Part shown: positions 1 through 49,816 of the stretch, in pieces
How positions within the stretch are numbered: the stretch's first letter is position 1
Layout of the letters: every line of letters begins with the position of its first letter
Origin: Proteromonas lacertae
Lineage: Eukaryota
Length of the DNA stretch: 49,816 bases
Assembly (NCBI GenBank): GCA_002245135.1
Contig: NGBS01000340.1
Span: 1 to 49,816, forward strand
Direction: 5' to 3'
The notes under the pieces: generated by a model
Database searches by the model: none
What the model was told of the DNA's origin: nothing
The model's input: only the letters and a program-made list of their open reading frames with translations
Made by a program: the position numbers and the translations under genes

Positions 1-1158
1 GCTCAGAATTACCACAATGGACTGGATATTTGTTGTGGAAGCACTATATTAATGCTTTAGGTGGTATATGTGTAGAAGGAGATATGAATATGAAAAATCA
101 ATGTACAGGAAAGCTGTATGTGTATTTTTTGTAGTTATTAATAGAATGAAAGTGTGTATGGTTATAAAAATCATAGATGACACTGTATAATATTCATTTT
201 ATTGTATAGACAGCATCAGATGAACAATATACTAAATCATTATATGATTGGGTTGATGAAATAGCACAAAAACCAGTAGATGTCCGTCCTCATTTTCTCA
301 TAACTCCAATGGGTGATAATTATGTTTGTTTCAATCAACGAATATGTTTATAAAGAAGTATGGAACATTTGGATTTAATACATTAATACTAGGTTCATGG
401 TATATATATATTATTTCATAGTGCTCCTGATAATGGTTTTTCTACTGATTATAAATTCGCATTAACTCCCATAATGAGAAGTGAAGAAACAGCATTACCA
501 GCAGTTGATATATTTCCATAAAAGAATGGGGTTTAGAAATGGTCTATATTAACAGACACAGTTACAATCGATTATAGTATAAATGTCATCTCAGCAATAG
601 AAAAGAATTATAAAGACATGACTTCTGAATAATGGATGTAGTAGTAAAAAGATGTGAAAGTCAAAAGTTCAATTTAATCAGCTCCTAATTGTAAATATGT
701 TAGTGATTGTGACAGTAAAGAAGATTGTGTATATCCAATGATTGATTTAAATCAATATAATACTTATCAATTAACAGAAACAATGAAAAGCTGGTTAAAA
801 TTAATACAGAATGAAGATCCAGGATGTTTTAATCTTAAATGTTGATGATCGATTTAGTACCTATTTAAATCTATTAAAAGAATTAAAATATACTCCCAGA
901 GTAATAATGGGCTTGACTCGAAGTAGTACAGTGATTATACACGAGATAGAGGTGTAGATAATACATATGTCTATTATGCAAGTGCATTCAGTGAGAGTGT
1001 TGGATATGGTTATAAAGGAGATAATAAAGCATATATGGGCAATACTGAGGATTATATTAAATATGTTTGATGATAATTATATAAACTTTTTAAATAAAAC
1101 AATTTATCCTAAATCATCAGTATCATTTAGTGGTGATTATGAATATATTGGAAGAGGG

Positions 1159-1193
<35 letters not shown>

Positions 1194-3133
1194 TATATAT
1201 ATATTATATTAATGTTCTTATATATATATAGAAGTTTGATTGGAATAACAATTCAAAGAATTACAGAATTATCATCAACCATCCGAAATGTTAATTTCGA
1301 AGATAATGCTAATTCTTTACTTCATATAAATTTTGGTAATCTTTTAGCTGTATTTGAATCATCTTTTTCTGTATGTGTTAGTGAAGATAGAGAGGAAGTA
1401 ACACAAAATTGTAAATCATTAAGTTGTAAAGAAGGATGCCAGGTTTGGGAGACATTCTTTGGGCCTGTTAGTTTTGATAATACTCATATGAATAGAGAAT
1501 TAAAATCAACATTACATCAAATACAGTCCTATGAACATTATACTGTTCCACATATTATTGCACCTTCTACATCTCCAATATGTAATAAAGATGATCATAT
1601 TTGTAGTGAAAGTAATGGTTATTCTGATTGTACTTGTCATGTAATTTATCCAGCTCCTTATACTTGGCTTCCTAAAGAAATTGATATTTATTATTTCACT
1701 GATACTACTTCATTAGCATTATTTATAACATTTAGTGTTTTGTTGATTCTATTAGATATTTTTGTATTTGTCTTTTTTAAACAGAATCAAAGGTATTATT
1801 ATATTAATATATTACATTTTTATTTTTATTTGTATAGAAAGTTTAAAATTTATAAAATACCACTAAGTTTTGGTTTTTGGTTGTTTATCCCTATATTACT
1901 GGGTATATATCAAATTTTGATAGTTGTAAGAAAGAATAATGCATCTTGTGTCTTTGAGCAGTTTATAGACAATTTTTACATTTTCTTCTACTCATTTGTA
2001 CCATATTTTGTAAATAAGGAAATAGAACAAGAGAATTTTAGAAATAATAGAATAGAGATTACCATGTTATCTTTATTCTATATATTATTGTTAGTTAGAT
2101 TAGCATTTGTAAATAGACAGGAAATTACAATAGAAAACGAATCTTTTTTTGGAATTGAATATTATAGTAAGTGTTGCAATTACCATATGCAAGAGACTGT
2201 TTCATACTTTTTATGGTTATTGTTAGCAGTTCAATTATACTATGTAATTGCTAGAAATCCTAAAAGAAGTAAACCTGTGTTTGAATTACAGGTTGTTTAT
2301 CTTGTCTATTCCATTATATTTGGAATATTACGGATGATTATAGCTTTAAATGAGCCTATAGATCGTGATCTAATATTAGTAATATACATTTGTTATTATA
2401 TATTATCACTTCTTTATATGATTCCAATTGTATATTTTGTCATTTCCAAACGTGCAACAGTATCTTTTCATGATTTTACACTCAAAAGTATTCAAAGAAA
2501 GAATTTGAAACATTTTCTACATAACAAGCTCCTGAGAGAACATTTGATATGTTTTTGTGAAGAAAAATATGCAAAAGCAATTGAATTTTATGGTGATGTT
2601 AGAGAATATGAAAAGATTAAAGATAAAAGTATTCTACAACAAAAAGCAGAAGAAATATTAAGAAGATATATAGAAGTAGATTATGAGTTTTTAAATGTCG
2701 ATATTAGAGAACATATTAATTCACATTATGCACTTATTGTATAATATTTTTTATTTAATTTTTATTTGAATAGTCTAATAGATTATATCGTGAAGCTAGA
2801 GATTCTGCATTTGAATATATATTAGTTAACATTTGGCCATCATTTTATAGATCTTCTGAATATGAACATTCATTATCTGATGTTGATAATTTGAGATATA
2901 TGTTGTCTAGAAGTAATACAATTCGTAAATCAATAGAAATATCTTTAAATGTTTCAATTTTGAATGAATCATTATCTGCTGAAGAGAAAGATGAGATATT
3001 GTGTAAATATAAAATTAGAGGCTCTTCTTTATCATCAAAAGCTAATAGATCAACCACTAAGTCAATATCTCGTACATCTACATCACAACATTCTCGTGTT
3101 TCATTAGCTAGTAAGAATGAGAAAAAGAAATAA
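1..3133 (+). CDS. Multi-exon 7TM receptor-like protein with large N-terminal extracellular region and C-terminal RGS domain (5' end outside window)
   Basis: ORF 1212-2744 has about 7 hydrophobic segments, then LREHLICFCEEKYAKAIEFYGDVREYEK...KAEEILRRYI. GT-AG intron 2739-2773 continues in frame into SNRLYREARDSAFEYILVNIWPSFYRSSEY (RGS C-terminal helices) and ORF 2891-3133. 5' exons (1-1160) contain apparent 1-bp indels. Confidence 0.7.
1159..1202. repeat. (TA)n microsatellite inside an intron of the 7TM-RGS gene
   Basis: tatatata run directly after GT donor at ~1158; produces the spurious YIYIYI translation. Confidence 0.85.
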
Positions 3134-3372
3134 AAAAACGAGTGATATAGTATTATAAGTTAAGAATTTCCTTTGTTTTGTGTAATCTTAAGTATTTAAA
3201 ATTTAATTTTTATTATGTTTGGGTTGATTTGTATAATATTTTTAATTGTTGTATAACTAATTAAATTGTATATTATTAACCCATATTGGAAACGAGATTC
3301 ATTCTGAAATTTAAATCGGTTTATTCAACGGATGTTGGTGAAACGAATATTTTTTTTAATTCTATAGAAGAA

Positions 3373-4537
3373 ATGAATGAAATTCCTACAACAACCGAGG
3401 TAGATACAAACTCTCTGAACGAAAATTCTATCTTATTTGCTAAATACTTTAATAGTATCCTTGTTACCTTTATTTTTAGTGAATAATTCTGAGATTCAAC
3501 ACATTAAAAAGAAATATAATTACCTACTAAAGTAACTACTAAAAATATATTTAATAGAAATTTTATAACTAACAAAGAGAATAAATATGTATTCTTAGAT
3601 GCGTTCGGCTGTCATTTGAAGCAATTTAACCATTTTTTATATGATCAATATCGTATATAACCCCATTTAATATTTCCTAGAAGACTCTTTTATACCTTGG
3701 AACGATTTCTTTCAAATAGTAGTATTCCTCTGTCTTGCACCTTGTGTAGCAGTTTTTTATGGTATATTTATGATAATTTATTACAATATTATAGCTATAT
3801 TGAATATACAAAATAATATTGGTGGATTAGTTGATTTTGAGAGTGTGAAAAAGATGGCTTATTTATTTAATACAGATGTGTTGACTGTTGGTGTTATTGA
3901 AGACACTTTTCATCATTTAGATTTAAACGATGATGGCTATTTGAGTTTGCATCAATTCTTCAATTTCACTTCAAGAACTGCTATTCTTTGGAAACCATTA
4001 TATTATTATCGTATCATTCTCATAGAAGTATTTTTTCCTGAAGGTAGCTATGGAACTGTTCTAAATAGAAAGTTAAACCTAAGAAGTACTTTAGACTACA
4101 TGAGTCGTCACAATAATAAATTACCACCATTAAGATGTAGTGAATCTATATCACGTAAATTAAAGGGATTACCACATCCTTTGAAATTTGATTATGTAGA
4201 GGATGCATCTAGAAGCAGTGGCAGTAGGTCTTCAATTGCATTTGCTGATTTAACAGAAATATTCATTAAATTATACAACCCTGAATATGTGTTACTTCAT
4301 GAAACTCTTTCTTCAAAACATTTAAAAAGCTTTACTACAACAGATACACTCAGAAATATAGACTATTACTATGTGTTATTGAGGAAGAAATATCGTTGGA
4401 AAGAGAGTTTATCTAACGTTAACTTCTCTTCAATAGAATTTAAACTATCAACTTCGAGAAGTAAGTCCATATTAAAACAATCATCAAGCAGTCACTCATC
4501 TAAATATGCAGTAACTCCTTTGATTGATTATCCTTAA
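3373..4537 (+). CDS. EF-hand-containing protein, paralog A (5 exons)
   Basis: ATG 3373; four 25-34 nt GT-AG introns splice in frame into ORF 3770-4537; EF-hand loop DLNDDGYLSLHQF. Confidence 0.7.
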
Positions 4538-7500
4538 CAACAGTTAATATTTCATAATAAAAATAGATAATATAAGTTTAATATATTTTAAAAATGTAAT
4601 ATACATAAGGAATATTTTTGCTTTATTCAAATTTTATTTTATATAAAAATGTATCCGTTTCATAATTCAAATTTTACTTTTTTAAGGTTGTTTAAGGTTA
4701 TTTAGTTACAAGCAAAATAGAAGATTAGCATTGAACTGAATATATCTATACAGGAAATATGGTTTAAAGAAAATAGAATGTTTTTAAAAGTATATACAGT
4801 TGATTATATATTTAGTGGATTATACATGTATGTGTCAAACGTATATTTTGAATATATATGAAATAATGGATATATAAGGAAGAGAGATAATAATTACTAT
4901 TGTTTGTTGTGTAAACGAAAAGAAGATAATAAAATTCTACTACAGAATTGCTATTAATAAATCAAATAGAAACAATATAGATTAATGAAAAAATGTAAAT
5001 ATCCGATGGTAATTATTCAAAATTGATTTAAACCATCAATCTTTCTTTTATAACCATATATAAGTTATTTTTAAAAAGTGGAGAGAATTAAATTATGAAT
5101 AATATTATATATATAACTCGTTACTGCTAGTAATGAAAATATAATGTATTTGTATTTTTGTTTTGGATTGATTATATAAAATATTTATTATTCTAACCTG
5201 TATAAACATTTTGTTTATTTTAAACTCAAAATTATAGTAAGAGTATTTTTTAAATTCTTTTTTGAATTTATTTAACGTCATTAGAGAAACGAATCTATTT
5301 TAATTACAACATTAGAAATGGATGAAATTTCCCCAATGATTAAAGAAGATCCCAATTCATTGAATGAAAACTCAATTTTGTTTGCTAAATATTTCAATCG
5401 TATGTTATTTTGGTCTAGTTTTAGTTAATAATTATGAGATTCAACACATAAAAAAGAAATACGACTATTTCCAGAAGTAATAATTGATTTTATATTTAAT
5501 AGTACTATTAATGGCAGTAAGGAAAGGAATTTTATTTTTTTGGAAGTGTTTGGTTGTCATTTAAAAGCATTTAATCATCTCTTATACGATCATTATGGTA
5601 TATGATAATATTTGCTTTATCTATAGAAAGCAGCTCGATGCCTTGGAACGATTTCTTTCAAATAACCGTATTTTTATGCCTTGCTCCAAATATAGGAGTG
5701 TTCTTTGGTATTTAATTGTTATATATAATATAATTAAATATAGCTTTGTTGAATATGGATAATAGTTTTAAAAGGATTAGTTGATTTTAAGAGTGTAAAA
5801 AAGATGGCAAAGTTATTTGATACTGATATTTTAGCGCTAGGCGTAGTTGAAGAATCATTTAATCATCTGGATATCAATTTTGATGGTTATTTGAGTTTGC
5901 ATCAATTCTTCAACTTTGCTTCAAGAACTGCTATTCTTTGGAAACCATTGTATTATGCACGCATTATGTTATTGGAAGTATTTTTCCCCAAAGGAAGTTA
6001 TGCCTATATATTCAACAGAAAATTAAGTGTAAAAACTACTATCGATTATATGAATGATCATAATGGCAATTTACCACCATTAAGATGTAGTGAATCTATA
6101 TCACGTAAATTAAAGGGATTACCACATCCTTTGAAATTTGATTATGTAGAGGATGCATCTAGAAGCAGTGGCAGTAGGTCTTCAATTGCATTTGCTGATT
6201 TAACAGAAATATTCATTAAATTATACAACCCTGAATATGTGTTACTTCATGAAACTCTTTCTTCAAAACATTTAAAAAGCTTTACTACAACAGATACACT
6301 CAGAAATATAGACTATTACTATGTGTTATTGAGGAAGAAATATCGTTGGAAAGAGAGTTTATCTAACGTTAACTTCTCTTCAATAGAATTTAAACTATCA
6401 ACTTCGAGAAGTAAGTCCATATTAAAACAATCATCAAGCAGTCACTCATCTAAATATGCAGTAACTCCTTTGATTGATTATCCTTAACAACAGTTAATAT
6501 TTCATAATAAAAATAGATAATATAAGTTTAATATATTTTAAAAATGTAATATACATAAGGAATATTTTTGCTTTATTCAAATTTTATTTTATATAAAAAT
6601 GTATCCGTTTCATAATTCAAATTTTACTTTTTTAAGGTTGTTTAAGGTTATTTAGTTACAAGCAAAATAGAAGATTAGCATTGAACTGAATATATCTATA
6701 CAGGAAATATGGTTTAAAGAAAATAGAATGTTTTTAAAAGTATATACAGTTGATTATATATTTAGTGGATTATACATGTATGTGTCAAACGTATATTTTG
6801 AATATATATGAAATAATGGATATATAAGGAAGAGAGATAATAATTACTATTGTTTGTTGTGTAAACGAAAAGAAGATAATAAAATTCTACTACAGAATTG
6901 CTATTAATAAATCAAATAGAAACAATATAGATTAATGAAAAAATGTAAATATCCGATGGTAATTATTCAAAATTGATTTAAACCATCAATCTTTCTTTTA
7001 TAACCATATATAAGTTATTTTTAAAAAGTGGAGAGAATTAAATTATGAATAATATTATATATATAACTCGTTACTGCTAGTAATGAAAATATAATGTATT
7101 TGTATTTTTGTTTTGGATTGATTATATAAAATATTTATTATTCTAACCTGTATAAACATTTTGTTTATTTTAAACTCAAAATTATAGTAAGAGTATTTTT
7201 TAAATTCTTTTTTGAATTTATTTAACGTCATTAGAGAAACGAATCTATTTTAATTACAACATTAGAAATGGATGAAATTTCCCCAATGATTAAAGAAGAT
7301 CCCAATTCATTGAATGAAAACTCAATTTTGTTTGCTAAATATTTCAATCGTATGTTATTTTGGTCTAGTTTTAGTTAATAATTATGAGATTCAACACATA
7401 AAAAAGAAATACGACTATTTCCAGAAGTAATAATTGATTTTATATTTAATAGTACTATTAATGGCAGTAAGGAAAGGAATTTTATTTTTTTGGAAGTGTT

Positions 7501-8322
7501 TGGTTGTCATTTAAAAGCATTTAATCATCTCTTATACGATCATTATGGTATATGATAATATTTGCTTTATCTATAGAAAGCAGCTCGATGCCTTGGAACG
7601 ATTTCTTTCAAATAACCGTATTTTTATGCCTTGCTCCAAATATAGGAGTGTTCTTTGGTATTTAATTGTTATATATAATATAATTAAATATAGCTTTGTT
7701 GAATATGGATAATAGTTTTAAAAGGATTAGTTGATTTTAAGAGTGTAAAAAAGATGGCAAAGTTATTTGATACTGATATTTTAGCGCTAGGCGTAGTTGA
7801 AGAATCATTTAATCATCTGGATATCAATTTTGATGGTTATTTGAGTTTGCATCAATTCTTCAACTTTGCTTCAAGAACTGCTATTCTTTGGAAACCATTG
7901 TATTATGCACGCATTATGTTATTGGAAGTATTTTTCCCCAAAGGAAGTTATGCCTATATATTCAACAGAAAATTAAGTGTAAAAACTACTATCGATTATA
8001 TGAATGATCATAATGGCAATTTACCACCATTAAGATGTAGTGAATCTATATCACGTAAATTAAAGGGATTACCACATCCTTTGAAATTTGATTATGTAGA
8101 GGATGCATCTAGAAGCAGTGGCAGTAGGTCTTCAATTGCATTTGCTGATTTAACAGAAATATTCATTAAATTATACAACCCTGAATATGTGTTACTTCAT
8201 GAAACTCTTTCTTCAAAACATTTAAAAAGCTTTACTACAACAGATACACTCAGAAATATAGACTATTACTATGTGTTATTGAGGAAGAAATATCGTTGGA
8301 AAGAGAGTTTATCTAACGTTAA
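4121..8322. repeat. Exact tandem duplication, period 1950 bp
   Basis: 4121-6372 matches 6071-8322 with no difference noticed by eye, including intergenic DNA. Confidence 0.9.
5318..6487 (+). CDS. EF-hand protein paralog B (5' half like C, 3' end like A); +1 frameshift at ~5770
   Basis: ATG 5318, same intron positions as A, EF loop DINFDGYLSLHQF; one extra base in ttttaaaaggatta breaks the frame relative to paralog A. Confidence 0.65.
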
Positions 8323-8437
8323 AATCTCTTCAATAGATTTTAAACTGTCATCTGGAAGGAATAAATCGATCTTAAAACAATCATCAAGCAGTCACTCATC
8401 TAAATATGCAGTAACTCCTGTGACTGAAGATATTTAG
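7268..8437 (+). CDS. EF-hand protein paralog C; same +1 frameshift at ~7720
   Basis: Identical to B up to 8322, then a distinct C-terminus (KISSIDFKLSSGRNK...VTEDI). Confidence 0.65.
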
Positions 8438-8673
8438 AATTATAATGTGTTCTACATCAGAAAATAAATGATAATAATTTAATACAGTATAATATAGTCA
8501 GAATTGGAAATATTTTTGAGTGTTTTTGTTGGTTTATGGTCATTTCTCATAATCTTGAATATTCACTTTAAAAAACTACTCATTTTAGATGTATATGTTT
8601 TAGCATAATACTTATATTCAATAACACAGTTGCCATCAACATAATACAATTATATTTCACGTATAACGAATAA

Positions 8674-10255
8674 TGATGAAAATAATACCTTCTTCATCCG
8701 ATGCTGAGCATGAGCTATCAGATGAGTCTATTTCATATGCATGTTATTTATATTGTATTTATCTTATTTATCTTGTGTGTATTAGTAAATCACCACGAGA
8801 TAAAATTCATTAAGTCAAAATTTTATAAATAGTATATTAATATGATGTTTATATTTATTGTAATAGTTTGCAACACATTCATAAAACAGCTGGCAATAGT
8901 TTTTCTTCATTTCTGAATCTTGAACCAATCCCTCTTCATTCCTATCTAACATCTATATATCCTAAACATATTTTAACATGGGATGGATTTTTTCAACTAA
9001 GTCTGTTTTTTTCTTTTGCTCCAACTCATGAACTATTGTATGGTCTTTTTAGCACGATGAATACATTTAATGGTACAGTAATGTGGGTATATTTATAATT
9101 ATTTACATATAATATCCTGTAGACTCATATTAATTCATTACTATCGTTGTTACAAACTCAAATATACTGTGATGAGATATATGAAATGTTATTTAGAAAA
9201 TATGATACGTATATTATTTATATAATCATATAATTCGATATAGAAATTACAGAGGATGTCTTAATTTCAAAGATTTCCTTAGTTTTGCAGTGAAAACTGA
9301 AATTTTATGGAGACCAATCTTTATTCTACAAAATACAATAATAAAGCAGATAATAACACCCAAAATAGTGAAAGTAATAAATAATCGTCGTAATTCAATA
9401 TACACAATAAAGATGTATAAGAGATTAAATAACAATAAATATCCTAAAGAATCCTGCCTACGTAATATAATGAATCACATCACTTTACATTATAACCCAT
9501 TAGAATTTGATTATGAAAATGATGATGATGATGATGATGATGAAGAAGAAAATGAAGATAATGTTGATATAGATTATTATAACTACACTGCATCAGCAAA
9601 TAATAATAATAATAATAATAGCAAGACTTTACAACCAAAACAACCTATACGCAATTCAAAACTGAGAATAAATTCATTAGAAACAATCAAAAAGAAAGAT
9701 ACAATAAATAGAATCAGTGGTGAGAATAGTAGTAGTAGTGAAACAAAAACTACAACCAGAACTATAAAAACCACCACTACCACCACCACAACAACAACAA
9801 CAATTAGTAACAAAACAACAATTAACATTAATAATAATAATAAGAAAAGTCATATTTTACTTTCATTTAGTGATTTAACTATCATATTTGCTAAGAAATA
9901 CAATCCTCTGTGTGATGAACAAAATGGTCATTTTGGTGTAACTTTAGCATTATACAGATATAATACATCTCGTGAATATGATGATAATGATAGTAAAATG
10001 TATTATTACCCATCTTCTACATCCTCTAATAATACAACAGATGGCTTATCATTAGGTTCACGACTATCTAAATTATCGAATAATATTGTAATACCACCAC
10101 CACAACAACAACGACAATCATTTCAATTGAATAATCATATAATTAATAAACAATTGTCAAAATGTGAGAGTGTAATAAGAGCTGAGAAAACTCCTAGCCA
10201 TCATAACACAATGAATAATATAAATAATAATAATAATAATAATAACTTTTTCTAA
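8674..10255 (+). CDS. Diverged fourth paralog of the EF-hand family, with low-complexity N/D/T insertions (5' boundary approximate)
   Basis: TWDGFFQL..F..APT, GCLNFKDFLSFAVKTEILWRPIF, NPLEFDY and SFSDLTIIFAKKYNP align with PWNDFFQI, RTAILWKPLY, HPLKFDY and AFADLTEIFIKLYNP of paralogs A-C. Confidence 0.55.
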
Positions 10256-10337
10256 TAATTTAAGATTATTATTTATATTCTATTTAATTAATGAAAATTA
10301 CATTATACAACAACAAATCAAGAAAAAAGATCAGACT

Positions 10338-10814
10338 TATGTGTATAACATGTTACAAAAAACAGATTAATTGAAATATTAATAGTTTTTTGTTATTATT
10401 TTTATTAACTATTTATTATGATCACTTAAAACAGGGTTATATGAAATGGTCATGTCAGAAAGATCAGTTTTTGACCAATTGGTTGATAAGTTTTTACTAT
10501 TCTTGTAATTTGATTTTATACTTTCCAATGAGTAATACTATTACGTTATATATTTAATATATGGTTCGGAATGATATTAAAAATTTGAAAGAAAGATGAC
10601 AAACTTTTTGGCTTGATAGAAATGTATTTTCTTGTATTTCTATATTTTCACACTTACAATCATTTAGAGTGAATTGTTGTGATATCAGTACTATCTATGC
10701 TACTTAATTTAACTTCTGATAATGTTAGAAACATTTGTAGGGGTGTGTTTAGTCAAATTTCTCTGTGTCAGGTGATATTGAATAATAAAATGAGATATCA
10801 ATTAATATTTATTA
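10338..10814. repeat. ~475-bp dispersed direct repeat, copy 1 (copy 2 at 21173-21649)
   Basis: tatgtgtataacatgttaca...tgagatatcaattaatatttatta at both loci with scattered substitutions. Confidence 0.85.
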
Positions 10815-10969
10815 AGAAGTGAAAATAGAAGAGGAATATGGTTATTGATATTAGTTTTAATTTTAGAGTAATTAGAAGAATATAGGTTATAAAAACAGTA
10901 ATAAATTAAGACTTATTGTGTAGAAGTAAATATAAGAATAAAAAAGAAATAGGTTTAGAAAATATATAA

Positions 10970-11218
10970 TACAGTCAGACGATGTTATTGAATGAGATTA
11001 ATATAAAATTCTTAGGTAGTTATGATTTCTTCTATTTGCCAATTGATTTTAAGAACAGTTGTAATGTTGGTTATGCTTTTATAGATTTTATCAATCCAAT
11101 GCAATAATAGAATTCTATAAAATTTAATAATCGAAAGTGGAATAAGTTTAACAGTGAAAAAATCTGTGATATAAAATATGGTAGAATTCAAGGTAAAGAA
11201 GGACTTATTTCCTATTGA
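10970..11218 (+). pseudogene. Mei2-like RRM3 (RRM_2) fragment
   Basis: [43 protein letters not shown]...KFNNRKWNKFNSEKICDIKYGRIQGK, with stops from compensating frameshifts at ~11100-11120; not in the ORF track. Confidence 0.85.
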
Positions 11219-11557
11219 TTGTTATAATTCTATGTTGAAATAAATATCTTCATATCAAATTTGTATAATTGTTATGTTTTCTTCTAATTAATATTGTTTT
11301 GTTATACAGTTTATAAACATCATTAACAATATTCAATTAATGATTTACAATAAATATTGTATTTTACGCTGTAATGGTAATGAAAATGAATTGGCTTGAA
11401 TTTAAAAAATGAATTATGACAAACACGAAATAGTTAGTAATCATTGAATATTAAATATTGAAGAACATTTAAGAAGTTAATGGAGTTTTGAAATAACAAA
11501 TATTTAAAACATAATACAGTTAATGAAAGTAAAAATTAAAAAATATGAAGAATTATA

Positions 11558-13135
11558 CTAACCATATACGTATGACAGTAATATTCCACATGAAATACAA
11601 ATTGTTTCAGATGTTCTTCTTGCAAGAAGATCTTCTAAATATGACGGAAATGAATTTACATCTCTACCTGGGGAATTATATAAAACAAACCAAAACCATC
11701 TTCATTTTTTCTTGTATATATTTTATATAAATTCATAAGTATATAAACCATTTCAGGTGATAAATCATGTCTTTTACTAATAGTAAACTGAATACCCATA
11801 GGATCAATAAATGCATCAATATCAGGAAATCCTCCATTGTAACTTAAATCGAATAAATTCATTTCTTTTTTATTCATTCTTTTACCTAAATCAATATCAT
11901 CTTTAACTTCCACTACTTCAACATTTTTTATCTTGTCTTTTGTCGTTTTATGTTTTCTATCTTTATATATTTTATCAATAATTAATTCTTTTAAATTGTT
12001 ATTTAAATCACACATTTTATTTATTATCATTTCTCTAAATCTTTCATTACTTTCCAATAAATATAACATTATATTCTCATATATACATCCAATTATACTT
12101 CCATTTGTAGATTTAAACAATAAATTTATCATCTCTTTGCATTCTTCTATTGAAGTAATTTTGAATAGTACTTTCGTAGCTATTTTTTGAACTGTTTTAG
12201 ATATGAATATCAAATGATTGGATTCAGTAACATCTTCATATGTTTCATATATTAATATTTTATTATATTTTGTATTGTTTTCATCTTTCGAAAGAGAAGA
12301 TAAACTAATTCCTTTTATAATGTCTTTGATTTTGTGATTTTCTTTCATTTTAGTAAGTTCATATTTAATCATTTCTTCATCACATTCTTTATTTCCAATT
12401 ATACCTCCATAATATTCATAATTCTTTCTATATAATTTTATTCTTCTTTCATAACCCTTTTTATCTCCAGATTTTAATGTTGATCTTTCTCTTAATTCAC
12501 ATCTATTAATAAAATGTTTTGCAGGTATAAAATATTTAGAATTTTCTAGAATTATTACTTCTTCTACTTCTTCTTTTGTAAATGGAGGTATATACATTAC
12601 CAGAGGATATCTCTTACTCTCAAATGTTTTATACTTTTTATCACATGGATCAGCTAATAGTATTATCATTTTTGCATCAGCATAATCATCTTCTCCAATT
12701 ACACCTCCATCACAAATTAATATATAATCTTTGTCTATTTCACATTCATTATAACCTTTTATTCTCTCTCCGTTTCCATCTATATGTTTTATTCTAACTT
12801 TTTCATTCCTCTTTTCATGAATATATTCTTTTATAACATTCGCTAATATTAATTTTCCTATTCCAGCTTGTCCAAATATTAAATAGTTCTTTTGATGTTT
12901 AAAATCTAGATTCATACCTTCAGGATAAATAATATCCAAAATTGATTTATAACATTTTCTCATCAAATAAATAGTCTCAGCATCTATATCAGCAAATATT
13001 TCAAAATCCACTTTTTCTGGTAGTTTACATAATGGTGATGGATTTTCAGTTACAGCTTCTTCCTCTTCATCATCTTCCTCTTCCTCCCTCTCCTTCTCTT
13101 TCTCTTCTCTTTTTTCTTCTTCTATTTCTATTTCA

Positions 13136-13168
<33 letters not shown>

Positions 13169-15036
13169 CTTCCTCCTCCTTTTGCTACCACTTTGCGACT
13201 TTCATTTAAACCACAATATTTATATTCACAATTTTCATTTTTATTATATTCCTATTTTATTATATTATATAAATATAGATTATTTATACTTTGATTGATT
13301 TTTCTATTTTTGTTTCATTAGTTTCTAATCTCTCACCATCTAATAATATTTTTATAAATATTCCATTCATTATTAAATCAAAATAATTGTTTTCATCCAA
13401 TATAAAATAAACAAAATGTTTTGCACCATCAGGATGATGAACTAAGATTGGCTTATCATAATTTAGTCTAAAATTTTTATCTTCTTTCACATTTAATTGT
13501 ATTATATCTTTACTCAATTCATATGATATCATTTGCTTCATTACACCTCTTTTCATTTCTTTATCATCATTCTTAATTTCATTATAATATCGACATAATT
13601 CACTATATTCTGGTTCATTCTTAGGTGGATAGAATTTATTCATTATGTATTTTTCAACCTTCTCAGATATGAATTTTAAATGATCTTTTGGTACTAATAC
13701 TTCATGACCTAAATAAGCATTCATTTCTTTTTCATAATCATATCTTAATATTATATTCGATAATCCATTATTATCAGTTAATCTTTCTTCTTTCATATAA
13801 TTACTAACAAAATTATTATAACCAATTGTACCAACTACACTATCTATTAACTTCACATAATATTTCCAATAATCTCTACCATAATTCTCTTTATATAAAT
13901 GATGAAAGTAAATCAATCTAGGAATATTACCATATGTTTTACATATTTCTTCAAATTCATCATCTCTGTCAATACCAATACATTTATCAAACCATTTTAC
14001 TACTTCTTCATAACTTAATGTTTCGAAATATAATTCAGTTATATCTCTTCTAGCTTTGTATGTTTTAAAATTATTTTCATCTGGTGAACTAATGGATATT
14101 ACGATATTATTTGGTTTATATTCGCCATTATAAGTGTCAACTATTATTATTGACTCTGTAACATCATTCATGTTTGTATCTACTATACAGATTTTGCCAT
14201 CTTGGTTAAGTTTATACACTTGCTTTTCAAGTGGATTACCATTTTTTTTTCCTTTTACTACATATATACCATTTATTTCTCTTTCTATTCTTTTATCTTC
14301 ATCCATATATCTATAATCATCATATGTCTTTAAACAATGTAATAGATAATATAAGAAACTTGTTTTACCTATGCCAGGTTGGCCACTTATTATAATTGTT
14401 GGATATACATTTCTGCTCATTAGTTTGATAATATCTTTATACATTTGTAAGTAACACGATCTCTTCAAAATCATTCTCTTTGGAAATTGAAATACATTAA
14501 CACTATCATCTCTAAATCGTAAACAATCTTTATCATCATCTACCAAACTATTTATTATCTTCACAAAATTATCTTCTTCTAACTTTCTTCTTTTACATAT
14601 ATCAAACACAACATTTAATTTTCTTACCATCTTTATTCCTCCTGATATTGTTGATTCTAATAATTCAGGAACATATTTACAGAACATAAACAACTGTGAA
14701 GACAAACTAATAGCATTCTTCTTCTATTCAATATAATACAACTATATACCACTTCTAAAGGATTTAGCTGTTCTTTTTGTCGTTTAATTTTTAATGGTTT
14801 ATGTACAAGTGAAGGGAGTACAGGCTTAACAGTTGGTTTAACAATCTAACATTATAGGAATTTATAATACATTTGTAGCTGTCTTTTTAGACTCATTTCC
14901 TAAAATATCGGTTCTTTTTCTTTTTATACTATCTCTGTATTTTTCTTCTTTACCTATGCAATATATAAATACTTTAAAAAGCAATACATTTTAGTTTTGG
15001 TTCAATAAAATCAACCTTTACAGCAAAGCAGCTCAT
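11558..15036 (-). CDS. Crinkler/RHS-type (CR) protein copy 1: P-loop NTPase + second P-loop NTPase + REase-like domain; frameshifted near C-terminus
   Basis: ATG 15036; introns of 34, 25, 26 and 38 nt join ORFs 13284-14705 and 11656-13191 in frame. Motifs IISGQPGIGKTSFLYYLL, SISSPD, YGNIPR; FGQAGIGKL; GCIYE...FPDIDAF...QFTISKRH. Deletion at ~11668 shifts the tail GRDVNSFP...LLSYVYG* out of frame. Confidence 0.75.
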
Positions 15037-15519
15037 ATTACTATCTATAACTAAATTATATATAAAAAGAGAAAAAAATACCGAATAAAGGAGGTGCGAA
15101 TAATTCAAATGATTGTGAAAATAGCCAATCAAATCATTCAAAATGAATTATCAAGCATTTGGCTTGATCATAATTATTTTTAAATCAATTTTTATTGTGA
15201 TGTAGAAGAAGATTAAAACTAAATATTTGTTAATACCATTGCACTGCATAAAAATGTATAAATATTATGTTATTTGACCTAAACAATAATTGTAATAGAA
15301 TGTTGTGTAATTTCCAAAAGCTTGAGTATAATCCATTTGAATGTTTATAAATTCTAATAAATAATCCTTGAATATAATCCAGTTGAGCAAATCTCCCTTA
15401 TATCCAAGAAATGAAATGATGGAGATAGAATACTTGACTAATTTACTTTGAATTAGTAAACTAAGCAGGGTTGTATAGATTGGTGATTAATTGTAGTTGT
15501 TGACTGTTTGATATAACTC
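11740..15519. repeat. ~3.8-kb segmental duplication, direct repeat of ~39701-43480
   Basis: Near-identical sequence including ~480 bp upstream of the CR start; identity stops after gatataactc in both copies. Confidence 0.9.
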
Positions 15520-15730
15520 CTTAGAAATTATCATATATTTTTGTTTAAAAGAGAAAAAATAAAAAGGACAAAAGTTGTTCTTTTCTTGTTTTGAGTATTA
15601 TATAATTCAACAGACAAAAACTAATAATAGTATGGCATTAACAATTATAAATTAATATAATTTCATTCTTCATTTTCACTATCACTTATGTCTATATCCA
15701 AACCAACACTTTATGAGTTATCATCTTCTT

Positions 15731-16480
15731 CTATATCATCATTCGTGCATTGTTTTTACAATCATCATTATTTTCACCATCTCCATTATCATTATCTGAC
15801 TTATCTATACTGTTGTTTACAGTTTCTTCAATAGTAGAATCTATTTCATTATCCTCTTCAAGCTCCATTATTCTTTTCTCTTTCAATAACTTAAACTTTA
15901 CTCTCATTAATTCATTGATTACGCTATTTCCTATTCTGTTTCCCTTTTTGCTATGAATCAACCCCTGCATAAAAAAACTGCTTTCTATGAAGCTGCTAGA
16001 AGTAGGGATTGTTTGTTTTATATGAAGCTGCTACGTCTTTTGTGTGTAATGTTGTAAATTCATATGTATAAATCTAAAAATTAATGAATATTAAAATTTA
16101 GCTAAATTTAATCAGTTTATATAACTGTATATATTCAAATAAGCTACTAGTAGTTTATTAATTTACATAATATTCAGATTATGTCAATTTGTTTCATATT
16201 TCTATTATGAAGTGATAGTATTCATGTAAATGTAGAATACATTTATAAGTATGTTATTTAGATAGATTTGAATACTATCTAAATAACATAGGTATATTTG
16301 TTCTTAATAAGGTTAATATATTTTATAAACAATAGTAGATAATATATGTAGTATTTATAAAAACTAATTTTGAAAAAAGGGACAGAAAAGGACATGTTCG
16401 ATTTCCGTACAGGCGAGACGAGAGAAGAAAGGACAGAAAGGAGGATATGGCTCCAGAAGGACGTCCTTTCTGCAAATCAG
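15731..16480 (-). mobile_element. Deleted hAT remnant related to the 34698-36813 element
   Basis: IPTSSSFIESSFFMQGLIHSKKGNRIG (hAT dimerisation motif) plus acidic tail; GGACA-rich subterminal tract 16378-16470 ending aaggacgtcctttctgcaaatcag, compare aaggacgtcttttgcctaactcag at 36790-36813; other end not found. Confidence 0.7.
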
Positions 16481-16904
16481 ATTTAATTTATTATTTTATT
16501 ATGTATTGTTTTGAAAAGTTATATACAGTAATCAATTTAAAAGCAAGAAAGACCAAACATATGGAAGTAATATGTAGATATATCTCTATCTTTATTTGTA
16601 TTTTATATCATGAAGTAAAGCAAAGAAATTAACAAAATCAAATGAAAAGATAGAATAAAGGTAAAAATGGAGATAATTATGATGAAGAATTTATCCCAAC
16701 AATTTCGAAAGAAGAAAGATGGTCAAGTAAAGAAGAAATATAAAAGAGAATGATGAATATAGTATAAAATATGAAATATTAAAAATGAAACAAAAAAATA
16801 TGAAAAATGAGAGAAAGATGTTGAATGATTATTATGAATCATTTTTAAAAATGTCCAAAAACAAAGCAAAATAAAACTAAATTAAAACCAAATCATAATA
16901 TATA

Positions 16905-17900
16905 CCTTCATCCTCCTTTGTCAGAATTGTAAATGCTGTTATATATCTACCAGTTCTACCAATATGATGAGAATATTTATCAACTCCTCTTATAATATCC
17001 TCTTTTGGAAAATCATAATTAAAAAAAAAATCAACTCCTTTTATATCCAGTCCTCTTCCAGCTACATCTGTAGCAATAAGTATATCAGAATCACCATTTT
17101 TGAATTTATTAAGTACTTCACTTCTTTGGAATTGACTTTTACCACCATGTAATACAACTGTTTTATATCTTACATCTTATTAAATAGAATAATTGGAGCT
17201 TTACATTGTCTTAATATTCTTATTAAATCATTTAGTTTATCCTTTTCACTTGTCATTTCTATTATTTGTTTAATTCTCCACTTCAGTAGCCATTGTTGCT
17301 GAAAACATAACAGTTGTTCTATAATTTTATTCTTCATCTTTTGATTCAGCTGGTAATTTAGCTGTTTTTCATTGATTTCTTCATTTTCATCTTTCATTTG
17401 AATTATCATGTATGACATTATACTATTTATCTATTTTATTGTAATATATATAAATATATAATAATATAATTATTCTTCAAAGTTCATATTCAATATAATT
17501 ACATATATTCAATACAATATTTATATCCAATCAATATATCACATCCTAAGTTCATATTGAAATTCTGCTCTTCTACCAATAATTACATACTATATATATA
17601 TATAATATGAAGGTATTACTATATGCACATGATATTTTACAGTATTTTGATAATTCTTTTGCATTTTCTACAATCTGTTCAACCAATTCCTTTGTTTGTG
17701 CTAATATAACAGCTAATAGCCATCTAATGAAGTCTTCTCTCTAAATGAAGCTGCAATATTCATAATATATGATAATAATAAACCAGATTCAGCAATACTG
17801 ATATATCTTTCTTCACTAAACCAATTGGAATTGACTCTCTTTGAATTGGAGCTGGTTCATCCAAATATCTTATTGTATTCTCTGTTCTTCCTCTTTCAAT
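16905..17900 (-). pseudogene. Degenerate DEAD-box helicase, Prp28/DDX23-like
   Basis: Minus-strand pieces in shifting frames: ILAQTKELVEQI, YRTTVMFSATMATEVE, DILIATDVAGRGLDIKGVD, NYDFP, HHIGRTGR; internal deletions. Confidence 0.75.
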
Positions 17901-17991
17901 TTTGATTAAAAGGTTTGGCTTGTGTTATAGAATATGGTGTTCGAAAATATAATTTTGAAAATATATTTTATATTTTGATATAAAAAAGGAT

Positions 17992-20900
17992 ATGGTATAT
18001 ATTAAAAAATATTATTATTTTTTTTATGTTTTATAGGAATTAAAGAAAAGGATATATAAGAGAAAAAGAGAAAGAACCGATATTTTAGGAAATGTGTCTA
18101 AAAAGACAGCTACAAATGTATTATAAATTCCTATAATGTTAGATTGTTAAACCAACTGTTAAGCCTGTACTCCCTTCACTTGTACATAAACCATTAAAAA
18201 TTAAACGACAAAAAGAACAGCTAAATCCTTTAGAAGTGGTATATAGTTGTATTATATTGAATAGAAGAAGAATGCTATTAGTTTGTCTTCACAGTTGTTT
18301 ATGTTCTGTAAATATGTTCCTGAATTATTAGAATCAACAATATCAGGAGGAATAAAGATGGTAAGAAAATTAAATGTTGTGTTTGATATATGTAAAAGAA
18401 GAAAGTTAGAAGAAGATAATTTTGTGAAGATAATAAATAGTTTGGTAGATGATGATAAAGATTGTTTACGATTTAGAGATGATAGTGTTAATGTATTTCA
18501 ATTTCCAAAGAGAATGATTTTGAAGAGATCGTGTTACTTACAAATGTATAAAGATATTATCAAACTAATGAGCAGAAATGTATATCCAACAATTATAATA
18601 AGTGGCCAACCTGGCATAGGTAAAACAAGTTTCTTATATTATCTATTACATTGTTTAAAGACATATGATGATTATAGATATATGGATGAAGATAAAAGAA
18701 TAGAAAGAGAAATAAATGGTATATATGTAGTAAAAGGAAAAAAAAATGGTAATCCACTTGAAAAGCAAGTGTATAAACTTAACCAAGATGGCAAAATCTG
18801 TATAGTAGATACAAACATGAATGATGTTACAGAGTCAATAATAATAGTTGACACTTATAATGGCGAATATAAACCAAATAATATCGTAATATCCATTAGT
18901 TCACCAGATGAAAATAATTTTAAAACATACAAAGCTAGAAGAGATATAACTGAATTATATTTCGAAACATTAAGTTATGAAGAAGTAGTAAAATGGTTTG
19001 ATAAATGTATTGGTATTGACAGAGATGATAAAATATTTGAAGAAATATGTAAAACATATGGTAATATTCCACGACAAATTTACTTTCATCATTTATATAA
19101 AGAGAATTATGGTAGAGATTATTGGGATTATTATGTGAAGTTAATAGATAGTGTAGTTGGTACAATTGGTTATAATAATTTTGTTAGTAATTATATGGAA
19201 GAAGAAAAACTATTAAAAAATAATGGATTATCGAATATAATATTGAGATATGATTATGAAAAAGAAATGAATGAGGTATTAGGTCATAAAGTATTGAAGC
19301 CAAAAGATCATTTAAAATTCATATCTGAGAAGGTTGAAAAATACATAATGAATAAATTCTATCCACCTAAGAATGAACCAGAATATAGTGAATTATGTCG
19401 ATATTATGATGAAATTAAGAATGATGATAAAGAAATGAAAAGAGGTGTAATGAAACAAATGATATCATATGAATTGAGTAAAGATATAATACAATTAAAT
19501 GTGAAAGAAGATAAGAATTTTAGACTAAATTATGATAAGCCAATCTTAGTTCATCATCCTGATGGTGCAAAACATTTTGTTTATTTTATATTGGATGAAA
19601 ACAATTATTTTGATTTAATAATGAATGGAATATTTATAAAAATATTATTAGATGGTGAGAGATTAGAAACTAATGAAACAAAAATAGAAAAATCAATCAA
19701 AGTATAAATAATCTATATTTATATAATATAATAAAATAGGAATATAATAAAAATGAAAATTGTGAATATAAATATTGTGGTTTAAATGAAAGTCTCAAAG
19801 TGGTAGGAAAAGGAGGAAGAAGAAGAAGAAGAAGAAGTAATGTATTAGTAGAAGAAGTAAAAGAAAGAAAAGAAGAAGAAGAAGAAGAAGAAGAAGAAGA
19901 AGAAGAGGAAGATGATGAAAAGGAAGAAGATGTAACTGAAAATCCACCACCATTATGTAAACTACTAGAAAAAGTGGATTTTGAAATATTTGCTGATATA
20001 GATGCTAATACTATTTATTTGATGAGAAAATGTTATAAATCAATTTTGGATATTATTTATCCTGAAGGTATGAATCTAGATTTTAAACATCAAAAGAACT
20101 ATTTAATATTTGGACAAGCTGGAATAGGAAAATTAATATTAGCGAATGTTATAAAAGAATACATTCATGAAAAGAGGAATGAAAATGTTAGAATAAAACA
20201 TATAAATGGAAATGGAAGAATAAAAGGTTATAATGAATGTGAAATAGACAAAGATTATATATTAATTTGTGATGGAGGTGTAATTGGAGAAGATGATTAT
20301 GCTGATGCAAAAATGATAATACTATTAGCTGATCCATGTGATAAAAAGTATAAAACATTTCAGAGTAAGAGATGTCCTCTGGTGATGTATATACCTCCAT
20401 TTACAAAAGAAGAAATAGAAGAAGTAATAATTCTAGAAAATCCCAAAAATATTTTACCTACAAGACATTTTATTAATAGATGTGAATTAAGAGAAAGATC
20501 AACATTAAAATCTGGAGATATAAAGGGTTATGAAAGAAGAATAAAATTATATAGAAAGAATTATGAATATTATGGAGGTATAATTGGAAATAAACGTTTA
20601 AATGAAGAAACAATTATGAAGGAACTTATTAGAATGAAGGAAAATGAAAGGTTAGAAGACATAATAAATGGAATTGATGTATGTTCTATTTCAAAAGGTT
20701 GTGATAAAATAATAATATATGAAACATGTAAAGATGTTACTAAATCCAATCATTTGATATTCATATCTAAAACAATTCAAAAAATGGCTAAGAAAATATT
20801 ATTCAAAATTACTTCAATAGAAGAATGCAAAGAGATGATAAATTTATTGTTTAAATCTACAAATGGAAGTATAATTGGATGTATATATGAGAATATAATG

Positions 20901-21119
20901 TTATATTTATTGGAAAGTAATGAAAGATTTAGAGAAATGATAATAAATAAAATGTGTGATTTAAATAACAATTTAAAAGAAATGAATTTATTCGATTTAA
21001 GTTACAATGGAGGTGGTATAAATACAAAGAAAGGTAGAGATGTAAATTCATTTCTATTTTGTCGTAGAACAATTCCTATACCATATGAAGCATTATTGCT
21101 ATATGTGTATAATTTGTGA
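17992..21119 (+). CDS. CR protein copy 2 (inverted relative to copies 1 and 3), different first exons, REase core deleted
   Basis: ATG 17992, intron 17995-18036, then ELKKRIYKRKRERTDIL; intron 19702-19739 joins ORFs 18283-19707 and 19800-21119 in frame; FPDIDA...QFTISKRH missing. Confidence 0.7.
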
Positions 21120-21172
21120 TTAACAATATGAATAGAGAATTACATGCATATTATCATGTTGGTAAATATGCA

Positions 21173-21649
21173 TATGTGTATAACATGTTACAAAATACAG
21201 ATTAATAGAAATATTAATAGATTTTTGTTATTATTTTTATTATCTGTTTATTATGATCACTTAAAACAGGGATGTATGAAATGGTCATGTCAGAAAGGTC
21301 GGTTTTTGACCAATTGGTTGATGAGTTTTTACTATTCTTGTATTTTGATGTTATACTTTCCAATGAGTAATACTATTACGTTATATATTTAATATATAGT
21401 TCGGAATGATATTAAAAATTTGAAAGAAAGATGACAAACTTTTTGGCTTGATAGAAATGTATTTTCTTGTATTTCTATATTTTCACACTTACAATCATTT
21501 AGAGTGAATTGTTGTGATATCAATAATATCTATGCTACTTAATTTAACTTCTGATAATGTTAGAAACATTTGTAGAGGAGTGTTTAGTCAAATTTCTCTG
21601 TGTCAGGCTATATTGAATAATAAAATGAGATATCAATTAATATTTATTA
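21173..21649. repeat. ~475-bp dispersed direct repeat, copy 2; ends at the left border of the virus-like island
   Basis: Matches 10338-10814. Confidence 0.85.
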
Positions 21650-21655
21650 TGAGAT

Positions 21656-22036
21656 ATCGATTGCATCGATGAAGCTCCCGTAAAGGTCAACTCTGAATCT
21701 AGAAAGGGACGGACTCCTAGAACACTCGTTAGAACTCTGTGACAATGTCCCATAGTCCCATTTACGTAAGGTTCCTACGGGATTCCTCCCAATAGGGCCT
21801 ACTTCTCAACGGGGTCTACTTCCCTACGGGAACTCCTGTAAGCTATTTCTATACCTACCTATACCTATCTATGAGACGATCTCCTACGGGTACTCCTGGA
21901 AGCTATCTAGAAGTGTTGGTTACCTCGAGGTGATGAATCTAATCACGTTCTTGACTCTCCTTGCTACGCTGGTGACCTTGTAAGGGCTTTTAATTGAACC
22001 GTGGAAACCAATCGTGGAACCGGGAGTTTACAATTG
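21656..22036 (+). repeat. Left terminal inverted repeat, truncated at the hairpin tip
   Basis: Reverse complement of 34517-34697 plus 36822-37006, roughly 90% identical by eye; begins ATCGAT-TGC-ATCGATGAAG. Confidence 0.9.
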
Positions 22037-22220
22037 GTAACAAGTTAACAATTGTTAACAAGTTACCAAATGGTAACTCCGGGAGGTTCTAGCTAGTTGT
22101 GGATTTCTCAAGGGCCCTTAAAGATAATGATTAGCAATCTCGGAAGGCTTGTGAAGGTATGCTTTTCTTACTATATCTAGGAACAACCCGACAACTACAA
22201 GAGACTAACAAGACTGATAA

Positions 22221-22637
22221 TTACTTAGCTGATGATAAATTAACTAGTGCGTCTAGAGCATCTTCCATTACCTGGTGATTTCTTAGCTCAGAGAATCGTC
22301 TATCGATGTATTGCTTTAGCTGAGTGATGTTGAATTGCAAGGAGTAGGAGAATTGAAGGAGGTCCAATTCATGAAGAAGATAATTACGAAGGCTAGCTGC
22401 TAGCTCAATTCCCTTGTAATATTGCGGGTCCTTGAGGATAGGTATATCAAAGATAGCACTTACTGATTGTTTCACTTGATCGTAGAAGCTACCAGTCACT
22501 GTTGATGGGAACTGAGTCTTGACTTCTCCGGTGCTTACATTTAAGCTACTTTCAAAGGCCTTACAATAGCTTTCTAACTCAAGGTGGATCTTATCGAATT
22601 GACTTACTACTTGAAGAACATTGTCCTGGACGATCAT
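22221..22637 (-). CDS. Island hypothetical protein, family 'ILxDPxYY...LRxYLL' (may be the frameshifted 3' part of 22634-23293)
   Basis: PILKDPQYYKG...LRNYLL...LKQYID matches VILNDPEYYNA...LRDYLL...LKEFIN in 25415-25780. Confidence 0.5.
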   Translation of the reverse strand: MIVQDNVLQVVSQFDKIHLELESYCKAFESSLNVSTGEVKTQFPSTVTGSFYDQVKQSVSAIFDIPILKDPQYYKGIELAASLRNYLLHELDLLQFSYSLQFNITQLKQYIDRRFSELRNHQVMEDALDALVNLSSAK

Positions 22638-23293
22638 CCGATGAATATGAAGATAAGCACTTTCCCGTAGTTGATAAGTAAACCATCCTTTACAGCTCTC
22701 AGTATCGATACTAAGTCCAAATTCTTACTTACCAAGTGCCTGTACCTTCTAATAGCAATATATGACTCCTTGCTCTTACATCGGAGATTCATCTTCATTG
22801 TTATCAATGCCTTATCACGATAGCAGTCCAAGGAAGTCCTCAGTAGTAGTAACTTGTAATGGGCTATGATCAATGGTAGGTATAAAGGATCGGTAATCTT
22901 GAAGCTCTTAAGTACTCCATCGTAAAGCTTAGTGATCTCAGTAAGTTGCGGACTTACCTTGTTGAAGACTTTAAGATAATCCTGATCGTTAATGGGAGTG
23001 TCTTCTACGTCCTTACCATGAATGATAGTAGAGTCCAGAGTTACCTTGCTATGGATTATCGGGCTGATGTACTTATCAATGGCTTCCTTGTTCCGATATG
23101 GTTTACCATCGATGCGTAGTTTAAGTAAAGTCATGGTGATCTCTTCAATGGACTTACGATAGTTGGTAACTCTCTCTGTTAAGGTATGACGATAAATTCC
23201 AGGCATGACTTTCATTCTCGGCAAGTGACTCTCAACTCTCGGAGTCTTTGAAGGTGCAATGGGAACGTAGCTATGTTTTCTCTTGACGGACAT
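22634..23293 (-). CDS. Island hypothetical protein
   Basis: 219-aa ATG-initiated intronless ORF with island-type codon usage; no recognised domain. Confidence 0.5.
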   Translation of the reverse strand: MSVKRKHSYVPIAPSKTPRVESHLPRMKVMPGIYRHTLTERVTNYRKSIEEITMTLLKLRIDGKPYRNKEAIDKYISPIIHSKVTLDSTIIHGKDVEDTPINDQDYLKVFNKVSPQLTEITKLYDGVLKSFKITDPLYLPLIIAHYKLLLLRTSLDCYRDKALITMKMNLRCKSKESYIAIRRYRHLVSKNLDLVSILRAVKDGLLINYGKVLIFIFIG

Positions 23294-23509
23294 TTGCGAT
23301 GATGATTTTAAAGGAAAAGTACAACTACAGATTTCTGTCGATTCAAAGGACTGAGTTTACAATTACGACTTACCGATGTTAGTTGAATTAGTTTAAGGTA
23401 TTATCAAGGACTAGGATAAGTTAATGAACAGGTAAGGCAAGACATCTACGATAAGGTAAAGTCATCGAGCAATCGATAGTAAGCAATTTCCTAGAGGTTC
23501 AAAGGATTC

Positions 23510-24085
23510 ATGTTCACTTGTAGTAAATGCCATCGGAAGCTACCTCAAGAACTGAAGAAGGATGGGAAGGGCTTCTACAAGAGATGCTATAGCTGCCGTG
23601 AGCGTGATGAGATTAATAGAAGACGATATCAACTTAAATGTTTAGCACGAAGACAAGGCATAGAGTCAGGTAGAATTTCATTGGATGGAACACTACCTTG
23701 TTGTCTTTGCTATCATAACATACCGGTGAATTCATTCCTGAAGAAGACTGGAGGTTACTATAAGTGCTGCGATCAATGTAGGAGTATCAGTAAACAGTAT
23801 CATAAGAGAATGAAGGAATTCAATCGCCAGCTCAACATTATCGACAACTCCAATATTAAAGATGTTCAATCTACTAATCAAGGTAAAGTCATCTCCTCCG
23901 AGGAAGGTGCTTCTGATAAAGTTATACTCAAGGACTATCCCATACAGGTGAACTTATCGGTGTTAGCAAAGCCAGACAATGTCGAGGTAATCAACTCCGA
24001 GGAAGCGCATAAGGAGACGTTCATCGATCAAGTAAAGCGTGGATTCCAAGAGCTACTTAAGATGATCGGACTCAACAAGAACTAG
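23510..24085 (+). CDS. Double CxxC...CxxC zinc-finger protein (paralog 1)
   Basis: CSKC...FYKRCYSCR and LPCCLC...FLKKTGGYYKCCDQCRS. Confidence 0.7.
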   Translation: MFTCSKCHRKLPQELKKDGKGFYKRCYSCRERDEINRRRYQLKCLARRQGIESGRISLDGTLPCCLCYHNIPVNSFLKKTGGYYKCCDQCRSISKQYHKRMKEFNRQLNIIDNSNIKDVQSTNQGKVISSEEGASDKVILKDYPIQVNLSVLAKPDNVEVINSEEAHKETFIDQVKRGFQELLKMIGLNKN

Positions 24086-24249
24086 GAACTGGGATCATGA
24101 TCAAGACAATGATGAGTAAGTCAATGGAGGCCACTACAATTAACTCAAGGAAGGTAAAAGACCCGATAAGGAATAGATAAGGTACTGAAGGATAGGTGAT
24201 CATCAGCTAGTAAACAAATTCTCTTTACCTAGCAATTCAAGTCCCCAAC

Positions 24250-24525
24250 ATGAATATCATCTTCCGAGTAATTGTAGTCTCCTTACAAGATGCCCTCAAT
24301 TACTTATACGAGAATTTCATGTTCCTGACTAACGCGATGGCAATTGGAATCATCGGTACATTCCTTCTTTGTTTCAACTTTGCTAAGTGGTGTTGGACTC
24401 GTAGTAAGTGTTGTTGTAGATGGTGCTGCTTCCTCGGGAGTATTGTAGTTACTTTCATCGTCCTCTTCATAATAGTCACGATCATTACCTTGGTAAGCAA
24501 TGGAACGCCCGTAGTTGTTAGTTAA
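24250..24525 (+). CDS. Small membrane protein with Cys/Trp cluster between two hydrophobic segments
   Basis: AIGIIGTFLLCF-NFAKWCWTRSKCCCRWCC-FLGSIVVTFIVLFIIVTIITLV. Confidence 0.5.
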   Translation: MNIIFRVIVVSLQDALNYLYENFMFLTNAMAIGIIGTFLLCFNFAKWCWTRSKCCCRWCCFLGSIVVTFIVLFIIVTIITLVSNGTPVVVS

Positions 24526-24744
24526 GCCTTACAGCTTCGGTCTTTACAATGATGTGGTATGGGGACGATCATTAACAATAAACCAAGGAGTTCAAAGGCC
24601 TTTAAGTTAAAGAGCTGAAGAAGATGGAAGCTCCCTAGAAGTCAACTCCGAGAAGACAACTTCAAGAAGACAGCTTCAAGATCGTGGCTATGAAGTTGTA
24701 ACCCAACACAAGGCAAAGTAACTATGCTGATGATATTATCAATA

Positions 24745-25338
24745 TTAATAATAAGTCAAGGAGTTGATTAGGGATTCAGTATCGTCCAGGGACCTCTGGA
24801 GGCCATCAGCATCATCAATGATCATCTTCAGGTAGTTGAAGGATTCAGAAGGTGGAATGGCTAAATCATTATCGTGAAGCTGTAGGAGTCGGTACTCACG
24901 GAGTGTAGAGAGCTTAGTATGGATGATTGAGTAGTTCCCATAATTGTCAACGATGTCAGCTCCATGCAAACAACCATTGGGACTTCTATCTTGAGCAGCT
25001 AGCAAGTCATCATGATCTTTCATGATAAGGTAAGTCAAGGACCATAGTTCATCCCTAAGTTCTCCATGCCTGATGTAATTCTCTAGATCATTATCTGAGT
25101 CGTAAAAGTTTAGCTAAGGGTGCTCCCTGATTAAGCTTCCCATCATTCTATTGCAGTGGTTGTAAAGAGTAGTGGATTTAAGAAGACATCTCCTGGTAAG
25201 CTTTACGCACCTGTCTACGACCTGCTTATCGATGACTCCATTAGCATTGATATTGAAATGGACTGGAGATCTCTTAGTCATGGTAAGTGTGTATGCAACT
25301 AAAGCAAGAGATTTTTCAAAGGTAAGGAAATTGAACAA
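24745..25338 (-). pseudogene. Island hypothetical gene split by one in-frame TAG
   Basis: ORFs 25114-25338 and 24745-25038 share a frame: REHP*LNFYDSDNDLENYIRHGELRDELWSLTYLIM. Confidence 0.5.
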
Positions 25339-25414
25339 TACCGGAGATGTTCAAGGAGATGATCAACCCAACACAAGACAAGAAGCAAAGGTAAGGACTA
25401 GATTATAACTTAAG

Positions 25415-25780
25415 CTAGTTACTGAGAGTCTGGATTGCTATCGATGATATGGACAAGGATGATAGAATCTCTTGATCCTTGTGAGTTCTACGATCAACGA
25501 TCTCCTTACCGAGTAGGTAATACTTATTGATGAACTCCTTAAGGGACTTCGTAGCATTAGCCAGGCAATTGATCATAGGCAAGATGTTGAAGCAGTTAAG
25601 CAAGTAGTCTCGGAGTACACTTACTGAAGGAGATGCATTGTAGTACTCAGGATCGTTAAGGATGACAAGACCATAAACACGATGGAAGGTAGCTTCTCCT
25701 AGCTCACGTAGATCAGTCCTTGGATCACAAGTCCCTAGTAGTAATAGTTTTCTAGGATCAATGTTACGCCTTACGATATT
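25415..25780 (-). pseudogene. 5'-truncated paralog of 22221-22637
   Basis: Shared ILxDPxYY/LRxYLL motif; composition shifts at ~25780, where an AT-richer segment replaces the 5' end. Confidence 0.5.
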
Positions 25781-26121
25781 TAAAAAGTGCAAGAAATTTG
25801 AAACTAGATGAAGTGTCAATTCATAAGCATTAATTGTAAAATGCCAAATGCAATGCATAGTACCAGTGTATTGGGTATTAGTCAAAATAGTATTGAATTT
25901 AGTCGTTACAAGATAGTCAAAATAGAATTGCAAACTAGTCGTTTCAATATATGAAGGTATATATACATGATTGAAGGTTCTTTTCCTTGGGGGCGTAGCC
26001 CGAATGGTCAGAGGAATGCCGTAGGAAGTACTAGCCCAGCCGGGTAGCCCAGCCTGGTTCAAATCTTGCTAAAGGAAATAAAAGTTAAATAGGCGCAGCG
26101 CAGCTAGCATGAGAAAGAACA

Positions 26122-26184
26122 CCGTTGAGAAGTAGGCCCTGTTGGGAGGAATCCCGTAGGAACCTTACGTAAATGGGACTCTGG
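26122..26184 (-). repeat. Internal partial copy of the terminal repeat (right-end orientation)
   Basis: ccgttgagaagtaggccctgttgggaggaatcccgtaggaaccttacgtaaatgggact is the reverse complement of ~21754-21812. Confidence 0.9.
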
Positions 26185-26421
26185 TACATCATAAATCCCA
26201 AAAATAACAAAATTACTCTTAACATATTTACAGTGGATTTTGATGAAGCTATACCATTATATGTCACTCAGATAGATAAATTCAAAAATTGGCCTCATGC
26301 CAATGTATTGTTCTATGGAAATCATTTTTACCCAATTATCAACCTCAATGCATTTTTATTACCATTAAAACAAAAATGTAGTAATTATGTAGAAAGATGT
26401 CCATATTGCTTCTGTAGAGGT
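26185..26421 (+). pseudogene. Fragment resembling the N-terminal region of Polinton/Maverick protein-primed PolB
   Basis: NNKITLNIF...IPLYVT...HANVLFYGNHFYPIINLNAFL...CPYCF follows the pattern N.ISINVF...IYPL.......HVNLL...HY..I.NL..LL...C..C that I recall from Polinton pPolB. Confidence 0.55.
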
Positions 26422-26422
26422 T

Positions 26423-26619
26423 AACACTTCTCCTCTGGCATCTGACAATTGCTTAAGTTCTTTGAATCGTGATTGAAGCTCCTGAGAATGCTTTGTGTAC
26501 ATCTCCTGGAGGTAGTTCTTTTGTTGGCTTCTACAACTAGGACATCGGATATAGTATCTCTTATCAGGCATCTCAAAGTCTCGGGCATTGAAGCACTTCC
26601 TGCATTCTAAGCAAGGTAA
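26423..26619 (-). pseudogene. Zinc-finger paralog 2, truncated at 5' by an element terminus
   Basis: Extending ORF 26365-26571 upstream gives LPCLECRKCFNARDFEMPDKRYYIRCPSCRSQQKNY, cut at 26620. Confidence 0.7.
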
Positions 26620-26620
26620 A

Positions 26621-26858
26621 TATATAGTATATAAATGGGACCCTGGGACATTGTCACAGAGTTCTAACGAGTGTTCTAGGAGTCCGTCCCTTTCTAGATT
26701 CAGAGTTGACCTTTACGGGAGCTTCATCGATTGCATAGTCCCATTTACGTAAGGTTCCTACGGGATTCCTCCCAACAGGGTCTACTTCTCAACGGGGTCT
26801 ACTTCCCTACGGGTACTCCTGGAAGCTATCTAGAAGTGTTGGTTACCTCGAGATGATG
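26621..26858 (+). repeat. Internal copy of the terminal repeat including the probable true outer end (TATATAGTATATAAATGGGAC), inner palindrome arm deleted
   Basis: 26621-26641 is the reverse complement of 37052-37072; 26644-26731 is the reverse complement of 21665-21752; 26734-26858 matches 21751-21935 minus a ~60-nt segment. Confidence 0.9.
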
Positions 26859-27282
26859 GTAATGAAGAGGCAGTGATCTCTTTCGGAGTATGGGTAAGAA
26901 CGTCTCAGAGGAAGCTTCCTTACCAAGGACGATGTTGCGGAGCAATATCGAACTTGGATAGGAAGGTTCCTTCGTAGACGTTCTTGTCCATGCCCGGAAG
27001 AAGAACTGCTTTCTTCATTACCAGGATCATTGAGAAGGTACTTTCATTTGATCATCATCCAGGGTTGTTGAATCTCTTGGAGTTGTTGCTGCCCGACAAA
27101 GCAAGGTAAACTATTTGCACCATAGTTGGGCAGCTCCGAAGGTGGTCACTGATTATAGTTATCCTCTTGCTTAGACTTCCTCTATCTATTGCTTTCCCAT
27201 AACTTCAGTCTCGGTATCGGCTTTTCCTGTAATGTTTTTGATCGATCCCAAGACAGAACCTTATCGATGAAGATTGCAATCC

Positions 27283-29748
27283 TTAGTTATACAAAGTAGT
27301 GCAAGTGAAGATAAGCGGAAGGTCGAAGGAAGATGCTGCTATACTCTCTTGAAAGAAAGTAAGCTGATCTTTACCATTGAAAGTCATAAACCCTGAACGT
27401 CTTGTTGATTTACCAGTCTTGAGAATATGCACCCAATAAGAGGTTTTATTCTCGAGGTGAAATGCCCTTAAGAAGCAACATACCAGATCGTCACTCGGGT
27501 TGACAATAACTATTCCATCAAATGAGATTGTTATGTAACTTCGATCTGTTGCAGTGATGGATAGCTGAACTCTGTTCGGATAAGCCGTAAAACAACCTTG
27601 GCAACTATTCACGTAGCGAGGTATTGTAATCTGAAGGTTCTGTACTTCAGCGATCACGGTATCCTGACTATTAAGGATGTAGTTCCACATTGAAGTCAAG
27701 GCCTCATTCATCTGATTAGCTACCGTGGTAATCTCCGATGATCCATCTCCTTGAGATGCCAGGCTTTCTACTGATGTCTTTAACTCGGACAACTTCTTCT
27801 GGACATCCTGGAAATTGCTATCGACGGAGTTGATTTTACTTAATTGAGCTGCATTGGTAAAGTTGTTTACTTGAGTCACAGCCAGGTTGTTGAGGTTGTT
27901 GACTTTGACTTGGACTTCAATGACTCTTGTCTGGCAGTCTCCTATCTTTGAATGTACTTCATTGACCTTGGTTAATTGAGCTGGTGAACAGAAGCTATTG
28001 ACATTCCCGGTATTGAATCCATCGATCTTGGTTCTGATAGCAGCTGTATTGTTGATAGCTGTATCGATCAGTCCTTTACGAGTATTGTTAAAGAAGCCAT
28101 CCAAGTTCCTTCGGAGGTTGTCTTCTTCAGTCCTTCTAGCCACGCCGCAGGTTGCATTCACATCATTGATACTTAGAGAATCCACCTTGATCTTGATTGC
28201 ATCGGTGTTGGCCTTAGTTGTATCAATGAAGTTACCACTGCCTTCAGTACAGAACTGGTTAAAACTCTCCTTGTTGAGGTCATGGACACGTTCATAACGC
28301 TTATCTATCTTCTCCGATCGATCCGAAGTACAGAAGTGCTTCACAGCAGTGTTGGTCTCATCGATAGCAGCACTTCTCGGAATAGTACAAAACTCCTTGA
28401 TCGCGTTGTCAGCATCGTCGATCTCCTTAGTTCTCTTATCGGTAATGAATCCTTTGATCAGTTCCTCAATACTCTTGACAATGGTAAGTCTCTCCAAGGA
28501 GCAGTAGTTGTTAATGTCTTCGATGGCTATGCCGGTGATCAGCTCATGGACTTTATCAATCTTCTCCTTCTGTGAGCTACTACAATACTGGTTGATATTA
28601 TCGATATCTATCTTACTTACAATATCCTTGTTCTTGTCAATAGTGGTAGCTCTCTCCTCAGTGCAGAAGGTATTCGTCTTGTCAGCTTCTCCATTCAACT
28701 CGGCGATCTCTTCCTCCATAGCATTCATCTGGTTCTTAAAGTCCTTGTTGTAACCATTGGCAATCTCAATCTCTTGTAAGACCTCCTTGAACTTAATCAT
28801 GTTGTTGTTAATCACAGTATTGATTGCCTTGTACTCCTCGTAGTTGTTCTTCATCTTGATCAACTCCTCAGAATCTACTTTGATCTGCTTCTCTAAGTCA
28901 GTGAGCTTCGTAAGGCTCTTATCATCCACCGTAGTGATGTACTTGATCATATCGTAGACGTTAACATCCCCGATGTTGAGACTCTCGCATAATGACTTCA
29001 ACAAGGTATTTAGACGATCCAATTTCTCATCCTCTGATCCCTTCAATTGATCGATTGAAGTATTGGTGGATTCAATGGCATTGCTTACATCCTCCATGCT
29101 CTTATACAACTCTGGTAATTGCTTCTCCGTGTACTGCTTAAGTTCATTGCTGCAAGTAGCAATATTGCTCAAGGTTGTAATAGTCGTATCTCCGAAGTCT
29201 TTAGGGATCTTGTTGTTAAGTAAAGTACCTAGGTTCTTAACTTCCTGGAGCTTCTGATCGATACCTTCAATCTTATCAGTCTCATCTAGCACTTCCTTTA
29301 AGGTCGATTGAATAGCTTTATGATCTGGTTGTAAGGTATCTTGAAGGTACTCATGGAGTTGATGATGATCAGTCTCTAGCTTAGCCAACTTCGTAGATGA
29401 CTCCTCCGAGTGATCATCCTACTTTCTCTTGATAGCTGTTGTGGATGAGGTTACTTCTTCTTGTTGCTTCTGATTGATACTGACGGGTGTTCCTCGGAGG
29501 ACTTCTTGGATAGTGCTTACCAATGGAGGATTGATCTTATCATAGTCTATCACGGCCTTGAGTTCACCAGAACCCAAGGCCTTTTGAATCACTTCCTGGG
29601 AGTCTTGAAACAACACGTCCTTATCATACTTAACAACAACCTTCCCATCTATCTTTTGCTTCACATCGTAAGTAGTCTTGTCGATAGTATTAAGTAACCT
29701 TAACATCTCCTCATCGTTCTCCCGTAAGTTGTTCCCGGTGTTGAACAT
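27283..29748 (-). CDS. Long coiled-coil, fibre-like protein with internal N-x-F/Y-C repeats and a beta-rich C-terminal domain; one in-frame TAG at 29419-29421
   Basis: ORFs 29419-29748 and 27283-29388 share a frame (KRK*DDHSEESSTKLAKLE); repeats such as INQYCSSSQKEKID, IKEFCTIPRSAAID, VKHFCTSDRSEKID, FNQFCT, VNSFCSPAQLTKVN. Confidence 0.6.
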
Positions 29749-31160
29749 TGCCTAGGTAATGATTCCAGATCAGAACTTTACTTATAGATCCAGGAGCTAC
29801 TTTACTTAGATGACTTCTCAGGTATCTATTATATCATAACATGCCCTGGCCTTCAACAGCTTTGCCTACCTCCCGAGAAGTACCTTGTTAACTCTATCCA
29901 CACGATGAACTTCAACTACTTACGATTACTAGCTGATGGATGTAGATGACTTTATCGGTCTTTGTAATGAGTTGCGTGATCTCTATGCTGTGAACTTCAT
30001 AGTCTCGATCATCATCTACCATCTTAACTTACAATGCTTCTATTCCGATAAGACTTATACGATGGTCAGAAGCCTCCTTTGAAGTTCAGCTACTCTCCGT
30101 AGACTTCACTTGCACCTAAGATTTCCAAGGATCTACTAATCGTCTCTCTATTCCAGATGCTCCTTTACCTTCTTGGACTTCTCTGACTTGGCAGCCATTA
30201 CCTATGAAGTACTTTGTCTTCACTCTTGGTTCTAGCAGTCTATGATCCACTGCTATGATAAGTACCTTGAGACTGACTGCTGAAGTTAGAGTTGATCTCA
30301 TCCTTAACATCTCTTGAAGAACTACTTGTGATCTTTACCGATACCTATCTCTTGAACTGATGGTAACCCTTCAAGTGACAATTCCTTCTAGTTCTAGTTC
30401 ATCGAAGTTGTTGATCCTCAGTAATGTACTAGCCTTCAGTCTGATCACTACTAGTCTCGGCATTGTTATTGAAGTCAGTGTCTTTACCTATCTACTATTA
30501 ATCACCTTACGATCGATAGCTTATAGACTCTTGGACATCTATGCCAATGTTGCTACTTGAGGAGTATACGATATCTCTGGTCTACTTACTTACTTACTAG
30601 TAATGATTCCTAGCATCACAAGTAAGGACTACTCAGGTAAAGGATTATCGATCACACTTCCTATAGTCTGCAATTGTAACTCTTTATGTACCTACAACTA
30701 CTTCATGATCTTCAGAGTCATTGATCCAAGGATGTTATCTCGGGGTTGTTGATGTCCTTACTATCATTGACTTATCCGAGACTCCTTTAGTTTATTTAAT
30801 TGATTACTTACCATGTCCTTGAGTTGCTCATCTCCATAAGACTCCTTGAATTGATTATTTCTATTGTCCTCGGTCATACCCAAGGTAACATTTTACTAAG
30901 TACCAACAATGTTAATCACGTTCCTTATCAGGAGATGCGTTTACTACTACTACTACTACTACTTGTGGAAGTTATGATGACTTTGCCTGGTAAGGAGTTG
31001 CTTCAGAAGCTAGCTTTAGATACTTCGCTGAAGGATCACTTGAAGCACCTAGCGATGGTACTGAGGGTGTTGTTATCGGTCTCTTCTTCGAAGGATTACT
31101 AAGCTGTTTTTGTCTCCTCATTGATTCTATCCTGAGTCGGAGATGATCTTCATATTGTCT

Positions 31161-31751
31161 TTAGCGATGATACAGACTCAAGAGACAGCACATCGGAAGT
31201 GACTTTACCTTTAGATCTACGTGAAAGTTGATGTGTCCATCTTTGATAGATAAAACTATCTTGGCCTGGCAAGACTTCTCTTTGAGGTGAACAGCATCAC
31301 ATGGAAATGAAATAATCTTATCGAACATCCCATCATGGTCGATTAGATCATTGTTATCCTTGATTGTCTTAAGAATCTCATGTATACTGTGTTGCATAAG
31401 CTGATTAATTATATCCCTTGTTTTATCAATGGAGTTGATGGAGATTCCTGGTTGTTGATTCTTAGTAGGTTTCCCAGATCTACATCTTGGACAATATCGA
31501 TAGTAGTCTCCATTGGGCTTTAACATCATCGATGAAGCGAAGTGCATATAGCATCTACTGCAGGACATAGTCTTGGCTATGAGTTCACCGTTCTCTTCCA
31601 AGGCTTTACGTTCCTCATGGCATCGGGCTATTGTCTTCTGCTTTGCCTTTCGTAAGAGAGCTCTACAAGAACTACAACTGCTGTATGCTCTTCCATCAGC
31701 TTCAGATTGGAACTCCTTCTTACATCGACTACATTTGACGATGGATTGCAT
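31161..31751 (-). CDS. Double zinc-finger protein (paralog 3)
   Basis: CSRC...GRAYSSCSSCR and CSRC...LKPNGDYYRYCPRCRS; ATG at 31751. Confidence 0.7.
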   Translation of the reverse strand: MQSIVKCSRCKKEFQSEADGRAYSSCSSCRALLRKAKQKTIARCHEERKALEENGELIAKTMSCSRCYMHFASSMMLKPNGDYYRYCPRCRSGKPTKNQQPGISINSIDKTRDIINQLMQHSIHEILKTIKDNNDLIDHDGMFDKIISFPCDAVHLKEKSCQAKIVLSIKDGHINFHVDLKVKSLPMCCLLSLYHR

Positions 31752-31930
31752 GGTTACCAATTAAGTATAAAAATAACTAGAAATATCTTAATGCCTTGAG
31801 TGACTGTAATAATAGACTGGTTACTACATATTAATCTCATGGTTATTAGATACTTGTTTATTAGCTTTACTTTTATGAGTTCTTATTCATATCTCGGGAA
31901 TGTTGACTTCATAAGGCAACTGTGGTAAGT

Positions 31931-32875
31931 CTAATTCATCATCATCACATCCGATATGGGACTTAAGTCATAGTCATCTTCGGGGTGTTGGTTCAGCTGC
32001 TGGTTATCTTGTCGATAGTGACATGGTAATCTCGGAACCTTTATCTTGATGGACAAAGTAAGTTCATTGTCTATGGGTTCTTCCATTATGTACTCTCCGT
32101 AGTCTACTTCCAAGGGATTATCATGTTGTTGTTGATCACCATCATCATCCTTGGACTCCTCCAAGTGATTCTTATCATTGACTTCAAAGGGATTGGAATA
32201 CTCATGTAGTTGTGAGTCCAAGTCCATCTCCATGCCATTGATAAACTCGTCCTCATTCACTAGATTTACATCTTCGTGAGGTGTCAACTCCTTGGTTGGA
32301 TCCTTTATAAGCTTTCTTAAAGACTCCTGGTTGAGTTGATCATCATCAACTACAATAGACTTCTTCTTCTGGGTAAGTTGCTCCATAGCTTCCATGGTTG
32401 AATCTATTACTGGGTACTTCAAAGGCTCCTTGGAGTCTCTTAAGTTGTGATAGTTCTGAAGGCTTTGTTGGTGCTGATGATGTTGGCGTTGTCGTTGCTT
32501 TAGGTTAAAGTATCGTTGGCTTTCACGGGACCTACATTCATCACAATGAGCCAAGTACTTTCCATTAGCTTTCTTAGTGAAGCTACTTACTGGTAGATAT
32601 CGTTTGCAGTGTAAGCATGGTAGAGTATCGGAAGGATTAGTTGCTAGTTGTTCAGCTTGCTTTCTCTTACGTCTTAATTCTTCATACCATCGAAGCTGGC
32701 CTTTGGAGTTGTATCTACTTGATTCCTTGTAATAGTTTTCATCCTTGATCTTGTTGAAGCAATCCAGACATAAGCTATCTCCTTGCCTTCCATTCCTTGA
32801 TCCTTGATCGATAAGTATCTGCTGGTGACATTCAACACATCGGGATTGATAACTAGGTTGCGAGTCTGAAGACAT
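31931..32875 (-). CDS. Double zinc-finger protein with acidic tail (paralog 4); likely ATG at 32875
   Basis: CVEC...CLDC and DTLPCLHCKRYLPVSSFTKKANGKYLAHCDECRS, close to GTLPCCLCYHNIPVNSFLKKTGGYYKCCDQCRS of paralog 1. Confidence 0.7.
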   Translation of the reverse strand: MSSDSQPSYQSRCVECHQQILIDQGSRNGRQGDSLCLDCFNKIKDENYYKESSRYNSKGQLRWYEELRRKRKQAEQLATNPSDTLPCLHCKRYLPVSSFTKKANGKYLAHCDECRSRESQRYFNLKQRQRQHHQHQQSLQNYHNLRDSKEPLKYPVIDSTMEAMEQLTQKKKSIVVDDDQLNQESLRKLIKDPTKELTPHEDVNLVNEDEFINGMEMDLDSQLHEYSNPFEVNDKNHLEESKDDDGDQQQHDNPLEVDYGEYIMEEPIDNELTLSIKIKVPRLPCHYRQDNQQLNQHPEDDYDLSPISDVMMMN

Positions 32876-33713
32876 TTCAATAAGGTGAGTATTTTGAACT
32901 CCTAGGAAATTGTGAATTGGCTTCTCCTGGTAATTCCAACGATTCAGCTTCAACTAAATGGCATCTATACGATCAACACTAGTACTAGGTACAACTATGG
33001 GACTTTGAATTTACGATTGATAGGTACTACGATCCATTCCTCCTCCTTCATCAGCTCTCCTGATACTTGTTTCATTACGGTGTCAGCTACATCCTCCAGT
33101 ACCTTCTTTACCTCCCTGTTGACTACAATCGGAAGCCACTCCTGATAAGCCTTAAAGATTCGTAAGTATCTCTCGGTGTGAAACTTAAACTCCTTCAGTG
33201 TTGTACTATGCTCATCTTATGATTGTAGACCTTCTGGGGATCATCCTTCAGTGCTGAAGACTCTGTGGGTAATGGGTCGTAGAGATAGAGTACTTGCATT
33301 ACTTTGTAGATCCCTTGCAAGTTCCCATGCAGGTTCCTATGCAGGTTCCTATTCAAGCTCCTTTGAAAACTACTAAGGCTGGTAAAGGTAAGAGATCTAC
33401 AAAATCATCCTTTCCTACTCCTCCAGCATCAATGAGCTATTACTCTAACTACAATCCTTATGCTGCTTACGTTCCATCATTCGGAGGAGTCTATCAGCAA
33501 CAGACCCAACAAGTAACAACCTTATCCAGATACTTCTAAGTTCCTTAATCACTTATCGTTGATAACCTTGAGTTGTTTAAGGGCTACTACAATCATCTTC
33601 TAGTATCTATCGGAGATACTTGTTAATACGTCCCTGACATCTCCTATCCGATGATATCTATTTGCTTATTGTCCATCCCTACATAAAAACCTTTAAGATC
33701 TTAGGTAATTTAC

Positions 33714-34150
33714 TTAAAGGCAATGATCACCATCGCAATAGCTTACTTCAATCGGGAATGGTTGATTGTAGTCTTCATCTAGTTCATTTCCTTGAACTTC
33801 CTCGGGACTTAGATCGATCTTGTAATCCTTGAGGAGCTTCTGATAAAGTCAGGTTCTGATACTTGTTGTAGGAGTCGGTAATACTCCTCCTTGGAGATCT
33901 CTTCATAAGGCATCTGCCGGTAGGTTGTTTTCATCTGGTCAGTGGCAATTGAAGGTAAGAATGATACTACTGAACGAAGGCTGGCAACATCAACTGGGAA
34001 GGAGATCACCGAGGTTGTCTCTGGGCAATAGAAGTCATCTTCAATCGGATACTCTTGCATGTTCTTCAACCAGCAAATACCAGGCTCTCCATTCTTCCGT
34101 ATGTGTTCAGTTATATTGCTATAGTCCATTCCTTTGACTGCAAAGGCACC
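33714..34150 (-). pseudogene. nrdJ: Collapsed class II (adenosylcobalamin-dependent, monomeric RTPR-type) ribonucleotide reductase
   Basis: FAVKGMDY...NGEPGICWLKNM | YPIEDDFYCPETTSVISFPV | VSFLP...YRQMPYEEISKEEY; after a frameshift, C-terminal YCDGDHCL* (stop 33714-33716). Confidence 0.8.
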
Positions 34151-34172
34151 ATAGAGAAGTTGAACCTCAACC

Positions 34173-34487
34173 TTACTTCCTTTTGTATAGATCTCCGATC
34201 CTTCCATATCCACTTATAAGGTGGCGATGGAACTTGGCAGACAGGTCTATGATCTCAGCATTGAAAGAAACATCATCATCGTCTTCATCCTTGGAGTTAG
34301 TGATTGTAAGTGAAGGTTTAGGAGGGAGAGGAGGAGGAACATCATCATCATCAACAGCAGCAATCATCTCAGCCTTCAACTTCTTATATTCCGGCTTAAG
34401 CTTAATTCTGAACACTTTAGTGTCTTCCTCATCGCTGGAAGATTCCTCGGAGGCATTGTCAGGTCTAGTTCTCTTCATGATATTCAT
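34173..34487 (-). CDS. Island hypothetical protein (acidic, PPPLPPKP motif), first ORF inside the right repeat
   Basis: 104-aa ATG ORF starting ~30 bp from the inner border of the right terminal repeat. Confidence 0.4.
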   Translation of the reverse strand: MNIMKRTRPDNASEESSSDEEDTKVFRIKLKPEYKKLKAEMIAAVDDDDVPPPLPPKPSLTITNSKDEDDDDVSFNAEIIDLSAKFHRHLISGYGRIGDLYKRK

Positions 34488-34697
34488 GGATCAGAAAAGA
34501 CTCAATGGAGATCTTAACAATTGTAAACTCCCGGTTCCATAATGAGTTTCCACGATTCTATTAAAAGCCCCTACAAGGTCACCAGAGTAGCAAGGAGACT
34601 CTAGATCGTGATCAGATTCATCACCTCGAGGTAACCAACACTTCTAGATAGCTTCCAGGAGTACCCGTAGGAGATCGTTTCATAGATAGGTATAGAA

Positions 34698-36813
34698 CTG
34701 AGTTCGGCAGGGACAGGGACAGGACGGGACAAAGGACGGACAAAACTCTAAATGGACGTCCATTGTCGAACTATAGGATGTAATATCATAAATATAATTT
34801 TTTTTTAATTTTTATTGAAAAAAGAGGAAAAATTTATACTATATGGTATTAATTAGTATTTAATAATCAATAACAAGGACTGCCATGTTCAATATTTACT
34901 ACTTCATTATCTTCCTCTTCATAATTTTTATTAATTTCTCCTTCTATTTCTTCATCATTTATTACATCTATATCTTCATCACTTTCATTCTCCTCCTCTA
35001 ATTGAATGAAATTTTCATTTTTTCTTTTTTTATTTAATAAATAGAATTTAATAAGTAATATGTTGTTAAGTGTATTTATACTTAATCGATTTCTTAAGTG
35101 GCTGTGTATAATACCTTCTATGGAAAATGTACGCTCTATATAAGAATTAGAAGTGGGGATATTTGATAATATGTCATATATCCTCTTCAAATTTGGGAAA
35201 TAATTTCCATATGTTGAATACCAAATAACCGTACACTTTTCCTCAAATATAGTTGATGGGCTGTTATTATAAATCTCTTTATTCTCAAAATAATATATTT
35301 CTCTTGCTAAGTATTTATCACTAATGCCTGAAAAATTATCTATGATGAATTTTTTTATTTTATTTCTTTCAGATTCTTCTAAATTGTTTTCTAATTGTAG
35401 AAACATATATATCAAGATCATCTCGTAATTTACATGTCGCATAGATTCTGTTATTATATTGTCTATTGATTGTTGTTCTGTTGCTGTTAATTTTCTAATA
35501 TCACTATTTAATTTTGATAATATTAAGTATGCATCTTTCAAATTAGAACTGTCCTTACTAAGAATATGAATTTTGAGCATCCCTTTCTAATATGAGGAAC
35601 TTCACCATTGTTTTCATAAATAGTTTCTCTTACACTTTTGCAGGTATTTATTTTATGTTGTATGTTGTTGCAATAGTCTAATATTACTGTATATTTTGGC
35701 AATTCTAAAATATGTTTGCTTATGATGTTCAGCACGTGGGCTAAACATCCAAAGCTTATGACTATATGTCCTGTCGAATGTTCTACTATATCTGCTAAAC
35801 TTCTCATTGTAATATTGTTGTCTGATACTATTGAATAAATCCATTCTAAACTTATTTCGTACTTTGAAAGAGTCTGTTTTATTACATTTACAAGATTCTT
35901 TGCAGTTTCCTTTTGTTTAATTATAACGCTTTCTAAAAACACAATCTTATTTTGCTTTATAGCAAAATTGAAAATGTTATCATTATTGGTGTTTCTCCAC
36001 CCGTCTAGAAGTAAGGTAATTTTATTATTTTTTATTATTGATTCATTTACTAACGTATTACCCTTTTCATTGATCATATCTTTTATTTTTTTGGCTGAAG
36101 GTATTACTACATTATTTTGACTTAATTGACTTAATAGTGTTTTAAATGATGCACTTTCTACTATCATATCTACAATTATATCGTTAATTTCTAGATCTTC
36201 GGCATAATTATACTCTGTTATTTGTGTTTGTGATGAATTATTCTTTTCATAACATTTGTGATGTACGACATTTCTTGCATTGTATTCTTTTATTTTTCCC
36301 ACCATTTTTATCTATTACTTCTTCCAAAGTTTTTAAATCATAATAACCCCAAACTTTATCTCTTACTCTCGCTGGTAATGACATTAAAATGAAAAAACTT
36401 GATTAAAACAAGCCAGAAAATGTTTTGTATAGAATTTATGGAGTTATAATCAAAGAAGATATTTCATTATAGCAAAATGTTGTTATATATCATTCATTTG
36501 AGTTATTACAAATGTAATATGTCGTGATTAGAAGTAAATATAAATATTGTTAATTAGATATAAGATGGGATAAAAAATGAGTAAAAATAATTAAGTACGA
36601 TTACAATATGTTAATATAATAGTATAATTGAAAAATAATATATATATTTGTTAATTTTTCAGTAGGCAGGAGTATAATGCGTTTTATGGATATAAATAGT
36701 ATTTTTGTCAATTTATTACAAAAATACTAAAAAAAATATTACAAAAAGTAAAAGTGACAAAAGGGACAAAGAAAGGGACAAAAGTCGAAAAGGACGTCTT
36801 TTGCCTAACTCAG
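34698..36813 (-). mobile_element. hAT DNA transposon 1 (2116 bp)
   Basis: TIR CTGAGTTCGGCA / TGCCTAACTCAG (11/12); 8-bp TSD GTATAGAA at 34690-34697 and 36814-36821; GGACA subterminal repeats at both ends. Confidence 0.95.
34867..36305 (-). pseudogene. hAT transposase, frameshifted at ~35560
   Basis: LLLDGW, IVSDN, CLAHVLN, W..YG..FPNL, IPTSNSYIERTFS...RNRL; two overlapping ORFs, RW motif region missing. Confidence 0.9.
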
Positions 36814-37103
36814 GTATAGAAATAGCTTACAGGAGTCCCGTAGGAAGTAGACCCCGTTGGGAAGTAGACCCGGTTAAGAATCCCGTAGGAACCTTACGTA
36901 AATGGGACTATGGGACAAGTGTCAGAGTTGTAACGAGTGTTCTAGGAGTCCGTCCCCTTCTAGATTCAGAGTTGACTTTTACTGGAACTTCATCGATGCA
37001 ATCGATGAAGGCCCGTAGAAAACTCGTTAGGACTCTGGCACTTGTCCCAGAGTCCCATTTATATACTATATACCTATAAATGTATGTCTATGTAACTCGC
37101 ATA

Positions 37104-39308
37104 TAAGGTGCTAAAAACTGCGCCAGTTCTACGATATTTCTACGTTGCCGTGGTGCCGGCCGGCGCTGGGTTTCATAAAAAAATAAAAAAATAAATAGTG
37201 AAGGGGGAGTGATTTAAAGTATAAAAATGTATTGAAATTGCTATATAATGTAACTATAAAAAAATAATTATCAAAAAATAATCTTTATTCTTTTTTATGA
37301 GTTTTCTTTGTCAATCTGCTATATTTTTTGGACCAAAATTTAGAGATGGTATTGTATATAAAAGAAAATGCATCCTATGCAATTTTAACGTCAATATTGG
37401 TATTTATTTTATAATAGATATAATTAGGTACACAAAAGGATTCAAACACATCACACTTAAAAAGCCATCTAATGAAGAAACATAAATTTAGTGAAGAGTG
37501 TATTAAAAACAAAAATTTAATCTAACACTTTAATCAGACAACAATACCAACATACAGCAATATCAATAGAAAAATTCTTTACCAATACGTGGCAGCGTTA
37601 CACATAGATTGTCGACCTTTGCGATTTGGAGATGGATATGGGTTTAGTAGTTTTTTTAATACATTACATATAAAATTACCTACATATAAGCAAATATCAG
37701 ATACAACCGATTCAATAATATCGTTAATAAAAATGAAAATGGAATGCGACATAGAAAACACTAAATTTGTGAATATTCAAATGGACCATTGGAAAGGTAA
37801 AAGGACAAACTACTTAGCTATTTTTGTGGACTTCATGAAAGATATGAATATTACATCTTATTTAATATCTACAAAACAAGTAGATAATAAAAAGTCTGAA
37901 ACTACATCAATTATACTAAACAATTTACAAAATACTATATTACATGACAAAATAATAACGGCAACAAGCGATGGTGCCAGTGACATGGTAGCAGCTATTA
38001 AGATGTGCTCCTTTATACATATACATTGTTTTAGTCATCGTTTACATAACGCATTATTAAGATCGGAAGTTATAATTAAAACATCTGTGAATAAATTTAG
38101 TATACTCCTTGATCATTTAAACAGGAAGGACAATTTCTATGAAGAACTAAGGAAAGTTTTAATATTAAAATATAATCAAGAAAAGTTAAATATAATAACT
38201 GCCAAAATACCAAGTGCTATAGATGTTAGATGGTTCTCTTGCTACGACATGCTTCAACATTTTGTTGAATCTTTTAATGATATAAGATCCTATATTCAAG
38301 TAAATATTATTTTCAATTTAATTATTTTGTAATTATTAATAGGTTATTGATAAAGATTACACAGAAGAGTTCCCAAATAATAATGATTGTGATTTAATTG
38401 TAGAAATAGTAAAAATACTTAAACCCCTAATCGAATTACAGAAAAGGTTGATTCAAAGAAATCGATGTTCATTAACAATTATAATTAAAAGATTAAAAGT
38501 AGTTCATAGAATACTAATTATAAAGAAATGTATAGTTTAAGATTGAAAAAATCAATTAATGCAGCCGTAAGTGGTTTATGTTTAGAATATATTGAAGAGT
38601 TGCTTAAAAGATTTAGTAATACAGATAAATATAATTATTTATGTATAGAAAAATTTCCTTCTGAGGTAAAAGAATTAAAGATAACATCATTGTTGAATCC
38701 ATTAAATTATAAGTTGATGGTAAAAGATGATTACAGAGAGTTATTATATGAAGAAATCTGTTCAGTAATATCATTGACTCACACAACAAATGCTGTAAAA
38801 AACATATATGAAAGTGAAGAAGATGAAGAATATTTACATTCAGATAATGTCGCATTAAAAAATATAGCGTTTGAAATATCTACAAGTTATATTAATGATT
38901 GTAAGAAATATTGTGAAGAATATTATAAAACATTTGAAATAGAAATATATGATAAATTTGACTGCTTAAGTTATTGGCAATCCATACAAGATAAAACATA
39001 TTTCAAATATTTTGAACCTTTAATTCAACATTACCTACCTATTGAAGCAACAGAATTTAGTTGCGAAAGTCTTTTTCATTATGGTTGTATGATAAATTCA
39101 GATTTTAGAACAAGATTAGAATCTACAACAGTTTCAAATACATTATTTCTAATAGGAAATAGAAAAGAAATGTTTGATATATTAAATAACATAACTGATT
39201 AAATATTATATACTTATTATGTTTTTATTTTCTCTAAGTACAGGAGGCGCTCGCCTGGTCGGCGCTGGCGGTGGATGCCTGCCTAGGGGGGAGGCGCCAA
39301 ACACATTA
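37104..39308 (+). mobile_element. hAT DNA transposon 2 (2205 bp), a different family from hAT 1
   Basis: 8-bp TSD CTCGCATA at 37096-37103 and 39309-39316; imperfect ends TAAGGTG / CACATTA; GCGCC/GCCG-rich subterminal tracts. Confidence 0.9.
37297..39202 (+). pseudogene. Spliced BED-finger hAT transposase with premature stop and frameshift
   Basis: Intron 37400-37427 yields CILC...TSHLKSHLMKKH (BED finger); in-frame TAA 37523-37525; QMDHW, TSDGASDM, HCFSHRLH, DVRWFS; intron 38300-38342; shift at ~38520; YW...IEATEFSCESLFH...RTRL. Confidence 0.85.
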
Positions 39309-39433
39309 CTCGCATATTTTTTGTATATATAATAACTCATCCTAATTACCATATTCTTTTTGTTGATGAAGAAAGAAAATATATAAAACATAATACAGTT
39401 AATAACAAAAAAAAATATAAAAAAGGAATAATT

Positions 39434-41096
39434 TCAATACACATATGGCAATAATGCTTCATATGGTATGGAAATTGTTTTTTTTACACTTTTTGCTTTA
39501 TCAATTAATACTTTTATTTCTTTTTCTTTGAATTTTTTAATTCTATATCTATTTTTAATAAGTAGATTTCTAAGAAATAGTGGAAATGATTTTACATCTC
39601 TACCTTTCTTTGTATTTATTCCAACATCCTCTTGAGGACTTACATAGAATAAACCTAAACCATTATATCTACGACCTTCATACATTTTATATAACTGTTT
39701 TAGTATATAAACCATTTCAGGTGATAAGTCATGTCTTTTACTAATAGTAAACTGAATACCCATAGGATCAATCAATGCATCAATATCAGGAAATCTTCCA
39801 TTGTAACTTAAATCGAATAAATTCATTTCTTTTTTATTCATTCTTTTACCTAAATCAATATCATCTTTAACTTCCACTACTTCAACATTTTTTATCTTGT
39901 CTTTTGTCGTTTTATGTTTTCTATCTTTATATATTTTATCAATAATTAATTCTTTTAAATTGTTATTTAAATCACACATTTTATTTATTATCATTTCTCT
40001 AAATCTTTCATTACTTTCCAATAAATATAACATTATATTCTCATATATACATCCAATTATACTTCCATTTGTAGATTTAAACAATAAATTTATCATCTCT
40101 TTGCATTCTTCTATTGAAGTAATTTTGAATAGTACTTTCGTAGCTATTTTTTGAACTGTTTTAGATATGAATATCAAATGATTGGATTCAGTAACATCTT
40201 CATATGTTTCATATATTAATATTTTATTATATTTTGTATTGTTTTCATCTTTCGAAAGAGAAGATAAACTAATTCCTTTTATAATGTCTTTGATTTTGTG
40301 ATTTTCTTTCATTTTAGTAAGTTCATATTTAATCATTTCTTCATCACATTCTTTATTTCCAATTATACCTCCATAATATTCATAATTCTTTCTATATAAT
40401 TCTATTTTTTTTTCATAATCAATTAGCTTTGCAGGCAATGTTGATCTTTCTCTTAATTCACATCTATTAATAAAATGTCTTGTAGGTAAAATATTTTTGG
40501 GATTTTCTAGAATTATTACTTTTTCTACTTCTTCTTTTGTAAATGGAGGTATATACATTACCAGAGGATATCTCTTACTCTCAAATGTTTTATACTTTTT
40601 ATCACATGGATCAGCTAATAGTATTATCATTTTTGCATCAGCATAATCATCTTCTCCAATTACACCTCCATCACAAATTAATATATAATCTTTGTCTATT
40701 TCACATTCATTATAACCTTTTATTCTCTCTCCGTTTCCATCTATATGTTTTATTCTAACATTTTCATTCCTCTTTTCATAAATATATTCTTTTATAACAT
40801 TCGCTAATATTGATTTTCCTATTCCAGCTTGTCCAAATATTAAATAGTTCTTTTGATGTTTAAAATCTAGATTCATACCTTCAGGATAAATAATATCCAA
40901 AATTGATTTATAACATTTTCTCATCAAATAAATAGTATTAGCATCTATATCAGCAAATATTTCAAAATCCACTTTTTCTGGTAGTTTACATAATGGTGAT
41001 GGATTTTCAGTTACAGCTTCTTCCTCTTCATCATCTTCCTCTTCCTCCTTCTCCTTCTCTTTCTCTTCTCTTTTTTCTTCTTCTATTTCTATTTCA

Positions 41097-41129
<33 letters not shown>

Positions 41130-42997
41130 CTTCCTCCTCCTTTTGCTACCACTTTGCGACTTTCATTTAAACCACAATATTTATATTCACAATTTTCATT
41201 TTTATTATATTCCCATTTTATTATATTATATAAATATAGATTATTTATACTTTGATTGATTTTTCTATTTTTGTTTCATTAGTTTCTAATCTCTCACCAT
41301 CTAATAATATTTTTATAAATATTCCATTCATTATTAAATCAAAATAATTGTTTTCATCCAATATAAAATAAACAAAATGTTTTGCACCATCAGGATGATG
41401 AACTAAGATTGGCTTATCATAATTTAGTCTAAAATTTTTATCTTCTTTCACATTTAATTGTATTATATCTTTACTCAATTCATATGATATCATTTGTTTC
41501 ATTACACCTCTTTTCATTTCTTTATCATCATTCTTAATTTCATCATAATATCGACATAATTCACTATATTCTGGTTCATTCTTAGGTGGATAGAATTTAT
41601 TCATTATGTATTTTTCAACCTTCTCAGATATGAATTTTAAATGATCTTTTGGTACTAATACTTCATGACCTAAATAAGCATTCATTTCTTTTTCATAATC
41701 ATATCTTAATATTATATTCGATAATCCATTATTATCAGTTAATCTTTCTTCTTTCATATAATTACTAACAAAATTATTATAACCAATTGTACCAACTACA
41801 CTATCTATTAACTTCACATAATATTTCCAATAATCTCTACCATAATTCTCTTTATATAAATGATGAAAGTAAATCAATCTAGGAATATTACCATATGTTT
41901 TACATATTTCTTCAAATTCATCATCTCTGTCAATACCAATACATTTATCAAACCATTTTACTACTTCTTCATAACTTAATGTTTCGAAATATAATTCAGT
42001 TATATCTCTTCTAGCTTTGTATGTTTTAAAATTATTTTCATCTGGTGAACTAATGGATATTACGATATTATTTGGTTTATATTCGCCATTATAAGTGTCA
42101 ACTATTATTATTGACTCTGTAACATCATTCATGTTTGTATCTACTATACAGATTTTGCCATCTTGGTTAAGTTTATACACTTGCTTTTCAAGTGGATTAC
42201 CATTTTTTTTTCCTTTTACTACATATATACCATTTATTTCTCTTTCTATTCTTTTATCTTCATCCATATATCTATAATCATCATATGTCTTTAAACAATG
42301 TAATAGATAATATAAGAAACTTGTTTTACCTATGCCAGGTTGGCCACTTATTATAATTGTTGGATATACATTTCTGCTCATTAGTTTGATAATATCTTTA
42401 TACATTTGTAAGTAACACGATCTCTTCAAAATCATTCTCTTTGGAAATTGAAATACATTAACACTATCATCTCTAAATCGTAAACAATCTTTATCATCAT
42501 CTACCAAACTATTTATTATCTTCACAAAATTATCTTCTTCTAACTTTCTTCTTTTACATATATCAAACACAACATTTAATTTTCTTACCATCTTTATTCC
42601 TCCTGATATTGTTGATTCTAATAATTCAGGAACATATTTACAGAACATAAACAACTGTGAAGACAAACTAATAGCATTCTTCTTCTATTCAATATAATAC
42701 AACTATATACCACTTCTAAAGGATTTAGCTGTTCTTTTTGTCGTTTAATTTTTAATGGTTTATGTACAAGTGAAGGGAGTACAGGCTTAACAGTTGGTTT
42801 AACAATCTAACATTATAGGAATTTATAATACATTTGTAGCTGTCTTTTTAGACTCATTTCCTAAAATATCGGTTCTTTTTCTTTTTATACTATCTCTGTA
42901 TTTTTCTTCTTTACCTATGCAATATATAAATACTTTAAAAAGCAATACATTTTAGTTTTGGTACAATAAAATCAACCTTTACAGCAAAGCAGCTCAT
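39434..42997 (-). CDS. CR protein copy 3: intact Walker A in both NTPases and full REase, but intron-4 acceptor is GG instead of AG
   Basis: ATG 42997; GIGKT and GIGKS; FPDIDAL...QFTISKRH; plus-strand tcccatttta (c at 41214) versus tcctatttta in copy 1. Confidence 0.75.
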
Positions 42998-43694
42998 ATT
43001 ACTATCTATAACTAAATTATATATAAAAAGAGAAAAAAATACCGAATAAAGGAGGTGCGAATAATTCAAATGATTGTGAAAATAGCCAATCAAATCATTC
43101 AAAATGAATTATCAAGCATTTGGCTTGATCATAATTATTTTTAAATCAATTTTTATTGTGATGTAGAAGAAGATTAAAACTAAATATTTGTTAATACCAT
43201 TGCACTGCATAAAAATGTATAAATATTATGTTATTTGACCTAAACAATAATTGTAATAGAATGTTGTGTAATTTCCAAAAGCTTGAGTATAATCCATTTG
43301 AATGTTTATAAATTCTAATAAATAATCCTTGAATATAATCCAGTTGAGCAAATCTCCCTTATATCCAAGAAATGAAATGATGGAGATAGAATACTTGACT
43401 AATTTACTTTGAATTAGTAAACTAAGCAGGGTTGTATAGATTGGTGATTGATTGTAGTTGTTGACTGTTTGATATAACTCTGATTTAGATTATTATACTG
43501 ATTTACAGAAAATACTACCTTCTTATGCTGTATCACTACCTCAGGTTTTAACTAATAATTAATATCAAACAAGAATCAACCTTTCATTATTTTATAATGA
43601 AATTCAACAAAATACAATGTAATATATAAATAAAAAACACTTACATCACATCAGTTAAAGACTAATCTACAAAAATAATATATAAAATAAACCA

Positions 43695-44466
43695 CTACTT
43701 CTTTACTGCATTTAATTCTCTCTTTATTCTTTCTTGTTCTCTTTGATCTCTTTCCTTTTCAAATTGTCTATAATCAACACGTAATAAAAAGTCCTTTTTC
43801 TCTAAATATCCATTCTTTGCAGCTTTTTCTACTTCATCTCTAATTCCTTTCTTGTCTTTATATTGTTCCCAATCATGAGCTGTTTTATCTAATGTAGAAA
43901 TATTCTTTGGTGCTTTTAATTGGTTTAATAATACGTCTAAATCATCCTGCTTCTTTCTAGTTGATGTGTTATTTTCAGGTTGTTTTTCATTTGTTGTTAT
44001 TTTTATTGTTCTACCTGCGAATCTTACTTCTTTTTCTACTTTTGGTTTGTTTAATTGTTGTGCTATTTTGGCTGCTGCTTCTTTGGCTTTTTTTAAATTC
44101 TCTTCATCATTATTGGTGGTTAATATGTTTGACATTACTTTAGCTTTTGTCTTCGATTTAGTTTTTGAATTCAATTGATTCATCATTGCTGATAATGATT
44201 GAGATTTTGTTTTGGGCTTTTTAGGTTGATTAAAAGACAACAATTCTTTAAAAGCTTCATCTACTTTTCTTTTTTGGTGATCTGATATTTCATTTACATC
44301 TTTATATTCCACTTCACCCACTTTTTTATTTCTAAGCTCATGATTTTCTGGTTCAGCAATTTGATCCAAAGGTATTTCTATTAGTAATAGTAATATTGAA
44401 AATACCTGGCGCATAATCATCATCTTCCTCTTCATTATAACCCTTTTCTTCTTGTAAATAACTCAT
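43695..44466 (-). CDS. SWC5: BCNT-C domain protein (Swc5/CFDP1-like)
   Basis: ISTLDKTAHDWEQYK...GYLEKKDFLLRVDYRQFEKER; ATG 44466 and a 28-nt intron give MSYLQEEKGYNEEEDDDYAPEIP. Confidence 0.85.
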
Positions 44467-44678
44467 AAAAACGATTAAAAAATAAATGCAAAATAGATTT
44501 GAAAAGAATTATATTTGATAAAGTAGTTTTGATGAATTGTAATTTGACCGAGTCAGAAATCTTTGTTTTTATAATTGTCAAGTATTCATTAAATAGCCAA
44601 CTATCTTTTGTTTTTCTTGTTTCTTTTAATATATTCTTTATTATATTTTATATTATAATCAATAGGGGATCATAAACA

Positions 44679-45646
44679 ATGTATGATGTTAAACAACTCT
44701 TTGAACAAGTAAAATCAAGAACTCCATTAACAGAAAATCAACTTAGATTTATTTGTGAACAAGTAAAAGAAATATTAGTTGAAGAGGCCAACGTCCAAGT
44801 ATAATACTCATTTTTAGATTATAATAGATGATTCAAACCCCTGTATGGGTATGTGGTGATATTCATGGTCAATTTTACGATTTGAAGCATTTATTTGAAT
44901 TAGGTGGTGAAATGGACAACACTGATGAAAGATATGTGTTTTTAGGCGATTATGTTGATCGAGGTCACTTCTCAGTAGAAACAGTAGAACTCTTATTATG
45001 TTTAAAGGTATTATATCCAGAAAGAATCACATTATTACGAGGAAATCACGAAATGAGACAAATTACAATGACATATGGTTTTTATGATGAATGTAGTAAG
45101 AAATATGGTAACATGAATGCTTGGAGGTATATAACTGATATATTTGACTACCTACCAATCAGTGGTGTGATTAACGGACAAGTATTTTGTGTACATGGCG
45201 GTTTATCTCCTGATTTATCATCTATTGATTATATTCAAACTATTGATCGTAGACATGAGGTTCCTAATACAGGTACTTATGCTGATTTATTATGGTCCGA
45301 TCCAGAGGAAGATTACAAAGGATTTGGTAGAAATCCACGTGGTTGTGGTTATATTTTCGGTAGTGATGTTGCTGATCAGTTTTGTCAATGGAATAATTTG
45401 AATTTGATTTGTAGAGCACATCAGTTGGCTAAAGAGGGTTATAAATTCTTCTTCCCTAATCGTAACTGTTTGATCGTATGGAGTGTACCAAATTACTGCT
45501 ACAGAGAAGGTAATAGAGCATCTATATTGAAAATCACTGATAATAATCTAAGTGAAATTGATGAGGAGAAGGACTTTATATTATATGATCAAACACCAGA
45601 ACCTGAAGATGAAAGTACGATGAACAAACCACAATATATGTTGTAA
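44679..45646 (+). CDS. PP2A-family Ser/Thr phosphatase catalytic subunit (PP4/PP6/Ppg1-like)
   Basis: GDIHGQ, GDYVDRG, RGNHE, HGGLSP, RAHQL, SVPNYCY, C-terminal YML; intron 44799-44827. Confidence 0.92.
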
Positions 45647-45803
45647 TTATAGAATATAATATTAATAATAATATATATACACTTGTAATGTTTTGTTATG
45701 GATAAATACAGAAACACACAAATAAAACAACAGTTTTCAACATAGTAGAATGTATATTAAAAGAAATCTAGAAAAAAAGTAAAGAATTAATAATTCTTTC
45801 TTT

Positions 45804-47225
45804 CTAAACTAATTTTCCATTACCTCCTATTATATTACACTCTTTAAAATTAGCACATAAATGCTTCTTTAATTCGTTGTAAAATTTGACATATTCTAAC
45901 GCATCACCACTTAATTTTTCAATTTCCATCATATAACTATCATCACTAATCTTATATAACTGTATTTCTACATATATTTTAGGTTTAGCCGTCTTCACCG
46001 ATATTCCATATATATACGCTTTAGGATTAACAACTTCAAATTCACTATTTTTGATCTGTTTACTTATATCCCTTAATTTCGATTCTATCACTTCAGCTTT
46101 GTTTATTAATATCAAATATATATTCCTAGGAGTTCCATTATCACCTATTATTAATCTATTCAACGTATTTGTACCTAAAGCACTGACTATATCAAACGCA
46201 GTTAATGTTATCACTTCATTTAATGTATTAGAATCACCAGTATCATTTACATCAACTATTGCATTAGAAACTTGTTCTTTTGTTGGTATTATATCTGCAG
46301 AACCATCTCCTTTATCACTACTACCATCTTTCATTTGATATTTCACTTTATTTAACCATGAATCTTTTAATATTTCATCTATTTTAATTCTACTAGCTGG
46401 ATCTGGATTTAATATCTTTCTAATCAATGACTTTGCACCACTACTAAACCAATTGGGAAATTTATAATCTGCTCTTTGAATCTTGTGAAATAAATCTGAC
46501 ATGTTTGGCTCGTCAAATGGTAAATATCCTGCTAATAACACAAAGAGTATCACACCCATACTCCATATATCACTTATCCTACCATCATATCCTTTATCTA
46601 ATAATACCTCTGGAGCTACATAATTAGGTGTACCACAGGTGGTATGTAATAATTCACTCGATCCTTCTCCACTTCCATCACTACTACCACCACCACTTGC
46701 ACCTTCTGTACCATTCTCATCTTTACTATACAAAGCGCTAAGACCAAAATCGGAGATTTTAAGGTTTAATTTATCATCTAATAATAAATTTTCTGGTTTC
46801 AAGTCTCGATGGCAAACGCCTTGTTCGTGACAATATTTTACACCTTCTACAAGTTGTAAAAAGTAAAATCTAGCTTCATCTTCTGACAATCTACCTGCAT
46901 TTACAATTTTATCAAATAACTCACCTCCCGTAATTAATTCCAATACTATAAAGATTTTTGTTCTACTAGCTAAGACTTCTATTAAATTAACTACGTTTTT
47001 ATGCCTAACCATCTTCATTACCGATATTTCTTTTTTAATCTGGTTTCCCATATTTTGTTTCTGTATTTTTTCTTTTTCCAATATCTTAATAGCGACTTTC
47101 TCATTTGTTTCTGTATTTAACGCCATTTTCACTCTAATAACAATATACAACAATTATAAATACTTTCCAAATGTACCTTCTCCTAATGTTTTCCCTATTT
47201 CATACTTTCCTACTCGCCTTACCAT
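45804..47225 (-). CDS. SNF1/AMPK-related kinase, CIPK-like
   Basis: Exon 1 MVRRVGKYEIGKTLGEGTFGK, 30-nt intron 47134-47163; HRDLKPEN, DFGLS, LLHTTCGTPNYVAPE; NAF-like LTAFDIV. Confidence 0.9.
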
Positions 47226-47470
47226 AAAAAATCGAATTTTAAAGAAAGAAGAAAAAGTTTGACTCGATTCTATCCGTTACAACAAAACACAGTTTTTTCA
47301 TTCTCATTTTAACACCATATACTTAATAGAAAATGTACTTAAAATATATAAAATATAATCTAATTAAGAATATTAAATTGATCTTATCATAATATATTCC
47401 TAATTAAAATATAATTAAAAACAAATATAAAATTTTACGATTTTGAAAACCTAATTGTTTAAATTAGTAC

Positions 47471-48511
47471 TTACAAAAATGATAGTAATATTCCTGTTAA
47501 ATTGTCATCAGCATCATAATTTCTTTTAGCAATATAAAACAATTTGGAAATGATATTCTCATACTCTTCTTCAAGTGTAACATTGTAATTATCCACTATA
47601 AATTGAGCTATTTGCTCATTCTTCATGCCATCGAATATACCATCGGTTGGCAAAGAACATAAAACCATTAAATTCAGGAATATATTCATATACTTCTGGT
47701 TGTGAGATTAATAAATCAGTTGGTTCTTTATAATTAACATCACCAATGGATCTAGTCACTGATATATCAGGAAATGAGTTCATTCTACCAATACAGTTAT
47801 AATCTATGATTCCACCTTTTTTAAATATAATATCACGTTGTTCTTCTGTTAAATATTCTACACGATGATCAGATGTGATTGACTTGACATTCAAAGATGG
47901 AGTATTAGATGAATTCTGTAACATTGGGTGGAGGTAATGGTTTATCATCATTTACAACTGTGTCAGTTTTAAATACAATACATCTACAATCACCACAATT
48001 AGCAATATGTATAAGATTCTTAGACTTTTCATAGATTAACAAAATTGCTGTGCTTCCTGATTCATCATTACTTTCCTTGCATTTCTTAATCACCTCTACA
48101 TCAATTTGATTAAATGTCTCCATTAAAGAGGATTTTATATCACCGGAATCAGAAAATAAATCACAAAATCTTTGAATAAAATTATCTCTTAAATATTCGC
48201 TTGTTAATTTGCCATTATGACATCAAATACCTATTGAAATTATTATATTAGTCATACGCAGTAGATTGACAACTCACTATCCTTAATGGTGATATTCTCT
48301 TTAAAACAATACGTGTCTTCCATCTTATCCAATTTACCTTGCTCACTGAATATAGTACTAAAACAGCTAAGGGATGATCAATCATATTAACATTCGTAAC
48401 GTCCTTAGGACTTGGTGTTATAGGAAGTGGTTGAGCTTTTTGAGTTAATAATTTTTGAAATTGTATGTCTCTGTTATTACACAATACAGAGACGTTAGAG
48501 CCATTTTGCAT
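47471..48511 (-). pseudogene. PP2C phosphatase with about 4 single-base frameshifts (pseudogene or sequencing error)
   Basis: KMED, VFD(G)HNG, SGSTA, ANCGDCR, SDHR, SVTRSIGD, (A)TDGIFD, DDNLT spread over several frames. Confidence 0.85.
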
Positions 48512-48689
48512 TTAAAGAAAAATTTCGTTTTTTTTTTTTTAAATCTGATCTTTACATACACTCTGTAATACTACAGCAAAAGTGATCTATTTTTTATTTT
48601 TATTTTCATTTTCACATACAACACAATAGTATATAATTTTAATTTACAATAATAACAAATTGACTATTCTACGAAAATATCAAAATTCA

Positions 48690-49320
48690 TTACAAATTAC
48701 CCTTTTGTTCCCATCTTTCTTTCGCTGTAAACCTCCATGCAAGCTTAGGACCCTTTTTAGACTTCTTTTTCATAAATTTCTTCTATAACAATAAATAAAT
48801 CATAATAATATACTCTTTTCTCTTCTAAATAATCTGAACAATCTAAGGCTTTCTGAACTTGAGCCTTTTTGATTAGTGTTGATAATTTTCTGTTATAATA
48901 CTCAGCCATATCAAAGTCCTTTAATTTTATAGCTTCTTCAATTTGCTTTTCTAAAACTGATTTTTCTGGAATGTCTATCATCATATCTGGTTGATAATTA
49001 GCTAAAAAATACTTTTCTTTCCTTAGTTTCTCTTCTTCCATCAGTTTTTAATTTTTTATCCTAAACTAAATTATAAAAATTACCAATACCTCATCGATTT
49101 TCTCACTTTTTGGGTTATTACGTCTAAATTCTTGTACAGGTACATTTTGGGGGTCATCAAGTGCTATTAACGCTTTTTTAACTATATTATTGACTATTTT
49201 TTGTTTTCTTCTTCGGCAATCAGCATTTGCGAAATGCACTTTGTTCTGGAGATCCATAAACTTCAACCTCCTTTGTTCATTTTTACTTAACATTTTGCGA
49301 CCATTATCATTTTCTGACAT
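48690..49320 (-). CDS. FAM204A-like protein (multi-exon)
   Basis: ORFs 49066-49332 and 48757-49041 with GT-AG gaps; last exon KKSKKGPKLAWRFTAKERWEQKGNL* resembles the FAM204A C-terminus. Confidence 0.7.
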
Positions 49321-49464
49321 GTTGCCAATCACTATAAAAACAATTTTGAAAAATACTAAATAGGTTTATGAAAATATTTTCAACCACCATATAGATTCAG
49401 TTAAATTGCGATAATATATATAATAAGCCTCAGATTTTCACTTATTTTTATTTTTGCTTTGCTC

Positions 49465-49776
49465 ATGAATTTCGAAAGTTATGATCCTTGTTATGATTTA
49501 TCTCCTCTAGATATGGATTTTCTTAGTATATCTCCAACAAAAGTCTACAACAATGCAGTTAATCGTCCACCGTTCCCCTATACAAATGCATACACTTTGA
49601 CATCACCCGATTTTATACCTAATAAGCGAATAAAGACAGATACATTATATCCAGTAGATTTAGTTAACAAATTAGTAGAAATTAAACCACCTGTTATTAG
49701 GGATCATATCGAAAATGCAATGGGATGGGATAATCGTGGAACTTTTTGGTTAACAGAAGCAGTTCCTTCTGAATAA
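49465..49776 (+). CDS. Hypothetical protein, possibly the first exon of a gene running off the window
   Basis: ATG 49465, ~104 codons, divergent from the FAM204A-like gene; no recognised domain. Confidence 0.35.
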   Translation: MNFESYDPCYDLSPLDMDFLSISPTKVYNNAVNRPPFPYTNAYTLTSPDFIPNKRIKTDTLYPVDLVNKLVEIKPPVIRDHIENAMGWDNRGTFWLTEAVPSE

Positions 49777-49816
49777 GTTAATTATTATATTTCTTAATTT
49801 GTATGTGTAGGATGTT

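Follow-up and report, generated by a model that had tools for sequence, protein, structure and literature searches.

In a 49,816-nt stretch of contig NGBS01000340.1 of Proteromonas lacertae, which was analysed as a whole and is termed the window, a block at 21656..37072 (unstranded) stands out from its surroundings. A first-pass annotation had taken this island for a decayed copy of one linear dsDNA virus or plasmid-like genome with long inverted termini. We thus asked from what kind of molecule the island derives.

Extent and composition of the island

Compositional analysis revealed a GC content of 40.7% across 21656-34695 against 24.6-27.1% in the flanking DNA (0.41 versus 0.25 for the whole island), and the left edge was placed at 21658 by likelihood. 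Minus a nested hAT element, the island measures about 13.3 kb, close to the 13 kb annotated. The GC3 of its ORFs is 0.46, compared with 0.18 for host and hAT ORFs (n = 9). It holds ten ATG-initiated ORFs of at least 100 aa, compared with 0.57 in first-order resamples (maximum 4, n = 100), and five of at least 190 aa, compared with none. This ORF excess and the difference in GC3 show that the island genes were shaped outside the present host genome. Among its stop-free frames, only a coiled-coil-like ORF exceeds 340 aa, and the island-like DNA at 29750..31160 (unstranded) is decayed or scrambled, with no long ORF in any frame. The annotated picture of rearranged, partly decayed foreign DNA that lacks introns and is embedded in host DNA is therefore supported. 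The decayed stretches are rich in TAA and TAG. An alternative genetic code was rejected, as the long ORFs are open in the standard code and recoding yields no coherent extra gene set.

The nested hAT (34698..36813, minus strand; 26% GC) is host-like and lies within J3, one of the copies of a repeat termed J. Its annotation as a hAT was confirmed; it has transposase domains (PF05699, E 1.4e-6; PF04937, E 5e-12), 12-nt imperfect inverted ends and an 8-bp target duplication, GTATAGAA, at 34690 and 36814. This insertion bears on the possibility of an assembly artefact, in which contaminant DNA was fused to host sequence and the repeats came from misassembly around a hairpin. Palindromes and repeats do trouble assemblers, and the flanks are duplicated host segments, with 10338-10817 matching 21173-21652 at 96% and ending 3 bp short of the island. 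However, a 26%-GC hAT sits in J3 between exact 8-bp duplicates, which speaks against a contaminant join, and host-like DNA is also interleaved with the island as an AT-rich scrap between J4 and Z2. Moreover, the copies of J differ by patterned substitutions, which are not expected from copying errors of one locus. We consider an artefact very improbable. The segment at 10338-10817 was also examined as an empty site and rejected; the sequence downstream of it differs from the right flank, so it is no clean pre-insertion site.

Repeat J and its four copies

At its fullest, J comprises a segment beta, an inverted 100-nt arm, the trinucleotide TGC, the arm, and a segment alpha with 17-nt tandem repeats. 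It is present four times in the island, each copy truncated differently, in at least two sequence variants. J1 (21656..22040, plus strand), the annotated left terminal repeat, retains a 6-nt stub of the inverted arm, TGC, the 100-nt arm X and alpha with its 17-nt tandem repeats. J2 (26621..26858, plus strand) runs from beta through the inverted arm and TGC to alpha; a deletion has removed the greater part of its second arm as well as 60 nt of alpha. J3 consists of an inner part of alpha (34514..34697, minus strand) and an outer part (36814..37072, minus strand) with alpha, arm, GCA, a shortened second arm and beta, whereas J4 (26119..26189, minus strand) is a 71-nt piece of arm end and alpha. 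An 18-nt palindromic tandem repeat lies just inside J1 (22025..22078, unstranded). In the outer part of J3, an imperfect palindrome spans 36899-37061; its apex (36988-37010) is a perfect 10-3-10, and its folding z of -11.9 was matched by none of 200 shuffles. The repeat DNA had no match in IMG/VR, JGI metagenomes, GTDB or plasmids. Five loci fitting a looser apex pattern were discarded, having nothing else in common with the island.

The annotated long inverted termini are thus real as repeats, but they span about 385 bp rather than 400-500 bp (21656-21856 against 36812-37006, 90.5%; 21859-22040 against 34514-34695, 92.3%). They do not hold as unique bounding termini, given the extra copies at 26119-26189 and 26621-26858 and the extension of the right copy via the palindrome to 37072. 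Comparison of the arms revealed no difference between J1 and J2 over alignment columns 1-88, whereas both arms of J3 carry three common variants (columns 77, 80 and 81) that J1 and J2 lack. These shared variants indicate that the arms of J3 were copied from each other before insertion, and are not expected from decay afterwards. Furthermore, TGC reads towards alpha in all three apex-bearing copies. Hairpin-ended linear replicons show flip and flop forms of the terminal loop, so the identical orientation points to one fixed junction rather than two flip-flop hairpin ends, and such a replicon was rejected. Different genes adjoin each copy of J, as expected if deletion variants share a cis-element. 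Of the annotated virus or plasmid-like genome, the foreign decayed element stands, but a single linear molecule with two termini is too simple for four copies of J. The supposed termini are copies of one internal junction in at least two variants, a pattern better explained by several related molecules, pieces of which lie in tandem.

J1 and J2 bound a 5,067-bp unit I (21665..26731, unstranded), whose inverted ends are identical over 88 nt. It has TGC at either side and a direct repeat, ATTGCAT, at 21660-21666 and 26730-26736. Perfect inverted ends with a flanking direct repeat would suit a non-autonomous DNA transposon family of the Pack type, with fragments of genes taken up as cargo and TGC or ATTGCAT as the target duplication; a ribonucleotide reductase (RNR) relic and ORF E are such fragments, and two hAT-like elements lie in the neighbourhood. 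Against this, TGC occupies all three apexes, inverted in J3 as well, and one three-letter spacer at every apex, even inverted, belongs to the element rather than to the target. In addition, J has no similarity to either hAT, most ORFs are whole, and the cargo GC3 of 0.46 is unlike that of the host, leaving a Pack-type family decidedly unlikely. DIRS-type tyrosine-recombinase retroelements carry reverse transcriptase and recombinase genes and an internal region complementary to both ends. This class was rejected, as no matching gene was found and J2 copies the junction itself, not a join of the island's outer ends.

Gene content and its relatives

The four annotated zinc-finger paralogues were confirmed, all six pairs outscoring each of 300 shuffles. 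Z1 (23510..24085, plus strand; 191 aa) has two CxxC...CxxC zinc-finger-like units, Z3 (31161..31751, minus strand) has 196 aa, and Z4 (31931..32875, minus strand; 314 aa) ends in an acidic tail. Z2 (26365..26640, minus strand) is truncated, without a start of its own, and is cut by J2 and an AT-rich insert. A 20-nt motif is retained upstream of Z1 (23484..23503, plus strand) and Z4 (32893..32912, minus strand), 18 of 20 positions being identical, and the two proteins share only about 28%. The motif is a likely promoter; its pattern was built from these two copies, and its chance figure is no test. The annotated second paralogue pair was likewise borne out, ORFs A (22221..22637, minus strand; 138 aa) and D (25415..25858, minus strand; 147 aa; 30% over 54 aa) scoring 77 against a shuffle maximum of 50 (n = 1000).

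The start of A overlaps the stop of ORF B (22634..23293, minus strand), a phage-like trait. B is a 219-aa orphan predicted, at low confidence, to be helical; a search against 1.84 billion representatives gave two matches, both rejected as sums of weak similarity to repeat proteins. A 91-aa ORF (24250..24525, plus strand) with two hydrophobic stretches and a Cys cluster is predicted to encode a small membrane protein, and its weak MscL match (E 0.006) falls far short of the cut-off. ORF C (24745..25281, minus strand) has about 178 codons, one of them an in-frame TAG (25114-25116). The 104-aa product of ORF H (34173..34487, minus strand), which begins directly inside J3, is acidic and rich in Pro. 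An exact-match protein collection contained none of 10 window proteins. The tRNA-like look of 25990-26070 was dismissed, with no ARAGORN gene, no Rfam family at gathering score and a folding z of +0.7.

The coiled-coil-like ORF (27283..29748, minus strand; 821 codons) has irregular Cys-containing repeats, an in-frame TAG at codon 110 (29419-29421) and a C-terminal end predicted to be beta-rich. It had been annotated as fibre-like, yet no fibre relative was found; homologues numbered none among 7,992 scored candidates, and none in IMG/VR, phage records or GTDB genomes. ORF E (26173..26424, plus strand; 83 aa) has its ATG within J4 and an AT-rich, host-like body (26200-26396). At 26-27% GC and a GC3 of 0.22 it is unlike the remaining island, and this composition gives it the look of a separate captured scrap. 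We take it to resemble the vOTU-region motifs of polinton pPolB, but the annotated pPolB-like identity found no match in any library, nor was a pPolB N-terminal (vOTU) remnant matched in profile or homologue searches, IMG/VR included. AlphaFold modelling of two island proteins from single sequences gave poor models (mean pLDDT 41 and 48), and fold searches were fruitless, which is no evidence on the folds of these proteins.

The annotated class II RNR (NrdJ) remnant was confirmed, with 48 of 147 candidates at E<=0.01. The relic (33809..34207, minus strand) consists of three collinear pieces fused in one frame, corresponding to about residues 310-341, 518-540 and 598-637 of a roughly 655-aa enzyme. 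It keeps about 96 residues; the whole enzyme (about 650 aa) is absent, and the window holds no further RNR piece. The middle piece has a mean score of 43, compared with 23.7 for shuffles (maximum 30.1, n = 100). Sequence homology assigns the relic to monomeric NrdJ, with a weak TIGR02505 match; its best identity is 49 of 91 residues, and the tree is unresolved (support 9). Homologue searches of IMG/VR and phage records with the relic were without result, and the best single piece (22/32) matches a eukaryotic cellular enzyme. At first pass RNR had been counted as typical cargo of large DNA viruses. The relic is not diagnostic of a large eukaryotic virus, since enzymes of its class are found both in phages and in microbial eukaryotes. 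Small PLV-sized elements, as described in the accessible part of the literature, do not include RNR in their gene sets; its presence here implies that the parent was much larger or that the gene was captured from a cell.

Several of these genes bear on a bacterial origin, namely bacteriophage or phage-plasmid DNA with a protelomerase-type or att-type palindrome, taken up from the microbial surroundings and integrated. Class II RNR of this kind is frequent in phages, which account for 541 of the 601 stretches matched in IMG/VR, and of 80 RNR-bearing viral loci, the 8 with genes listed look like large phages; no island protein besides the relic matched at the 80 loci. The Atlas clusters nearest to Z1 consist of virus proteins (score 0.93), which is only a lead towards a viral origin in general; where known, they are mostly Uroviricota. 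Atlas matches in general fall mostly in phage clusters, island proteins give weak PHROG matches (E 0.002-0.008), and B and A overlap start to stop. However, bacterial expression signals are not in excess, with Shine-Dalgarno sequences at 1 of 11 starts against a 15% background, 4 terminators against 8.7 in shuffles, and no promoter excess of bacterial type in the island. Three proteins were unmatched in 50,697 phage records, and none was found in IMG/VR or GTDB genomes; homologues of Z1 numbered 0 of 36 in a scored search and none in IMG/VR, and those of Z3 none in phage records. Protelomerase sites are perfect palindromes, whereas the apex of J leaves 3 nt unpaired. A phage source is therefore unlikely.

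Comparison with known systems and origin of the island

As at first pass, no capsid, packaging ATPase or integrase was recognised with Pfam, PHROGs and NCBIfam profiles, nor was a polymerase or helicase. The term virus consequently rests on gene style. Eukaryotic relatives were considered in turn, beginning with a non-autonomous Polinton, PLV or transpoviron-like linear derivative, in which the 88-100-nt arms would be true terminal repeats of several adjacent insertions. A pPolB-region scrap may be in common, ORF E putatively resembling the vOTU-region motifs, although its host-like composition suggests separate capture. Except for the coiled-coil one, no ORF has the length of pPolB or a Tlr1-like superfamily 1 helicase, and no helicase match was obtained. 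Intact pPolB and rve integrase had no Pfam match in ORFs or read-through frames. In size and repeat length the island resembles Polintons/Mavericks, including the Blastocystis MELD virus, as far as the available text of the sources goes (12.7-24.6 kb, TIR 46-1,447 bp; PMC8097293; PMC8502044). It differs in lacking a recognised core gene and, as annotated, in its ends, which are ATCG (ATCGAT/ATCGATGAAG) and show neither (AG)3 nor (AGT)2, the motif given for vertebrate Mavericks in the accessible part of PMC8097293. No 6-bp target duplication is common to the flanks at 21655 and 37073 of the present copy, whose right end may be lost.

Protists commonly carry GC-distinct EVEs with TIRs, by the accessible text of PMC10120064. 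The island, at 13-15 kb, resembles the endogenous PLVs, virophages and tandem or degraded Polisuviricotina insertions of protists in the portions available of PMC10120064 and 10.64898/2026.10.13.758929: it is intronless and GC-distinct, its units lie in tandem, it has both inverted and internal repeats, and it is decayed. The island shares with them inverted terminal repeats and a GC contrast with the host. Unlike them, it has an RNR relic and a repeat that is a palindromic junction in four copies, and it lacks a recognised capsid, pPolB, primase-helicase, and rve or tyrosine integrase. A double jelly-roll major capsid, penton and packaging ATPase gave no profile match in libraries that miss divergent capsids. 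Transpovirons, by the accessible text of PMC8877843, have a 5-7 kb unit, short perfect inverted ends (TIRs of at least 77 nt), zinc-finger and small membrane ORFs and no capsid, as here, and the likeness may extend to helper dependence. However, the island has no helicase, sits in a cellular chromosome and shows no sequence similarity to them. Taken together, we regard such a linear derivative as possible but doubtful.

Egoviruses are linear DNA viruses of gut protists with 55-bp inverted terminal repeats, but at 160-360 kb they carry eight hallmark genes, none of which was seen in the island, and no gene-flux signal to Blastocystis is reported (10.1101/2024.03.23.586382). The hallmarks of Nucleocytoviricota, egoviruses included, and Mirusviricota (capsid, PolB, RNA polymerase, TFIIS, ATPase or terminase) were likewise not recognised in the 13 kb; as a possible fragment of a large genome, the island need not hold them. 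Defective interfering DNA-virus genomes and integrated concatemers, such as herpesvirus amplicons, baculovirus DIPs and AAV junctions, show a reiterated palindromic cis-element with arm deletions, a collapsed enzyme gene and mixed orientations. The island is alike in its reiterated palindromic J with arm deletions, collapsed RNR and mixed orientations; replication is putative here.

Our best explanation, which we hold at about an even chance, is that several defective genomes, integrated and arrayed in tandem, make up the island. They would stem from a eukaryotic DNA virus or satellite that is still to be described, and J was likely its origin or circle junction. The available part of 10.64898/2026.10.13.758929 describes small eukaryotic DNA viruses that integrate in tandem and carry internal deletions. 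In this putative model, J would be the head-to-tail junction of circles or concatemers, acting as an origin or recombination site. Molecules that retained J but lost enzyme genes would be replicated in trans by a helper, and related variants may have been joined to one another at J. The left end probably entered the chromosome via a crossover or microhomology join at the apex of J; for the right end, an unspecific join within beta is the probable route. Afterwards, the integrated copy would have accumulated stops and a transposon, and is presumably not mobile on its own. A bolder proposal, which we rate as rather unlikely, is a new class of eukaryotic DNA replicons that all share J as their origin and site of recombination. 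Members of such a multi-segment or satellite family would differ in their gene sets, form circles with three fixed letters as the spacer, and build up tandem arrays after integrating at the apex. The claim is limited by a single decayed locus without a hallmark gene. A literature search found no description of the island; most subscription papers lay outside it, and the supplements of 10.1101/2025.04.19.649669, which reports 781,111 viral regions in 7,103 assemblies, might list the locus.

DNA-virus islands are common in protists but are detected via capsid or polymerase markers, so an island like this one would escape such detection. With J as a precise probe, longer copies, a helper or an episome can be sought, and the question is thus open to direct test. 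If the host is of the gut-protist type suggested by its genes, few DNA viruses of such hosts are known (MELD virus, PMC8502044; no egovirus signal, 10.1101/2024.03.23.586382). If the new-replicon proposal were true, the island would give a first glimpse, at the genome level, of a DNA virus lineage of Blastocystis-like gut protists that has so far gone undescribed and whose proteins have hardly any detectable relatives.

Composition and coding of the island

Compositional analysis revealed a GC content of 40.7% in the island from 21656 as far as the nested hAT element (34698-36813), with the likeliest left edge at 21658. The flanks have a GC content of 25-27% and carry ordinary eukaryotic genes with introns of about 30 nt, among them a CIPK-like kinase (45804-47226, its 30-nt intron close to the start) and a serine/threonine phosphatase, both named from reading their translations. 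Such traits would suit an AT-rich stramenopile of the Blastocystis type, although this is a guess. For Blastocystis, the available part of one report (PMC12129017) describes low-GC isolates and 30-nt introns, and gives AT-rich isolates longer introns. The third-position GC is 0.46 in nine island ORFs versus 0.18 in nine host and hAT ORFs, and codon choice is opposite in the two groups (AAG, for example, 80% versus 24%). Furthermore, 10 ATG-initiated ORFs of at least 100 aa were observed in the island versus 0.57 in resamples, and 13 listed ORFs together account for 62% of 21656-34697.

By inspection, none of the island ORFs needs an intron. No stop codon interrupts the frames of ORFs A, B, D and H, the zinc-finger-like ORFs Z1, Z3 and Z4, or a small membrane ORF; one in-frame TAG each is present in ORF C and in the coiled-coil ORF of 821 codons. 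An alternative genetic code fails to account for the in-frame stops. A long frame is absent in 29750-31160 and 32900-33800. A plus-strand ORF of 70 aa (33327-33539), whose 12-nt tandem repeat gives QVPM-type units, lies within a block that is otherwise minus-strand.

Outside the island, an intron-poor pair of P-loop-type ORFs occurs in three copies that are 95-98% alike (18063-20981, 39950-42886 and 11986-14925), with variable 3' ends (365, 435 and 496 aa). Two of these copies make up a large inverted duplication (11669-15519 and 39633-43480), the spacer of which holds the island and a hAT. In a tandem array with a period of 1,950 bp (3320-8427), a gene encoding an EF-hand-like motif is present three times, and a short imperfect palindrome is present in host DNA at 16244-16296.

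Repeat J and the 5,067-bp unit

The first-pass annotation had placed the island between inverted repeats of 400-500 bp. Such outer repeats are present, at about 385 bp rather than 400-500 and with 90.5-92.3% identity once the hAT is set aside. Their match is part of one repeat, termed J, which in full would run as beta, an inverted 100-nt arm, TGC, the arm and alpha. In J1 (21656-22040), the inverted arm is down to 6 nt. In J2 (26621-26858), beta and the inverted arm are retained, but 60 nt of alpha and the greater part of the second arm are gone. J3 (34514-37072), which is inverted, has both arms, the outer one being 38 nt shorter, and forms a long hairpin (folding z of -11.9; 0 of 200 shuffles), and J4 (26119-26189) is a 71-nt piece. 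The alpha part of three of the four copies contains 17-nt tandem repeats; a palindromic tandem repeat with 18-nt units is found immediately inward of J1. Directly after J2, an imperfect hairpin-forming stretch (26878-27002) gave a weak match to a miRNA family (27.8 bits versus a gathering score of 105). Beside J4, 25879-26070 contains 35-nt and 13-nt tandem duplications, a GC-rich stretch and A-box-like and B-box-like words; a tRNA at this position was rejected by ARAGORN and Rfam.

The TGC loop is oriented towards alpha in all three copies that have it; thus the loop shows no flip-flop. The arms of J1 and J2 are identical over 88 nt, which makes 21665-26731 a 5,067-bp unit (unit I) whose inverted ends match perfectly and which is flanked by TGC on both sides. 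Three variants are common to both arms of J3 and missing from J1 and J2. The arms of one molecule were probably copied from each other, and J3 would derive from a variant other than that of unit I; the 8-9% divergence of the outer repeats would then not simply give the insertion age. Every copy of J leads into different genes.

Gene content and a possible phage source

The suspected ribonucleotide reductase (RNR) remnant is genuine, its ORF matching 48 of 147 candidates. What remains of the monomeric class II enzyme is three collinear pieces in a single fused frame: the first 310 residues are gone, as are about 175 and 55 residues between the pieces. The best identity among 56 sequences is 49/91, the tree does not resolve the source, and the best match of any single piece is to an amoebozoan enzyme. 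Class II RNR occurs in microbial eukaryotes, Blastocystis included, according to the available text of PMC3605638, and also in many phages.

Four zinc-finger paralogues, Z1-Z4, had likewise been proposed, and all six pairs score above 300 shuffles each. A 20-mer upstream of Z1 and Z4, found by eye, is identical at 18 of 20 positions. The nearest Atlas clusters of Z1 are unnamed virus proteins (0.90-0.93), which is a lead only. The second paralogue pair, A and D, also holds (score of 77 versus a shuffle maximum of 50). A phage source for the island would accord with the class of its RNR, with the neighbours of Z1 in the Atlas and with a single start-stop overlap; however, Shine-Dalgarno, promoter and terminator signals are not in excess, and nothing matched in phage or prokaryote collections.

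A search of 1.84 billion representatives yielded no credible relative of ORF B. Heptad-like stretches occur in the coiled-coil ORF, together with about eight Cys-containing repeats and a strand-rich end predicted with low confidence; its earlier naming as a fibre is a reasonable guess rather than a finding. A 200-bp AT-rich insert (26200-26396) carries ORF E, whose ATG is supplied by J4 and into which Z2 cuts. The motifs of ORF E seem to resemble the vOTU region of polinton pPolB, but its reading as a pPolB scrap was confirmed by no search. The vOTU domain of polinton pPolB is described in the accessible part of 10.1101/2024.03.18.585575.

Integration and a putative model

The hAT inside J3 has host-like composition and an exact 8-bp duplication. 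About 30 bp past the island, a second hAT-like element (37105-39307; PF05699, E of 2e-4) with GC-rich subterminal stretches is flanked by a 10-nt duplication (37095 and 39308); it has no DNA similarity to the nested one. Host segment 10338-10817 matches the left flank at 96% identity. At the left join, the host sequence immediately preceding the apex also occurs 22 nt upstream, in a stretch that itself resembles the apex, which suggests that this end was joined through microhomology. A target duplication is missing at the outer ends of the island, and no clean empty site was found. An assembly artefact as the origin of this arrangement is unlikely.

Unit I has exactly the form expected of a circle that opened at the apex. 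In a putative model, J would mark where circles or concatemers meet head to tail, and the chromosome would have captured, as the island, fragments from two or more variants that had joined at J. We infer all steps of movement, since the island yielded no gene for replication or integration. The island looks like a defective, helper-dependent genome, because a palindromic cis-element is kept in several copies while internal deletions have shrunk the sole enzyme gene that can be recognised. This state is reminiscent of herpesvirus amplicons, baculovirus defective particles and AAV concatemers.

In how it works, the island resembles the small-virus insertions, degraded and in tandem, known from protists, as outlined in the available parts of PMC10120064 and 10.64898/2026.10.13.758929. 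In contrast, it fails the end tests for Polintons (from the accessible part of PMC8097293), as the first-pass annotation had anticipated, and lacks the helicase of transpovirons given in the available text of PMC8877843. Comparison with egoviruses (10.1101/2024.03.23.586382) and mirusviruses (PMC10827195), going by the available portions of both, needs a hallmark gene, and none was recognised in the island. The accessible part of PMC8502044 reports a MELD virus from Blastocystis. The available parts of PMC10690189 and 10.1101/2025.04.19.649669 make no mention of the element, nor was its description found in the literature searched.

Taken as a whole, the initial observation of a virus-like island is partly confirmed and its interpretation partly supported. 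That the island marks a new class of replicon is rather improbable; it is endogenous virus-like DNA in a protist, which is a known kind, placed in no family.

Follow-up and report, generated by a model that had tools for sequence, protein, structure and literature searches.

Palindromes lying within the terminal inverted repeats (TIRs), beside duplications, were described by Haro et al. (bioRxiv 10.64898/2026.07.28.741278) in the endogenous virophages of subtypes 1, 2, 5, and 6 and the PLV of subtype 4 of Halocafeteria seosinensis, and a search of the available literature on such structures in Blastocystis/Proteromonas-type hosts, or on PLV hairpin termini in protists, gave nothing closer. The palindrome of subtype 5 measures 52 nt. 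To account for end replication in PLV- and virophage-sized elements without a protein-primed polymerase, Haro et al. 2026, the one report found, propose a hairpin-priming model that they call untested. In parvoviruses, the termini are imperfect palindromes of 100–550 nt that prime replication, and an integrated parvovirus copy is described as starting near the flip-flop tip (PMC12297876). Here, we describe a locus of Proteromonas lacertae in which a palindrome much like these caps the ends of an integrated DNA block.

The window, that is, the whole stretch of 49,816 nt that was analyzed, has 23–28% GC and eukaryotic genes, except for a block at about 21650–37070. Its host genes include a kinase, phosphatases, RGS, and BCNT (Pfam), and the named best matches of the kinase are mostly oomycete proteins at ~50% identity, which makes a stramenopile-like host likely. 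The insert, at 21656–37072, has 41% GC apart from an inserted transposon, against a GC fraction of 0.25–0.27 outside, with a GC step at 21650 at its left end and the right limit of the 41%-GC DNA within 30 bp of the right end copy. It carries orphan genes and is bounded by terminal inverted repeats capped by the palindrome. Two units can be distinguished, unit 1 of 4.5 kb (21656–26184) and unit 2 of 8.3 kb without its hAT transposon (26621–37072), both bounded by inverted ends; the end copies form inverted pairs enclosing gene blocks. Self-comparison also showed that the locus is rearranged and set in duplicated host DNA. Three near-identical copies of a host-GC segment, 95–99% alike, lie at 11716–15519, 18063–20996 (inverted), and 39680–43480; they carry P-loop ORFs with weak nSTAND3/AAA matches and may be another mobile element or an expanded gene family. 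A tandem array of ~1950-bp units with a weak EF-hand ORF occupies 3340–8427.

The first-pass annotation had proposed that the termini contain a palindrome of ~230 bp with a 3-nt-loop hairpin, and the hairpin is real: the segment 36899–37061 folds back with a DNA MFE of −51.6 kcal/mol (z −11.1; 0 of 200 shuffles were equally stable) around a perfect 10-bp stem with a 3-nt loop at 36988–37010, the sole perfect stem of at least 10 bp with a loop of at most 5 nt in the window outside the TA microsatellite at 1159–1209. Its size had to be corrected, with an arm length of 100 nt giving an intact palindrome of 203 bp (100 + 3 + 100), of which the right copy keeps 163 bp (99 + 3 + 61). This right copy, in a terminus of 47% GC, consists of an inner arm of 99 nt (36899–36997, +), the loop (36998–37000, +), and an outer arm of 61 nt (37001–37061, +). 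It does retain both arms, as had been claimed, with the qualification, left unstated there, that 38 nt are absent from the outer one.

By self-comparison, we found four end copies, which we call L, N, M, and R from left to right, each of them without full symmetry; only three had been listed before, and the fourth, N, is an inverted fragment at 26119–26184 (−) holding the inner flank and the first 15 nt of the arm. The left copy, L (21656–22040, +), had been said to keep only the inner arm, and it does keep this arm (21665–21764), together with the loop (21662–21664), the inner TIR up to 22040, and also 6 nt of the outer arm. Similarly, the 26621 copy, M (26621–26858, +), keeps the outer arm (26632–26731) and the loop (26732–26734) behind a candidate 6-bp duplication (26621–26626) and 5 nt, and its inner arm is not wholly gone as had been thought, given that 13 nt remain, the other 87 of 100 nt being deleted across a 3-nt microhomology; its inner flank has a further 60-bp deletion between repeats. 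The inner TIR of the right end, R, is split by a hAT into the pieces 34514–34697 and 36822–36898 (34514–36898, −), 91–92% identical to the left end, with the inverted repeat common to L and R extending over about 385 bp at that identity. Two end variants exist, as the first-pass annotation had recognized: variant A in L, N, and M, which are 97–98% alike, and variant B in R, which diverges by 8–9% over the whole TIR. Inside the arm, the ends have 65–280 bp of common sequence with 17-bp tandem repeats, and the short repeats are confined to the ends, with all 9 exact copies of one 8-mer in the window falling in the four of them. At the inner edge of the left TIR, there is, in addition, a 64-bp palindrome of 18-bp tandem units (22020–22083; fold z about −7), not present at the right end.

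The relations among the arms are more complex than those first described. The inner arm of L and the outer arm of M, reported as exact reverse complements, agree at 98 positions with 2 mismatches, while the two inner arms of L and R agree at 91 with 8 mismatches and 1 gap. Were inner and outer arms separate lineages, the inner arm of L should be at least as far from the outer arm of M as from the inner arm of R; for a comparison that covers four arms, one truncated, all at a single locus, the 2 versus 9 differences give a one-sided binomial p of 0.033. The right end fits the idea of arms co-varying by terminus less well. Of 61 aligned positions, its two arms agree at 53 and differ at 8, apart from the 38-nt gap, whereas the outer arms of M and R have 54 matches, 7 mismatches, and 3 gaps, so that the outer arm of R is no nearer its own partner (8 mismatches) than the outer arm of M (7 mismatches plus small gaps). 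A block near arm positions 20–26 unites both R arms against L and M, and the claim that both right arms carry the other variant applies to this block only. Some side-specific mismatches are common to both end variants, and position 12 of the arm sorts by side and not by terminus, the inner arms of L, M, and R having A there and both outer arms C. The arm-by-arm alignment that had been recommended, carried out here on the four copies, thus places the inner arm of L nearest the outer arm of M and leaves the outer arm of R no nearer its own inner arm. Since 8 of 61 aligned positions differ besides the gap, the R arms are not well homogenized, and homogenization of arms within a terminus receives limited support from these alignments. 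The comparisons suffice to establish at least one exchange of information between arms, though not its manner, and to show that the palindrome is older than the A/B split, the latter because the tip, the loop orientation, the arm length, and the outer boundary are the same in both variants.

With respect to flip/flop, the loop orientation is identical in all three copies that keep a loop (of four), just as the first reading stated, and its conclusion that no flip/flop is seen was too strong, given that position 12 is opposite in N, where the inner side carries C, the outer-arm base. This is the state expected of an inverted (flop) terminus, and we take it as a hint, namely one base, noticed post hoc, in a loop-less fragment of 15 nt.

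At the outer boundary, the symmetry ends at the same base in both copies that have an outer arm (M and R) and is followed by 11 common bases, at 37062–37072 (+) in R and, inverted, at 26621–26631 in M. They may be divided into a 5-nt end (37062–37066) and a candidate 6-bp TSD (37067–37072), in which case a 6-bp direct repeat encloses 26627–37066; the hexamer is of low complexity, and the identity between the enclosed ends is only about 90%. With a self-complementary hexamer, this division of the 11 bases is ambiguous, and the hexamer may equally be the element's own tip rather than a duplication. The other end pairings (L with N, L with R) had no duplication longer than 4 bp. Duplications of 6 bp are typical of rve-INT (PMC12220804; PMC8097293). 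The outer flank was also considered as a decayed mirror of the inner flank and rejected as such, with 234 of 2000 shuffles reaching as good a best local score and, in a second comparison omitting 10 bp of flank, 732 of 2000. A continuous reading frame over the candidate empty site was likewise discarded, one of three frames being open for 10 codons, which is about chance.

At the left host junction, the host joins L 6 nt beyond the loop, a host paralogue (10338–10814) ends at this same junction, and a 10-mer at 21649–21658 (+), overlapping the palindrome remnant by 3 nt, repeats the host sequence 21625–21634 located 24 nt upstream. Such copies occur for 4 of 13346 four-letter host 10-mers and for 189 of 32067 of all 10-mers, and this 10-mer is likely a templated end-joining filler, templated filler being described in PMC7407515 as a signature of synthesis-dependent end-joining (SD-MMEJ). 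The junction fits either a captured opened hairpin or a chromosomal palindrome broken at its tip.

Between N and M lies a filler (26185–26620) made up of a piece of 27% GC, in which 83 codons form an open frame, and of a zinc-finger gene fragment of 42% GC, and it is this broken fragment that makes up the DNA outside M at 26621. A possible likeness of the filler frame, 26173–26421 (+), to the N-terminal region of the protein-primed PolB of Polintons was not supported by our searches, with 0 of 11 candidates confirmed. Two hAT transposons were inserted later, one in the right TIR (34698–36813, −; Pfam Dimer_Tnp_hAT E 1.4e-6, DUF659 E 5.2e-12) with an 8-bp duplication at 34690–34697 and 36814–36821, and the other 31 bp outside the right end (37104–39308, +) with an 8-bp duplication at 37096–37103 and 39309–39316; they differ from each other, and their duplications are intact.

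Unit 1 contains orphan ORFs at 22221–22637 and 22634–23293 (both −), a zinc-finger ORF at 23510–24085 (+), an ORF judged hydrophobic by eye at 24214–24525 (+), and two more orphan ORFs at 24745–25350 (−, with one internal stop) and 25415–26068 (−). All the ORFs of unit 2 are on the minus strand, including one for a 701-aa coiled-coil/repeat protein (27283–29388), others at 29419–29748 and 34173–34487, zinc-finger ORFs at 31161–31760 and 31931–32953, and a 134-aa ORF at 33809–34213 with a weak class II ribonucleotide reductase (RNR) match (phrog_367, E 0.0038; TIGR02505, E 0.049, far below the cut-off). The latter ORF is open and its weak match covers only the C-terminal part of class II RNR; we presume that it also resembles a central RNR segment, as if internally deleted. 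A within-element phmmer comparison identified four zinc-finger paralogues and two helical paralogues. The motif CCTAG, followed 3–6 nt on by TTCAA, occurs at or just before ORF starts at 23488 (+), 24226 (+), 29758 (−), and 32908 (−), these four occurrences comparing with a mean of 0.043 in 300 simulations for a motif picked after inspection, and this suggests an element-specific promoter. Beside the middle end, there is a second long imperfect hairpin of 167 nt (26857–27023, +), which folds as RNA to −108 kcal/mol on the plus strand with 7 G-U pairs and to −85 kcal/mol on the minus strand with 3; no Rfam family came near its gathering score, and it may be a structured RNA or the precursor of small RNAs. 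We dismissed a tRNA-like gene near 25990 (0 ARAGORN genes; fold z 0.2), as well as a decayed capsid gene in 29750–31100, a region with neither a sustained coding signal nor a six-frame Pfam match.

Scans of the element ORFs and of the read-through frames of two non-coding gaps against Pfam, PHROGs, and NCBIfam, libraries which may miss divergent capsids, detected no capsid, ATPase, Rep, helicase, or polymerase gene and no integrase, tyrosine recombinase, primase-helicase, resolvase, protelomerase, or HUH gene. The search for a protelomerase, resolvase, or HUH gene that the first-pass annotation had advised was therefore negative for the element ORFs present here. Two AlphaFold single-sequence models, with a mean pLDDT of 48 and 40, were too poor for a fold test, and Foldseek gave 0 matches at E 0.001. 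The zinc-finger ORF protein search ended with 0 of 535 candidates confirmed, and the zinc-finger profile had no PDB match; the 701-aa ORF had 0 matches among 1.84 billion representatives, the RNR-like ORF none in phages or the PDB, and the Atlas no usable match for either of two proteins. Four single-protein scans of viral contigs confirmed no relative, and exact DNA patterns of the tip, the arm/flank junction, and the inner repeat had 0 matches in viral contigs, metagenome contigs, and prokaryote genomes.

Most probably, though with moderate confidence, we are dealing with a linear, virus-like, non-autonomous element, now integrated, of which the palindrome forms the open fold-back terminus. 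The terminal position of the palindrome and a fold-back role fit because the ends are inverted, a GC step marks the left one, and the repeats are confined to the ends. As for its working, we infer that, in the free linear form, the end would fold on itself as a hairpin of 100 bp, thereby prime DNA synthesis, and be resolved near the stem base. Either a helper virus or an intact relative would provide the enzymes for priming and resolution. Pairing within the stem would allow selection or repair to keep the arms alike, as in their common block; close to the stem base, a few mismatches would nevertheless persist and swap sides on resolution, as position 12 would do in flip/flop. The 26627–37066 unit may have been inserted by an rve-type integrase acting in trans, leaving the 6-bp repeat. 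At the left, a break would have occurred 6 nt away from the tip of the hairpin, and this end would then have been end-joined to the host. Once in the chromosome, the long palindromes would have been shortened by deletions between microhomologies. With no replication or capsid gene detectable in either, the two units seem to derive by deletion from a larger parent.

We also considered that the palindrome was made or homogenized in the chromosome, by fold-back repair or arm-to-arm conversion, with no role in the replication of the element. Every copy is damaged, the rearranged locus sits in duplicated host DNA, and the A variants at 21656 and 26621, at 97–98% alike, could be local copies, all of which this explanation would accommodate, and Haro et al. 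(bioRxiv 10.64898/2026.07.28.741278) give accidental annealing after single-strand breaks as an alternative. We nevertheless hold it to be rather unlikely, given that the tip, the loop orientation, the arm length, and the outer boundary are the same in variants 8–9% apart, and therefore predate the split, and that the side-specific mismatches are likewise common to both. The chance that we are dealing with a fold-back read or assembly artifact is minimal, since the right arms differ by 8 substitutions plus the 38-nt gap, and since separate places, each with its own flanks, show the structure again.

Of the three analogies offered by the first-pass annotation, namely parvovirus termini, poxvirus concatemer junctions, and protelomerase sites, the open parvovirus-like terminal palindrome is the only one that appears to fit, with no mirror symmetry for a poxvirus junction and no gene for a protelomerase. 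A free molecule with covalently closed hairpin telomeres of the poxvirus/asfarvirus or protelomerase type, in which the two-armed copies would represent junctions after replication and the left copy a hairpin that had opened 6 nt away from its tip, would explain why the left junction lies exactly 6 nt past the loop, and the weak class II RNR remnant suggests a larger-virus ancestry for it. The replicated form of such a telomere would, however, be mirrored beyond the hairpin, and here the symmetry ends after 100 bp (the 234 of 2000 shuffles above); moreover, resolvase and protelomerase had 0 matches, and any palindrome in a chromosome is expected to break at its tip. To this, we add that the templated filler is as for an end-joined 3' overhang (PMC7407515), in favor of closed telomeres, and that the 47% GC of the right terminus stands against the 84–93% A+T given for poxvirus hairpins in PMC8956199, which leaves this explanation improbable in our judgment. 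We are a little more doubtful still that the palindrome is a recurrent site, acting as a cruciform origin or in recombination, within a larger and possibly circular viral genome, of which the insert would be a fragment. Two of the four copies are internal to the insert, that at 26621 being flanked outside by the 42%-GC zinc-finger DNA, and the adjoining short repeats resemble initiator-binding iterons, as such a site would have them, yet the copies are paired in inverted orientation about the gene blocks, the limits of the 41%-GC DNA coincide with the outermost two, and what lies outside 26621 is a fragment of a broken gene.

Going beyond the fold-back terminus itself, we put forward, as a speculation more likely wrong than right, that the locus represents a class of linear DNA replicons, small and helper-dependent, not described before and belonging to a stramenopile-like protist. 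These would have self-priming flip/flop hairpins of 200 nt, ends of two types, a promoter motif of their own, a structured RNA, a shrunken class II RNR from a larger virus, and 6-bp duplications made by an integrase in trans, with the two units being copy-back (A...A) and internal-deletion (A...B) derivatives of one parent. Given genes without detectable relatives, an intact parent could represent a new lineage of viruses or satellites. With its internal mismatches, a palindrome of 200 bp also offers markers (loop orientation, position 12, and the A/B block) that short perfect palindromes do not have, making flip/flop and arm homogenization directly testable here in reads.

Compared with known systems, the locus shares with the Halocafeteria virophages and PLV the palindrome at the outer TIR edge of a protist-integrated element, beside a duplication (a candidate one here), as well as the GC contrast, the nesting with host DNA transposons, and the fragmented copies without core genes. 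Its palindrome, at 203 bp versus 52 nt in subtype 5, is about four times longer, the insert is GC-richer than its host, and it is set apart from what is described there by its two variants of the end, its side-specific mismatches, and its remnant resembling class II RNR. Of the features of PLVs and virophages, a TIR of hundreds of bp (about 385 bp) and a palindrome at the TIR extremity are present, and a TSD of 5–6 bp has as its candidate the low-complexity, self-complementary 6-bp repeat around 26627–37066, while the profile scans found no major or minor capsid protein, packaging ATPase, integrase/recombinase, or polymerase/primase-helicase; the Halocafeteria elements carry capsid, ATPase, rve integrase, and replication genes, of which 0 were detected here. 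Transpovirons, in the available part of PMC11788076, are likewise TIR-bounded DNA of a few kb (about 7 kb there) with few genes, including zinc-finger and one hydrophobic protein, no capsid, and a promoter-like motif common to the genes; that part makes no mention of long terminal palindromes, and our element differs in having no detected helicase and in being located in a cellular genome. Poxvirus and asfarvirus telomeres (PMC8956199) also run from an imperfect inverted repeat through short tandem repeats to genes, whereas here there is no mirror symmetry beyond the arms, no A+T richness, and no detected resolvase. With the Parvoviridae, finally, the locus shares an imperfect terminal palindrome (163–203 bp) within the 100–550-nt range given in PMC12297876 and an integrated copy truncated near the tip, the one swapped base in N being a hint of possible flip/flop; it differs from them in having no detected NS1/Rep (HUH + SF3 helicase) or VP gene and about a dozen orphan genes in units of 4.5 and 8.3 kb. 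We leave the family and the enzyme unassigned because no hallmark genes and no relatives were found, and membership of PLV/virophage, Parvoviridae, transpovirons, or the group with poxvirus-type telomeres fails in each case on a tested defining feature. By analogy, the ends of this element would work like the palindromes of Halocafeteria and the telomeres of parvoviruses.
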